From Octopus sinensis (taxonomy: Eukaryota): 64,000 nucleotides of DNA. Location of the stretch: NCBI RefSeq assembly GCF_006345805.1, contig NW_021825323.1, forward strand, positions 62,001 to 126,000, in the 5' to 3' direction. The notes under the pieces are model-generated. The model worked only from the letters and a program-made list of their open reading frames with translations, had not been told where the DNA came from and searched no databases. Below, one piece after another: positions 1 through 64,000 of the stretch; position 1 is the stretch's first letter, and every line of letters begins with the position of its first letter. Position numbers and translations under genes: made by a program.

Positions 1-174
1 AATCCCAGACCAAAGGTCTCCCAGAATAAATTTTCTCTATTGGTTTAATAATAAATTTTGTTTTTAGATAAGAAAAATTTTTTTGACAAAAAACTTAATA
101 AATATGTAGGGGGTCCGCGAAATTTTTCATTTACTCACAAGGGGTCCGCGGACAAAAAAGGTTGAGAACCACTG
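1..174. mobile_element. Right end of a hAT (Buster/Charlie-like) DNA transposon
   Basis: Ends GGTTGAGAACCACTG (reverse complement of a CAGTGGTTCTCAACC-type TIR), followed by CCCTAAGG, an nnnTAnnn 8-mer. The other end is outside the window. Confidence 0.7.
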
Positions 175-182
175 CCCTAAGG

Positions 183-1320
183 AGTTCTCCTTGTTTTCGC
201 ATGCCTAATCTGTTATCCGATATCGATTCTATCTTGAAGTCTGGAGCCGAGTATCTGTGCAACATCCATTTCGACGCTCTGGGGTGGCTTCAATCTTCCC
301 TGCCTGTTAATCTTGGGGGGATTGGCCTTCGTTCGCCCGTTTATCTGGCTCTTCCTGCCTTCCTCTCGTCCCTGGCATCATCCCGTGCCCTCACTGACAT
401 CGTTCTCAGAAACCTTCCCGAACGAAAAGTGTCAGTTGATCACGTGGCCACTCTGGACCTTTGGGATTCTGCGTATACCAAAAGACCTGCCGACCCATCC
501 GTCCAGGGTAAGTGGGATTCGATCACTTGTGACACTCTCTCCTCTGTCCTGCTTCAGAGTTTCGACCAGCACAGGCTGGCCTGTCTTCGTGCGGGCTGCA
601 GTCCGGGCAGTGGGGCCTGACTTGACGCCCTTCCTCTACCGAACATCGGGACACTACTAGACGGCGACTGTCTCAGAGTCGCTATTTCTCTGCGTCTCGG
701 TTTGAAGATCTGTGAAATTCACAAGTGCCGCTGTGGGGCCATGATCGACCAGCACGGACTACACCCTCTTTCCTGCAGACGCAGTGCTGGGCGGGCACCA
801 CGCAACACAGCCTTAAATGACGTCGTCTTTAGGGGTCTCATCGCTGCCGGAATTCCATCAATCCTAGAACCGGCCGGGCTTGCTAGGGGAGACGGAAAAA
901 GACCTGACGGTCTATCCACCTTCCCCTTTGAGTTCGGCAAGTCGCTGATTTGGGACGCGACATGTTCAGATACTTTCTCTGAACCTAATCTTCCCTTGTC
1001 AGCCGTCGCAGCCGGTTCGGTATCCCTTAGAACAGAAAAGCTTAAGATTGCGAAATATAGAGAACTCTCGGAGCGATATCTATTCGCCCCTGTTGCTGTC
1101 GAGACTTCAGGGGTCATTGGGGAAAAGTCTTTGACTTTCCTCTATAAGCTCGGACGTCTGATCTCTCTGAAGAGAAATGACACAGGCGAGACGGGCTGGC
1201 TCCTTCAGAGGATTTCCCTTGCCATCGTACGAGGTAACTGTTTCTCCATCTACGAAGCGGGGAAGTCCTCTAACTAACTTTATCACATTTAATTACATTG
1301 ATTTCCTTTATAAAAAAAGT
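183..1320 (+). mobile_element. 5'-truncated CRE-clade non-LTR retrotransposon (end of RT plus CCHC/RLE domain), pseudogene
   Basis: ORFs 162-620 and 702-1277 are in one frame, split by TGA at the conserved W of 'SGAWL'. Motifs CRCG..GLHPLSC, RGDGKRPDG, WDATC, RISLAIVRGN; A-rich tail. Confidence 0.85.
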
Positions 1321-2042
1321 TTATTTCAAAAAAAAGAAAAAGAAACTAACTAACTAAGTAATTTTACTAACTAAATTCAGAGCCTTCGAAGTGAGCAGAA
1401 GGTGGCACTCCACGCACCTCCTCCCCTTCTCTGGCACTGTAGACCTTCGAGAAGGTGCAGTCCAGCGCCTCTCGCTGACTAAACGTCAGGAAAGGGCTGG
1501 ATCGGCGAGCATCAAACGAGACACTTTCCAGAGTCCTCTTAAGAACAGTTGACTGTATATAAGCCTGTAGAGCAGGGGTGCGCAAGTGCGGCCGTGAGTC
1601 GATGAATGTGCGGCCGTGGGCACAATTAGGTCATCGAGCAACTAATCTTAAATATAATGCTCATAGTGTTAATTAATCAAGAAAAACCCTTAATAATAAT
1701 TAAAAATATTCATATTAAATAAAATTCTATTTTTATATAATGGTTAACCTTTATTAAAAGTAATTATCATAAACGGCTTAATTTATTTTGCATTATGTAG
1801 CGCTGTTGTCTTTATTTGGTTACCTTTATTTATATATTTAATTGGATTCAAAGGAATATTTTGGGATGTAGTTTCTTTTAATGGTTAAATTATTTGAAAT
1901 TTCATCATTTTTGTGATATTTTCCGATTTTATTTCTTTAATCGTTTTTTTTACTTATTTTGAATTTTTTAAAACACAATTTTTTCTTTTTCATTTCACCA
2001 ACAAGCACTTTATTCACAATGAAGTAAAACAATTATTATATA

Positions 2043-3561
2043 CAGTACCGCTCAAATGTTTCGGACCACCCTATTTTTCTCAATTTCCAAGTCAATCCTA
2101 AATTATTTTTATACGGTTCTTTAGAGAAACTTATTAGATAAGCTTAAACACATTTATTCTATTTTAAAACTTGGACAGATATTCATGTTTGGCGCAATTT
2201 TAAAATTATCGATTTTATACTCGATCATATGTTCCGGACCAGTTTAAAAAAAACCGAAAATTTATTAAACTTATAAAAAGTTAATAATTAATATTTCCTC
2301 CGTTGTTCGTTATAACAGCATTTATTCGCTCTGGAAGTGAATTGTATAATTTTTCAATGTACGAATTATCAATCTCGTACCAAATTTTTTTGGTCAAATT
2401 CCAGAGCTCTGGAAGATCTTTTGGTTCCAGATCATAAAGTTTTTGTTTTAGTACCGACCACATATTTTCAATAATATTCAGTTCGGGTGACTGGCTCGGC
2501 CAAGTTTCTAAGATTTTTATTTGTTTCCTTTGAAAAAAATTCATTGTCGACATGGACCGATGGGAAGGAGCGCCGTCTTGCTGGAGATACATGGTCTCAT
2601 CATAAAAATTTTCGAGTCCAACATTTATAATTCTCTGATACTCTGCGGAATCAACATTTTTAATGCATAAGACAATGTTTCTCCATCCATTTGCAGCACA
2701 ATAGCTCCCCAGACCATAATGCTAGGAGAAAATTTTCGTGTTTTTAAACAATATTTTGAGTCAAATCTAGAGTTTGGTGGCCTTCTAACATAATTTTTTG
2801 TGTTTGAATGCAAATTTATTTTGCATTCATCACTAAAAATAATTTTACCCCAATCATTTTGGCTCCAAGTTAATTTCTCAATGCACCATTTTTTCTAGCC
2901 TTTTTATGGCATATGGAAAGACTTGGTTTTGGGCATTGCTTTCGCCCATTCAAATTATTTCTTTGTAGGCATCTTTTAATTGTATTTGTGCTTACAATAG
3001 AATTTAATTTCATATCAAATTTAATTTGATTTGCCGTTTTTGTGGGGTCTGCTTTCGAAATTCTCACTAATTTGCGTTCAGATCTTGGGGATAACAATCT
3101 CGGTCGACCAGATTTGGGTCTGTCGGAATATAGTCCAACGGATGAATATCTGGAAATTGTTCTTTGAACAGCAGTTTTGGATATTTTTAATTTTTCGGCA
3201 ATTTCTCTTTGTGAAGCTCCATCTTTAAAAAAGTGATGATAGCGACCCGATCAACCAGTGAAACACGCGGCATTTGTTATTTATTAGTCTTTTGTTTTTA
3301 ATTGAATCAAAATTATTTAAATTTAAAGAGATTTAACTGGTTCGAAACATATGATTGCAACTGGTCCGGAACATATGATCGAGTCAAAAATCAATTATAT
3401 TCAATTGGCGCCAAACAAAAATATTTAAAGAAAATTTTAGAATAGAATAAATGTATTTAAGCTTATCTAATAAGTTTCTCTAAAGAACCGTATAAAAATA
3501 ATTTAGGATTGACTTGGAAATTGAGAAAAATAGGGTGGTCCGAAACATTTGAGCGGTACTG
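2043..3561 (-). mobile_element. Tc1-like transposon with ~200-bp TIRs and a frameshifted transposase (about 2281-3273)
   Basis: TIRs start CAGTACCGCTCAAATGTTTCGGACC; TA flanks; QQDGAPSH and WPSQSPELNIIENMW motifs. Confidence 0.92.
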
Positions 3562-3626
3562 TATATCCGAAACAATGCATTGAGACATAGACAGTTTCGT
3601 ACAATTCTTTCCGGTAGTGAAATATC

Positions 3627-6138
3627 GGTATGCGGAAAGAAAGTCAAGCGGAAAAAACGTCAAGTGGAAAAAAAGTCAAGTCCGTAAGCGGAAAAAAAGT
3701 CAAGTGGAAAAAAAGTCAAGTCGTCTTTGTTTACTATATTGTATCTTTTTCGCAATAATAGCAACTTTTAATTTTTAACAAATTTTTTCAATACTTGACT
3801 TTTTTTCCGCTTTACTTTTTTTCCATTTTTGAAATTTATTCCCTTATAAATTTTCGAAATTTAGCGCAAAACGGAAAAAAAGTCAAGTTCGTTAACGAAA
3901 TTACGGACTGTAATTTCATTTAAATGTTCTGCCACAGCTAAGCAACACGTTGTGAAAATAAATTTTAAAAGCTTGGTTCAGAATATCGGTTTTTTAAAAC
4001 TGATATCACTTGCAATTGTATGCGCAAACTTTTTTTCGTTCGCGTTAGCTTCTCGCCTGCCGAAATAGTTCGCTTCCTTTGTTTTATCTATTCTGTTTCA
4101 TTTCTTCCGGAAAATAAATCACATAAATTTTACAAAAATTCTTAGAGTAGTCCAGATTTTCTTTATTTTTAAAAATTTTTAAATATTAAAAAGATTTTTA
4201 TTAAACGTGATGAAAGGATTATTTAATTCGAATTAAAAGAATATTTAATATTCCATGCAATTGCTTGTAGGGTTTCTCCTATTGTCTTTTTTCTGTTTGG
4301 CGATCCAGACATATATTTAGCAGCCTTTGTTGTCGATCGAGTGTACTCTTGTTTTTTCTTGTCGTAATTTTTCTTCCGATGGAATCCTGGTCAATAATTG
4401 TTTTCGTCATTTTTTCTTCTTTTTGAAAAGAAGATATAATATTCCATATCGATGGATGACGATATCCCGTCAAATTGTATAATTTATTGTTCCATCCTTC
4501 ACAATAGTTGTTTGTTCTTTGATCATTATTGAGCGTGGCTTCATACACATTCCATAAAATTGGGGGGAACAATGGAGAAATGTGCTGTATTCTAACAGAT
4601 AAAGGGTTTTCTTGTTTATTTAAGCAACGATAATAACCACGAACATATGTTCGATCAAAATAATCTACTATATATTTTGAATCTGGAACATCTTTTGGTA
4701 TATTATCTATTAGGAATTCTATTCCTTCTTCCAGATCTTGAATGGGCAAAAACGCAAGAGCGTCTATCATAGCGCAAAAAATGTTGAAGTTAATATTTTC
4801 TTTATATTCTTTTACTAAATGCAATTCTTGAATTTTTCTCCAGGTTGACTGCCTTAGATGATAATAACATCCTCTAATATGTATTCGTCTCCCAAATACT
4901 GCAAGGACAGCTCGAAATACCGAATCTTCAAAGTCTGCCATAATAGTTTCAAGACAAAATTCCAAATTCAAATTATGAATTGCATTTTGAATAGTCTCAA
5001 AAAATTCTTCGTAAATCTTTCTTGATTTAGAAGGTAATATTCCATAAATAACTGTAATTGGACTGGAATTGAACTCAATTCTGATAAAATATATTTGCTT
5101 GAATATGCATGGTGCCATAGAGAAATTTCCATCCATATACCATACTTTGGAATTTGCCAATAACGTTAAATTAGTATTGGTGCTGAATATTAAAAGTCTA
5201 TCGTTTCTTCTTTGATTATCATAAATTAAAAAGTTTTCTGAATCCGGACCAAGAGTTGAAGTTAAAAATGATGGAATATCTTCTAGATCTAGAATATTTT
5301 TTGGAATATGTAGAGACAAGCGTTGATTTCTTATTGTTCGCTTGAAAGAATCTGCAGAAGGGAGAATAATTCTGGATGATGTATCACATTGAGAAACACA
5401 TTTGAATAGATTTGTAAGGGATTCTCTTGGCTCTTTTTTGCAAGAAGTTTTGCCTTGTTGCACAACTTCGTCAGTTTTATTTGAGTTTCGTCTAATTCGT
5501 GATTGTGAGAGGTTCCTTCTTTAGGAAACTCAAAGTTATGATCTGTTCTTAAGCTTCCTCTGCATCCTTGCGAAGACTTTTTAACACAATTAAAAATTAT
5601 ATAATTTTTTGTTGTCGAGTGCCTTGTATACATATAACCTTTGAAACAAATTTTTTTTCCTCCTTTGTTAGATGATATTATCTCCATTTTGTCACTTATT
5701 TTTGCGGCATCCATAATATTTAAGATACAATATGCATAATATTTAAGATCAAGGCGTAAGATTAAGCAAATAAGTCAGGCCACTTTTATTATTACTTTGA
5801 AGTTCTTAAATTGATTTAGGAAAAGCGATTATTTTAAGACGGAAAATAAGTCAAGTTCGTTAACGAAATTACGGACTTGACTTTTTTTCCGTTTTGCGCT
5901 AAATTTCGAAAATTTATAAGGGAATAAATTTCAAAAATGGAAAAAAAGTAAAGCGGAAAAAAAGTCAAGTATTGAAAAAAATTGTTAAAAATTAAAAGTT
6001 GCTATTATTGCGAAAAAGATACAATATAAAGTAAACAAAGACGACTTGACTTTTTTTCCACTTGACTTTTTTTCCGCTTACGGACTTGACTTTTTTTCCA
6101 CTTGACGTTTTTTCCGCTTGACTTTCTTTCCTACAATC
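3627..6138 (-). mobile_element. Mutator-like (MULE) transposon with ~250-bp TIRs
   Basis: Long inverted repeats with AAGTCAAG subrepeats (about 3634-3890 and 5875-6131); direct repeat GAAATATC on both sides. Confidence 0.85.
4279..5714 (-). pseudogene. MULE transposase (FLYWCH-like N-terminus plus DDE core) with one frameshift near 5460
   Basis: FKGYMY...FNC...C N-terminus; WYMDGNF, ADFE, GCYYHLRQ and RTNNYCEGWNNKL motifs. Confidence 0.88.
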
Positions 6139-6149
6139 GAAATATCTGC

Positions 6150-7257
6150 TGAAGACATTTTATACCATGCAGAAAATTTAATATCAACTGGGAAAGTGAA
6201 TACTTCGTAGTCGAAACAGACAACAATAGTATGCAATGCTTATTGTGCCTTGAGATTGTGAAAACTATAAAACGGGACAATGCTAAACAACATTTTCAAA
6301 GACATTTAGACAACCTAGCTGTCAAGTCCAAGTGTTCAAGAGAAGATTCCCTCGAAAATTTGAAATACAAATTAAGACAAAAAAAATGTTTAAAAACTTT
6401 TTTAAATGTGGCAAATGCAAGAGTTGAAGCATCCTTTCGAGTTGCTCATATCCTTGGATCTGCTGGAAAACCTTTTTCAGACGGCGAACTTTGAAAAGAT
6501 GTATCATGGAATCAGTTAAATGCATTGATCCCGACAAGGAGCATAACTTTGAAGCAATTCCACTTTCACGTGACACAATTCAGCCCCGACAGTTTCATAT
6601 TGCCGAGCATCTTAATCTATCACTCCTACAAAAATTAAATTCTCAAACTACGTTATTTTCACTTGCCATTGATGAGTCGAATGATATGTGTGATTCTGAT
6701 CATATTTATTCGTACTCTATCCTTCGATTTTGAAATACATGAGGATTTTCTATCCATAAAGTCACTACCTGGAAATGTACGGAGTCAAGATATATTTGAA
6801 ATAGTTAAACAATGTTGTTTGGAATTCAAATTGGACATGAAATGTCTTATCATTGATTGATCTCATTGATGACAAAATAATTAATTATGACGATCTTACA
6901 CCAAATACATTTAATACTATATTCGATTATATTTTGAAACAATTTGAAGAGCTATTTAACGAATTTAAAAAAATTGAACTCAAACTTCAATTAACTGCAG
7001 CACCACATACTGTTTCGATTGAGAATGCGCCATTGGAATTTCAAATTGAATTACATTGGAATTTCAAATTGAATGCGCCATTCGGAAGCACATATTTATG
7101 TGAGTCTACATTTTCCAAAATGAATTATTTAAAAAGTCAATATAGATCTCGGATAACGGATGCAAACTTAGAGTCATGTTTGCGCATAATGATATCTACC
7201 CTACCAGTGGATTTCAATAAGCTCGCAAAAAATACCAAAGATCCTGGCCGTCATTAG
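6150..7257 (+). pseudogene. Fragmented hAT transposase (GTF2IRD2/Buster-like)
   Basis: QCLLC..., FSLAIDES, and C-terminal FGSTYLCESTFSKM...RSRITD motifs spread over several frames. Confidence 0.85.
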
Positions 7258-8728
7258 AATAACTTGTATAATACATTTCTTTTAATTAACTTTCCTTCTT
7301 TCTTATCTTTTGTCCATGAAATAATTATTTATTTTAATAATATGATGTCCCTGATGAACGAGAGCATTTCCTGTCCAAGAACTCATTCGGTCTCGATGAC
7401 AATGGGCAACTTATGCGGTCACTTTTAATAATTAAAAAAAATTACTATATTAATATCGAAAAAATAATGCAGAAAATGTGCGGCCGTGGAAGAGAAGGAA
7501 AAATAAATGCTATGCGGCCGCAAACCCAAAAAGCTTGCGCACCCCTGCTGTAGAGACTTATCCACATCCAACTTTCTTAAGTACCGCCTGTGGTATTTGG
7601 TGACCAGTCCATCCCATGTCATCACACACGGGATGAAATGGACTTTGCACTGGTGCATCAGTCCTAGCTCGTTTGCAAGGAGGTCATACTTCCTCCTTTT
7701 CTTCACTTCCACTATCTGCAAACGGTCTAGGCACGTGATTCCCACCTCCACGATAACAATCTCCCCGGTGACCTTATCGTGGACCACAATATCGGGTCTG
7801 TTGTGCTGGACAACAATCGAGGTGCGTATGGGCGTATCCACCTTAATGCACACCCGCAAGTTCTCACACACCGATTGAACTCGATGGGTTCGCAACTTTC
7901 TGGACCGCCTCAAGCCATACTTATTGCAGAGCAAAAGATGGAGGGACCTCACCACCTCGTTATGCCTCCATGTGTAATCATGGTAAAGCATACTCCCGCA
8001 CTTCGTGGCTAAATGGTCAACGGTCATTGCCTTACTCTTTCAGTGGTTACACTGTTTCCGTTGACCATTAAAAAAGTTTCTATCCTGCAAATATGAGAAC
8101 AACCCTTCAGATCGGGGAGAGTTATTCCCATATTTCAGCCACGTTGATGACGACGATACGTCAATGTGCGGGTTTTCCAGGCTGCTAAAGAGAGTCTTGT
8201 GAAGGACTTTTAAGTTGATCTTTTTAATTAGGGACTCCTTTTGAAGTTTGATCAACTCCTTCACATTAACTTGGGTAGCACCTAGACCATACTTAGCCGA
8301 CACATAGCCTTTTATGGTCCCTAGGTGTGTACCACGCACTTTTTCAGCAGCAAGGATGGCAGCCTTCCTTTGGGATACACTCGACCCACTCCACAAGGTG
8401 TCGTGCATCTTAGTAAGAATTTGCTCACTTAAGTGTACGATGTTATTCAGTCCACGTCCTAGCTGCCCGCGAGACAAGTAGAATCTCTCCTTATTGCTCG
8501 CCAACACGTGGACACGATTCTCTCGGAGTACTCTTCGGACAATAAGATCCATTTCATCGTACTCACTCGGCTCGAATTCGATCAGGCCAACGTAGTAGTT
8601 TAGCAATGAGGTGGCGTACTCGTTCAAGGCATGAAATATGTCGCGAGCGCAGCGAGAGACCGAGCACTAGACGCGACTTTGACACCTGTCAAGCCGGTCA
8701 TTAACGTGTCAGTCTAATTTAATCAATA

Positions 8729-10272
8729 TGTCGCGAACTACGCTGGCGACCATACCACGCTGGCGACCAGAGCAACCTTCATTGTTGACAAGATTGACAG
8801 CGCGACCTACATAGTTTGACACTAATTACTGGCTAAAGATAATTGCTAAAAAATCAAAAAACTTAACATTTTTTTATCTCTATTCATAGTAACTATTTCG
8901 TAATTTGATCTAAATGTTTGTTAGGAAAGACAACTAACCATTAATCTGTATTTAGACATTATATTTTTTTACTTTTCCCTTTTCTTCATATGGGGATTCA
9001 AATCTGTGTAGCTTCAATGACGGATTCGTCCCACAATCTTTTATTATTCGCTTCTAAAAATAAATACATCATAAATTTACCATTAAGTTCATCTTCGACA
9101 AACGATGACTCGTTATTTTTATCTAAATTATAAATAAGATTATAACCTGGTATTTCATGAATCACAGTGTTAGTTCTAGAAATACCCCTAAACTTTTGAA
9201 GGGGGTCTCATTGATCGCCGAGTGGTGTGTCGTATTATAGGAAAAAGTTTTTTTGTCTAAAAATTGTTTCCAATTTTTACGTATTTTTTTATGTAGAGAA
9301 ATTGTATGACCGGTTTCAGTAGCATGTTGTATAATTTGATTTTCAGAGAGGTCGAAATTTGTTCATAATATGTCCGCTGTATTGTTTCCAATTTTTAGTT
9401 CCTTCTTTATCCATCAGTTTTGCCATACCATGTGTCAATGTTTGGTTAAAACGCTCAATTACACCCTAATTTATTTCAAATTTATAAACTTGTGACTGGG
9501 GATGGTTTGTTTTTCAATGAATATGTTTGATTTTATTTTCTCCGCATATCTGATCCATCAGTTGATTTTTGAATTCCAATCCGTTGTCAGTTTGTAAAAT
9601 TTGACAATATCCAATTCTTCTAACATCAGTAAGATCCGCCTGGAATCTTTTATTTAGACTTCTTGCCGTTACATGGTAATTAGAATCGGATACCTAAGTA
9701 TGTTTAATCAAAAATACTTTTAACGGCCCAGCAAATTTACAGATTTCGCAGTCTTTTATAATTTGTTCGATAATAGGGCGTTTCACAGTAAAATAAAATT
9801 CACAGCACTTCTTATGAAGCTTTAGAATTCCCCAGTGGCATTCTTGGTGAATAGCGAATGCCAGTGTCTTCATCTCCATTTAATTGTCAAAAAAGATAAC
9901 CAATTTGTGTTTTTGGTTATTATCGTCCTTTAGATAGAGACTACGAATTAGGAATGTCAAATATACCGATCATCAATTATCATAAATTGATTCGCTTTTT
10001 TAATAAGTTTGTATTTTTCGGATTTAGATGTAGTTTGTACGGGTATTTGGAGTAGTGCATTTAAAATATTTTTATATTCACTGTCATTTTTCACGTAACC
10101 TAAGGATTGAGACTATATTAATACAACACCTTTTGGAAGATACCATTGTTTTAACTAAAATGACGTTAAACCCTTTTTATAATAAATTATTTTCGTTTTT
10201 AATTGAATGTAACTATGTAGGTCACGCTGTCAACAATGAAGGTCACACTGGTCGCCAGCTATGGGCGCGACA
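8729..10272 (-). mobile_element. Ginger-like element G2 with an internally deleted integrase
   Basis: TGTCGCG...CGCGACA imperfect TIRs; TSD CAATA; HHCC motif (IHQECH...CEIC), QTDNGLEF, GVIERFNQ; 24-nt intron 9694-9717. Confidence 0.85.
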
Positions 10273-10340
10273 CAATAAAAATGCTGTAAAAATCATGTAA
10301 AATATTACTCACGTTAGATAAATTTTGTTTTTTGTGTGCC

Positions 10341-11487
10341 ATGTCGTATACGCGTTTGCATGTGAAAGATGAAGGTGAATACAATTTGCTAAACGAATAT
10401 TTGTACTATTTGATAATAACTACAAGTTAATTAATTAAAAGCTTCATGGGCGGGAAGCCGACGCGATCGAGAAAGAATTAGAGCGTACTATCGCAAGGGA
10501 TATCCGCTCGAAAAACCATCTCGATATGCTAAAATCCATACTTGAAAATGAGAATGTCGATCTTCACAACATAAGAAGTATCGACTTAAAAAAAGGCAGA
10601 GAATTTCACAATAATTGAGGGGAAATTGTATCTGAAGGATGTAAACGGGCTACACAAGCTCGTCATTGTGTCCATGAACATTGAAGAAATAAAAAATATT
10701 GTTTGAGGGATTCATGAGGCCAATCATTGCGGACACAATGCATTGGAAGCTCTTTGTAGGAGAAGATTTTATACAATAAAAAGAGAGATTATTCGGGAAG
10801 TTGTTAGAGATTGCAATATTTGTCAATTCTCAGTACCACTAAAACAATACGATGATTCAACTCATATTGTTGCCGATTCGCCTAATGAGAGATTTTAAGT
10901 CGATCTGATTGATCTTAAAAGGTCTTTATTTTTTTATTGTTATTTTATAGATTTAAAGATCAAAATAATCATTTTTCTTGGTTGCTTACTGTAGTCGACG
11001 TTTATTCGAAATATTCTTTTTCGAAAAATCTCTTAAATAAAAGTGGTTTTGAAGTGGCCGAAAAACTAGAAGAAATTTTTATGGGTTACGGCCCATGTAA
11101 ATATTTGCAATCGGACAACGGAACAGAGTTCAAGAACATTCACATGACAAATTTATGCACAGACTATAATGTGACTCAAATACATGGAAGGCCAAACAAT
11201 CCGAAAAGTCAAGGGATTGTGGAGAGATTCAACCAGACGATCACACGAAGTTTATCGAAAATGATGAGTTTGGAAAGTAAAAAGGAGTGGGTAAAATACG
11301 TTTCAAAGGCTGTTTTTTTATACAATCAAACTCCTCACTCCTCCACAGGTAAATTGTCTCATATTTTTTGTAGGTTTTAGTCCGTTCGAAAGATATCGTG
11401 GGATTCCGGGATTTAATACTGTAAAAGAAAATAGTACTTAACAGGACAACATTGAATCATTAAAAAAAGGTTTTGTATTTAAATATA
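10341..11487 (+). pseudogene. Ginger-type (rve, SCAND3/KRBA2-like) integrase of G1; C-terminus continues at about 28841-29170
   Basis: H-x3-H...C-x2-C zinc finger; VVDVYSK, LQSDNGTEF, QGIVERFNQT; introns 10922-10950 and 11349-11373. Confidence 0.85.
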
Positions 11488-12053
11488 CACCCCTCGTCAC
11501 CGAAAACCGGACAAGCCATTTTTTATGATTTTATTAATTAAATACAAAAAATCAAAAACGTACGCTTAATATTTTTACTTAATAATAATAATTGTGTATT
11601 AATTATTAATTATGCTATTATAGAACTAATATTTAAAGCAGAATTTCAATTTAGTTATGACATGTAAAACCGGACAAAACTTTTATAGATCTAAAAGTCG
11701 TTGAAAAGAAGCTAAAAATGTATAGTCAAAGAAGAAGTCACCTTTGAGATTTCCTGAAAGAACAAATTATTGCATTTTATAATCATAATATGTCACATGC
11801 CTCAGGGATTACTATGCCCCACTCGTTACCTCCGAATTATTTCTGAGAAATAATTGATTAATGATTTTTCAATTTTTTAGAAAAATTAATAATCAATCAC
11901 AACGACGAACGAACGAACGAAGAATTTTATTGTAAGAAAGAAGAGCGAGACAGAAAATTAGTGCGGAAAGTAATTTTGACGAGACGATTGCTTTGGGCAT
12001 TCGAGCTCTTCCATGGTTCGTCCGCTTTGTCTGTCTATGAGCAGGGACACCTG

Positions 12054-14650
12054 CTATTCTCCACGATCGATGAATAGGTCAGTTACTTTAGAGCGTTTCC
12101 GAAAAGTTCGGATAGAAGCCTCGATGGCCTGCCGTAGCTCTGGAGACTTGCTCTCCGCCCAGCTTGGGACAGGCTCCCATGGATTTAGCATATAGGCTAG
12201 TTTTAGAGCGTATCTCCGTATTTTTTCGCATTTTCGCAGAATTTTCTCATATTGTTTCGAGTAGAACCAAGCTTCCATACCATACAGTAGGCTGGGCAAG
12301 ATTGTTGCATGGTATACAAATAGGAAGGTATTTGGATTCAAGTGCATGCTTCTTAGGAGTCGGAGAGCGGCGATGGCTTTCCCTTTTCTCCGTTTGAAAT
12401 GCAAATGGTATCTCGAGTTTGCGTCGATTGTGAGCCCCAGGTAACGTATGCTCTCAGGGCGAGCAATTTCCACCAAAGAGCCGGGTTTGCGATCTTGCGA
12501 CTTTCTTGGGTTAATTTGGAGATATGCAGATTTGTCCATGGCCAGCGAGAGTCGCTTACCAATGCACCAATTCTTTATCTCCTCAATGTAGCCGGCAAGT
12601 CGTTTCTCCGAGGCATTGGTGTCCATCGAGGTGTCCAGAACGAGAACATCGTCCGCGTAGAGGAGTAGGGATGTCCTGGGATCGGAGGGTGTGGGGAAAC
12701 TGCTCATTACCAAATTGAAAAAGATTGGGCTGAGACAGGACCCCTGCGGAACCCCCCTTCGGAGCGAAATATATCTTGAGAAGAAGCCCGACTCAGAGAT
12801 AAAAGAGTAGCGATTTGAGAGGAAGCAGCGCATCCAGAGGAAGACTTCCGCTGTTGGCTCACAGAGTTCGATCCTTTCCAGGAGGTCTCTGTGCCAGACG
12901 CTGTCAAAAGCCTTTGAGATGTCCAGACATACAAGAGATAAAGTTTCTTTAAACTCCGTTGCTCTCGAGATGGTGGACTGTACCGTAATGAAACAGTCAC
13001 CGCAGCTACGTCCAGAGCGAAAACCCCATTGCTGCGGGAGCAGCACTTTCTTCTCTTCGGCGTGGAAGTCGAGGCGCTTGGCCATAATTTTCTCCATCAG
13101 CCTTGAGATAGTTGGGATTAGGCTTATGGGACGGTAGCTGCTAGCGAGATTCACCGGTTTCGCAGGCTTTTTGATCATCCGGACCTCTGAGATTTTCCAT
13201 TTTTCCGGCACATGGCCCCATTTGAGACTTGCCGTAAACAGATCCGCGAGGAACACATGTAGGTCTTCGGGTGCTTCCTTAAACAATCGCATCGGTATTT
13301 TGTCATGGCCCGGTGCGTTGCCTTTTGACGAACGGATGGCCCAGGTCACCTCTGCAATGGTGATCGGGTGATGGTCCGGCGACAGTGGGCGCGGCAGTGG
13401 CTCCGACTCCCGGTTTTGCGACGTTTCCGGATTGGCCTCCTGGATAGTGGCCAGGTGTTCTGCAAATATGTTTGGCATCTCTTGTGGCGAGGCGGGCATA
13501 CCAGACTGGTTGCACAACCTCGGGGGAGGATTTTCCTTCGAGGTTAGCCACTTTGTGGAAACAGTCCCAGAAATTTGGGTTTCTGTAGTCCAGGTTTTGA
13601 CAAGCCTTCTGCCATTTCCTGGCTGCTTCCAGCTTTGTCGCGACGTGGACCTTATAACCAATTTCCGAGATCATGTTCCTAAGTCTTCCCCTGTCAGCTG
13701 GGTCCACACAGCGTTTGAGTTTATTTCTCAGCCGCTTCCTTTCGTTGAGGATGATCTTCACTTTCACGCTCAGAGTGGTCCTCCGTGCGCGGTCTGCACT
13801 TGACAATTCTCCGTACGACGTTAGATACTGAAGCATGAATTTGCTTAGCTTATCGCTTGCGGAGTCGATGTCGAGGGCTGAGTTATACCCAACAGGGCGA
13901 CCGTTGTCGTGCAGGAATGCACTTATGGAGCTCCTGTAGTGTGGCCAGTTGATCTTTGAGAGATTGTAGTGAGAGGAAATGTGTTCTTGTCTAACAATGC
14001 TAGTGTGAATTTTGATCTCCATTGGTAGGTGGTCACTTCCGATATCGTCAAGGACTGTAGGCTTTTCCATAAGGTTAGCGACAGAGTGAGAACAGATGCA
14101 CAGGCACAGGTTGTCCCCGCCAAAGGGCGAGTGGTGGTTCGGGTCTTCGGATGTCCTGACGAAAACACCAAGCTTGTCAGTGACCTTCTTCAGTGTTCGA
14201 CCATCTTGGTTGGTTAACCGACATCCAAACGCCGTGTGCTTCGAGTTTAAGTCTCCGATAAGAAGGCAATGAGCTGTGCTTGAGAAGAATTCGTCAATCA
14301 ATCTGATGCAGGGGGGGAGATATTTGCAATATATTCCACCGACCTTTATCCAGAAGGAATCAGTTTTCACCTCAAGAGAGAGGAATTCGCACACCGTGCT
14401 CTCGATGATGGTGAGGTTACGGATTTGGAGGTTTTCGGCGTAGAAGATGCTCGAGCCAGTCCCTGGCGTAGAGCAGCTTCCCCATTTTAGGTCCACTGAC
14501 CGGTAGCCCGGAAGTTCGTACGAGTGGTTTTCTTTGAGCTTAGACTCGTTGACGACAATAATGTCTGGATGGCCGCTGTTTACCATCTCAACGAAGTCCT
14601 GGTGCCGTCTCTTGATAGATCGGGCATTCACAGCGATGATTTTGACTGGG
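12054..14650 (-). pseudogene. LINE A ORF2 (APE endonuclease plus RT), one frameshift near 13540
   Basis: IVVNESK, GDLNSKH, GSDHLP; YRPISL, QWGFR, DISKAFD, GVPQG, YADD. Confidence 0.92.
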
Positions 14651-14697
14651 GCTATGTTGCTGGCGTGCTCCCCTCTAATAGGAGCCGTTGCAGCACC

Positions 14698-15954
14698 TCA
14701 GGTTCCACACCAAGTTTGGTTAGAGCTCCCACACAACGATGAAAGAATTCCATAAGGGAGTCTCTGTTGTGCAGGTCTTCGTCCGAGAGGGCACCTCTTT
14801 GCGATGAGATATTGTCTGGAGGGGTGTTTCTTCTTGCGAGCAGCAGCCGTGCGGCCAGCTCTGGTACTGGAACAAGTGTCAGCCGTCGGCTTCGGGTCGA
14901 GTTTAAAATCAAAGTCGGAGTCCGCCGATGTCTGAATGCAGACATCAGTCTTGATCGGATTCACAACTGGCCTCTTTGTCCAGATCGACTCTGTGCGTTC
15001 GGCTTTCACCCAGCGAGCTGGGTTGCTGGCCGGCGGATTTCTCACAGCCCGTAAGGCTGCAGACGCGGCTTTGGCGAATGGGCATCCACCGTAACATGCC
15101 CAGTGTCCAGGACTGTTGCAGTTTATGCAGGTCTTGACAGCAGGGTCATTTGGTCTGGGGTCTGAGTTCGGACACCTATTGTGTCGGTGTTCGCCACCAC
15201 AGACCAAGCAACGAACTTTTTCGGTGCACTTATGGGACGTGTGTCCAAATTGGTGACACCGAAAGCATCTGACTGCCGGGGGCTTGTGCCATTCACATCG
15301 GATATGGCTGAAGCCCGCAGTTATTCCAAAGCGGATGAGGGTGTTGGCCTCTGCTCTGGAATCCAGGGTGAGTCTGCCGACAGGCATGTCTGTTCCATTG
15401 CGAGAGAATCTTTCGAACTTGAAGTCCGATTCTAGACTTTCTCTCAAGTGGAGGTTAAGATCCTCTGTCGAGATCCAATGAGGGATTCCTTTAAGGATCA
15501 AGACTGAGGCCTTCTCAGCTATTGAGGCAAGTTTATGGCCGCCTTCGCCAAACATATTCGATTGAGTCAGCTCTGCTTTGAACGCAGCAGCATCCTCGGG
15601 CGATCTGAATTTTAGAATGAAGGTGCCGGACTTCTGCAAAGTTATCCGAGCTTTGGAGGCAGTTAGCGACTTGGATAGGAGGTTAAACCTCTTGATCTTT
15701 CCAAGCGTCGGGTTTTCAATACTCAAGGAATATGTGAGGGTCTCATGGGATTGGGTCTCACTCTGTTTTTGGGGCCCAGTAGGCTTCGGCAGTTCTGTGG
15801 GATCCTCAGCTTTGATTGGTTCACAAAAGGGCTGTGGCTTTGCCGCTGTTCGTCTTTGAGCTTTGGCGCAAGCTTTGATTGATGAGAGATTTTGATTATT
15901 CTTGACCATTTTTTCTTTCTTTTCCTTGACCATGATATTCAATCCGATATTCAA
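14698..15954 (-). CDS. LINE A ORF1, gag-like nucleic-acid-binding protein
   Basis: Three zinc knuckles: CFRCHQFGHTSHKC, CLVCGGEHRHNRC, CINCNSPGHWACYGGC. Confidence 0.88.
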   Translation of the reverse strand: MNIGLNIMVKEKKEKMVKNNQNLSSIKACAKAQRRTAAKPQPFCEPIKAEDPTELPKPTGPQKQSETQSHETLTYSLSIENPTLGKIKRFNLLSKSLTASKARITLQKSGTFILKFRSPEDAAAFKAELTQSNMFGEGGHKLASIAEKASVLILKGIPHWISTEDLNLHLRESLESDFKFERFSRNGTDMPVGRLTLDSRAEANTLIRFGITAGFSHIRCEWHKPPAVRCFRCHQFGHTSHKCTEKVRCLVCGGEHRHNRCPNSDPRPNDPAVKTCINCNSPGHWACYGGCPFAKAASAALRAVRNPPASNPARWVKAERTESIWTKRPVVNPIKTDVCIQTSADSDFDFKLDPKPTADTCSSTRAGRTAAARKKKHPSRQYLIAKRCPLGRRPAQQRLPYGILSSLCGSSNQTWCGT

Positions 15955-16421
15955 TCCGATATTCGATATTTTTTTTTTTCATCACAACGACATAAAATTC
16001 AACCTATATATTAGGTTAATTAGAGTACAATTTAATGATATACTAAAAGATGCTTTAAAACAAATAAATTAAAATAATATTTTTATACAACAAACCATTT
16101 TGACTGATAAGCACATTAAAACATATTTTAAAAATGTGAATTGTGTGAAACGCTTTAAAGGCACATAATTTGATAGTTTTATAATTAACTCTAACCAGTT
16201 TTTAGTTTTATTTAAAACATTTTTTGAAATGTAAAAAGATAAAGGTTTAAAATCATCTGTAGATCTCTTATAAAAAACTCAAACTTTATCCAGTTTTTTA
16301 GTTTAAAATCATATATAGATCTGAAGTTTAAAACGAAAAATTAAATTTGTCCTTTTTTTGATTCTTTTCATGTGAACATCTTTGTATCTCCATTCGAAAA
16401 TTCTACTTTAAATTTTTTCAA

Positions 16422-16672
16422 ACCCTAAACCCAACCAATTCCCTAACCTTCACCCTAACCCTAACCTTCACCCCCAAACCCTAACCTTCACCCAACCCTA
16501 ACCTTCACCCAAACCCTAACCTTCACCAACCTAACCTTCACCCAAACCCTAACTAACCTTCACCCAAACCCTAACCTTCACCCAAACCCTAACCTTCACC
16601 CAAACCCTAACCTTCACCCAAACCTAACCTTCACCCTAACCCTAACCCTAACCTATACCCTAACCATAACCA
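16422..16672. repeat. Degenerate telomere-like (CCCTAA)n array with an ~18-bp higher-order unit
   Basis: Repeats of CCCAAACCCTAACCTTCA and CCCTAA, internal to G3. Confidence 0.9.
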
Positions 16673-17739
16673 TGAGATAAAACAGCATGCTTAATTTATT
16701 GTTTTTTAATGATAATGGTTAAGCATTGAAAAAATAAAAATCCATAATATTATTAATTTTTAAATTAATAAGTAAATATATTTCAATCATTTAAATATTT
16801 TAAATTGAAATTTTAAAAATTTAGAGCAATGGTAACGAGCGGGGCATGGTAACGAACAGGGCATGTGACATAATATGACTTATCGAATGATTTCTGCAAG
16901 TATAGGAGTCCCAAAATCAACTGTATCAGATGTGATTCAGAAATTCAAAAAAACTGGATCAATTAACAGACATCCGGGAACTGAAAGAAAGAAAATATTG
17001 AAAGAGGAAGAAATTTTAATTTTAGTAGAACTATCAAATAATACCCCCAATAAAAGTGTCAAAACTCTTAGCATCGAAATTAAAACTATGTTCAAAAAAA
17101 AATTTCAACAAGAATAGTATCTCGAATTTTAAATAAGAAAGGATTATATGGCCGAGCTGCTAAAAGAAAACCTCTTTTATCCACAAAAACTATAATTTTA
17201 AGACGTGAAATTACGAAATCATTTTTAAGCATTTCCGACAAGACATGGAAGTTGGTAATTTTTACTGATGAATGGTCTTTTGATATTTTTAATACCAATA
17301 AGCATCAAATAGTGTATATAGAAAATGGTTCTGCATACAAAAAATGCAATATTATCCCAACTGTAAAATTCGGTGGTGGAAAAATAATGGTCTGGGGCAG
17401 TTTCTCATATAACGGAGTCGGTAATCTTGTTTTTATTGACGGAATTCTTAATAGCGCAAAATATATTAATATTTTATCCAATAATATATTCGAATGTGCC
17501 AAAAAATTCGGGATAGACTCATTTATTTTACTACAGGATAATGGACCTTGCCACAGATCTAAAATGGTGCAAGATTATATTAAAGAAAAAAACATTATTT
17601 TACTTCAATGGCCGGCTCAATCACCGGATCTAAACCCCATAGAACATCTATGGGCAGAAATGAAGAGAAAATTATCAAAAAATGTAGTTCAAAAACAAAA
17701 ATGAGCTAAAGGACAAATTAACAGAAATATGGAATAATA

Positions 17740-18428
17740 TGTCACATGGGCGACTATGTCGCTATGGGCAGCCAGTCCTTTTACGTGTTTCTATGGAAAC
17801 CGCAGAAAAGGTATTAAATATTGACGGGATATTCCCGGAGGATATGAATGCTCGAAGCAAACACCGGTTGGTCAAAAAGGCTTCCAATTTTTGTCAAAAT
17901 GTCTGAAGAATCGTCATTTAATTTCGAGTTAGGGTTTGAGTTAAGGTTAGGGTTAGATTTTGAATATTTATGTTGTCACTCTGCCAACGTTAGGGTTTGG
18001 GTTAAGGTTAGGGTTTGATTTTGAATATTTATGTTGTCACTCTGCCAACGTTAGGGTTAGGGTTAGATTTTGAATATTTATGTTGTCACTCTGCCAACGT
18101 TAGGGTTTGGGTTAAGGTTAGAGTTAAAGTTGTTACAAACTTTGCAAAAAATTTGATGTAAATTATAATTTGCTAATGTTGCAATTTATATTATCAAAAA
18201 TAAAAATAATTCACATTATAATTTGCTAATGTTGTAAATAATTTTACTATTTTAAAGCAAGCATGGTTCAAATATAAAACATCATTTTCTCAAAAATTTA
18301 AAGTTCAATCATTAGTTCAGATCGCTTGCCTTTTATTACTCGGCCTTTTAGTAAATATTTGCTATGTAGTTTCCATGGAAACACGTAAAGGCCAGGTTGC
18401 CCATAGGGGTCTGATCACCCATGTGACA
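17740..18428. mobile_element. Ginger-like MITE G4 with internal TTAGGG-containing tandem repeats
   Basis: TGTCACATGGG...CCCATGTGACA; TSD TAATA; three 49-61-bp units containing TTAGGG (about 17929-18125). Confidence 0.88.
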
Positions 18429-18517
18429 TAATATATCACCAGAATTATTGAAAAAACTAGTAATGTCTATGAAAAATAGATGTTACAAAATTTTCAGTGC
18501 AAATGGTGGACATATTA

Positions 18518-19713
18518 TGTCGCGTCCCACACGAGCTACCCATCCCATGGTAGTTACATGTCACCTGTCAATAAATAATAATGCCTGTCAAATTTAATAA
18601 TTAATTTAATTCCATTGATTTCTAATCAATAATCGTTTCAACAATAAAAATTTATTAAAATAAAGCGTCTACGTTTTTTTAACTTGATTCATATTAACTA
18701 TTTTAGACTTCCCTGAACTTGTTTTAATCTGTTAAATAAAATAATAATAAAATAGACCTCTAGTCGATTGTTTGACAAAATTTGAACAAATTCAGCAGGT
18801 TCTCCATATGGGGATTCAAATCGGTTTAGCCTTAGGGAAGGATTTGTCCCAAAATCCTTTAGAACTCTAACCTAACAATTATTCACTAAAAATATTCCGC
18901 TCCCAATTGAAAAATCGTATTTCGATTGATGAACATTCATTTTTTATTCATGCGTTTAAAATATGGTGAATTTAAATTAGGTGGAGAAAAATTCAATATA
19001 AAATCACTAGCATCCAAGTTGTCTAGCATATGTTATTCAAAATTTACCTGAAACATCTAAAATATTTTCTACATCCATATCCTCTGATGATACATGATAA
19101 AAATCATCCGAACACTCACTTTCTTTGAAATTAAAAAAATTTTTATCATCATGAATGACGGTGTTTATACCAGAAACTCCTTTTAGTTTTTTAAATGGTG
19201 TTTCATTTATAGAAGAATGAATAGTCGTGTTATATGTAAAAGTGCTTCGTTTAATAAATTGGATCCAGTTTTTAGTTGATTCTTCACTCATCAGCTTTGA
19301 AAGATTTCGTGTTAAAGTTTGATTAAATCTTTCCACGATACCCTGAAACAGATAAATATTGTGTCATTACTTGTGATTGAGGATGATTTGGTCTTCCGTA
19401 AATATGTTGAATTTATATTTTATTTGTCTTGAAGATGTCTGTACAGGTTGGCCATTTAAAATATTGACTATAGTATGATATTCTGAGATATTTTTTACAA
19501 AACCTATTATTACATATACAGGGGAAAACATTTTAAAGAGGACATGTTGAAAATTGAATAATAACGCTAAAAATATTAAATATGCCCACACGAGTAACGA
19601 ATGATTAAACCACATTAATTATGACATCTGACAGCCAATGACCTCGTAAAAATGATTTATTGACAGGTGACATGTAGCCAGCATGGGATGCGTAACCACC
19701 ACGGGACGCGACA
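18518..19713 (-). mobile_element. Ginger-like element G5 with the 3' half of an integrase
   Basis: TGTCGCGTCCC...GGGACGCGACA; TSD TATTA; SQ/GIVERFNQTLTR with a 28-nt intron at 19343-19370. Confidence 0.88.
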
Positions 19714-20095
19714 TATTATGTCACATGCCCTGTTCGTTACCATGCCCCGCTCGTTACCATTGCTCTAAATTTTTAAAATTTCAATTTAAAATATTTAAAT
19801 GATTGAAATATATTTACTTATTAATTTAAAAATTAATTTTAAACCTTTATCTTTTTACATTTCAAAAAATGTTTTAAATAAAACTAAAAACTGGTTAGAG
19901 TTAATTATAAAACTATCAAATTATGTGCCTTTAAAGCGTTTCACACAATTCACATTTTTAAAATATGTTTTAATGTGCTTATCAGTCAAAATGGTTTGTT
20001 GTATAAAAATATTATTTTAATTTATTTGTTTTAAAGCATCTTTTAGTATATCATTAAATTGTACTCTAATTAACCTAATATATAGGTTGAATTTT

Positions 20096-21181
20096 ATGTC
20101 GTTTCTCGTATCAAAGATGAGGAGGGGTCACACTCCTCTCAAGTCTCTGAACAATCCAAACTGTACTGAGTCTCTTGTCCTCTCGCTGCAGATAAAAAAT
20201 TATGCGATTGGACGAATAAAGTCCTTTAATATTCTAACCAAATCCGAGACTGCACAGAAGGCCCGAATTACTGCCAGGAAGTCTGGGGACTTTACCCTCG
20301 AATTCTCAAATTCTAGTGACAGGGACTCGTTTGTGAATGACTTCGAGTATAACAAACCATTTGGCCAGGACGGCCATTATATTTCTGCGTGCAGTCTGCA
20401 ACCATCGACCGTAGTCTTGAAGGGAATACCATCTTGGGTCTCCGAGGAAGACCTGGATCTTTACCTCAAAGAAATTCTCAACCCCGGTTTTACTTTCCAA
20501 CGGTTCTACAAAAATGGACGGAGTGTACCTGTTGGAAAGTTGAGTCTGAATTCGAGGGCAGAAGCCACTTCGCTTGTAAGGATGGGAATCGAAGTGGGAT
20601 TTCAAAAAATACGATGCGAATGGTTTAAAAACCCAGCAACAAGATGCTTTCGCTGCCAACAATTTGGTCACATTGCTAACTTCTGCAAAGAAGTGGAAAG
20701 ATGTCTTTTCTGTGGTGGTGATCATAATATGAAAATGTGCCCGATTAAAGGAAAAACTGAGAAAAAATGTATAAACTGCGGTCTGAGTGGGCATTTGGCT
20801 TGCTACGGTGGCTGCTCTTCAGCTAAGGCAGCCACTGAACAACTAAAAAAGCAGCTCAGTGCCAGGGACAGACTGGCCAAAGCAGAACACTCAAAAACTG
20901 TATGGTCAAAAGCGGAGGCCGTTGAATCTGTATGGCGAAAACCCACAATTTCCCGCTGTTTTGACTCCTCAACGCAAACAGATGTTAGTGAAGACGCAAC
21001 TTTGCCTCCCAATACACAACACACAGAGCCTCCAACCCGCTTTAAGAGGAAAGCACCAACTATCGACGTTGAGCTTACCTCTATGATTCGCAAAATAATC
21101 GCTATATGCGATGAAAAAGGCCTCGATATCAACAATCTGTTGTCCCTTTCTCTTGGAAGGGAAAGGATTGATCAGGCGTGA
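20096..21181 (+). CDS. LINE B ORF1, gag-like protein with three zinc knuckles
   Basis: CFRCQQFGHIANFC, CLFCGGDHNMKMC, CINCGLSGHLACYGGC; aligns by eye with LINE A ORF1. Confidence 0.88.
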   Translation: MSFLVSKMRRGHTPLKSLNNPNCTESLVLSLQIKNYAIGRIKSFNILTKSETAQKARITARKSGDFTLEFSNSSDRDSFVNDFEYNKPFGQDGHYISACSLQPSTVVLKGIPSWVSEEDLDLYLKEILNPGFTFQRFYKNGRSVPVGKLSLNSRAEATSLVRMGIEVGFQKIRCEWFKNPATRCFRCQQFGHIANFCKEVERCLFCGGDHNMKMCPIKGKTEKKCINCGLSGHLACYGGCSSAKAATEQLKKQLSARDRLAKAEHSKTVWSKAEAVESVWRKPTISRCFDSSTQTDVSEDATLPPNTQHTEPPTRFKRKAPTIDVELTSMIRKIIAICDEKGLDINNLLSLSLGRERIDQA

Positions 21182-23971
21182 GCCCCTTTCTGTCTATTAT
21201 CGCTGTGAACGCACGTTCTCTAAAGAGAAGGCGTTCAGAGATTGAGGATATGTTATCCCATAACCCCGTGGACCTTTTGATCGTAAACGAAACAAAAATC
21301 AAAAAACATGATGATTACTACTTGGATGGCTATCGTTCCCTTGATATTAAGTGGAAGCCGGGCTCGATCGCTGGAACAGGCACTTCTATCTACTACAAAT
21401 CAACTCTAAGGGTGAAAAATCTAAAAATTGTGTCCGAGGAATTGTGTGAATTCCTCACAATCGACGTCCTTCTGGAAAAAGGGTGGGTAACAATCGGAGG
21501 GATGTACTCAAAATCCCTTTCCAATTACTCATCGCTTATCAAGGACTTTTTTGCCGATAAACACAATCATTTGTCAATACTCCTCGGGGATCTAAATGCC
21601 AAATGCACATCTTTTGGCTGTCTGAGAACCAACAGGGATGGCATCATTCTTAAGAAGCTTTCAGAATCTCTCAGTTTCTCGGTCATCACATCAAAAACCC
21701 CAAATCATTACTCACCAGGAGGGTGGGACTATTTGGGCGTAGCATTGGTCTCTATGTCTACTCTTCAATTTATGGAACAACCGTACACCTTAAATGATAT
21801 TGGAAGTGACCATCTACCAATTTTATACAAACTCAACCTTGGACCTTTAAAGGGTAAACCAACTTTTATACGATATAACCTCTCGACTATAAACTGGGAA
21901 CACTACCGAAAATGTTTTACACTTTATCTGAGCAATTTCGCTCCTAAACTTGACGAAAATTCTTCATCTGAGGACCTCGAGAAGTCTAGCAATTCCCTTA
22001 TTGGATACATAAAGTCTTATCTGGAAACATATTCTACAAAAATCGTCTCAAACAATAGGAAAACTCACATGCCAAACATGAATGTTGAAATCCTACTAAG
22101 GAAAAAACAATGTCTAAGGAACAAACTCCGGCGCTGCGCAGATTTTCGTGACCGGTCCGTTTTGGAAAGTGAAATCTTCACCATTACGGAAGAAATAAGA
22201 AAATCGGCGAAGGTGGCGAAGGATAAAAAATGGAATACTGAGTGCAAAAAGCTACATAAAGGAAGTCCAAATTTTTGGAAGGTCTACTCGAAATTAACCT
22301 CGACGTCTGAGAAAACTATACCTAAACTGCTAAAACAAGATGGATCCCCTGCATCTCATGAAGAAATCCCGAACATATTTGCTGATAGTCTCAAAAGAAT
22401 ACAAGAAGTCAATCCGGATACAAATCTATCTGATTCAGCTTTGTTTGATATGGAAAAAGAGTTGGAAGACAATCTTAGCTCATTACCAATGTGCTCGGAA
22501 TCTATAACGTGCAAAGACGTGGAAAATGCAGTTAGATACTCCAAAAATAACGCTCCGGGAAAGGACAAGATAACCATGCGCATGTTCAAAGAAGCTCCCA
22601 AGCAACTTTACGAATATTTGGGATGTCTCTTCTCCCGCAGTGTGAGCTTGGGATACGTCCCTTCTTCATGGAAACTGACGGAGGTAAGGATGATACGGAA
22701 GCCTGGAAAACCTGGTTACTTGGCGACAAGTTATAGGCCTATAAGCCTAATTCCTACCATCAGTCGAATAATGGAAAGGGTAATGTTTGAACGACTCTCT
22801 GAACACGTCGAGAGAAATGGTTATCTCAAAGACGTGCAGTGGGGCTTTCGGAGGGGTCGTTCCTGTGCTGACTGTCTTTATACACTCAATTCGTCGATTG
22901 TAAAGGCTCTGGATTTCAAAGAGTGTCTGACAATTGTGTCTCTAGACATCTCAAAAGCCTTTGATATGGTTTGGCACCTCGGTCTCCTTAGACATCTGGC
23001 GAAGTGTCACATAGACAAAGGACTATTCCTATGGCTAAAAGACTTCCTCCGCGACAGGCGCTCTGTGATAAGCTTTCTGAACTATGACTCGGATGAACTG
23101 AAACTTAAAAGAGGCGTCCCTCAAGGATCAGTCCTCAGTCCTCTATTATTCAACATTGTGATGAGCAATCTGCCGTCTCCTGTCAACACACGGACGGAAA
23201 TTTTGATATACGCCGATGATGTTGTAATCCTTGACATTTCATCGAAACCTGCCTTATCCGAACAAAGGATTATATCATATATGAATACAGTGGAGCAATG
23301 GTGCGATGAAAATATGTTCATTATTGCGCGTGAGAAGTCCGCATTACTGAGAATCACAGAAAGCAGAAATTTAATAAATTTACCGTGCCTGATCAAGAAC
23401 ATACCTCGACAAAACTCAATTAAATATCTTGGCTTGTTCATCGATGAAAAGGAAACTATCTCGAAAACGCAAAATTAAGTAAAAGGAAAGCAACTAATGC
23501 TCTGTTCTGCCTGAGGAAGTTAAATTTGGAGCCTGATACTTTCCTCTACGTTTTCAATACGGTGATCCTACCGGGACTACTATACGGAAAAGAGGGATGG
23601 TACTTCTCTAAAAAGAAGGACACCATCTTAACTAAATTTGAAAAGTCTCGCAGGCTCGCTTTGAAGCTTGCTTACCACCAAAAAGTTGAAGATCCAATCC
23701 CCCTGTGGCTTGAAAGTAAATCCTCCATGGTCGGTGAAACTGTCGAAAAAGCTATAAGTGGTTATAAATCCAACTCAATTGTCACTGGGACGTACCTGCA
23801 GAGGTAGAAAAGAAAAAAAAAAAAAAAAAAAAAAATTTACTTGAGAGGGTCTCTTTTTTTTTTCTGGGAAGAAGTCGATAGGGTAGTCCTATTGTTTCAT
23901 TATACAAACTCCCCCCTAACCTTTAACCCTTCTCTGTTTCCAATAAAACTTCCTATTCCTATTTCTCTCTC
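20104..23971 (+). mobile_element. APE-type LINE B (Jockey/I-like), divergent from LINE A
   Basis: TSD TCGTT (20099-20103, 23972-23976); AATAAAA and a CT-rich tail. Confidence 0.92.
21178..23807 (+). pseudogene. LINE B ORF2 (APE plus RT), frameshift near 23450
   Basis: 766-aa ORF with GDLNAK, GSDHLP, YRPISL, GVPQGS, YADD; C-terminus in ORF 23526-23807; overlaps the ORF1 stop (GTGA). Confidence 0.92.
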
Positions 23972-24146
23972 TCGTTGTGATTGATTATTAATTTTTCTAA
24001 AAAATTGAAAAATCATTAATCAATTATTTCTCAGAAATAATTCGGAGGTAACGATTGGGGCATAGTAATCTCTGAGGCATGTGACATAATAGCATAATTA
24101 ATAATTATTACACAATTATTATTATTTTTTTCCGGTTTTACATGTC

Positions 24147-25300
24147 TTTCCTCGTTTGGAGTACGCACTTCGCACTTCTCCCTGTTTCCGATTCCCGGAT
24201 GCAGTCGGAGACTTCGATTCGCTGCTCAGGAATACTCTCGTTTAAATCTCAAACGTACATTTTGACGAAATGGGGTGGAAACAGGCTATCCTGCCTATCA
24301 GGCACGGGGGTCTCGGATTCCAAGCCCCCTCGGTCCTCTCCTTGCCATGCTTTCTTTCTTCCTCTCACCGATGCATGCCTCTCGTAGTCCAGATCCTTCC
24401 TCCTCCCTCTGGATCGCTCACGGACTCAGAGCTTTCATACGGCACATCGTTGTGGACAGATTGCGGACTAAAAACTCCCGTTGACCTATGCCTTATGCGC
24501 GAATGGACGGAGATCAGCAGCTCTCAGTCTTTCCGGTACTTACTGTCTCACGGAGACCAACACCGGCGTGCTTGTCTGTTGTCTGGAGCATCTCCACGGA
24601 CTGGCGCCTGGATCAACGCCTATCCTTCCCCTGCAGCTGGAACCTTCCTGGACCCAGACTGCTTAAGAATCGGAATATCTCTCCGACTCGGCTTGGACAT
24701 TTGCCAGCCTCACCAATGCCGTTGCGGGGCTCATATAGACCGCAAAGGTCTACACCCGCTCTCCTGCCGCAAATGCCCTGGGAGGTTCCCCAGGCACGGA
24801 CAGCTTAATTCCATAATAAAGCGTCTGCTCGAGGCAACCGGCATCCCGTGCCAGCTGGAGCCCTCTGGCCTTAACAGGGGCGATGGCAAGAGGCCGGACG
24901 GCGTCTCGCTCTTCCCGTTCAAGTGCGGCAAAGCAATCGTCTGGGACGCGACATGCTCTGACACTTTCGCGTCAACATGCCTTCTCGCGTCCGCGATCGA
25001 AGCTGGCACAGCGGCGAGGAGGGCAGAGACCCGGAAGAAAGACAAGTACGCCTCGCTCGCCGACAGATTCCTCTTTGTGCCTGTTTCAGTCGAAACATCA
25101 GGCACATTCGGCCCAGCCACGCTACGTTTTCTCACCGAGAGAGGCCGTCACCTCGGGAGGATTAGAAACGACCCCCGCGAGGTCAATCGGCTTTTTGAGC
25201 GCGTCTCAATAGCCGTACTCAGGGGGAACAGTTTCTCTATTCTCTCTGCGGCTAGTAGCTGACTTCCTGTTCCATTTTCTTTTCTACTAGCAAACAATTT
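24147..25300 (+). mobile_element. 5'-truncated CRE-clade retrotransposon
   Basis: ORF 24270-25262 with CRCG..GLHPLSC, GDGKRPDG, WDATC; lies in the right TIR of T2. Confidence 0.85.
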
Positions 25301-25449
25301 ATTATTCATTATTATTAAGTAAAAATATTAGGCATAAGTTTTTGATTTTTCATATTTCTTAATAATAAAATGGTATGGTGTGTGTCTGTCTGTCTGTCTG
25401 TCTGTGTGTCTGTCTGTCTGTCTGTGTGTGCACACCAACTTCAAATTGG

Positions 25450-26715
25450 CAATACGATGTCCTCGACTTACATGATGAGGTCCTTAAAACCTTCCCCCCA
25501 AAAAAATTAAAAAAAAATTTTCTGCATTTTGGTTAAAATGAACAACTACAATGTCCTCGACTTACATGATGAAGTCCTTAAAACCTTCCCCCCAAAAAAA
25601 TTAAAAAAAATTTTCTGCATTTTGGTTAAAATGAACAACTACAATGTCCTCGACTTACATGATGAAGTCCTTAAAACCTTCCCCCCAAAAAAAATTAAAA
25701 AAAAATTTTCTGCATTTTGGTTAAAATGAACAACTACAATGTCCTCGACTTACATGATGAAGTCCTTAAAACCTTCCCCCCCAAAAAAATTAAAAAAAAT
25801 TTTCTGCATTTTGGTTAAAATGAACAACTACAATGTCCTCGACTTACATGATGAAGTCCTTAAAACCTTCCCCCCCAAAAAATCAAAAAAAAATTTTCTG
25901 CATTTTGGTTAAAATGAACAACTACAATGTCCTCGACTTACATGATGAAGTCCTTAAAACCTTCCCCCCCAAAAAAATTAAAAAAAAATTTTCTGCATTT
26001 TGGTTAAAATGAACAACTACGATGTCCTCGACTTACATGATGAAGTCCTTAAAACCTTCCCCCCAAAAAAAATTAAAAAAAAATTTTCTGCATTTTGGTT
26101 AAAATGAACAACTACAATGTCCTCGACTTACATGATGAAGTCCTTAAAACCTTCCCCCCCAAAAAAATTAAAAAAAAATTTTCTGCATTTTGGTTAAAAT
26201 GAACAACTACAATGTCCTCGACTTACATGATGAAGTCCTTAAAACCTTCCCCCCAAAAAAATAAAAAAAAATTTTCCGCATTTTGGTTAAAATGAACAAC
26301 TACAATGTCCTCGACTTACATGATGAAGTCCTTAAAACCTTCCCCCCAAAAAAATTAAAAAAAAATTTTCTGCATTTTGGTTAAAATGAACAACTACAAT
26401 GTCCTCGACTTACATGATGAAGTCCTTAAAACCTTCCCCCCCAAAAAAATTAAAAAAAAATTTTCTGCATTTTGGTTAAAATGAACAACTACAATGTCCT
26501 CAACTTACATGATGAAGTCCTTAAAACCTTCCCCTCCAAAAAAAATTAAAAAAAAATTTTCTGCATTTTGGTTAAAATGAACAACTACAATGTCCTCGAC
26601 TTACATGATGAAGTCCTTAAAACCTTCCCCCCAAAAAATCAAAAAATTATTTTCTGCATTTTGATTAAAATGAACAACGCGAATGTCCTCGACATTCATG
26701 ATGAGGTCCATTAAA
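25450..26715. repeat. Tandem satellite, about 14 units of 93-95 bp
   Basis: Unit AACAACTACAATGTCCTCGACTTACATGATGAAGTCCTTAAAACCTTCCCCCC...TTTTCTGCATTTTGGTTAAAATG; varies mainly in homopolymer lengths. Confidence 0.95.
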
Positions 26716-27090
26716 ACCTTCAAGGCAAAAATCTCACGTATTAAGAATATCCTTGATGAAAACGACAGCGAGAATATTAACAATGATGAACTCCCAATTA
26801 TTCGCGATAAAGAAATTCAATTCATCCTATGTTTTTCTCTTTAAAATTAATTGCATATATCATTATCGACCATGAATCAAAATTAAAGCTATTATCATAT
26901 TTGACTTTGACAGAATGTGCAATCACAGATTGCACGACTTTGAATAGAGTGTGCAATTAACAGATTTTGAAAAACCACTTTGATAGTTGAAACCACATTA
27001 GCACAATCATTAACACAATTTACCACCAATTGACGCACGACCTTGAATAGAGTGTGCAATTAACAGATTTTGAAAAACACTTTGATAGTT

Positions 27091-27928
27091 CCCTTCTGAT
27101 AGGTCCCTCCAACGTGAATGGGATAAAATTCTTGGTAAGCATCATGCGGACTCGTTGGAGGCTCTCCTGAACCAGCACAGACTGGCTTGTTACCGTGCCA
27201 GCCGCCAACCGCATTCTGGCTCTTGGCTTAACTGCCTTCCTTCGACCCATTTGGACACCTGTCTTGACTCCGACGCCCTCCGTTTTGGCATTTGCCTCCG
27301 CCTCGGACTTCCGATCTGTAGTCCCCACCCCTGCCGGTGCGGATCTACTATGGACGTATACGGGCTCCATGCCCTCTCCTGCAAGAAAAGCGCGGGTCGT
27401 ATTCCACGCCATTCGGCGATTAACAGAATCATTCTCGACTCACTCGAAAAGGCCGGCTACCCTTCTGTCCTTGAGCCTAAGGGTCTCGACCGTGGTGACG
27501 GGAAAAGGCCGGACGGCTCTACGTTGTTCTCGTTTTATTCTGGGAGACCTTTGGTCTGGGATTCCACTTGTGTGGATACCTTCTCAAAGTCTTTCATCAA
27601 CGAATCGGCCTCTCTTGCTGGGTCTCGTGCTAATAAGGCTGAGCTTTCGAAGTGCCGGAAATATCAGTCTTTGATGGATGACTTTTGGTTTTGGCCAATC
27701 GTTGTCGAGACTTCCGGCGTCTTTGGCTCCGGGACCCTCACTTCCCTAAAGAAATTGGGACATCTTTGTTCTTCGCGGTCCAAGGACCCTAGGGAATTTA
27801 CTTTCCTCATTCAGAGGATCCTGCTGGCTGTCATGCGTGGCAACAGCTGTTCCCTCCGTCTCGCTGGGAGAATTTATTAGTTTGTTGACTTTACTTAGTA
27901 GTTTGACCCAGTCAAACTTTATTTTAAT
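27091..27928 (+). mobile_element. 5'-truncated CRE-clade retrotransposon inserted in an ~109-bp tandem repeat
   Basis: ORF 27155-27880 (RLE domain); 12-bp TSD ACTTTGATAGTT. Confidence 0.9.
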
Positions 27929-29176
27929 ACTTTGATAGTTGAAACCACATTAGCACAATCATTAACACAATTTACCACCAATTGACGCACGACCTTGAAT
28001 AGAGTGTGCAATTAACAGATTTTTAAAAACACTTTGATAGTTGAAACCACATTAGCACAATCATTAACACAATTTACCACCAATTGACAGCGCAATCAGA
28101 AGAATTTGCGTAAAAATATTAACTATTTACTTGAGTTTTTCGTAAAGATAGAATTTATTTTCGGTATGCCTCTTTTCCTAAACTTTTTTATTATTCAAAA
28201 ATAATTTTTTAAATAGATAACCGAAGGAGGAAAAACGAAGCTGAAGAAAAAACGGTCAGCTTAATAAGGTAATTAATTAAATCTTTTTTGTGTGTCGCTT
28301 TTTTGTGTGTCGCTTTCTTGCCTGCCGCATCTCTGCCTGCCGCATTTCCGCCTGCCCATCTCCCCCTGCCCCATTTCCGCCAGTAAAAAACAAAAAAATA
28401 AAAAAAGAAAAAAAAGGAAATTACAAAGGAAAAATGAAAAAATTAAATATAAAAAAAAATAAACCACAAAAAATGAAAAAAAAAAGTTTGCAATGACAAT
28501 AAACAAGGCCCAGGGACAGTCATTAAAGGTAGTTGGGTTATTTTTAGAGTGAGTGCTTTTCACATGGACAGCTGTATGTGGGATGCTCGAGGGTAGGCAG
28601 AAGAGAAAATTTATTCATATATGCCAAGGAAGGACGGACGACAAACATCGTTTATCAACAGGCGATAGAATAGGGTTACATTAAACCAGGTAGTTTTATA
28701 CATCTACATAAACTTATAGTTGTTTGATGAAACAGGCCCTCCGCAGGAGCTAGGTCGCGGTGAGCGAAGCGAGCTGCCGAGCTAGTAATTAATAAAATCA
28801 TCAAAAATAGCTTGTCCGGTTTTCAGTGACGAGGGTTGTATATTTAAGATGAATTTGAGTTCCATTTTCCTAAAATTAATTTGGAGTCCCCATATTATAA
28901 GAGAATGAATAAGAAAATGGGAGTACATGTCTCAAAGTATGACTTGGATGTTGGAGATATTGTATTCTATTTTAATTATTTAAAAGGCTCAGATTCAAAA
29001 GGATTACAGGACGAATCCTTCACTAAGATTAACAAGGTTCGAACAACCATATGGGGATCCAGTTACTATTGTTGCAAAATTGTCTAACAATTTTGTCAAT
29101 GTAGAAAATATAGATGGATCAGTGACAAGAATGCATTTGAAACGACTAAAAAAGTTAAAAAAGACTTAAGTTGATT

Positions 29177-32100
29177 ATGGCAATAAAAATTATTCTTAAA
29201 AAAATTAAGTTAATCTTACATAATTTTAGTTAATCAATAATAATCAATGAAAAGATAGAATTATGTTTATGGTGGATATGTAGCCTGGCGGATTGCCAAA
29301 CTGTTTCCCCGGATAATGGCAATCGAGAGCCGTTGCATTAGCCAGTTCGCCTCCCGAGGATCATGGGTGCGCATTGAGATTTTGGCTCCGAGCTTGCGAA
29401 GGAACTTTTCAGTTTTTGGACCGAGAGCACCCGACGTCTCAGCCGCAATCGGCACCACGGAAAACTTCTCCGAGAGGGCAGAATATTTTAAAAGCTTTAA
29501 ATCTTTAGCCTTCTTAGCTGCAGATTTGGCCTCCAGGGCACACGAAGTTAAGTGAGAAGCAGAAAAGATGTCGCAGCAGGTTGCGTCCCAAACGAGGCCT
29601 TTTCCGCCTCCGAAGGGGAAAAGGGTCATCCCGTCAGGACGTTTCCCGTCGCCGCGGTCGAGGCCCGGTGGCTCGAGGACCGAAGGAAATCCCGCCGAGT
29701 CGAGGGCCCTCCGTATGATGTCGTTCATTTCAGAGTGCCTCGGAAAACGTCCGGCACTCCTCTTGCACGATAAAGGGTGCAGACCGAAAGGGTCAACAGT
29801 GCAGCCACAGCGGCACGTGTGCGGGACACATTGCCTTAGTCCGAGTCGCAGAGAGACTCCGATCCTTACCGCTTCATCATCAAGGAGAGTGCCAGATGGG
29901 GCGTTCGGGAATGCACAAAGCCAAGCTCCGCTAGCCGGGGATGCTGCCGACAGAAGGCAAGCGCGGCGGTGCTGGTTGGACGACTCGAGCAGCAGATTGA
30001 AAGTTTGCTTGCATCTAATTCGATCCCAGGCTCGTTGAGACATTCGATTTTCCGGAAAGTCAAGGCCTTGTTCTCTCCAGACTTCGCTGAAATGAGCAAC
30101 ATTTGTGTCCAAGGAAAATTCAGAAAAGGAGCGTAGAATTTCCATGACAAGTGTGTGGCTCGCGGAGACGGAAGAGAGGTAAGCAGGTAACGATAGGTCG
30201 GAACATGAGCGGATGCCGAGCCCTCCAAAAGATAACGGGAGGGTTGCCTGTCTCCAACCCATGTCGTCGAAAGGGGAATTGCATACGTTCTGAGTGCAAG
30301 TGCGGATAAGGAGGTCAATGACTGAAAGCCTCTCTGGAAAATCAAAGCACGGAGAAGAGCGAAGCAAATAGGAGAGCTTTTGGATCGAAAAGCAATTCCG
30401 TAGGAGAAATAATGCAGTGTGCGAGTCCAGCTGTCTGATACGATCAAAAGCTTCTTCGAGGAAAAGTTCTTTTTTGCGTAGGGCCACATCGATAGAGTTG
30501 CCAGCGACCGGGGCTCCGAGAATAAAAAGTTCGTCAATGGGAGTAGATTGAACTCCCGGGATAAGATCGCAGAAAGAGGAAACAGCGTCTTCGAAAATAG
30601 ATTCCGAGCATCCAAGGTTGGTAATTTCACATTTGGAGGAATTTAAAATGAGGCCGATTTTCTCCAGAGCCGGAATGATTTTAATTATGTCCTGCAAGAC
30701 GATGTCCGGAGGGCCACCGAGAGTGGCGTCGTCGAGATACCAGAGGTTCAATGGAGAAGATAGAAGCTTGGTCACCTCGGAGATTCCAAGACAGAAAAGG
30801 AGTGGCCCCAGAGGGTCTCCCTGTTGGACTCCCGAAGCAGACGGGATAGTGTCGGAATCAAAAATGAGGGAAGATGGTTAGCCATATGATTGGAAAGCGA
30901 GCCCAAATAAGGAAGGACAGTACTCAGAGCAGGACTCTAAGACTCTGTCCCGTCGGATACTGTTGAATGCATTTCTGATGTCAAGCTTGATCAAAATGTT
31001 TGGACATTGTGATTTCCTGCACGCTTCTGAGAAAGTGCGGATAGCATGAACAGCAGATTCACATCCTCCAGGCACGCCGACCCCGAGTTGGACTGGACTG
31101 AGCTTTGCGGCAATGGTTGGGATAATTTTCTTGCATGCGATCTTGGCTGCAAGCCGACCGCAATTGGGCGGATCCCTCAGCATTTTTTGCCAAAAGCGGT
31201 GAGGTTGGCTGAAAAGAGAATGTGACGTATAGCATCCGGCAGATTCCCTTGGAGCAGTTCATTTAACAGGCAAGTGATAGATTTGAGCAAACGAGTGGCA
31301 GGCTCGCCCACGGTATGAGCGGTGAGGTCCTTCAAATGTCCCGGGCGGAGGCCGTCGGCTCCTCCGCTGCTGCACGGAGCAAAAGAGAGAATCCCGACAG
31401 AGACATCATCTTCCGAAAAAAGTAAAGGCGGTTGATTGGCCAGATGGGGACAGACGCGAAGGTCCGCAGGAGACGGTGGATGTTTTTCGAGCAAGGCCTC
31501 AAAGACTGACCGAGACGAGTTGAGTGGTCCATTGTCAGACGAAATAATTCTGAGAGCTGCACGGACTCCGCCCTCGCTAAGTTTAGAATGGATCATTTTG
31601 CGTAGACGGAGTTGTTGGGCTTCTGGGCTCTCATGTTTGCGACATTGAGACTGTTTGTGCGACTTTGATGACTTGAGAGGGGGCGAGTCTGGAAAGTATT
31701 CCCGAGCCATAAAGGAGCGAATGTTTTTCTTCATACGAGTGGCCAGAGAAGTCGAGTCCCGATCAGCATTCACAGGGGAACCGAGAGCACAGGGAGCAAA
31801 GGTCAGAAGACGGATCCAGTCCTGTTCGTCTTTAGACAATATTGCAGCGTCAATGCAAGATGATAGAGCATCGGCCGCGGTAGCTCGTGCTGCCTTGGGG
31901 ATCTTCACGGGGATGATGGGGGATTTGCGTCTCTCCGAAACGAGCTTCAGCATGGAAACTGGATCAAACGGCGCCACGTCGGAGGGGTTTGGACGACACA
32001 CGGGATTGCTTCGGGCTGTGCCCAGGCATACAGAACAATTCCAAATGGAAATAGCGGACATTGCCTTCTTGGTCATTTTGGCGCAGGACATGTGAGATTG

Positions 32101-32218
32101 ATTCGAACAAGTTGCGCAGGAGATCCAAAGCTTACGACTGTTCGAAGAGTTGCAAATGATACAAGTTTTCATTAGATTGCGAACACCACGTCAAAAAACC
32201 AGCACGCGATATACTGAC
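29177..32218 (-). mobile_element. Full-length CRE-clade retrotransposon (PHD finger, RT, RLE), degenerate
   Basis: ORF pieces 31177-32172, 30878-31183, 29267-30775 (two stops, one frameshift); GVQQGDPLGP, WYLDD, GKRPDG; possible TSD GTTGATT. Confidence 0.9.
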
Positions 32219-33894
32219 GTTGATTGATCGCATCTAGACATTGATTGACATTGATTGGTCGCTTGTTGCGCTCGGTGGCTCGCTGCGCTCGCGACAAAAT
32301 AAGTTCCGTGCATTGAGCCGAGTCTTACATAACATTGCCGCCCTACTACGCACACCCTCCACTACACACTTTCTCGTTTCGGGTGTGATTAATGAGGCTG
32401 GACTCTCAACCACACCAAGATACTTATATCCTTGGTGTTCCTCCCAGACTTTGACTAGGTCACCGCACACAGGGGTGTTAGTCGCCGACTTGTTGTAGTT
32501 GAGTTCCAACCCCACGGCCTTCATGAAACCTTTCAAGACTTTGCCCATCGAGTGGAGGATCTCTGAAGACCGAGCGAACAGCTTAATGTCGTCTATGAAC
32601 ATGAGATGGTTGGTGCTAAAACATCCTCCTTCATGTTCGATCGACATTTGTTCAAATTGGGCAGTGAGGACTCTACTCAGCGGTTCTAGGCAGAGGACAA
32701 ACAGCAGCGGAGACATGCTGTCGCCCTGTAATATGCCCCTCTCTAGCTTCACCTCGCATTTGTTGTAATGTAGATGCACGTTCCACCTGTCCATCACAGT
32801 TGCAACAAATTTGATAAACCACATTGGCAACTTAAGCCTTCGCAGACACTCAACGAGGTAGGCATGATCAACCGAGTCATTTGCCTTCTTCACATCCACC
32901 CACATCGACACTAGTGAGTTTCCGTGGGCTCTCGCGAGGCATTCGTTGATCAATGCCTGCTCCTTAGCTCCCTGGCAATCGCTCCGAGCACCTAACTGGT
33001 TCTCAGACAGAATCCCATTCACCTCCACAAAATTTCTGACCTCAGTGGCCACCACCTTAGTCATCAACTTGTACAGGTTGGGCATAGAAGTTATCGGACG
33101 ATAATCTGTCGGAGCGGAAGGGTTATCTACTTTAGGGATCAAATAAGTGACCCCAGTACATAACCACTCTGGAATCGAGCCAGGGTCTACTGTAAACTGT
33201 TCGATTGCTCGACACATGCAATCATGGATAGGTTTGCAATTTTTTATAAAGAAATTATACACCTTATCGACCCCAGGTGTCTTCCAGTCAGAGAGACGGG
33301 TTACTGCTTCATCGAACTTCTTGCGAATGTCAGAGACACCACAAGACTCAATCATCAAGGGAGCATCGGGTCCACAAAACGGAAACGACACACCCTTGCG
33401 AGGACGTGCTTTCCACATACTCCCCCATGTGTCAAGCATTTCAGCCTTTTGCTGGGTACCCTCCTTCGTCTCTCCGTGCAACCGACGATAGAACAACCTG
33501 CGATTAAATTCAAACAGGTTGTTCTCTCGCCTGCGCTGATACCGAGACTCATGAGTTGAGAGCTTCTTCTGATAAACGAGAATCAGCTCCTCCCTCTCTG
33601 CCCGGATACGCCTCAAATCGTTGAGGTCCCATTTGGCAGCTCGTTCCCGACGAAGTAAAGTACGCACCAAGGGGGGAGTCTTGCCCTTGACCCCGTTGCT
33701 CACATTCAAAATGTGCCCAGTCAGCACTTCCAGCTCGGCTTTTCTTGCGGCTATTTTTGCGGCAATGTTTTCTCTCCATCTACTCTCTGGGGCAGGCCTC
33801 TGAGTGATTTCATCATAGGTTGTCTGTGCCGAGTACAAATAGAGAGAAATTTCGTCCATTGTCTCCGGAGGCTTACGCACGATCGTCCATTGTC

Positions 33895-36275
33895 TAATTA
33901 ACTAAATAATTGGTTAAGTCCCGAACCTTCGAGGTGAACAAGGGGTGGCAGTCTGCACATCTGTTTCCTTCTTCCTTTTCTCCAACCCCATAAATCTCCG
34001 AGAAGGTATTGTCCAGTGCCTCTCGCCGACTAACTGTTAGGAAAGGACTAGATCGGAAAGCATCAAACGAGATACTTTCAAAAGTACAGTTGACTGTATA
34101 TGGGTTAGGGTTAAGCCTGTTCATTATTCTAACATAGGACTATGCAAGTCCATCATGGGCGCAACTGCTGTCAAAAACAGTTCGTCAGAAACTACAATCA
34201 ATCCAAAACCAGACACTCAAAATCATTACGGGTTGTATGAAGTCTACTCTGACCGACCATATATGCATCATGAAAGCAACATGATCAAACTTGAGAACTG
34301 TTTCGACATCTATGGAACCCAATTCTTCGCTTCAGCGAGTATGATCAAAAATCACCCAAGTCACAATCTCACGTCAACACCAATCCCATACAGGAACATC
34401 AAAAACACACCAGCACTCCATTACTGCCGTATCCTAGACTCATTATCATCGAAAATAAAAAGACTAATAACAAAATCCATCTTGACAGCACTAACCGCAA
34501 ACACTATCCTCAACAATCCACCAAAAAAATTAACTCAGCTGAAAAGTATCTCAGCCCAAAGATCGGGTCGAACTTGCAAGGTTTAGCCATCATCCTTTAC
34601 TCCTCGACTATTAAAAAAAACTTGATAAGGACGTCGATCGGGTTTGTTATGTTTCACGACGATGTCAGTCTTTATAAATGTGTTCACTCTGATTTCAACT
34701 TTCTCATTCGCCGATACAGATTCTACCGAGTCTGTTTTTAGTTTTTTTTATCATTCTTGAGTCAAAATTCTCGACAAAAATGAAAGTAGATGTATCTCAC
34801 TACTTCATCATGCTTCCTGACATAATCTAGTAGCACAGTGATTGACGGTCTTCTTTCATCTCATGCAGTGGGAACACATTGAGTTATGTCCTGCAAAGAA
34901 TAAATTTCTATCTTGCACGAAACAGAATAAGCTTTCAGACCGTGGGGAGTTATTGCCTTTGGCCAGCCAGTGACTAGAGTTTTGACATTCTTTTGTATAT
35001 GATGGCATGAAGATATTTTTACAAAATCTGGTCAAGTAGGTACTCTGTTCGCCGGTCGAAGGTGTATCTTGTATTCTATTAATTTTGCCCGGATTGCATC
35101 GTCCACCATTTCATATTTAAATGACTCAATATCGACTAATCCGATGTAATAATTGTACAGTGAGAGAGCGTGTTCATTAATTGCTTTAACAGGTTCACTC
35201 CCTTCAGTTTTTTATTTGCTAACCTTTCAATTCGCGTGATTACTTCTCCAATAATTATTTTCAGCATGTCCGATTTTTGAATTTTTCCAGTTGAACTCTC
35301 AAGTACTCCAAGATACTTATATCCATCAATTTCGTCAAAAACTTTTGCCTCCGCTGATTACAATGAGGTATTCGTGGCTGACTTTTCCAGATTTTTCTTT
35401 AGCCCAGCTGCACGGAAATGACGATTGACCTCTTTCATCATTCGAACAATTACTTTCTCACTTTTCGAGACAAGTTTCAAGTCATCGAAAATAACATGCC
35501 CTGATTTCCTTGCCCTATAGAAACCTTCAGGAAGTTATGAGATAATAAACGGCTCAAAGGGCCTAATACAAGGACAAATAACATGGGGGACAAACTATCA
35601 CCCTGCAAGATCCCCCTCTCGATGCGTACACCTCGAATGTACTTGAGATTTAGCCTTAGTTTGACTCTCTATCTGGTGACCATCGACTCAACAAACTTGC
35701 CAATCCATCCAGATAGATCAGACTTTTCCAAAATCTGTATCAGAAAATCGCGATCTACTGAATCAAATGCTTTTTTAACGTCATTTTATGCAGCATGAAG
35801 TTTGTAGCCATTCGCTTTGTTTAACTCTGTTCACTAATGCTTGTTCTTCTGCCCTCTGGCACAGCTTCCTTGTTCCCAGTTGATTTTCAGAGAGAAGGCC
35901 GGAAACTCCACAAACTCGCCAAGCTTGGTATTTACAAATTTGGTCATCAGTTTATAGAGAGCCGGCATACATGTTATAGGGCGTAACTCCTTTGGGGACA
36001 CCGGATTTTTAAACTTTGGAATAAGATGTGTCACCCCAGTGTAGAACCACTTTCCTGAAGTGGTGTTTCTCCATTTATGACATTAAGCATCTGTTCGAAG
36101 ATTACCTCATGAAGTGATGTGAACTTTTTTAGAAAGAAATTATACACACCTTCGCAGCCTGGGACCTTCCAATTTGGCAAATATTTAACGATCTCCTGAA
36201 ATAAACATTTTGAGACTTTGACTGTTACGCCTTCTACTCCAGTCATCCTCTTCGCAATCTTCACAATCTGACCAC
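33895..36275 (-). mobile_element. Second, heavily decayed R4/Dong-like element
   Basis: 3' end (33900-34120) resembles 1367-1572; remnants KVEIRV..KHNKPD, RGILQGDSLSP, ELRPITCMPALYKL, YNFFLKK. Confidence 0.75.
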
Positions 36276-36569
36276 TCAAATCATAATTTGTTAATTAAAT
36301 TAACTAAAAAATTTGAAAAAAGCTAACAATTTTCTCAGAATTCTCGATCTAAAGGGAGATATTTTTAAAATAAAGAATATATCAATAAAAATGAATTCAA
36401 ACAAAATTCTGAAAATTTAAAAAGAGATCAAGATTTTTTACCTTTGAAAAAGTTGCGGCCTGTTTGGTGATTCGTTCTTTTTAATTCTTTCTAAAATTTT
36501 TTCAAAAGACCAAAATTTTAAATTATTCTTTATAATTCGTTTCTAGAAAAAATATTTCCTCTTCGAACT

Positions 36570-36990
36570 GCTGGATTCCACACACAATTGGAACCTGCAG
36601 GGATTTTCGTAGAGGACGGCAGAAGACCCGATGGGATGACCACATTTCCATTCTAGAGGGGAAAGTGTCTGGTTTGGGACGTCACGTGCGTGAACTCCTT
36701 TTCCAATCAAAACATCAAATTATGCATCGAGAATCCTGTAGCCCCGTCTGAACGGGCTGAGAAGAGAAAAGCTGAGAAATACGCTGGAATTGGGAATGGG
36801 AGAGTGTTTGTCCCCCTGGCTGTTGAGACGTCAGGAATACAGGGGCCTTCTACTCGGACCCTACTCCAGCGCATTGCCTCATTAATCGAAAGGGTTACCG
36901 GCGACCCGTGTGAGCACCGGTAATTAATCGAAAGAATATCTATAGCCATAGTCAGAGGCAATACTCTGGCTATCTGCCAATGACTATTTC
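36570..36990 (+). mobile_element. CRE-clade 3' fragment (RLE)
   Basis: DGRRPDG, LVWDVTC, FVPLAVETSG, ISIAIVRGN with in-frame stops. Confidence 0.8.
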
Positions 36991-37403
36991 TCTTTTGATT
37001 TGAAATATATTAAATATAATTTTAGGTCTACATTTGAGTCAGCTTCTGTTTTATTGAATCAACTTATTTGACAGTTACGAGGTTAATTTTTAGGCCAACT
37101 TTATGGTTTCTCTAGTCATTATCAATAACATCGAACAGTGCTAATACGAATAAGTGATTCACGTTCTAGAAGGTTTTTAACGTGCGAGGTTCTTCAAATA
37201 AAGCTGGTTTTATGGTGACAATCACATATTCAGTTCGAAACTGTCTGTCTTCATTGCCCTATTTATAATATTTTATAAAATAAATTATTAATGCAATTTT
37301 GAAATTAGACTTTATAATAAATATATTATCTAAAAAGACATTTTGTAATCTGTTGATTTTCCTTTTTTGTTACGTATTAAACAGCAATATCACAAAATAA
37401 AAT

Positions 37404-39037
37404 ATGTCAGATGAAAATACTGTATCAGTAACTAAAGATGAGGCAGCCTGGTTACTCAAGTAAAGTTCACTTTACCTAATCAAAAGTTATTTGGAGGAAT
37501 CAAAAGTAGCACATGTGACGTTTCTAAGTATGGTGGAAACATTTAAAATGTATGAACATGGTTCCTACAAACTCTTTTCTTTTGGTATATGCCTGGTATA
37601 TTATGGAACCTAATACTCTCAGTTAGAACTGCTTCAAAGATATGAACTCTTCCCTGGAAGATGTCAGCGTCTCATGGCTGCTGTTATGCTATTCCAACTA
37701 TATAGGAATGGAAACAAATTGTCTGGGTCAATATTCTCACAACAATTAGAAGAAATTATAGTAATATCTATTTCTTAGTTAATTAACAAACATTTACAGT
37801 GATAGTTAAAATAATTTAATTAATTGCACCTTGTAGATTCAGGATCAAAAAAGAGCAAGACTAGCTGGAATAAGGAGGTTTGAGTCCAGCGATATTGGCT
37901 TCTTGGTGCATATGATAAATGGAACTATTGAGGTTGTCGAAAATTGACGTTTTTTCTAGATTTGGAATCTGACACCACATATTGTAACAACAAATTTTGT
38001 GCTCCCTGAATTTGTTAATTTTGATGATTTTATGAATTTAGAAATCTAAGATTCCTAACATCTTGGCGGAGTTGACGGATACGAACGAATTTGGCTGGAA
38101 TTTTCATGATAAAATGAGATTACCTTTGCTGTGGACACTTTCTGGCGATCCAAAGGACATTATCCCTCACAACGACGACATTTTTTCATTTACGGTGGAC
38201 TTAATGTACCTCGCAGTCAATATGAATTCGGAAACCCTCCAGCCATCTATGATGCGCCCCTCCCCTCCTCCAATGGAAGGAAGCCTCATTGAAGTTATTT
38301 AAATATAAACTTTTTAGATACCGTGGCATTTTTCCTCCGCGAAACATCTTTTACCACCATTTTACGGAAAATCCCGTCCGGTCACGATCTGGCCGATTGA
38401 AAGTTCACTCCGTCGTCCAAAAACTAACTACTACCGCCACACTCATTTTAGTATTTTGAAAAGATTGTTGTGTCGGTGCCAAGTTTCGAGCGAGGAGCTG
38501 AATATGTTGGTGGATATGATAATTTCCTTGGAGAATGAGCCACGTTTTTTGTGTCAAATTGCTGTTGTGGACAAGGATTTGTTTGCTCAATTGTTGGGAG
38601 CCAGTTCTCAGGCTGCTAAGGTGTTGATTGCAGCGGTCTCAGGGACTGAGCTTTTTATCACCTTACTGTCTACGGTAGCCGATATTTCAACGTTCCGATC
38701 ATTGGAACTTGTGAAGGACCTTATTAATGCTCCTGGAAAACTTATTTCCGTCGAGTTTGTTCATAAATACGTCATCAATTTCATGCATAAGACAAGTTCC
38801 GCTACTTGTGGCGAGGATTCTGGGGATGCAAGAGTTCGTTGGGTAAGGATATTGTTTGCTTTCCTCACATCTATAATAAAACAGAGAATGTTTGATCTTA
38901 GGGTAGGTTGTTGGTGTGTAAAATTGCAGCCTATTGTATCTGAAATTCAGTCTTTTTGTTGTGATCATTCAAAAATGAAGGAGTCAACTGCTCTCTATAA
39001 ACTCATCCGTAGCCTGGATGAATATGTTCCGCAATAA
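37404..39037 (+). CDS. CNOT11: CCR4-NOT complex subunit 11 homologue, multi-exon with 24-28-nt introns
   Basis: C-terminus (SLELV..L...EFVHKYV...VRWVRILFAFLTSII....EIQSFC.DHSKMKESTALYKLI) matches the CNOT11 C-terminal domain as I recall it. Introns include 37460-37486, 37596-37622, 38294-38317, 38903-38929. Splicing at about 37720-37840 is unresolved. Confidence 0.82.
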
Positions 39038-39699
39038 TTTTTTCGTAATTTAATCTGTTCTATTTATTTGTTTGAATGATATCCAATTTTCGTTTAATGC
39101 GCGACGAGGTTTGTTAGCATATAAATTACGATTGAAACGATATCGCAATATCCGAGATTAGCATGAGCAAATAGAAAGGCAGCCAAGTACCAGTCGGATT
39201 TAAAAGTCTTTCACTCAACATATGTCGGTGGAAAAGCTAACAGATAAATCATTACTAATTTTTAGATTGCAAGAATATTCCAGCCAAATTCGTTCATAAT
39301 GGAATGCATTATTTTTCTATCTTTTTTATCAATTATGAAATTACTTGAGTTGAAACCGGTAGCTTTCGGTTCTTTGATGTCACTTAGAAATTATGACTAA
39401 TACAATACAATACAAAAACTTTTGAAATAAAAGAGATAAAAAGATTTGAGCTTTATTTTGAAAAAGGCGTTACTAACCGGAAAAGAGGATAATATACGTG
39501 ATGTTGGTAACAAATTTCTGTTGATCATATAAACATTAGACATGCATGCTGTGCTTAAATGATCTGGTTACGATATGTGTGAATGAAAAAAATCGCTTAT
39601 ATACTAGCACTTATGATTTGATTACAAAGTTCCAGTTTGGAACTAAACGGCATTGTCAGAAAGAAAAGGAACGATTCATCATTAATTGCAATATGATCA

Positions 39700-40080
39700 A
39701 AGAATCTGTTATTTAGTATTTAATTAGCAGCAGAGGATAAGATCGAATGGCAATTCCCACGCAAGATGGCTATTGATATGCGTTGGAAAAGCCATGTCCG
39801 TTCCCGATGATCATTTCTCCTTCTGCTTGCCAAATCCCCCAGTTTAATAAGGAATTTTTTAGTTCTGGGACCGAGGACTCCCGATGTCTCCACTGCGATC
39901 GGGGCAAAGATATGACGATGAGATAATGCACTGTATTTCTTGATTTTTAGCGTTTCGGCCAGGTTAGCTGCGGAGCCCGGCTCTGCGGCTGACGTAAAGA
40001 TGTTTCCGGCAAAGAAGATGTCCGTGCAAGTTGCGTCCCAGATGAGCGACTTGCCATTTTCGAAAGGGAAATTCGTTAAG
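39700..40080 (-). mobile_element. CRE-clade 3' fragment (RLE)
   Basis: FPFENGKSLIWDATC...FAPIAVETSG...RISIAILRGN. Confidence 0.82.
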
Positions 40081-40160
40081 GAACTGTAAATAGATGCGTT
40101 AACAAAGCATTCCAAAATTGCTCTGTACTTAGATAGATGCAAAGAAAACTTTGGATTTAG

Positions 40161-41520
40161 GGCGATATCGTGTTTTAGCGTCTTAAAATCATAAGGGACC
40201 AATTCTGATTAGAAATCGCAAATAAATTAATATTATTATATTATTTTTTAAAAATTATTATAATTATCAAAATAATTATTATCTGCAACGCTTTAACAGT
40301 ATTTTTGAATGATGTCTCGCGGAAGGCCGTCTGCATCGACTATTATTGTTAATAATACTCAACCAACATATGATTTGTTACTATTTGAATTGAATCACCG
40401 AGATTTTGTGGAAATAACAGTGACCACGCAAGATACGGTCAATTGGTTGGCTCAATATCAGCTAATCAAAAATTCGATGAAATGCGAAAACTGCAGCACG
40501 GATTGCCGTCTTCTTTCAGACAAATCCCGACTCGACAAATTAAAGTGGAAATGTAAAACATGCAATTTCTCAAAATCGATTCGAGATGGCAGCTTTTTCT
40601 CACATAGTCATCTTGAATTGAAGAAAATTTTGGACTATATCTATTTTTGGGCACTCAATTCAGAAACGATTATCTGCAGCAAAGAATCTCGATCAGACTT
40701 TAAAAAAACATCAATTGATTGGGGCAACTTTTTACGTGATGTATGTGTAAAGTGGGTCGAGGACCATCCTTGTTCTCTCGGTGGAATTAACCCAGAAACT
40801 ATGTTGCCAATTGTCGTAGAAGTGGATGAAACAAAATATTTTCATCGAAAATACGCAAGAGGTACCTGGCACGAAGGGCATTGGGTTGTTGGTGGAAAAG
40901 AGAGGGGCAACCCTAGGAATATTTTTCTGGTCGAAGTTCCTGATCGGAGTCGAGACAGGCTGATTCCAATAATCCAAACTCATGTACAGACCGGATCGAT
41001 TATCTGTACGGATTATTGGCCAGCCTACAATAGAATCGAATTGTAGGATATGCCGATCATTTAAGAGTCAACCACAGCCGCAATTTTGTTGACCAGAACA
41101 ATCGCTCCACACATACGCAGGGAATCGAGTCATTGTGGTCTCACGCCAAGAAAAAGCTAAAAAGGATGAATGGAACATCCCGTGTTCTTTTTAATTCTTA
41201 TCTGGCGGAATTTGAATGGCGGTGGAGAAATGATACGTATCCCTGTGGAGGCGGGAATGCATTTATTAAAATGTTAATAACTATTAATTCTCAGTATCCT
41301 TTGTCTTAATAATTCGAGTTTTTCACTGTTTTCATGTTTTACTAAGTTGCTGTAAAAAATGTAGTTTTAAAAAAATTTTAATTTAGGGTTGCCACAGTAT
41401 TGTACATATAAATTTAATTATAATAATTTTTAAAAAATAATATAATAATATTAATTTATTTGCGATTTCTAATCAGAATTGATCCCTTGTGATTTTAAGA
41501 CGCTAAAACACGATATCGCC
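40161..41520 (+). mobile_element. Merlin (IS1595/IS1016-like) transposon; transposase about 40309-41310 with one in-frame stop
   Basis: TIRs over 100 bp starting GGCGATATCG; 8-bp TSD GGATTTAG; VEVDETK, ICTDYWPAY, HTQGIESLW motifs. Confidence 0.92.
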
Positions 41521-41530
41521 GGATTTAGTT

Positions 41531-42408
41531 CAGGGGTGTCAAACTCATTTCTTCCGCGGGCCGGATTAAAAAAATTTTAGGCTCCGCGGGCCAGACTATT
41601 TATTTTTGATTTAACAAAATTCGTACTACGATTTATAATTTATAATTTTAATTTAAAATCATTTAACAACAAATTTAATAATTTTTATAATTAAAATATG
41701 TTCCAGAAACTTGACATCTTTTTTTCTTCATAATAGAGTCAATATCTGGAGTGAAATCCTGAGTTACCGTCAATCTTAGAATCTCACTCAGATGAGTGTG
41801 GGTGAGCCTTGATCGAAATTTTGTTTTGTTTATGTTCATTAAAGAAAAAAGTTGTTCACATAGATATGTACTTCCAAACATTGACAAGATTTTCTCAGCT
41901 AAGGCTGTTAAGTTGGGATACTTCGGCAAGAGATATTTATAAAAGGTGTCTAAGCCCACCATGGTAAATTTATTCTTCAGATCTGAGTCACATTTCAAAT
42001 CAATTTCTTCTCTTTTCTAATTTTTCCCATCAAATTATTGTATTCATGAGCATGGTAGGTTTGGTAATGTCGTCGAATGTTATATTCATTGACAACTGAA
42101 ATTTCTTGTCTACAGACCAAACAAGTAGGTTTACGATTTAAATCGGCAAAGAAATATTCCAGTTTCCACTTTTTTTGAAAAGATCAACTTTGCGCTTTGT
42201 TGAAAAAGGCATCAGCACAAGACAAGAAAAACAATTAGAATAATATAAATCCAAAAAACAATTAATTATTTTTTAAGTAATAATTTTTGTATTTTTATTT
42301 ATATTCTAGAATCTAGATTCTTGTATTTTTATTTGGAGTTAAATAATAATTTTAGATTTTAAATACACTTTTAAACTTTTACCGCGGGCCGTATCTTTGA
42401 CACCCCCG
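41531..42408 (-). mobile_element. Internally deleted hAT element
   Basis: TIRs CAGGGGTGTCAAA / TTTGACACCCCCG; 8-bp TSD ATTTAGTT; dimerisation-domain remnant FGSTYLCEQLFS. Confidence 0.9.
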
Positions 42409-43049
42409 ATTTAGTTAGTCGCAAATTTTTAAGCCTTGAAAAATTTAGGATTACTTAAATAGATTACTAAATTAATGATGTCAATAATTCCTAACTATGG
42501 AATGTCGTTGAGATTAAGAAAAAACATCTGGAGACAGTTAATATTCAACGTGTTATAGTTCAAAGGAACGGTTAATATTGAACGATTAAATGTTTCAGCA
42601 GTTATTTATATTGGTTTTTGATCTATTAAGGAAATTCATGTTCTTTAAATCAATACCGGTAGAGAATTTCCTTACGTTTTTTAAAAATTGTTTCCAAATT
42701 TATTGATGTAGGAATTTAGATCTCCAAAATATATAACCTCCCTTTTCCTGCCAGGTTGAGGAAAAATTCAAAATGTTGGATATTAGCAAAACTACACCAG
42801 AAGCTCAGTAGGAAAGCATAAAGTTGATTATCACTACAAACATCTACAAAAAACCTGATAAAAAATGTGCTTGGTTATCAGGATATACTTTGAAAATAGC
42901 CATGCGTCGTAGAGCAGCAAAGGCAGCTGACAGGAAAGATGTTCCCTTTAATGCTCGGAAAGAGAAATTTAAATTAATGGAGGGAGTACGGAGAAGAACT
43001 TTATACACCTGAATAAAAAACATCGGCCTCTCATCGTGGAACACTCTCT

Positions 43050-43920
43050 ATCTTTCCAAACCCCGAAATAAAATAAGACAGTGATATATGAGCAGTAAAT
43101 GAATTACCTTACAAGAAGGCTTCTGGGTCAGACAATATTTCAAGCGAGATGCTCGAAACCATTCCTTTATCTGAAATTACAATCGTATGCAAGAAAATCT
43201 GGAAAACTGGCATTTAACCTTCAGAATGGAAAAATCTCAGCATGGCTTCCGACCACAACATTCAACAACTCACCTCACGATTCTAACAGATTACATCGCA
43301 GACGGATTTAAAAAGTACACTCCATCTCAAAGAACATTCCTGGTATCAAAGACATCAGTAAGGCATTTGACCGAAAATCGCTTCATGTCGTCAGCACCAA
43401 AATTTTTGAATTCAACGTCACCCACAAAATCAAAATATGGCTGGCTTCCTCTCAGGAAAACTCGGCCGTACAGAATACGCGAACAAAAAATCTCAATTCC
43501 GCTACCTTCCAAATAGCGTACCACAGGGCTCTTCTTTCTCCCTTTTACTCTTCAACCTCCATTTGAGCAACATCCCCACCAACAACGCGACCCTACAACG
43601 CAACAATTCCTCAATGAGATCCCGGGCAGCCCACACTCTCAACATCGTGTTCCCCTGTCAAGAAACAAAAGGCATATCATTGCGACTCCGCAACTCCCCT
43701 TATCGATGAATCCGAATCATTGCTAGGCAGGAAAATCCGTATACAGCTATCAAGAATCCGCTCAGGGCACCATCCTCTTCTTCAAAGACCACATCTCTCC
43801 GTGCAACCAGATGATCTTTTCTCATGCCCTGGGCCACCTCAATCGTCTCCCAACCACGGGCTCCGGGACCTGTGGGAGTGTCCGGCCTCCGCCGAACAAA
43901 TTTAATCATTTTTGTAATTT
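43050..43920 (+). pseudogene. Highly decayed LINE RT remnant
   Basis: SQHGFRPQHST and SVPQGS..LLFN fragments in shifting frames. Confidence 0.6.
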
Positions 43921-44299
43921 AGATTTAACCAAAGTATAAATCAATAGATCTCCTTTATCAGCTCTTCAAATGGATTTTTAAGAAAATACATTACATTTAT
44001 TAAGGATATTGTTTTCGACTACAGCAATACAGTACGCTCAAAGACGAAAAAGCTTTTTTCTATCTATTCATGGAAATTGAAAATCCAGCTAACGTTGAAA
44101 ATGACATAATTGAAAGCTTCCTTTTATATAATGACGACATTAATAAGTCCCGTGAACAGAATATAATAAATGCTGAAGAAAAAATGATACAACAAATAAA
44201 GTGGAGATTTGACAAACAATTTATTGAAATTTATATTCAATTAAGAATAAATTATCAACAATGCTAATGCATTTATGCATCACATCCAACTCCTGCTTC

Positions 44300-45450
44300 C
44301 AATGTTTTACGGAAGTAAGAAAACGTATGCACCGCACCGAAGGACCCGTATAGGCAAATTGTTTGAAACAGAGTCCGCCTTCAATCCCGCATCAAATCGT
44401 TCCGTAAATCCGTCGACTAATACAGTTTGGCCTGCTTTGAGACGACCTGTCGTCCTCACAGCGAAGCCCTAGCTAAATGCCACTTCACTGCCAAGTATTG
44501 GGAACCTTCTGGACAATGAGTCCGTACGGACTGGAATTTGTTTACGTCTCAGTATTCGCCTATGCGAGCCACACATCTGCCACTGTGGCGCGAAAATCTG
44601 TCGCTTTGGACTGCACGGATTGCCAAGTTCACCAGGATACAGGTTTCCACGTGTCTCCCTTCCTTCATCAACGATGGACTTGGGCTGTAAAGCACGGTTT
44701 CATCTAATCAGGTTTGCCCCACTTCCGCTCGGAACTCCTATCCGCACTGGGAAGAACCTACTTTCTTTCTTGAGCTTGATCAAAGAGAGCATCAACATAA
44801 TCTCTTTGCACCCAATAACAATCCTCCTGGAAATTAATTACAAATGCCCCCCAAAAAACAAAAAGAACATCCAACACTGTCCGGAAAACACCCTGAATGA
44901 AGGTGTTAGTATCAAACTAGCCGAAGATGACGTCCGATGTGCGATTCGCACAAAAACTTCCGTCAAGTTTGGGGGTTCGCATTCCATTTCGTGTCGCTAG
45001 AGCGTAGCCCGCTCGTCTCGTCATGGGGCACTCAACGATGTCATCTCGCGAGCACTCAATGCTGCCGGTCTCTCTTCGAATCTATTCGAATTAGTCGGTC
45101 TGGACAAGGGGGAGGGCAAACCTCCGGATGCAAAATGTTTCATCTGAGATGCTAGGAGTACAGACACTTCGTTGCCATCCGTAATGCTGTCACCTGTATC
45201 TTTTCCCGGATCGGCATTGGCCGAAAAGTACAAACAGCTTTCCACACAACACTCCTTTGTCTGTCTGGCATTCGAGACCTCCGGAGCCTTCGGTCCGCAA
45301 ACATCAAAATTCCTGAAAGACGTCTGCCTTCTTATCGCACGGAGAAAAATGAATGCACGCAAATCCTCTTGACTGAAACATAGGATCCCTAGAATGAAAC
45401 AGAGGCGCAAGCTAACTATTTGCCCGGAATCCAACCGTTCTCTGGCAATG
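44300..45450 (+). mobile_element. Decayed, rearranged CRE-clade fragments
   Basis: LLDNESVR..CEPHICHCG..GLH; RHGALNDVISRAL; LAFETSGAFGP. Confidence 0.7.
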
Positions 45451-45866
45451 CTCGCAGATCTAGCTTGTTTTTCTTTGCTGACTTTTTTGCATGCGAGTAA
45501 CCATTTGAGGAAAGTTTTTTTGACGGAACCAAAGTTGTTCAGCTCATAACTCTCAAAAAATTTTATTAAGTAATTTTTATTTTCAGAAATTAACGTAATA
45601 TTATTTTTAAATAAATTACATTTTTTCTAGTGGTATTTTTATGAAGGATAAAATAAAACAATGGCGGGACAATAAATTTCCTCTCTACGAATTGAAAATT
45701 TGTGTAGTAGGTCCAAGCAATTCTGGTAAAACAACTTTTTGGTTTACTTCGAGTTTTATTTTTGATCCACTTGGTATGGAAATAGAAGAGAGTTTAGATA
45801 TATTGTTTCGACTTATTGACCAAGGTGTAATTGAAGAGCACATTTCTCTTCTTCTTTTATCTAATA

Positions 45867-47405
45867 TGTCGCGAGCGCAGCGCGCGACCGAGCGCTAGAC
45901 GCGACTTTGACAGCTAACAAGCCTGTCATCAACAAATATATTTATTAAATTATTTAAAATTTTAACATGATTTAAAATTAAAATTGAAATAACTTAAGTT
46001 TTCCATTGAATCCCATAAAATAATTTATAAGTAGACCTTAATAGAAAAAGTAAAATCAATGAATACTGAACGCTAATTTGGTTTAGGTTGTGAGGGGGGT
46101 AATAATTTGACAGATCTCATTGCTATTTTTTCGTTTTAATCTCTAAAATTAGGTCTTCTAATCAAAAATAAACTGTGCAGACAGGCTTGCTCCTTCAGAA
46201 GATTCTTGTTTTGACATTTTAATAAATTATGAAGCATTTAGATTTTTTCTCATTATTCTAAAATATAAATTATAAATTGTAAAATATTATTTTTATTTAT
46301 GAAATCGGTTTTAAAGCTCATTCTGCTTTGGCATCGATTTTAATTTTTGTGATCGAATATATTTAAACCCAAATACCAGCCCGTGTATTTGTCACATTTC
46401 AAAGGCGTTCGACAGCGTTTGGCACCTAGGCCTCCTGGAAAGGATCATCAGTATCCATCCGGGGCAAAGGACTGTCAAATGGCTAGAGAATTTCTTACAC
46501 ATGCGAAAGTCTTTTATCAGATGTGGTAACCGGACCTCGGATACAATCAATCTAAGGAGGGGAGTGCCTCAAGGGTCGGTCCTGAGCCCTCTACTTTTCA
46601 ACTTATACGTTGCCGACATCCCGAAACCAGTAAATCCGGAGAGTCTACTAATCATCTATGCGGACGACATATTGGTTACGGATCTGTCGCGATCCAAGGA
46701 CCTCTCTTGGAAAAGGCTGAGGGAATATATAGCGAGGGTTGAGTCTTGGGCTACGGAGAAAGCCCTCTCCTTAGCACGAGACAAGTCCACCATCACGTGG
46801 GTTTCTAAAACTCGGAAAGGAAGAGAACCACTTCTGGAGACAATGGGACTAAGAATCTCTGACGACCTAAGCTACCTTGGGGTAACGATCGGGGCTGACG
46901 GATCGTTCCTTAAGTTCGTGGAATCTAGAAGAAGGAAATGTTCCGGGATCCTGAGAAGCCTTATACGCTTCCATCTCTCCCCAGACACCTTTCTCTTCAT
47001 CTATAAGGCGACTGTAGAACCAGTCCTTATCTATGGACATGAAGGTTGGTACCCTACAGACGAGAGAAATCGCATAATCACCAAACTGGAGAAAACAAGG
47101 CGCTTTGCGATTAAACTGGCGTATAAGCTACGGCTTGATCAGGATCTCCCCAGAGAGCTAGACGAACAAACTCAAAACATTCGGCAAGTCCTCTGCTCAT
47201 TGCAAAGGGCATGAGAAGTGAAAAGGAAAGCAAGGAGGAGGCTTTCGGTGTCTCGATTTTAATAAAACCTTTTCATATAACTCTTCTCTTTCGGTTGCTA
47301 AGTCAATAAAATCTGTTCGTTCGTTCGTTCGTGTATTTGTCAATTTATAGATTTGTTGATTGATCGGATCTAGAAATTGAGTGGTCGCTCGCTGCGCTCG
47401 CGACA
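45867..47405 (+). mobile_element. Non-autonomous Ginger-like element G7 (family Y) carrying a truncated LINE C
   Basis: TGTCGCGAGCGCAGCG TIRs; TSD TAATA; interior nearly identical to G8; ends similar to G1. Confidence 0.9.
46395..47329 (+). mobile_element. 5'-truncated LINE C (3' half of RT)
   Basis: GVPQGS, YADD; (TTCG)n tail; 13-bp TSD CGTGTATTTGTCA. Confidence 0.9.
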
Positions 47406-47829
47406 TAATAAATCCGATTTATCTGGAGGCATTGATCATGCTTTTATTCCTAATTTTGTTGCAAAGTCTTATTTTTTATATTTTAAGAAATTTACGACGA
47501 TGGCCTGATCGTACCTCGAACATAAAAATGCTTTCAATATCTTGTAAAAATGGACAGAACATAAAACAAGCATTCGAATGGATGTATAAATATCGTCGTA
47601 GAACTAATTTACTTTCTCTTATCCATTTTGTATTTGATTGAGATTAATAAATAATTCTAACAATCATCAAGAAAGGGGACATTTATTTAAATATATTCTC
47701 GCTGGTTTATGCTTACGTAGTTTTAACCACTTTCTTGAAAGCATACCTTTTAGTCTCTAGAACAGGGTATCTTAACCGGGGGTACATGTGCCTAGGGGGT
47801 GCGCGAGAAGATCCAGGGGGTACGCGGAA

Positions 47830-48198
47830 CAATTTTCCAGTATGCAAAATTTAATTCCTTATCCAACAACATACTTATGCGAAACTGCGGTCAGTCAACA
47901 CTGTCGACGGGAAAAGTTGAAATCAGGGTTGATACAACAATCCTCACCGAAACAAAAGTAGAATACAACAAGCCAGATATTTTTGTCCACGTTAAAGTCA
48001 GAAACGAAATAAATCTAATTGAAGTGGGTATTACTTCACAGGATCGCCTTAAGCAAGTGGAGGTTGAAAAGTGTCACAGGTATTATCTACTGGCAAGTGA
48101 GCTTTCGCTTCTGTATAGCTGTCAAGTAAAAATAATTCCTGTGGTTATGACATGGGATGGAGTTGTCTCGAAATGCTTCAAAAATTATATGAAGAAAC
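47830..48198 (+). mobile_element. R4/Dong-like RLE fragment, preceded by a solo hAT-like left end at 47763
   Basis: YNKPDIFV..K...IEVGIT..DRL...IIPVVMTWDG. Confidence 0.75.
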
Positions 48199-48330
48199 GG
48201 TACTTTTGTCGAAGTGGTCGCAGTTTTTTAGAAGATAATAAAATTAATTAATTTTTTTAGTGAAAAATAGATTATTTAATTATAACCCTCTATCAATAAT
48301 TAAATGGTTATTAAAATTATTTAAAAACAC
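48199..48330 (-). mobile_element. Solo Merlin end (inverted copy of about 54575-54709)
   Basis: GGTACTTTTGTCGAAGTGGTCGCAG TIR plus subterminal sequence matching the right end of the Merlin at 53574-54709. Confidence 0.8.
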
Positions 48331-48334
48331 AAAT

Positions 48335-49346
48335 TATTTGTTCAAGTATCCATGTTCGACACTCTTTAATTGACAAGCCTTCTCCTTGTTGGAATAAAAT
48401 TTGGTTTTTTTTTAGAAGCGATGTCTCTTTTCACGTGAGCTTTTACTTTGGACCATACATTTTCGATAGGGTTAAGCATTGGGCTGTACGGACCGAGACG
48501 AAGAATGTGAAAATCATTAAATTCTTCCAATCAAAGAACTTCTTCGATACCACTGTGAGCTGGTGCATTGTCCAACACCATAATAACTGGACCACCATGT
48601 TTAATCCGTGCTTGCCTCAAACAAATTTTCATCCAATTACAAGCCTGCTCTTTTTTAAAAGCTCCCCTTCGGATTTCATAGTAAATGCATCCAATTATAT
48701 GTATATTCGACCCTTTTGATGCAGCCGCTAGAGTAGTGCATCTTGTTTTTTTAGCGATCTTCCTTCTGTCCTGCTGATATGGAGATTAAAGTTTGATTCA
48801 TCCATAAAGCAAATTGGTCTGTTTTCCGATTGAAATTTTAAATATTTTTCAACAAATTCCTTTCTCTTGATTTTGTTAATTTCACAATTAGCTTTTTCAG
48901 GCTCGAATCTCACTTTCTTTAATGTATACAAACTTAGATCGAGATGTCGAGCGATACTTGATTTTGATATTGATAATTTTGGAAAAACTAATTCAAATTT
49001 TCGTTTTATTCCATGAAGGGTAATTGTGCTATCGTCTTCAATGCATGATATAAAAAAGTCGACATGTTCTTTGTCAAACTTTTTTCTATAATTTCCACCT
49101 CTCGTGTCAGGTTTAACTCCATCCCTTATCCAACGATATGCTGTTGTTCTCGAGATATTGAGTTCAAGCGCTGTTTTTCCAATCTTCACCTAATTCTGCA
49201 GCTGAAATTAAATTTATTTTATTTCTATGCACTTGATTTTTCTCTTCCAATGATTTACGTAGCATTTTTATTTGCTGCGTCGAAATATAATAAACGTAAT
49301 CCACTTAGTTGGACGTTAATCCCATTTAGTATGGGAAATGGTATAG
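48335..49346 (-). mobile_element. IS630/Tc1-like transposon remnant with a frameshifted transposase
   Basis: HTH (ISRTTAYRW), FMDESNFN, VLDNAPAH, GPYSPMLNPIENVWS. Confidence 0.8.
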
Positions 49347-49558
49347 ATCTTTAACTTATATATAATAACCATATCTAAAAGTAAAAAGATAGCTAAGCTA
49401 ATTAAAGGCCTCACGAGACACCCGGCCACCCTCGCGAATGGCGAAGCCGTTCCCTCGGATCACAGCAATCGATCCGAGGGAACTAATAAGACTAAAAGAA
49501 AACTAAAATCTTAAAGGACGGAATTTATAGATTTGATCCAATATAACATCAAGAGCTA

Positions 49559-49820
49559 CAGTCTGTTCAAAAAAAACGTGACCACTTGAAAAATATGTGT
49601 TTTTCTTAATTTACAAAAATATGTCACGTTTTTTTTGAACAATGTTTTTTTGGAATATGTAGTTACTTTGAAAATGTAGCCGACAGTGACAAAAATAAAA
49701 ATTGAATTGTGTAGATAGAAAGGTTTTAAATTCGGTATTCCTTGGAAATTTTACATAAGAATCAATAAATATTGAAAAAACACACATTTTCAAGTAGTCA
49801 CGTTTTTTTTGAACAGAATG
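49559..49820. mobile_element. Tc1/mariner-type MITE
   Basis: ~45-bp imperfect TIRs starting CAGTCTGTTCAAAAAAAACGTGAC; TA flanks. Confidence 0.8.
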
Positions 49821-49996
49821 TATATAAAATAAGAATGTTCTAGAGAAGCGGTTCTTAACCTTTTTCAAACTTTTGATAAATTGTACCCTTTGGGGCTAAA
49901 AATGGATTCCGCGTACCCCCTATCGATTTTTAAATTTTTACATATCTTTTTTGAGATAAAGTACATATACATATTTTTTGAGATAAATGATTTAAT

Positions 49997-52900
49997 GCTG
50001 GCACACGTTGTTGTTGTTGTTGTGGTAAAAGCCAAATGAAGAACGAAGAAGCTAGAAACGAAGACCCGTGTCAACTCACTCACTCTACCAGCGCATGTGC
50101 TACCTGCTCCCGAAAGAACTCTCGGAAACTGGGTCTATTCTGCTCCTCTTGTGGGGTCTACCATCATATTGGCTGCGCGAAGCTAAGGAAGAAGGCTGTC
50201 AAGGGCCTTCGTAATTGGCTTTGCCCACCTTGCTTACGCATGTTCACCTTTTCTGAACCCCGAGCAAGACGCTCTGATGTATTTTCAATCACAGACGGAG
50301 ATTCAATTATTCTGCTGCTCTCTTCTATTCGAAAATCCAGAAGGATCCCTTTAAAGATCCCCAAGTCAGCCAGAGTTTCTGCTGCCTCGTGCCTCAACAG
50401 TCTTGTTGAAAGGGCACTCCAGTCACGTGACACAGAATCATGGATCCGCCTTTTCTGTTTTGCACCTCTTGGACTTGGAACTTCTGTGCACTCTTCAGAA
50501 AACCGCAAGTCTTTGGCTTCTGAAATTAAAACGCATCTAAAATCCCTCCCTGAACGCCCTATTGAGGAACTAATTGATCAGCCTGGGCGGCACGAATTTA
50601 ATCGGCCACGCTTGGGAGATGAGAGGGAGTGGATCAGAGGAGAAGTTTCTCGTAAATTCATGGTGGGGGACCTGCGGGGAGCACTTCGTGTTATTTCCAA
50701 CGACGGCAAAATTTTGCCGACGACACCTGAGATCTTGGATCTACTCAAATGCAAGCACCCGTCGGCCCCGACGAATGTGCGGCCGTTCCATTTTATAAAT
50801 CCCACACTGGATGCGAAAACACTTACGGAGGAGATACTCGCATGCATTTCCTCTTTCAATGGGGGCAGCAGTGGCGGAATCGATGGCCTGCGTCCAAGCC
50901 ACCTGAAGGATTTGGTTTCGGCCTCAGCGCACGAGGCTGGCCGGCTCGCTTACAGCTCTGGTCCAGCGCATTATCGAAGGGGACATTCCCGTGATCGCTA
51001 GGGAGCTCCTTTTTTCTGCCCATCTTCTTGCTTTCGGCAAAAAAGACGGTGGGATACTCCCAATTGCTATTGCCAACGTTTTTAGAAGACTTGCTGCTAA
51101 AGTTGCTTCACGAAGGGCATCACAGAGACTCAGCTGCGAACTTTCGCCACTTCAGCTGGGCGTGGGAATCCCAAATGGCTGCGAAGCTGCAGTGCATGCA
51201 ACCAGAGAATTCTTCTCGCAAAAAGGGAACTCAAATGGTCCCGGAGTTCTAGCTATAAAACTGGACATTAAGAATGCATTCAACAGCCTGAGGAGAGATG
51301 TGATTCTCGAAACCTGCTTAGAAAGGGCTCCTGATATTATCGGCTTGGTTCACTTGGCATATGGGTCAGACAGCTCTCTTCTTTTTGGAGATGAAATTAT
51401 TAAATCGTGCACAGGAGTTCAGCAGGGCGACCCTATCGGTCCACTGCTGTTCGCCCTCGGCATTGACTCTGCCGTACGGAAAGTCGATTCTTTTTTCAAC
51501 CTGTGGTACCTCGATGATGCAACCATCGGGGGCCCCTCTGATACTGTGATTCAGGATATTTTCAACATAATTCCCACCCTCCGTGAAATTGGACTGGAAG
51601 TAAACGTCAGCAAGTGCGAGCTTATAAATATCTCTTGCTCGCACGAAGAATTCGGTTCCGCACTAAACAAGCTGCAACTTCGCCTGCCGGGGCTGACAAC
51701 CACACCCATTGATGATGTTCTATTCCTCGGCGCGCCCATGGGCCAAATCCAACTTAAGAAGTCGCTATCTGAGAAAGCCAAATGGGTCACTGATTTCACA
51801 AATAAGCTCATGTTGCTTGATTCTCACTACGGATTTTTCGTGCTCAGAGCAAACCTCATGCTGCCAAGGCTTCTATATTTGCTGCGAACTTCAAACTGCT
51901 CAATACAATCCGACATGCTTCAATCGCTCGATACTTCTCTGAAGTTGGCCGCTGAAAAAATCCTAAACATATCCTTTGATGACGCTGGTTGGACTTGCTG
52001 CAAATTACCTCTACGCCTTGGCGGAGTTGGACTCCGTTCACCTCTGGACATGGCTCTTCCTGCATTCCTCTCCTCACGTGCGAGCTCCCAAGCCCTCATC
52101 ACCCAAATCCTACGTAACTCTCGCGGATTGGAAGAGGACCGGGTTTTCTCTGGAGCTTGCGAATTCTGGAAGGGATCTGGATTGGCCATTCCATCTAACA
52201 TTTCACGCCAATGGGAATGGGATGATATCTCCAGCAAAGCTAAAATGGAAGCAATCAGACCTACACTGGATCAGCATCGCCTCGCTTGTTTCGGTGCCGC
52301 TGCCAGACCTGAAAGTGGGGCGTGGCTTAATGCCCTCCCTTGCTCCCAATCTGGAACCCTTCTCGATAATGACTGTGTGAGGATTGGCGTAGCAATGCGC
52401 TTGGGACTTAATGTCTGTTCGGGGGGCCGATGCCGATGTGGGAGTAAAGTCGATACCAAAGGACTACATCCCCTGTCATGCAGAAGGAGTGCTGGCCGTG
52501 CTCCCAGACACTCTGCTATCAACGAGACTATTTCGGCTGCGTTACAAGCAGCTGGATTCCCGACAGAACTGGAACCCGTTGGGCTTGACCGTGGAGACGG
52601 TAAACGCCCAGATGGAGTCACCATTTTCCCGTGGAGTAATGGGAAATGCCTCGCGTGGGACTCCACGTGCACAGACACCTTCTCAAAGACCAATATAGTT
52701 GACTCCGCGATCAGTCCAGGCTCAGCCGCTGAGAAGGCTGAGATACATAAAGCTCAGAAATATTCCAACCTGCTGGACAACTTTATCTTCTCCCCAATAT
52801 CTGTAGAAACCTCCGGGGCCATGAGCCAAAAATCGTTTGAACTCGTCGTGAAAATCGGGAATCTGATCTCGAGAAGACGGAGAGAGCCTCGGGAGAAGCA

Positions 52901-53016
52901 ATGGTTGTTCCAAAGAATATCCATTGCGATCCTGAGGGGCAACGTCTTCTCGATCATCAGCAGCTTAAGATTATGATGATCATTTTCGCTCTTTGATTTT
53001 AATAAGAATCACTTTC
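49997..53016 (+). mobile_element. Full-length, near-intact CRE-clade retrotransposon (PHD finger, RT, RLE)
   Basis: ORFs 50036-51001 and 50991-52976 joined by one frameshift near 50947; GVQQGDPIGP, WYLDD, GKRPDG; 11-bp TSD AATGATTTAAT. Confidence 0.92.
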
Positions 53017-53289
53017 AATGATTTAATTATTTTCTAACTAAACAAAATCAATAAAATATTTTATGCCGAAAAAGTGTAAAAGATTTAATTCTACTGAGAT
53101 ATTTGTTGTTACTTTTCTGCAACAAGTTTTCTAATATTCGAATCCATGTTGCTAAGAGCGATTCGCATATCATCTCCAACTTTCAATCGATTACGAGATT
53201 TATTTTTAATAAATGATAAATAAGACATCGCAGTTTCGCAGTACTTTGTATAAACAATAATAAATTAATAGTTAATCAGAAACTAAGCA

Positions 53290-53573
53290 GATCTCACTCC
53301 AGCTCGCTGATATCCACTCTCCTTCCCTTGGAAGAAGAGCCTACTTCCAGCTGCCTCTTACTCCCCATTACCACATCTGATTCAGCCATTGCATCTTCTT
53401 TAGCATTCATTGGGTCGTCTTCACCATTGCATGCCATCTCCACAAGCCGGTTGGAAGCAGAAGCGTATTCTTCACCAGATACCTTCATTCCGTGCTTGTG
53501 TTCGTTCGATCATCAGCGTTCTTTTCAGTACAACGAATTGGATGTATGTCCTCGTTCCTGCTCCAATAGATAG
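53290..53573 (-). mobile_element. R4/Dong-like 3' fragment
   Basis: LSIGAGTRTYIQFVVLKRTL aligns with LDVDKSLQAYIQSTVLKRTL of the first R4 copy. Confidence 0.7.
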
Positions 53574-54709
53574 GGTACTTTTGTCGAAGTGGTCGCAGTT
53601 TTTTTGGCCTTTTAAAAAATCTAATAATTTTTGAGGTGGAGAATTAGTCTTGGGACCGAAGCTCAATTGGAAATGCTCAAGAGTTGGTTGTAGAGTCCAA
53701 TGTTCTATTAAAAAGGTATAATTTCTCTCAAATAATTCTAGATACCTGGTTAGAGAATTGTAGATTGCCATTTGAGGATGTCATCGCCTACATATACTTA
53801 TGGAGTTACGATAGGCATACCTTCAAATGGCTTCATCACGAATACAATTGGGGTGAACATACATATGTCGATTGGGCTATGTTTTTACGTGAAGTCTGTG
53901 TGGACGCACTTGTTAAAAGATCTGACGGCAAAATTGGTATTATTAATGTTTATTTCAGGTGGTCCTGGTATGATTGTGGAGGTAGACGAGAGTATGTTTT
54001 CCAAACGGAAAAAACAACTCTGGAAGAGTTTTACCAAAACAGTGGGTCTTCGGTGGTATTTGTCGAGCCACCAAACAGTGTTTTCTGCAACCAGTCGCGG
54101 ATAGGAGCAGAGAAACACTGCTCAGTCTAGTAATTCGATATGTCGAGGTGGGAAGCATTATTTATAGTGACTGCTGGAAAGGTTAGCATTATTTGATTAA
54201 CATTTAGGGTATTCAACTGATCAATTGGTTGAAAACGGCTACACACACGAAACCGTTAACCATAAGTAAGGAAATATAATATATTCAGAAAATTCTTTGT
54301 GGATCCAACGACGGGAGTGCACACCCAGACAGTAGTAGAACGAATGTGGGGAAGTGCAAAATGCAAGAATAAAGCTCAAAGAGGAGCTGTAAGACATCAT
54401 CTGGGATCTTATTTCGCAGGTTTTTTTAGTTAGTTATTTTTTCAGAATTTATGTGGCGAAAACAAATACAGAACTATAAGGAATCTTTTGCACAGATTGT
54501 AAAAGACATAAATTCCTTCTACAGTCCTGGAATTTGGATGCCGCGTACTAAAAATGACTAAATTGGTTAAATAAATTTTTAAATAATTTTAATAACCATT
54601 TAAATTATTGATAGAGGGTTATAAATTAAATAATCTATTTTTCACTAAAAAAATTAATTAATTTTAATTATCTTCTAAAAAAAACTGCGACCACTTCGAC
54701 AAAAGTACC
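53574..54709 (+). mobile_element. Merlin transposon with an intron-containing, frameshifted transposase
   Basis: TIR GGTACTTTTGTCGAAGTGGTCGCAG at both ends; four GT-AG introns restore KIGGPG..VEVDES, DCWKGY, VNHKKFFVDP and AEFMWR; no TSD. Confidence 0.88.
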
Positions 54710-54749
54710 GAAAGGTATCATACAGATTGTAAATGTATAGATTGTATCT

Positions 54750-55895
54750 TAAATGTGCGAATTCAGATCACAAGCTAGTGATTTGTTAGACAATGAACCC
54801 GAAATGGAGATCTTTGCTAAAAGTTTGCATGACTTCTCGCATGGAGGAGTTAACAAATTGAATATGAATGTCGACAACGATATTTCACAGTTAAAAATGA
54901 GATTATTCGAAAAGTCATTCGAAACTGTGAAATTTGTAAATTTGCGCGACCCTTAAAAGTTTAACTTTTTTAAATCCTAGATTGGAGATATAAATAACCA
55001 TGTCTTTGCATCTTGCCCAAATGAAAGATTTCAGATAGATCTTATAAATCTGAAAAGTTTTTCTACTGTAAATAAAAATTTTAAATGGATTTTAACGGTC
55101 ATTGACGTATATAGCAGGTTAGTTTTTTTAACAATTTTTATAGATTTGCATTTGCGAGGCCGCTCTACACTAAGTCCTCAAATGAAGTTTGTGAAAACCT
55201 CAGATCATTATTTTTCTTAAATGGTCCGTGACAATTTCTTCGGTCCGATAATGGGACTGAATTCAAGAATCGTGAAATGACCAATATATGTGAGGAATTC
55301 AATATCAAACGAATTCACGGAAGGCCAAACAATCCCCGCTCACAAGGGATTGTCGAACGCTTCAACCAGTCAATTACAAGAAAAATGGCAAAAATGATCG
55401 ACAATGATAATAAAAAGTGGCTGGAAAAATTAGAAAATGCAGTGTACAGTTATAACATTTCTGTCCACTCATCTTCTAATGAGAGCCCTTTTGAAAGATA
55501 CCGGGGAATAAGTGGAATAAATACAATATTTTATGGTTGTAATTATAAAATTATTCCTTAGATAATTCAAGTAATGATTTGTTGAGTCCTGATCGATGAT
55601 GCAAACAATTGTCCGAGTCCAATTGAAAATTCATGTAATTTGAATTTCTATATGTAGATATAGACTGTAATTATTCGTTTACAAGTCCGAAAAGATTTCA
55701 GTTCGAAATCAACCCCATTGATCCTAATTCTAATTATTACAAAGCGATGAACAGAAAAATGAATGTTCACAATAGTAAGTATGAATTTAGTGTTGGTGAT
55801 AAAGTATGCATAAAAATTAATGTTTAGGTTCGAGTTAAAAAAGACTTTGGATCAAATCCTTCGTTGCGACTGGATAAGTTTGAATCTCCATATTA
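54750..55895 (+). pseudogene. Ginger-type integrase remnant (G9), interrupted by G8; resumes at 60740
   Basis: FQIDLINL, VIDVYS/RF (intron 55118-55143), SDNGTEFKN, QGIVERFNQ. Confidence 0.8.
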
Positions 55896-56366
55896 TGTCA
55901 CAGGCGCTACCGGTTACCGAGCGCTAGACGCGACTTTGACACCTAACAAGCCTGTCATCAACAAATATATCTATTAAATTATTTAAAATTTTAACATGAT
56001 TTAAAATTAAAATAACTTAAGTTTTCCATTGAATCCCATAAAATAATTTATAAATAGACCTTAATAGAAAAAGTAAAATCAATGAATACTGAACGCTAAT
56101 TTGGTTTAGGTTGTGAGGGGGGTAATAATTTGACAGATCTCATTGGTATTTCTCGTTTCAATCTGTAAAATTAGGTCTTCTAATCAAAAATGAACTGTGC
56201 AGACAGGCTTGCTCCTTCAGAAGATTCTTGTTTTGACATTTAAATAAATTATGAAGCATTTAGATTTTTTCTCATTATTCTAAAATATCAATTATAAATT
56301 TTAAAATATTATTTTTATTTATGAAATCGGTTTTAAAGCACATTCTGCTTTGACATTGATTTTAAT

Positions 56367-58196
56367 TAGAGTCACTCATACATCGGGCAGCAGTTCACAC
56401 GACAAAACAAATTGAAAGTCTGGACCAGCTCGTTAGGAATCTTATCAACACTTCTTTGGAGAAGTTCTCCAGGAAAAAGTTCATTAAACACTCTGGTGGA
56501 GGGACTCATGAACTCGACGACACAGTAGTGAGTCTCCTGAAAGAAAAGGCAAGATACCAGAAGAGGCTACGCAGATGTTTTGACCCAACAGACTGCACAC
56601 GCCTACGAGCAATGATTTCCTCTCTTAAAAAGAGGATCGACAAAAGGTCTAAAGAAAACATTGACTCAGCTTGGAGATTGGAATGTTCTAAGCTTAATCG
56701 AAGACACCCAAGTTTCTGGAAGGCATATAATCGCCTAAAGGAAACGGAATGCAAAGGAGATGAAATCAATTTAACCACAGAAAATGGCTATGCTATCAAC
56801 CGAGACGATGTACCTGACGCTTTACGTCAACAACTGGCGAAAATTCAAGATGTCGACCCGAGCTGTTTGGTCCCGACAGATATAATGGACGATAAAAAGA
56901 GGGCAATAGCCTCTGCGAAAATGTCCCCTGGTCGACTTTGTCACGCAATCACCCTGGATGAAACCCTACTAGCAATTAAAAGATGCAAGGACAACGCACC
57001 GGGTTTTGATTACATACCCATCCGAGTCTTCAAAGAGGCCCCGATAAGCCTAGTCAAGATAATAACGATACTTTTCAATGCCAGTTGGGAGACTGGATAC
57101 GTCCCGAATGCATGGAAAAAAACCGTGGTACGAATGATTCCAAAGGCAGGGAAACCTAAAGACCGTGCAGAAAATTTCCGACCCATAAGTCTCATCTGCT
57201 CCATATCAAGAATCATGGAACGTATAATCTTTAAAAGATTATCTATTCTCGTGGAGGAGTCAGGTTACCTGGCTAAAGAACAATGGGGTTTCCGACGTGG
57301 GAAGTCCTGTGGAAACTGCTTTGCCCAACTGGAAACGCAAATCTCGAGGGCCCTTACACACAAGATGGGGATGACAGGACTTCCCACGTCGGAAACCCCA
57401 TTGTTCTTTAGCCAGGTAACCTGACTCCTCCACGAGAATAGATAATCTGTTAAAGATTATACGTTCCATGATTCTTGATATGGAGCAGATGAGACTTATG
57501 GGTCGGAAATTTTCTGCACGGTCTTTAGGTTTCCCTGCCTTTGGAATCATTCGTACCACGGTTTTCTTCCATGCATTCGGGACGTATCCAGTCTCCCAAC
57601 TGGCATTGAAAAGTATCGTTATTATCTTGATTAGGCTTATCGGGGCCTCTTTGAAAACTCGGATGGGTATGTAATCAAAACCCGGTGCGTTGTCCTTGCA
57701 TCTTTTAATTGCTAGTAGGGTTTCATCCAGGGTGATTGCGTGACAAAGTCGACCAGGGGACATTTTCGCAGAGGCTATTGCCCTCTTTTTATCGGAAGAA
57801 GGAAATGTTCCGGGATCCTGAGAAGCCTTATACGCTTCCATCTCTCCCCAGACACCTTTCTCTTCATCTATAAGGCGACTGTAGAACCAGTCCTTATCTA
57901 TGGACATGAAGGTTGGTACCCTACAGACGAGAGAAATCGCATAATCACCAAACTGGAGAAAACAAGGCGCTTTGCGATTAAACTGGCGTATAAGCTACGG
58001 CTTGATCAGGATCTCCCCAGAGAGCTAGACGAACAAACTCAAAGCATTCGGCAAGTCCTCTGCTCATTGCAAAGGACATGAGAAGTGAAAAGGAAGCAAG
58101 GAGGAGGCTTTCGGTGTCTCGATTTTAATAAAACCTTTTCATATAACTCTTCTCTTTCGGTTGCTAAGTCAATAAAATCTGTTCGTTCGTTCGTTC
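56367..58196 (+). mobile_element. LINE C-type fragment with an internal 421-bp foldback
   Basis: ORF 56456-57424; 57374-57794 is the inverse of 56890-57310; 3' end identical in type to LINE C with a (TTCG)n tail. Confidence 0.85.
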
Positions 58197-58203
58197 GGGT
58201 ATT

Positions 58204-59663
58204 AATACACGGATGCAATCAAATTAGCAATACACGGATGCAATCAAATTAGCAATACACGGATGTAAAAATAAATCCCCTGGTTGGGACTACATACCGA
58301 TGATTATCTTCAAAAAGGCGGGAATGCCTTTGTTGTACGAACTATGGAAGTTATTTAACTTTTCGTGGAGTATTGGACATGTTCCCCAAGCATGGAAGAG
58401 GACAATTGTTCGCATGATCCCGAAGAAAGGAAAACCGAGTTCGGATCCTGCAAATTACAGACCAATCACCCTCATATGTTCTATCTCAAAAATCATGGAA
58501 AAAATTGTCTTTAAAAGACCATCAACTTATATTGAAGATAAACAGTATCTCTTGAAAGAGCAATGGGGTTTTCGGCGGAACAAGGGCACTGGAAATTGCT
58601 TTTCACTGTTAAAGGAGGCCATATCTACAGCACAAAGGAAAAAAGAGTATCTTACGGCTGCATGTCTAGACATATCAAAAGCATTTGATAGCGTCTGGCA
58701 TGCCGGGCTATTACGAACTTTATACAATTTTAACGTTGGAAAGACAGCCCTAGTTTGGATGAAGAGTTTCCTCTCGGAAAGAGAATCGTTTGTACGGGTC
58801 GGTAACCAATTATCGAAGAGAATTTTGCTTAAGAGAGGAGTTCCGCAGGGATCTGTCATCAGTCCACTTTTATTTAACTGTGTGATGTGCGACATCCCTC
58901 AAGTGGATCTCCCTAGCATGGAGATGGTCATCTACGCAGATGATATTTTAATTATGGATTTCTCTATGAGCAAATCAATATCGTGGAAAAGAACCCATAG
59001 TTATATCGAAAAAATTGGCAAATGGTGCAGGATAAAGGCTTGTCTTTATCTTTTGAAAAAAGCACTGTTTGCTGGATTGTTGGAAGGAGAAGGAAACCTG
59101 ATGTTTGTATTAACACCGGAGCGATAAAACCCGTGGATGATCTTAAATACCTCGGAATAGTTGTGGATGCAACTGGTTCATTCAAGATGTATATAAGGAA
59201 GAGAAAGAACAAGGCTACCCAAATGTTGAAAGCTCTGATGCGATTCCAGCTGAAACCGGAAACGTTCTTATACGTATACTCTGCGTGTATAGAACCCTTC
59301 CTGATCTATGGATCTCAAGGATGGTTCGGAAGCTGCGAAGGAAAGAAACATATTGATCTTTTGGAGAAAACGCGGAGATATGCCATTAAACTGGCACATG
59401 GCTTGGACTTAAAATCCAAACTAACCCCAGAGCTGGAGGGATCGGTACGATTTATTGAAAAACTGTTGCATCACTTAAATAAATAGTGGTGCAAGGGGTC
59501 ATTATTTTTATCGAAGGGACATCTGGTGTCCCATTAGAGTTGACCCCAATCAGCAAACAAACTTGGTTCTTCCGTCTCCTTGGTTTCGTTTGGCTCTTCT
59601 CTCCCCCTTTTAATCTAGTGACGAGTTTGTTACATAGAAAATAAACAGTTCAATTCAATTCCT
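58204..59663 (+). mobile_element. 5'-truncated LINE D (distinct family)
   Basis: RT ORFs 58300-59127 and 59022-59486; TSD GGGTATT; 25-bp tandem duplication at the 5' junction. Confidence 0.88.
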
Positions 59664-59675
59664 GGGTATTTGTCA

Positions 59676-60643
59676 GCTGTTTGTCTGGAAATTTCAAAGG
59701 CGTTCGACAGCGTTTGGCACCTAGGCCTCCTGGAAAGGATCATCAGTATCCATCCGGGGCAAAGGACTGTCAAATGGCTAGAGAATTTCTTACACATGCG
59801 AAAGTCTTTTATCAGATGTGGTAACCGGACCTCGGATACAATCAATCTAAGGAGGGGAGTGCCTCAAGGGTCTGTCCTGAGCCCTCTACTTTTCAACTTA
59901 TACGTTGCCGACATCCCGAAACCAGTAAATTGGAGAGTCTACTAATTATCTATGCGGACGACATATTGGTTACGGATCTGTCGCGATCCAAGGACCTCTC
60001 TTGGAAAAGGCTGAGGGAATATATAGCGAGGGTTGAGTCTTGGGCTACGGAGAAAGCCCTCTCCTTAGCACGAGACAAGTCCACCATCACGTGGGTTTCT
60101 AAAACTCGGAAAGGAAGAGAATCACTTCTGGAGACAATGGGACTAAGAATCTCTGACGACCTACGCTACCTTGGGGTAACGATCGGGGCTGACGGATCGT
60201 TCCTTAAGTTCGTGGAATCTAGAAGAAGGAAATGTTCCGGGATCCTGAGAAGCCTTATACGCTTCCATCTCTCCCCAGACACCTTTCTCTTCATCTATAA
60301 GGCGACTGTAGAACCAGTCCTTATCTATGGACATGAAGGTTGGACTGTAGAACCAGAACCAGTCCTAATCTACAGACGAGAGAAATCGCATAATCACCAA
60401 ACTGGAGAAAACAAGGCGCTTTGCGATTAAACTGGCGTATAAGCTACGGCTTGATCAGGATCTCCCCAGAGAGCTAGACGAACAAACTCAAAACATTCGG
60501 CAAGTCCTCTGCTCATTGCAAAGGGCATGAGAAGTGAAAAGGAAAGCAAGGAGGAGGCTTCCGGTGTCTCGATTTTAAATAAAACCTTTTCATATAACTC
60601 TTCTCTTTCGGTTGCTAAGTCAATAAAATCTGTTCGTTCGTTC
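59676..60643 (+). mobile_element. 5'-truncated LINE C copy
   Basis: Nearly identical to 46395-47329; TSD GGTATTTGTCA. Confidence 0.9.
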
Positions 60644-61084
60644 GGTATTTGTCAATTTATAAATTTTTTGATTGATCGCATCTAGAAATTGAGTGGTCGC
60701 TCGCTGCGCTCGGTAGTGCCCAGCGCCTGTGACATATTATCCATCTGCAGAAATTATCAGTATTTTATCAAACAATCGCGTTGAGGTAGTTTAAACATTT
60801 AAATTTAATAGATAAAAAATTCGATGAGCGAAATTTCGATTGTGCCAATGTCCAGACTTAAAAAATAATTAACAAGTTATTATTCTTTGAAGTTTAATAC
60901 AAGGTCACGTCAGGTATCACGCGGCCCATAGGTGTCACGCAAACCATGTCACATAATTGTAGATAGAATGAAAACCATTACGTCTAAAGATTGTGTAAGC
61001 TTTATTTCTGGAATACAGGGAAATATTGCCGACACACTAAATATGGTTAACATAAAATTTTAAAAAAAGAATTTTTTGGTGTTA

Positions 61085-61323
61085 ATCCCATTTAGTTAGC
61101 TATTTTTTTTTTTTCCATATTGATCCCATATTGTTTGGTATCAATCCCAATTAGTTTTATGTTAATCCCATTTAGATTTAGATTTTTGCTAATCCCACTT
61201 AGTTTGACGTTAATCCCATTTAGTTTTCTGCTAATCCCAACTAGTTTTTTGCTAATCCCATTTAGTTTTCTTCTAGTCCCACTTAGTTTGGTGTTAATCC
61301 CATTTAGTATGGGAAATGGTATA
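61085..61323. repeat. Transposon end with ~21-bp subterminal repeats (TTAATCCCATTTAG)
   Basis: Terminal GTTAATCCCATTTAGTATGGGAAATGGTATAG is shared with about 49315-49346. Confidence 0.65.
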
Positions 61324-61335
61324 GTTTTTTGCTTA

Positions 61336-61753
61336 CAGGGTATTTCATTAATATATCCTCTAATTTCATAAATATATCCTCTGATTTCATAAATAAATCT
61401 TCTTATTCCATAAATATATCCTCTTATTTCATAAATATATCCTCTTATTCCATAAATATATCGTGTAATTTCATCAATATATCCTCTTATTTCATAAATA
61501 TATCGTTTTATTGTGCACATAAAACTATCATGAATAGAAAATCTAGAATTTCAATGACACAAGAAATAATTATTTATAATATACGATATATTTATGAAAT
61601 AAGAGGATATATTGATGAAATTACACGATATATTTATGGAATAAGAGGATATATTTATGAAATAAGAGGATATATTTATGGAATAAGAAGATTTATTTAT
61701 GAAATCAGAGGATATATTTATGAAATTAGAGGATATATTAATGAAATACCCTG
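61336..61753. mobile_element. Foldback-like MITE with 171-bp TIRs built of 21-bp repeats
   Basis: Arms 61336-61506 and 61583-61753 are inverse copies; CAGGGTATTTC termini; TA flanks. Confidence 0.85.
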
Positions 61754-62585
61754 TAAAAAGATTGTTGATAATTTTAAAGAATTCTTTTAGAATTATTGTT
61801 TACGCATAGTATGGGTTGCTAAGATGGAGAAAAGAGAGACTGAGGGAGTAATTCTTTTAGTAAGAAGCTTGATTCAAGATATAATTGTTTTTAATGCTTA
61901 TTTTCCAAGTAGTTGATATAAAGCTATGAAGAAATTCAATTACCTGGTCCTTAATTAAACATTAGATCGATATGTTGGATGTTGTTTTTAATTATAATTT
62001 GGAGTTCTTTTTTTTCTATAGGGACTCTGGGTTTTTTAATAGTATTAAGTTAATCTTTTATCCGAGCCTGAATAACTGGGAATCTTATTCTTGATCCCAT
62101 TAATGTTTATTTGATAGATGGATAAATAACGTTATTGATTTAGCTTAAAGTTCGAAAATTTAATGATTAAAACTCTTTCACTACATAGAATAGGAAATAA
62201 AGTGAATTCACTTATAATAGGAAATCTTTCTTCTTGTGGGATTATTAATGAAAAAAATACAAATTTGTTCGACAATAATTTTTTAATAAATTTCTCTTAT
62301 TTCGGAAAGGCTAATTAAATTTATGTTTAAGAATTGGAAGGCGTTTCCATTTTTAGGGAATCACTTTGAGACACCCCGAGGAGCTTGGATAGAATCAAAC
62401 GTCTCATTGTTTTATTTTAGAAAAAAGAAAGGATAAGCTCGAACCTGTTTGGCTCAAGTAAAGACTTAGTTTGGCAGTATTCCGAGTTAACGTTTTCGCT
62501 ATCATCACCAGTAGTCATCCTTAACTTCCAAATATTCAATATTTGATGTTAAAATAAATTCAATATAAACGGATAAACCAAAAAA

Positions 62586-64000
62586 TCAATCGTTTTTATT
62601 ATACGAATTATTTATAATATTGGGATCTTTATTTATCTTTTTGGGATTTGTATTTATAATATTAGGATTATTCTTTATAATAATAGGATTATTATTTCTC
62701 TTTCTGGGATGCACTGTATTTTTAGGCCAAGATGTAATTTCGGCAGGAACTACACAATCAGACGGAAACCACCCACGCAACCGCACAATCCCTGTCAAAC
62801 TATATCCAAGCACATACCCTGTCGTTTGTCCTGATCAGTCAAGCGCTTTTCCCCATAATACCACTTACTAAAAAATTAAATCGATTTACAATACCAATTC
62901 CCACCAGCACATCTCGTAACAAGGACAAAATCACCATTTTCCAAAGGAATTCGATTAGAAAAAACACACGGAACACACAAAGAAGTTTTCAGACCAAATC
63001 CTTCACAGAGGGGAAAACAACGTCCTTTGTTAGCAATAACGACTTTATGAAGGACACTATGACTATATTTATATTTTTTCTGTTCAATTTGTTCAATCTA
63101 AAAATTTCAAAACGCCGATAACTGTTAAATCAAATTTATTAGAGCCATTCCGCAAGACCCAGCCATCAATACCATCACAGCCTTTATAGTGAAAAAACAG
63201 GTGATATAAATTTAATTTCCATCCTACATTGTAGGGATACACAAAATCAGGCAGCCCTTCCTCTTTGCGCCTGTTTTTAGCCTAACTTTCACATAATCAA
63301 GTACTTTTTCCACAATAAAGGATTCAATTGTTGTCATGTTTTGACTGACTAGTACCAACTAATCGGATTATAAAGTTATATACTTGACTGTAAAGCAAAA
63401 AACATATTGTAATCAGCACTGAAACATTCATAATAAAGGAAAGAGCGATGACCCCAGTCCAAATTAAACCAAATTTCATTATTATTGCGATCAATAAAAA
63501 TGACGAGTTGTAAAGTGCCCTCCCAACCGAAACCCAAAGACAGAGTGCGTAGAAAGTTGAAATGATGATGAAAACCAGATAAAACATAAAAGAGCGATGA
63601 TTTTCAAATCCACAACACGTGTTAATCCAAGGACAGTGGTGATCCATCTTCATTACACAACTACAATTATAAATGTACATATTCTACCGTTGACATGAAC
63701 TGCAATGGTGTGACCGGGGAGGCTTAAATCCGTTACAAATTGCACACCATTGGAGAAAAAATTGGTCAGATTTTTTTTTCTAAACAACTACAAAATGAAA
63801 TTGACACCGGCTTCCAGTTTAAGGGGACAAATCCAGGCCCGTTCATTAATGAAATTGAATGTGTAATTGGCACCAAAGATGTACAAAACCAGAAAATAAC
63901 AATTTCTATGTTTATCGTAATTCCTTGATAGGATTTGACCAATAAATATATTTGAGATATCGAAAATGTAACCCATAAATGGATAAATGTAGCAAAAAAA
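62586..64000 (-). CDS. ZDHHC6: DHHC palmitoyltransferase, ZDHHC6-like (5' end beyond the window)
   Basis: Spliced GPGFVPLNWKP...[68 protein letters not shown] (SH3-like tail). Introns include 63661-63687 and 63780-63807. Confidence 0.85.

What the first reader, a model, noticed from the sequence alone, without database searches (positions are those of the whole stretch)
11791..24086. Two divergent LINE families inserted at the same nucleotide of a Ginger-like MITE
Seen: G3 and G6 are near-identical copies of one non-coding element (2 mismatches in the 115-bp arm; reconstructed empty site GAATTTTATG|TCGTTGTGATTGATT). G3 holds LINE A and G6 holds LINE B. Their proteins are clearly divergent and their tails differ ((TTCG)n versus CT-rich). 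Both 3' ends join the host directly before TCGTTGTGAT, in the same orientation, with different TSD lengths (10 bp and 5 bp), so these are independent insertions. Known: Xenopus Tx1L/Tx2L insert site-specifically into Tx1D/Tx2D DNA transposons. Inference: a Jockey/I-like APE-LINE lineage has evolved specificity for Ginger-type DNA transposons, using them as a multicopy safe harbour and possibly riding along when the MITE is mobilised. I do not know of this pairing being described.
Basis: partly seen in the sequence, partly recalled or inferred. Interest (0 to 1): 0.88.

Follow-up and report, generated by a model that had tools for sequence, protein, structure and literature searches.

The report
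Octopus LINEs that target transposon hot spots
In this Octopus sinensis window, two distantly related LINE retrotransposons sit at exactly the same nucleotide of a small DNA-transposon relic, and genome-wide at least five LINE families of one clade use this nucleotide (about seven the clade's hot spots in all), making it a site-specific LINE lineage whose targeting I did not find described.

Summary
G3 (11791-16870, minus strand) and G6 (19719-24086) are copies of one roughly 0.5-0.9 kb non-coding element. LINE A and LINE B (37-47% amino-acid identity) each end directly before TCGTTGTGAT, with 10-bp and 5-bp duplications.

Genome-wide the site is a true hot spot. I read 27 copies of it: 12 are empty and 15 are occupied, always in one orientation, by five LINE families with unrelated tails. 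Several copies hold two LINEs in series.

The specificity is not exclusive. The same families also fill a second site (GGGTATTTGTCAATTTATAG) in another transposon relic of the same kind; two filled copies lie in this window. LINE A also recurs just upstream of histone-like genes. About a third of LINE B copies lie elsewhere.

The host elements have TGTNR ends, inverted terminal repeats and 5-bp TAWTA duplications, which fits Ginger2/Tdd.

The LINEs are closest to the I/Jockey group and furthest from Tx1. They probably correspond to the published "unknown I clade" of O. sinensis, for which that paper's text reports no target site.

Verdict: real, and a new variant of a known kind (site-specific LINEs such as Tx1L in Tx1D). 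I found no evidence that the LINEs ride along with the host element. Genome searching closed partway through, so the tallies are samples.

The parts
11791..11905 (-). MITE-1 copy G3, right arm (115 bp). It includes the 3' copy of the LINE A duplication, TCGTTGTGAT, at 11896-11905. The element's own 5-bp duplication TAATA lies at 11786-11790 and 16871-16875.
11906..15980 (-). LINE A, full length or nearly so. Tail (TTCG)4 at 11906-11921. ORF1 (three CCHC knuckles) within 14698-15978. ORF2 has the APE domain at 13303-14697 and RT at 12054-13670, with one frame change near 13510-13598. There is no RNase H and no C-terminal Cys-His motif.
15981..16870 (-). MITE-1 copy G3, left arm. The 5' copy of the duplication TCGTTGTGAT is at 15981-15990. 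An internal 18-bp satellite rich in TTAGGG-like units lies at about 16400-16670.
19719..20103 (+). MITE-1 copy G6, left arm (internally deleted form). It ends in the 5' copy of the LINE B duplication, TCGTT, at 20099-20103. The flanking 5-bp sequences are TATTA at 19714-19718 and TAATA at 24087-24091 (one mismatch).
20104..23971 (+). LINE B. The 5' UTR is only 13 nt. ORF1 lies within 20021-21181 and ORF2 (APE + RT) within 21172-23478. The C-terminal part is in another frame at 23448-23807. The tail is TTCCTATTCCTATTTCTCTCTC.
23972..24086 (+). MITE-1 copy G6, right arm, starting with the hot-spot sequence TCGTTGTGATTGATT.
45867..47405 (+). MITE-2 copy. Ends TGTCGCG...CGCGACA, with the 5-bp duplication TAATA on both sides. 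It holds a 5'-truncated LINE D at 46395-47331 with tail (TTCG)4. The LINE duplication TGTATTTGTCA lies at 46384-46394 and 47332-47342.
55896..60734 (+). Second MITE-2 copy, with the 5-bp duplication TATTA on both sides. Its hot spot was filled several times in series (56367-60645). The block holds, in order: a rearranged LINE with an inverted duplication at 57374-57785; a LINE D 3' end at 57785-58197; LINE E at 58260-59668 with a (TTCAA)n tail; a regenerated target TGGGTATTTGTCA; and LINE D at 59680-60645.
19037..19713 (-). Remnant of an integrase-bearing element (rve_3 fragment at 19037-19363). Its TGTCGCG-type end (19713) abuts G6 with only the shared 5 bp between them. This is the only link in the window between such ends and an integrase.

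Best explanation
The genome is Octopus sinensis. It carries a diversified and recently active clade of APE-type LINEs from the I/Jockey group, with at least seven 3'-UTR families (here A-E, G, H).

Most likely their endonuclease nicks a small set of defined sequences. The main ones are subterminal sites in two families of Ginger2/Tdd-like non-autonomous DNA transposons:
- MITE-1, nicked before TCGTTGTGATT.
- MITE-2, nicked 0-8 nt before TATTTGTCAATTTATAG.

Insertion is by target-primed reverse transcription. The bottom-strand nick fixes the 3' junction. The second nick falls 5-13 bp downstream, which gives duplications of variable length and regenerates the target, so the same copy can be hit again.

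LINE A in G3 and LINE B in G6 are two independent insertions at the MITE-1 hot spot.

What is shown and what is inferred:
- Shown: the recurrent junctions, the single orientation, the duplications, the 5' truncations, the serial insertions and the empty sites.
- Inferred: that the APE domain itself provides the specificity, by analogy with R1Bm, TRAS1 and Tx1L; and that multicopy, dispensable targets act as a safe harbour.
For: Hot spot at MITE-1. Of 27 copies read, 12 are empty and 15 are occupied: B x8, A x3, D x2, C x1, E x1. All insertions have the same orientation, and every 3' junction falls within 1 nt of the same position. The tails are unrelated to each other: (TTCG)n, (TTCCTA)n, (TTCCA)n and (TTCAA)n.

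Reverse test from the LINE ends:
- LINE A: 5 of 28 readable 3' ends lie at the MITE-1 site and 3 at MITE-2-type sites.
- LINE B: 6 of 30 lie at MITE-1 and 13 of 30 at MITE-2-type sites.

Target abundance. The MITE-1 site occurs 27 times in 2.72 Gb and the MITE-2 site 112 times.

Signs of independent insertion. Duplications of 5, 10, 11 and 12 bp occur at MITE-1 and of 11-13 bp elsewhere, together with different 5' truncation points.

Serial insertions. A+E, D+B and B+C occur in single MITE-1 copies. D/E/D and B+G occur in MITE-2 copies.

Family diversity. There are seven 3'-UTR families, which show no clear similarity to one another (55-69% in a global alignment), and proteins are 37-55% identical between families. 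Host arms are 95-100% identical, so the LINE families are much older than the host copies.

Domains: APE and RT.

Precedent that the endonuclease sets the target: PMC1919474 and PMC1950540.
Against: - Specificity is not exclusive. About 10 of 30 LINE B ends and about 5 of 28 LINE A ends lie at sites with no obvious relation, and 11 of 28 LINE A ends lie in a histone-like gene cluster.
- The MITE-1 and MITE-2 sites share only a loose TTGT(C/G)A core, and I found no convincing homology between the two elements. One recognition rule covering all targets is therefore not established.
- The tallies are samples, not a census. The search scored only the best 40 matches, loci were capped at 30 per query, and genome access closed.
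- Some histone-cluster and C10250 copies are tandem or segmental duplicates, so they overcount events.
- Endonuclease specificity was not tested biochemically.
Confidence: 0.8

Rival explanations
1. Loose motif or local-structure preference. The LINEs recognise only a short degenerate motif (such as TTGT(C/G)A), or the foot of a small palindrome. The Ginger-like relics are simply the most abundant carriers, so there is no real adaptation to DNA transposons.
For: - Non-relic targets contain similar cores: TTGTCGTTAAT (L068), CATTTTGTCAATT (L069), GGTATTTGTAG (L052) and ATGTTGTTTA (L058).
- In three MITE-type targets (MITE-1, MITE-2 and a MITE-2-like variant, L082), an inverted repeat starts 5-9 nt downstream of the nick. 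Single-strand folding gives z-scores of -2.0 to -3.1.
- The H2B-like site also carries the small palindrome ACAAATTTTGT 6 nt downstream of the nick (read from the sequence).
Against: - A 6-nt core would occur hundreds of thousands of times in 2.7 Gb. Yet roughly two thirds of sampled LINE B ends fall in two sequences present 27 and 112 times.
- The junction at MITE-1 is fixed to within 1 nt.
- Short palindromes are common in AT-rich DNA, and the z-scores are modest.
Confidence: 0.12
2. Promoter capture. The lineage aims at positions shortly downstream of TATA-type promoters of multicopy units, so that an outside promoter drives the LINE, which has almost no 5' UTR.
For: - The LINE B 5' UTR is 13 nt and the LINE A 5' UTR about 50 nt.
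- TATA-like boxes lie 18-37 bp upstream of the nick in MITE-1 (TATATAGG), MITE-2 (TATATTTAA), the H2B-like gene (TATATAA) and the H3-like gene (TATATAAAA).
- At all four histone-like sites the LINE is in the sense orientation, between the promoter region and the ATG.
Against: - The idea is post hoc and the genome is AT-rich.
- The spacing varies from 18 to 37 bp.
- Several targets have no TATA-like box: L072, L076, L058 and the H2A-like site.
- No expression data are available.
Confidence: 0.06
3. One ancestral LINE insertion into the relic, after which the composite was spread by the DNA transposase or by duplication, and the LINE parts then diverged.
For: - Two composites on contig C12470 are identical (L013 and L015).
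- The histone-cluster and C10250 copies show that duplication does inflate copy numbers.
Against: - L013 and L015 share their outside flanks at 99.7% identity, so they are a segmental duplication and not a transposition.
- Occupied copies differ in family, tail, duplication length and truncation point.
- Host arms are 95-100% identical while the LINE proteins are only 37-55% identical.
- Twelve empty copies exist.
Confidence: 0.02

Closest known systems
Tx1L/Tx2L LINEs inserted in Tx1D/Tx2D DNA transposons of Xenopus laevis
   Same: An APE-type LINE whose copies sit at one defined site inside a multicopy DNA transposon, forming composite elements. In Tx1L the endonuclease itself is site-specific (PMC1950540, PMC1919474, PMC6719617).
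   Different: - Different superfamily. The octopus RTs score lowest against labelled mollusc Tx1 RTs (35-63 bits) and highest against I/Nimb RTs (98.6-141 bits).
- ORF2 has no C-terminal zinc-finger-like domain.
- Several targets are used, not one.
- At least five families share the site.
- The host transposon is integrase-type (TG..CA ends, 5-bp duplication).
R1-clade site-specific LINEs (R1, TRAS, SART and relatives)
   Same: - An ORF1 with three CCHC knuckles.
- An APE-RT ORF2 without RNase H.
- Strict junctions.
- Repeated insertion into regenerated targets of multicopy sequences.
   Different: - ORF2 lacks the zinc-finger-like C-terminal domain that PMC1919474 describes for R1, TRAS1 and SART1.
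- The host is a cephalopod, whereas the R1-clade examples cited in PMC1919474 are insect elements.
- Tails are short tandem repeats following an AATAAA signal.
- Placement relative to R1 could not be tested here.
'Unknown I clade' of O. sinensis in Martelossi et al. 2023 (PMC10294476)
   Same: The genome is the same: the assembly size is 2,719,151,902 bp in both sources. The published clade is octopus-only and deeply branched, with 11 clusters, and sits beside I-Loa-R1 and Tad1. This matches the diversity and affinities seen here.
   Different: Identity could not be checked, because the held copy of their alignment is cut off before the octopus sequences. The paper reports only a tree position; its main text never uses the term 'site-specific'.
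Keno and Utopia at the same U2 snRNA gene site (PMC4640811)
   Same: Different LINE families use exactly the same target nucleotides in a multicopy sequence, sometimes in tandem.
   Different: There, two unrelated lineages converged on a host gene. Here, related families of one clade share inherited preferences for transposon relics.
Ginger2/Tdd DNA transposons (for the host element)
   Same: TGTNR ends (TGTCA, TGTCG), terminal inverted repeats, AT-rich targets, and a 5-bp duplication as in TDD-4 and TDD-5.
   Different: - Metazoan Ginger2 elements were reported with 4-bp duplications (PMC2836005).
- The inverted repeats here are short and imperfect, about 25-40 bp.
- No autonomous partner was tied to these relics.

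Membership tests
Site-specific ('stringent') APE-type LINE | ORF2 with an APE endonuclease and a reverse transcriptase | tested here: met
   Pfam Exo_endo_phos_2/Exo_endo_phos and RVT_1 are found in both LINE A and LINE B. RVT_1 is found in the LINE D and E copies.
Site-specific ('stringent') APE-type LINE | Independent copies join the same target nucleotide in one orientation, with duplications and 5' truncations | tested here: met
   15 of 27 MITE-1 sites are occupied at the same position (within 1 nt) by five families. Duplications measure 5-13 bp and truncation points vary.
Site-specific ('stringent') APE-type LINE | Copies confined to a single target sequence | tested here: not met
   Both A and B also use the MITE-2-type site. 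A also uses histone-like gene upstream sites. About a third of B ends lie elsewhere.
Site-specific ('stringent') APE-type LINE | The isolated endonuclease nicks the target specifically | not testable with these tools
   This needs a biochemical nicking assay.
Tx1 clade (L1 superfamily) | The RT groups with Tx1 references | tested here: not met
   I ran BLASTP of the A, B and E RTs against labelled mollusc RTs from Data S2 and Table S7 of PMC10294476:
- I/Nimb: 98.6-141 bits.
- L2/CR1: 85-117 bits.
- RTE: 55-81 bits.
- Tx1: 35-63 bits.
Human L1 and R2 RTs score about equally. This is a similarity ranking, not a tree.
Tx1 clade (L1 superfamily) | [quoted passage not shown] | tested here: not met
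   The C-terminal roughly 250 residues of LINE A ORF2 contain two isolated Cys, and those of LINE B contain one. Neither has a Cys-His motif.
R1 clade | ORF1 ending in three CCHC knuckles | tested here: met
   LINE A has CX2CX4HX4C, CX2CX3HX4C and CX2CX4HX6C, and LINE B is equivalent. Pfam zf-CCHC is found in B. That this pattern is typical of the R1, I and Jockey groups is from my own knowledge.
R1 clade | [quoted passage not shown] | tested here: not met
   Absent from both A and B.
R1 clade | The RT groups with R1 references | not testable with these tools
   No R1, LOA, I, Tad1 or Jockey reference sequences were within reach, because the held alignment supplement is cut. An APE profile hits the L1 endonuclease (98 bits) and the TRAS1 endonuclease (84 bits) about equally, and the R1Bm endonuclease weakly (34 bits).
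I/Jockey group, 'unknown I clade' of O. sinensis | Same genome, and an I-superfamily RT affinity without membership of a named clade | tested here: inconclusive
   - The genome size is identical.
- The best labelled matches are I/Nimb.
- The nearest database relatives are APE-RT(-RNase H) proteins, some named 'mobile element jockey'.
- The published clade has 11 deep clusters.
- Sequence identity with those clusters could not be checked.
Ginger2/Tdd DNA transposon (host MITEs) | TGTNR termini, as in Gypsy LTRs | tested here: met
   TGTCA in MITE-1 and TGTCG or TGTCA in MITE-2. The criterion comes from PMC2836005.
Ginger2/Tdd DNA transposon (host MITEs) | 4-bp (metazoan) or 5-bp (TDD-4/5) duplication at AT-rich targets | tested here: met
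   5-bp TAATA, TATTA, TAGTA or TATTT match on both sides in 11 of 12 complete MITE-1 copies and in both MITE-2 copies in the window. The length is the TDD type, not the 4 bp reported for metazoan Ginger2.
Ginger2/Tdd DNA transposon (host MITEs) | Terminal inverted repeats of about 50-180 bp | tested here: inconclusive
   MITE-1 ends match over about 40 bp with mismatches. MITE-2 ends match over about 25 bp. Both are shorter than described.
Ginger2/Tdd DNA transposon (host MITEs) | An autonomous partner encoding a Gypsy-like integrase without RT | tested here: inconclusive
   - An rve_3 fragment lies about 350 bp inside a TGTCGCG-type end at 19037-19713.
- A fuller rve core lies at 54981-55561.
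- These two copies share no nucleotide similarity.
- The integrase found only three short database relatives, with uninformative names.

The most novel reading that the evidence does not exclude
The clade may not read a single DNA word. It may instead home to the start region of TATA-driven multicopy units: the internal promoter region of Ginger-like transposons, and the H2A-, H2B- and H3-like genes. It would insert in the sense orientation so that the captured promoter transcribes a LINE that has almost no 5' UTR of its own. That would be a LINE lineage living off other elements' promoters, comparable in logic to R1 and R2 co-transcription with rRNA but aimed at Pol II promoters.
Probability: 0.1. 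Interest if true: 0.8.

Novelty: new variant of a known kind. Interest (0 to 1): 0.6.

Why it matters

This would add a cephalopod lineage of the I/Jockey group. On the similarity ranking it is furthest from Tx1, so it would have reached the Tx1L-type habit of nesting in DNA transposons independently of Tx1.

It offers several useful features:
- Many diverged families share the same targets, which is a natural series for mapping how an APE endonuclease reads DNA.
- The elements look recently active. Twelve of the 39 LINE A 3'-UTR matches are 100% identical to the window copy, so they may still move.
- The system has two or more unrelated target sequences.

It also gives a probable biological meaning to an 'unknown' LINE clade already noted in O. 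sinensis, a genome reported as about 57% transposable elements.

Tried and rejected
- Tc1/mariner-type TA duplication for the host element. I considered this first and rejected it, because both flanks match over 5 bp, not 2.
- Homology between MITE-1 and MITE-2 at the target. A MAFFT alignment is unconvincing.
- Clade assignment through solved structures. The RT scores L1 and R2 about equally. The APE domain alone finds nothing useful. An APE profile does not separate the L1 endonuclease from the TRAS1 endonuclease.
- Clade assignment through database names. Only generic 'jockey' or 'hypothetical' names came back.
- Reference RTs for R1, LOA, I, Tad1 and Jockey. They are not in the held part of the PMC10294476 alignment. 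Only Nimb, Tx1, L2, CR1 and RTE mollusc sequences could be used.
- Integrase naming as a Ginger2 test. Three hits, none informative.
- Nucleotide link between the two integrase-bearing remnants in the window. None found.
- The look-up of encoding contigs for the Octopus hit P0001. No record.
- Census of what sits upstream of all 112 MITE-2 sites.
- Literature searches for this pairing in octopus or elsewhere. Nothing found. The Christensen 2000 paper on Tx1L was not held.
Full report
**Observation**

The window is G000:C1794:62001-126000 of a 2,719,151,902-bp assembly. That is exactly the size listed for Octopus sinensis GCF_006345805.1 in Table S1 of PMC10294476. The best named relative of LINE B is also an O. 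sinensis protein.

Two copies of one non-coding element lie in inverted orientation: G3 at 11791-16870 (minus strand) and G6 at 19719-24086.
- Their 115-bp right arms differ at 2 positions.
- Their left arms are identical over 380/380 bases, apart from a 500-bp deletion in G6.

LINE A (11906-15980, minus strand) ends in (TTCG)4 and is flanked by TCGTTGTGAT on both sides. LINE B (20104-23971) ends in TTCCTATTCCTATTTCTCTCTC and is flanked by TCGTT. Both 3' ends abut TCGTTGTGATTGATT in the same orientation.

The two LINEs have the same layout: an ORF1 with three CCHC knuckles, then APE and RT domains. They are only 37-47% identical at the protein level. Each window copy has one frame change in ORF2, at different places. 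These could be real mutations or long-read assembly errors.

**Is the site used specifically?**

I searched the 116-bp right arm against the whole genome and read what lies upstream of TCGTTGTGAT in 27 copies.
- Fifteen copies hold a LINE 3' end at the same position (within 1 nt), always in the same orientation.
- The occupants are family B ×8, A ×3, D ×2, C ×1 and E ×1.

The tails are (TTCCTA)n, (TTCG)n, (TTCG)n, (TTCCA)n and (TTCAA)n. Complementarity between tail and target therefore cannot explain the junction for B, C and E.

The 27-base site occurs only 27 times in the genome.

Independence of the events is shown in four ways.
- The duplications differ in length: 5, 10, 11 and 12 bp.
- The tails and the 5' truncation points differ.
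- Single host copies carry two LINEs in series, separated by a regenerated TCGTTGTGATT. Examples are A then E (L031/L014), D then B (L062) and B then C (L081/L004).
- The one pair of identical composites (L013 and L015) has identical outside flanks, so it is a segmental duplication.

**Reverse test**

I searched the 3' UTRs of A and B and read the junctions.

| Location of the 3' end | LINE B (30 read) | LINE A (28 read) |
|---|---|---|
| MITE-1 site | 6 | 5 |
| MITE-2-type site | 13 | 3 |
| Next to another copy of the clade | 1 | 1-2 |
| Upstream of histone-like genes | 0 | 11 |
| 2.5-kb tandem array on C10250 | 0 | 3 |
| Other sites | 10 | about 5 |

- The MITE-2-type site is (CA)TGGGTATTTGTCAATTTATAG and close variants.
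- The histone-like genes are diverged H2B-, H2A- and H3-like genes.

The refuting scenario of 'mostly unrelated sites' does not hold for B, where 19 of 30 ends lie in the two relic sites. For A only 8 of 28 ends lie in relic sites, so A holds up less well. In both cases the specificity is plural rather than single.

The MITE-2 site occurs 112 times. Two occupied copies lie in this window.
- 45867-47405 holds a truncated LINE D with the duplication TGTATTTGTCA.
- 55896-60734 holds a series of LINE pieces: D-like, D, E and D, with a regenerated TGGGTATTTGTCA between E and D.

Families A, B, D and E are each seen in both MITE-1 and MITE-2. The dual preference therefore looks inherited within the clade.

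In all, seven 3'-UTR families show no clear similarity to one another (55-69% in a global alignment). All end in AATAAA(A) followed by a short tandem repeat.

**The host elements**

Complete MITE-1 copies measure about 800-1200 bp. They end in TGTCAC...GTGACA. In 11 of 12 copies they are flanked by matching 5-bp TAATA, TATTA, TAGTA or TATTT. The ends match as imperfect inverted repeats over about 40 bp.

MITE-2 ends in TGTCGCG...CGCGACA (or TGTCACAGG...CCTGTGACA) with 5-bp duplications.

These features fit the Ginger2/Tdd description: TGTNR ends, AT-rich targets, and 5 bp in TDD-4/5 against 4 bp in metazoan Ginger2 (PMC2836005). They do not fit GingerRoot, which makes 6-bp duplications.

The link to an integrase is circumstantial.
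- An rve fragment sits just inside a TGTCGCG-type end that abuts G6.
- A fuller rve core lies at 54981-55561, beside the second MITE-2 copy.
- No autonomous partner was tied to the relics.

I found no convincing alignment between MITE-1 and MITE-2 around the target. The two sites share only a loose TTGT(C/G)A core. In the three MITE-type targets folded (MITE-1, MITE-2 and a MITE-2-like variant, L082), an inverted repeat starts 5-9 nt downstream of the nick, with modest folding z-scores of -2.0 to -3.1.

**Which LINE clade?**

ORF2 has no RNase H and no C-terminal Cys-His motif. PMC1919474 describes such a motif as typical of L1, Tx1L, R1, TRAS1 and SART1.

I compared the A, B and E RTs with labelled mollusc RTs from Data S2 and Table S7 of PMC10294476.

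| Reference group | BLASTP score (bits) |
|---|---|
| I/Nimb | 98.6-141 |
| L2/CR1 | 85-117 |
| RTE | 55-81 |
| Tx1 | 35-63 |

Database relatives are roughly 890-aa APE-RT proteins, some named 'mobile element jockey', and roughly 1250-aa APE-RT-RNase H proteins.

PMC10294476 reports 16 O. sinensis LINEs in an 'unknown I clade' sister to I-Loa-R1 and Tad1. Their tree shows 11 deeply separated clusters. This very probably is the clade seen here. I could not verify it, because the held alignment is cut off before the octopus sequences.

**Mechanism**

The anatomy is that of target-primed reverse transcription: a fixed 3' junction, variable duplications of 5-13 bp, 5' truncations, and re-use of the regenerated target. 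These features are shown.

That the APE domain itself reads the target is inferred from R1Bm, TRAS1 and Tx1L.

A more speculative reading is promoter capture.
- LINE B has a 13-nt 5' UTR.
- TATA-like boxes lie 18-37 bp upstream of the nick in MITE-1, MITE-2 and the H2B- and H3-like genes.
- At all four histone-like sites the LINE is in the sense orientation.

However, the genome is AT-rich, the spacing varies, and several targets have no such box.

**Comparison and verdict**

The closest known system by behaviour is Tx1L/Tx2L in Tx1D/Tx2D. By the similarity ranking the octopus elements are furthest from Tx1, so Tx1-clade membership is unlikely, and the ORF2 zinc-finger feature is not met for either Tx1 or R1.

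Four literature searches found no description of LINEs targeting Ginger-like elements or histone-like genes in cephalopods.

I rate this a real feature and a new variant of a known kind.

**Limits**

- The search scored only the best matches and returned at most 30 loci per query.
All tallies are therefore samples.
- Some histone-cluster and tandem-array copies are duplicates of single events.

Noticed in passing
Loci L032, L036, L040, L041, L043-L045, L048, L056, L058, L060 (contigs C12441, C3805, C9339, C2235, C6330, C12600, C12598): LINE A copies recur in the sense orientation at four positions just upstream of, or at, the ATG of diverged H2B-, H2A- and H3-like genes in a multicopy cluster. 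At the H2A-like gene the 13-bp duplication CAGAGTATAATGT includes the start codon. Some of these copies are probably duplicates created by amplification of the cluster. The histone-like proteins are clearly non-canonical.
   Followed up: partly
window 16400-16670; also L008: MITE-1 carries an internal tandem array of an 18-bp unit (CCCTAACCTTCACCCAAA on the plus strand), which contains the telomere-like TTAGGG motif. The G6 copy has lost it in a 500-bp deletion.
   Followed up: no
window 19706-19725; L005, L006, L028: Ginger-like elements are repeatedly found end to end, with exactly one 5-bp TAWTA between ...GACA and TGTCAC.... This suggests that new copies insert into the duplicated target flanking an existing copy.
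   Followed up: no
L033, L046, L047, L055 (contig C10250, period about 2.5 kb): A tandem array of identically 5'-truncated LINE A copies, each separated by GACATACAAATT. The shared truncation point suggests unequal crossing-over rather than repeated insertion.
   Followed up: no
window 57374-57785: An inverted duplication of LINE RT sequence (the mirror of about 56960-57376) lies inside the serial-insertion block of the second MITE-2 copy. The 5' junction of that block has also lost about 40 bp of the MITE-2 left arm.
   Followed up: partly
window 16876-17704: A Tc1/mariner-type transposase remnant (DDE_3, HTH_Tnp_Tc3_2) starts directly at the outer edge of G3.
   Followed up: no
window 29267-33901, 49991-52976, 4279-5520, 53648-54433, 38318-39037: Other content of the window:
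- two LINEs with a PHD-finger ORF1 plus RT;
- a MULE transposase;
- an ISXO2/IS1595-like transposase fragment;
- a CNOT11-like open frame that may be a host exon.
   Followed up: no
L064, L058: Two further LINE 3' ends abut MITE-2-type sites: 'G' with a (CTTGT)n-like tail, and 'H' ending in ...CTTTACAATAAAAA. The clade is therefore larger than the five families seen at MITE-1.
   Followed up: partly

Follow-up and report, generated by a model that had tools for sequence, protein, structure and literature searches.

The window analysed here is a 64-kb stretch of Octopus sinensis DNA. Its positions 55896-60734 are a bounded insertion, G8, with termini TGTCACAGGCGCT.../...AGCGCCTGTGACA. Three LINEs lie between the arms of this host element, which belongs to family Y and has one further copy (copy 1) in the window. 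The features are:

55891-55895, no strand: left copy of the host TSD of G8, TATTA (5 bp), the same pentamer as at 60735-60739
55896-56367, plus strand: left arm of G8, family Y, non-coding, with the terminus TGTCACAGGCGCT...; homology ends at 56367
56368-57376, plus strand: direct 5' segment (S1) of the leftmost LINE C copy (C#1), with the linker after APE and the N-terminal RT, ending ...GGGATGACA; RVT_1 match
57378-57794, minus strand: inverted duplicate (S2) of about 56890-57314 of S1, in C#1; a palindrome in self-BLAST
57795-58197, plus strand: 3' segment (S3) of C#1, with 3' UTR and (TTCG)4 tail (58182-58197; TRF period 4)
58197-58203, no strand: GGGTATT, left TSD copy of LINE D, the first 6-7 nt of the target; identical heptamer at 59664-59670, right after the D tail
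58204-59663, plus strand: LINE D, 5'-truncated in RT, tail ...TTCAATTCAATTCCT; RVT_1 match, E=3e-31
59664-59675, no strand: (G)GGTATTTGTCA, TSD copy shared by D (its right one) and C#2 (its left one); the exact 11-mer recurs at 60644-60654
59676-60643, plus strand: second LINE C copy (C#2, segment S5), 5'-truncated, beginning GCTGTTTGTCT, with (TTCG)3 tail
60644-60654, no strand: GGTATTTGTCA, right TSD copy of C#2 and native target beside the right arm
60655-60734, plus strand: right arm of G8, ending ...AGCGCCTGTGACA; it matches its counterpart in copy 1 at 55/58 positions
60735-60739, no strand: right copy of the host TSD, TATTA
45867-47405, plus strand: copy 1 of host family Y, termini TGTCGCGAGCGCAGCG.../...CGCTGCGCTCGCGACA, TSD TAATA

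G8 is best explained as a non-autonomous DNA transposon of roughly 600 bp from the integrase-type (Ginger2/TDD-like) superfamily. Its left arm is identical to that of copy 1 (45888-46345) at 437 of 451 positions (3.1% mismatch), and the outermost 22 nt of its right arm differ from copy 1. The LINE target, (K)GTATTTGTCA, sits about 90 bp inside the right end of G8. Copy 1 carries a single LINE C (46395-47331) flanked by TGTATTTGTCA at 46384-46394 and 47332-47342, an 11-bp TSD at the same target nucleotide as the tails in G8. Copy 1 also provides an unbroken left-arm-to-target sequence of family Y. No empty family Y site was found for comparison in the 64-kb window, where both family Y copies carry LINE C.

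Three LINE 3' tails in G8 adjoin identical host sequence, in the head-to-tail order C, D, C. An earlier note on this DNA had placed three LINE 3' ends at one target, and we found the junctions at 58197, 59664 and 60644. The tail of C#1, ...GTTCGTTCGTTCGTTCG, stops at 58196/58197, and G/GGTATT (58197-58203) comes next. The tail of LINE D is followed by GGGTATTTGTCA (59664-59675), and that of C#2, ...GTTCGTTCGTTC(G), by GGTATTTGTCA (60644-60654) and then by the host right arm up to 60734. Together with the tail in copy 1, four C/D tails lie at one nucleotide in two family Y copies. The sequence agrees with the TSD lengths given in the note, 7 bp for D and 11 bp for C#2, each with an ambiguity of 1 nt (6 and 10 bp) because of the terminal G of the TTCG tail. 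The internal spacers of the stack are those expected from TSDs of 7 and 11 bp. With at most one mismatch, GGTATTTGTCA occurs 5 times in 64 kb (1.4 expected), and 4 of these 5 near-matches flank LINE C copies.

C and D are separate families, as had been claimed, with 49% amino acid identity over 416 residues and about 68% nucleotide identity over about 220 bp. LINE D has one frameshift and, at its start, a tandem duplication of 25 bp x 2.5 (58204-58265, TRF). C#2 has frameshifts and an internal 22-bp duplication found only in this copy. C#1 is rearranged into direct, inverted and direct pieces, the last of which is the final 400 bp of LINE C. The frame of S1 is open from 56369, and its product is 39-41% identical to LINEs A and B, described below. 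The arms of the S1/S2 palindrome differ at 5 of 423 positions, and a CA/CAG microhomology lies at the turn. When the 5' junction of C#1 was examined against copy 1, no TSD was found; the host there is without 38 bp and the target. The first codon of C#2 directly follows the last codon of S1 (M-T / A-V-C-L, checked against LINEs A and D). This contiguity in LINE C coordinates suggests that something less simple than three clean insertions in series took place.

The host arms of G8 and copy 1 differ at 17 of 509 sites (3.3%). The LINE C copies differ at 6/930 (C#2 against copy 1), 2/402 (S3 against copy 1) and 3/398 positions (0.5-0.75%), about 5-fold less than the arms that carry them (Fisher p=2e-4). 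Because LINE C divergence is so far below that of the host arms, the LINE C insertions are independent. Their 5' ends also differ between copies (56368, 59676 and 46395).

Related LINEs and their hosts

Another host family of the window, X, has two copies with LINEs:

11791-16870, minus strand: family X copy X1, TGTCACATGCC... termini, TSD TAATA
19719-24086, plus strand: family X copy X2, carrying a full-length LINE B at 20104-23971

X1 carries a full-length LINE A (15981 to 11906) with a (TTCG)4 tail and the TSD TCGTTGTGA at 15982-15990 and 11897-11905 (TSD length 9-11 bp). LINE B in X2 has a 5-bp TSD, TCGTT. X1 and X2 show 100% identity in their left arms, and the tails of LINEs A and B meet the same base, ATG^TCGTTGTGATTG. 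Comparison of the X target with the Y target gave no clear common motif, so the argument for a sequence-specific nick is one of positional recurrence only.

Judged by amino acid identity, LINEs A-D belong together in a single local clade of the APE+RT type. They are pairwise 39-49% identical in the RT region, and no external match exceeds 36% with C as the query or 40% with B. The nearest pairs follow the hosts, A-B with 46% on X and C-D with 49% on Y. Six clade members occur in the 64-kb window, every one of them at the two sites on X and Y, and the remaining RTs of the window are only 23-30% identical to the clade. In O. sinensis contigs, LINE F (60% amino acid identity to C) lies 146 bp inside a hAT right end, and LINE G (49% to C) has a 13-bp TSD and stands 60 bp inward from the right end of another hAT element. 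In 55 kb of O. sinensis sequence, both clade members whose 3' ends are intact are transposon-subterminal. The only coding host seen is the hAT in contig L001, where the LINE is downstream of the transposase gene and in the same orientation. The transposon-targeting LINE system postulated earlier is therefore supported within the window (X and Y) and at two O. sinensis loci (F and G), on the basis of about 120 kb of sequence with 8 informative 3' ends.

Pfam detected Exo_endo_phos/Exo_endo_phos_2 and RVT_1 in LINEs A and B, and RVT_1 in the 5'-truncated C and D; no extra Pfam domain was found in the ORF2 parts scanned. CCHC-type motifs in ORF1 of A and B were read by eye, with one weak zf-CCHC Pfam match, in B. 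ORF2 of A, C and D stops about 100 aa past the RT core, as does the frame-shifted C-terminal piece of B, and a C-terminal Cys-His motif after the RT is absent from the ORF2 ends of A-D. The nearest named proteins are labelled 'jockey' and are 26-29% identical. A CCHC ORF1 with an APE/RT ORF2 is common to R1, Jockey- and I-type elements and is not diagnostic.

G8, copy 1, X1, X2 and five further elements have TGTCA/TGTCG termini (TGTNR...YNACA type). Their TIRs are 13-28 bp long and their TSDs are 5 bp and AT-rich: TATTA for G8; TAATA for copy 1, X1, W and H1; AAATA for a 23.6-kb element; and CAATA for the element at 8729-10272. The O. sinensis element H1 (L001, 12965-16685) has TIRs matching at 28/29 nt, the TSD TAATA and an HHCC+rve ORF, and the 23.6-kb element, which has Y-type termini, contains an rve fragment. 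No autonomous element with the termini of G8 itself was seen in the window and the O. sinensis contigs examined. Because of the TGTNR termini, the 5-bp AT-rich TSDs and the autonomous relative with an rve integrase, it is reasonable to regard hosts X and Y as Ginger2/TDD-like, and the name Ginger-like used in the earlier note is appropriate (PMC2836005). Like Ginger2/TDD elements, they have TGTNR termini and TIRs and sit at AT-rich targets, and the transposase of their putative autonomous partner would be integrase-like as well (PMC2836005). Metazoan Ginger2 elements have 4-bp TSDs and TIRs of 50-180 bp, whereas the hosts here have 5 bp and 13-28 bp; in TDD-4 and in TDD-5 the TSD is 5 bp, and the host TSD length fits this TDD value rather than the 4 bp of metazoan Ginger2 (PMC2836005).

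Proposed serial insertion and its alternatives

The stack is best explained by serial target-primed insertion at a site that the TSD regenerates, and we consider this explanation probable. (K)GTATTTGTCA would be the insertion site of the C/D sub-lineage within the local APE LINE clade. The LINE endonuclease would nick the bottom strand directly left of (K)GTATTTGTCA, and the freed 3'-OH would prime reverse transcription from the tail, (TTCG)n for C and TTCAA-like for D. The top strand would be cut 6-11 nt downstream (for C, after TGTCA), and each insertion would thereby be bracketed by duplicated target. Because the duplication would include the nick site, the site would survive and could be hit again. 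Three events following one another in this manner, two of C and one of D, would give a head-to-tail stack with target spacers of 7 and 11 nt. For the leftmost C, a target-site deletion at integration or later, plus a rearrangement of the fold-back or twin-priming type, may have shaped the present structure. The ...TGACA at its break mimics the TSD end ...TGTCA, and this ...TGACA is also the place where C#2 joins the target.

Serial insertion through a regenerated target was also the proposal of the earlier note. The site-specific 3' junctions, the TSD-sized spacers and the 11-bp TSD repeated in copy 1 agree with it. The proposal needs qualification for the leftmost C, which has a target-site deletion and is rearranged, while only D and C#2 show TSDs, and for the contiguity of S1 with C#2.

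The end of S1 and the start of C#2 are adjacent LINE C codons, as expected if one long LINE C (S1 plus C#2) had inserted at the right-hand target and had later been split between ...TGACA and GCTG. Break repair or a template switch would then have copied the S1 fold-back and the block 'C 3' end-GGTATT-D-GGGTATTTGTCA' from another occupied family Y element; alternatively, a single TPRT event could have jumped between read-through RNAs. Features resembling template switching are the palindrome formed by S1 and S2 and microhomologies of 1-3 nt where S1 meets S2 and S2 meets S3. However, this model requires copying to have stopped precisely with the last base of the 11-nt target, 11 nt being LINE C's own TSD length in copy 1, and the donor would already have to hold a C-D stack, so that serial insertion is merely relocated. 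The shared coordinate can be explained by mimicry of the TSD end, TG[AT]CA having just 3 occurrences in LINE C, one of them the S1 break at ...TGACA. We regard a split LINE C as unlikely. More improbable still is an assembly artefact, in which the stack, the palindrome or both would be a collapse or chimera of one-LINE family Y loci, or a fold-back read. The region is one of near-identical repeats (LINE C copies at most 0.75% apart), the identical left arms of X1 and X2 mark a repeat-rich window, and the 420-bp inverted duplicate could be a long-read fold-back. Nevertheless, the junctions are clean and the TSD logic holds at each joint. All three C pieces have private substitutions and indels, for example the 22-bp duplication of C#2, the palindrome arms differ at 5 sites, unlike a single-molecule fold-back, and the host TSDs match at both ends of G8.

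We give the least credence, and very little, to the view that these LINEs have no target specificity and that LINE C was passively spread in a composite MITE, or is found where it is through survival bias inside dead transposons (safe haven). This view agrees with the presence of LINE C in both family Y copies of the window, with 5' ends only 13 nt apart, and with the fact that no empty family Y site was seen there. It is opposed by the roughly 5-fold lower divergence of LINE C relative to the host arms (p=2e-4), by the different 5' end of C#1 and by the sharing of one nucleotide between different families (C and D; A and B); recurrence at a single nucleotide cannot come from selection.

If serial insertion is accepted, the mixed-family stack would show directly that a LINE target can be restored by a TSD. 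A wider reading of the same sequences is offered tentatively, as a possibility short of an even chance. These LINEs may constitute an undescribed, non-Tx1 clade of octopus APE LINEs that radiated by switching DNA-transposon hosts, each family nicking one fixed site. The hosts would be at least two Ginger2/TDD-like and two hAT families, the site would lie 60-150 bp inside the right end with the LINE 3' end towards it, and sister LINE families would share hosts (A and B on X; C and D on Y). If this is true, the LINEs are hyperparasites of transposons, could be transcribed together with their hosts and travel with them, and have endonucleases that form a natural series of re-targeted site-specific nickases. 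A separate cephalopod clade would further imply a second independent origin of 'transposon-in-transposon' safe-haven targeting and a route from MITE-sized elements to multi-kb composites in the repeat-rich octopus genome. Its related APE endonucleases, whose short and defined targets differ, would also be a natural panel for learning how the specificity of an APE is re-programmed, which is a current question in LINE-based gene insertion.

Comparison with known systems

The closest precedent is the targeting of DNA transposons by Tx1-clade LINEs. Tx1 belongs to the L1 group, and an L1-type ORF2 has a C-terminal Cys-His motif after the RT. To our knowledge, the only described cases of transposon targeting are vertebrate elements of the Tx1 clade. 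The endonuclease of Tx1L from Xenopus laevis nicks its own site in Tx1D (PMC1950540); Tx1-Mar targets Mariner-N4_AMi, and Tx1-9_AMi targets Harbinger about 300 bp from the 5' end (PMC4494074). The LINEs here are similar in that an APE-type LINE stands at one defined position in a multicopy DNA transposon family (PMC1950540, PMC4494074) and the transposon hosts of related LINE families are either related or different. They differ in ending ORF2 about 100 aa past the RT without the C-terminal Cys-His motif, and in their CCHC-type ORF1 motifs (read by eye), simple-repeat tails and 'jockey'-labelled nearest proteins. Their hosts are also different, being integrase-type (Ginger2/TDD-like) and hAT elements in a cephalopod.

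The R1-clade layout comprises an ORF1 with three CCHC knuckles and an ORF2 with APE and RT. This clade is one of three groups holding most of the known target-specific LINEs (PMC4640811). R1, TRAS/SART, Waldo and Mino resemble the LINEs here in having two ORFs, an APE+RT ORF2 and nucleotide-precise targets, which in those elements are chosen by the APE, but the targets known for them, for the most part from arthropods, are rDNA, telomeric repeats and microsatellites. In Drosophila R1 tandems, the target TSD lies between the copies and differing 5' truncations are evidence of double insertion; new R1 dimers have variable TSD lengths, read as repeated insertion at one site, and a large R1 array grew through unequal exchange of one dimer (PMC5932611). 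By the same standard, the copies stacked in G8 start at different LINE positions, belong to two families and are separated by the spacers GGGTATT and GGGTATTTGTCA. The analogy to R1/R2 tandems drawn in the earlier note is apt for R1, with its target TSD between copies, and less so for R2 (PMC5932611). Both the R1 tandems and the G8 stack consist of head-to-tail LINEs parted by a short duplicated specific target. The R1 target is 28S rDNA, whereas the target here is a transposon, and the G8 stack mixes two families with spacers of 7 and 11 nt. Because of the two families and the unequal spacers, the stack is not an amplification of one unit. The behaviour itself is known from frog Tx1L and fly R1, and what is new here is the lineage and the host range.

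Structure of the stack in G8

G8, a host DNA transposon of family Y (55896-60734), has termini TGTCACAGGCGCT... on the left and ...AGCGCCTGTGACA on the right, with TATTA on either flank. It is composed as follows.

Features of G8
55896-56367, host left arm
56368-57376, LINE C direct segment S1
57378-57794, S2, an inverted duplicate of part of S1
57795-58197, S3, the final ~400 bp of LINE C with (TTCG)4 tail
58197-58203, GGGTATT
58204-59663, LINE D
59664-59675, GGGTATTTGTCA
59676-60643, LINE C #2
60644-60654, GGTATTTGTCA
60655-60734, host right arm

S1, S2 and S3 make up the leftmost LINE C (C#1), and LINE C #2 (C#2) is the rightmost. The target at the C and D tail junctions in family Y is (K)GTATTTGTCA. 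The G8 junctions were re-read in the sequence, and the coordinates and TSD lengths of the earlier note, which described three LINE 3' ends at one target, are right. The stack is confirmed and goes far beyond what chance would produce. At its 5' end (58204-58265), LINE D has part of its coding sequence duplicated in perfect tandem (25 bp x 2.5; AATACACGGATGCAATCAAATTAGC), and the GGTATT|AATAC join there forms a 10-bp palindrome. G8 itself interrupts a frameshifted rve integrase gene (54950-55895, 60740 onward) within its C-terminal region (GPY/F-like, ...KKDFGSNPSLRLDKFESPYYV); a fragment homologous to this interrupted integrase C-terminus is found at 12792-12857 of L001, an Octopus sinensis contig outside the window.

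A second family Y element, host copy 1 (45867-47405, TSD TAATA), has arms 96.9% identical to those of G8 and holds a single LINE C (46395-47331) between perfect 11-bp copies of TGTATTTGTCA. It also provides an uninterrupted left arm, compared to which G8 has lost 38 bp and the left target copy at the S1 5' junction. The host arms of G8 and host copy 1 differ by substitutions at 17/509 sites (3.3%), against 6/930, 2/402 and 3/398 sites (0.5-0.75%) between copies of LINE C (Fisher p=2e-4). These LINE C copies are also unlike in their 5' ends. Being less diverged than the arms, they inserted after the two hosts had separated, and the idea of a composite MITE passed on with the LINE inside was rejected on the same ground.

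The two hosts have internal sequence in common and differ in their outer termini (55896-55917 / 60713-60734 in G8; 45867-45887 / 47401-47405 in host copy 1), where G8 carries, on either side, ~22 nt of TGTCACAGGCGCT... in place of TGTCG(CGAGCGCAGCGCGCGAC). The pattern resembles a symmetrical exchange of termini between subfamilies and may reflect a switch to another cognate transposase. Host copy 1 splits an ORF (45640-45866 / 47411-47470) that has a P-loop (GPSNSGKT) and an NKxD-like motif (NKSD) and could derive from a small-GTPase-like gene, now degenerate, or from an NTPase carried by a TE.

Mechanism and the shared LINE C coordinate

Target-primed reverse transcription would be the simplest account of the stack. 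The position of the first nick would be fixed (in family Y left of KGTATTTGTCA, in family X left of TCGTTGTGA), and that of the second would vary, 5-13 nt downstream. The site would be reusable because the duplication includes the nick site. The spacer between D and C#2 is 11 nt, the length of LINE C's independent TSD in host copy 1; this favours the spacers being TSDs and disfavours read-through RNA or template jumping as their source. Rightward growth (C#1, D, C#2, with native downstream context for each hit) and leftward growth (C#2, D, C#1, with native upstream context) fit equally well.

The serial insertion proposed in the earlier note holds in large part, but three clean insertions would be too simple a history, since C#1 and C#2 have a coordinate in common. 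S1 ends in ...AAG ATG GGG ATG ACA and C#2 starts with GCT GTT TGT CTG, which are neighbouring codons when aligned to LINEs A and D. Thus, the C#1 break and the C#2 5' end fall at one LINE C coordinate. In host copy 1, LINE C starts just 13 nt further in than C#2 does. The TSD terminates in ...TGTCA, and TG[AT]CA occurs only three times in the 1959 nt of LINE C, one occurrence (...GATGACA|GCTG) being the S1/C#2 coordinate. The C#2 5' end would be set by the cut target end annealing to the cDNA at TGACA, and the same motif could be where C#1 was prone to break or to be primed when it rearranged by fold-back (or a twin-priming-like process). The S1/S2 turn carries CA/CAG microhomology. We infer that TG[AT]CA microhomology explains the common coordinate, and more cheaply than one long LINE C later split by a copied block. 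Such a split accounts for the S1/C#2 contiguity, but the copied block must stop exactly where the 11-nt target ends and a donor locus with the stack already present is required; we regard it as unlikely. That the stack is an assembly artefact is judged very improbable. A LINE endonuclease nick at an internal LINE C pseudo-target, GCTGTTTGTCT, was downgraded and the simpler TG[AT]CA microhomology was kept. LINE C holds three 8/11 matches to the target. That D had inserted into this pseudo-target was likewise considered and rejected, since the spacers consist of genuine target sequence.

Host transposons

Family X repeats, as a second host family, the insertion pattern of family Y. Its two copies in the window are as follows.

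Family X copies
11791-16870, minus strand, X1, element ending in TGTCACATG...
19719-24086, X2, element ending in TGTCACATG..., same family as X1

LINE A in X1 and LINE B in X2 are both full-length. LINE A has a (TTCG)4 tail and TSD TCGTTGTGA; LINE B has a TTCCTA/CT-rich tail and TSD TCGTT. The two tails meet the identical base, ATG^TCGTTGTGATTG, ~115 bp from the family X right end. Comparison of X with Y gave no common target motif and no host homology; beyond AT-rich noise, the two have just TGATTGAT in common. The left arms of X1 and X2 are 100% identical (268 + 126 bp) despite different LINEs and inverted orientation, and the right arms are 97.5% identical; a recent duplication in inverted orientation, gene conversion or an effect of the assembly may account for this. 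The flanks of X2 are mismatched (TATTA / TAATA).

Nine elements in the window have TGTC(A/G)... ends and 5-bp AT-rich flanking duplications (TAATA, TATTA, AAATA, CAATA), a pattern that points to a marked T-A-W-T-A-like target preference of the host superfamily. Elements of this kind are seen at 8729-10272, 11791-16870, 17740-18428, 18518-19713, 45867-47405 and 55896-60734. The 23.6-kb stretch 8639-32296 has Y-type termini (TGTCGCGAGCGCAGCG.../...GCGCTCGCGACA) and TSD AAATA; inside it lie X1 and X2 with their LINEs A and B, as well as an rve fragment (10919-11380). When it is excised with one TSD copy, a continuous 732-aa RLE-type LINE ORF with RT and a C-terminal PD-(D/E)xK-like region is restored on the minus strand; the stretch is thus one real insertion, giant and heavily nested. 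H1 (L001 12965-16685), with TIRs matching at 28/29 nt and TSD TAATA, codes for an HHCC+rve integrase annotated as 'KRAB-A domain-containing protein 2-like', and is an apparently autonomous relative of the hosts. The TGTNR termini and AT-rich target of the hosts and the integrase of H1 fit Ginger2/TDD. The 5-bp TSD is that of TDD-4/5, unlike metazoan Ginger2 (PMC2836005; PMC6839031). The 'Ginger-like' of the earlier note is acceptable as a looser term than strict Ginger2/TDD membership.

The window is eukaryotic and dense in repeats. TTAGGG-type telomere-like repeats (GGGTTAGGGTTAG...) in 61-bp tandem units (17940-18125) lie inside an element ending in TGTCACATGGG... (17740-18428), and a tandem array of ~13 units of ~94-95 bp, 95-97% identical, spans 25453-26721. 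After a ~30-bp TTAATCCCATTTAGTT-like repeat array (61050-61320; also L001 4838-5129, 76-84% identity), ATATCCTCT...CATAAAT repeats form a near-perfect palindrome of 424 bp (92%; 61333-61756). N-terminal PHD finger ORFs adjoin or precede a weak or divergent RT at 50036-52976 and 29267-32172 (minus), an unclassified retroelement type with at least two copies in the window. A MULE transposase domain ORF and an IS1595/Merlin-like DDE domain ORF (4279-5463, minus, and 40309-41046) are from further DNA-transposon superfamilies.

The LINE clade and comparison with known systems

Judging from sequence, LINEs A-D are one clade. Amino acid identity in the RT region is 49% for C-D, 46% for A-B and 39-44% for the cross pairs, while the top external match did not exceed 36% for C, whose composite sequence served as protein query, and was 40% for B, to a lone O. 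sinensis protein, P0121. LINEs A and B have ORF1 and an APE+RT ORF2; the C and D copies are RT-bearing and 5'-truncated. CCHC-type Cys/His motifs were seen by eye in ORF1 of A and B, with one weak zf-CCHC Pfam match in B. ORF2 terminates ~100 aa past the RT and has neither a Cys-His motif nor RNase H. By this architecture, LINEs A-D are not L1/Tx1-type. The nearest named proteins are labelled 'jockey' (26-29% identity), and PDB sequence/profile searches with the APE domain were uninformative (TRAS1 at E=0.66, no L1-EN match). The LINE C ORF had no match in an exact-protein look-up. In exact-DNA scans, the LINE C 3' end and the host right arm were both absent from metagenome contigs, and no match was obtained in prokaryotic genome contigs. 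Rfam gave no match over the whole window and thus no ribozyme or small-RNA target.

All clade members in the window (6/6) occupy the X or Y site, and tblastn of the window found none beyond these six. The sample beyond the window was three O. sinensis loci found via annotated proteins; contig L001 was found via P0121 and contig L003 via an integrase, not a LINE. On L001, LINE F (60% aa identity to C) lies within a hAT element (6910-12756, 8-bp TSD GAGATAAG), in the orientation of the hAT transposase ORFs, its tail stopping 146 bp short of the element's right end. On L003, LINE G (49% aa to C) lies within another hAT-like element (11391-16082, 8-bp TSD ATCATATT), and its 13-bp TSD, TATAAATGCTAGA, is 60 bp inside the hAT right end. 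This TSD overlaps the hAT subterminal AAATGCTA repeats. The LINE H fragment (L003 19191-18470) has both ends missing and is uninformative. Over the window, L001 and L003, every informative clade 3' end (8/8) is located 60-150 bp inside a DNA transposon right end. Repeats are shared between window 28557-28775 and L001 2004-2222 (99.5%), window 7167-7547 and L003 1-379 (97.4%), and window 25096-25284 and L003 9166-9354 (98.9%), which places the origin of the window in O. sinensis or a very near relative.

In the literature searched, no non-Tx1 LINE clade was described as targeting Ginger-like or hAT elements, and no site-specific LINEs were described from cephalopods; an octopus LINE paper deals with RTE and Dong elements only (PMC9115989). 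Tandem LINEs with the target TSD between them, as in the G8 stack, are found for R1, where 'double insertion' is the accepted origin (PMC5932611), and Utopia is sometimes tandem in U2 genes (PMC4640811). DNA-transposon-targeting LINEs are known only from the Tx1 clade: Tx1L targets the piggyBac-type Tx1D, whose site its endonuclease nicks, Tx1-Mar targets Mariner-N4_AMi and Tx1-9_AMi targets Harbinger (PMC1950540, PMC4494074). The main interest is that transposon targeting here spans a whole diversified LINE clade and two transposon superfamilies.
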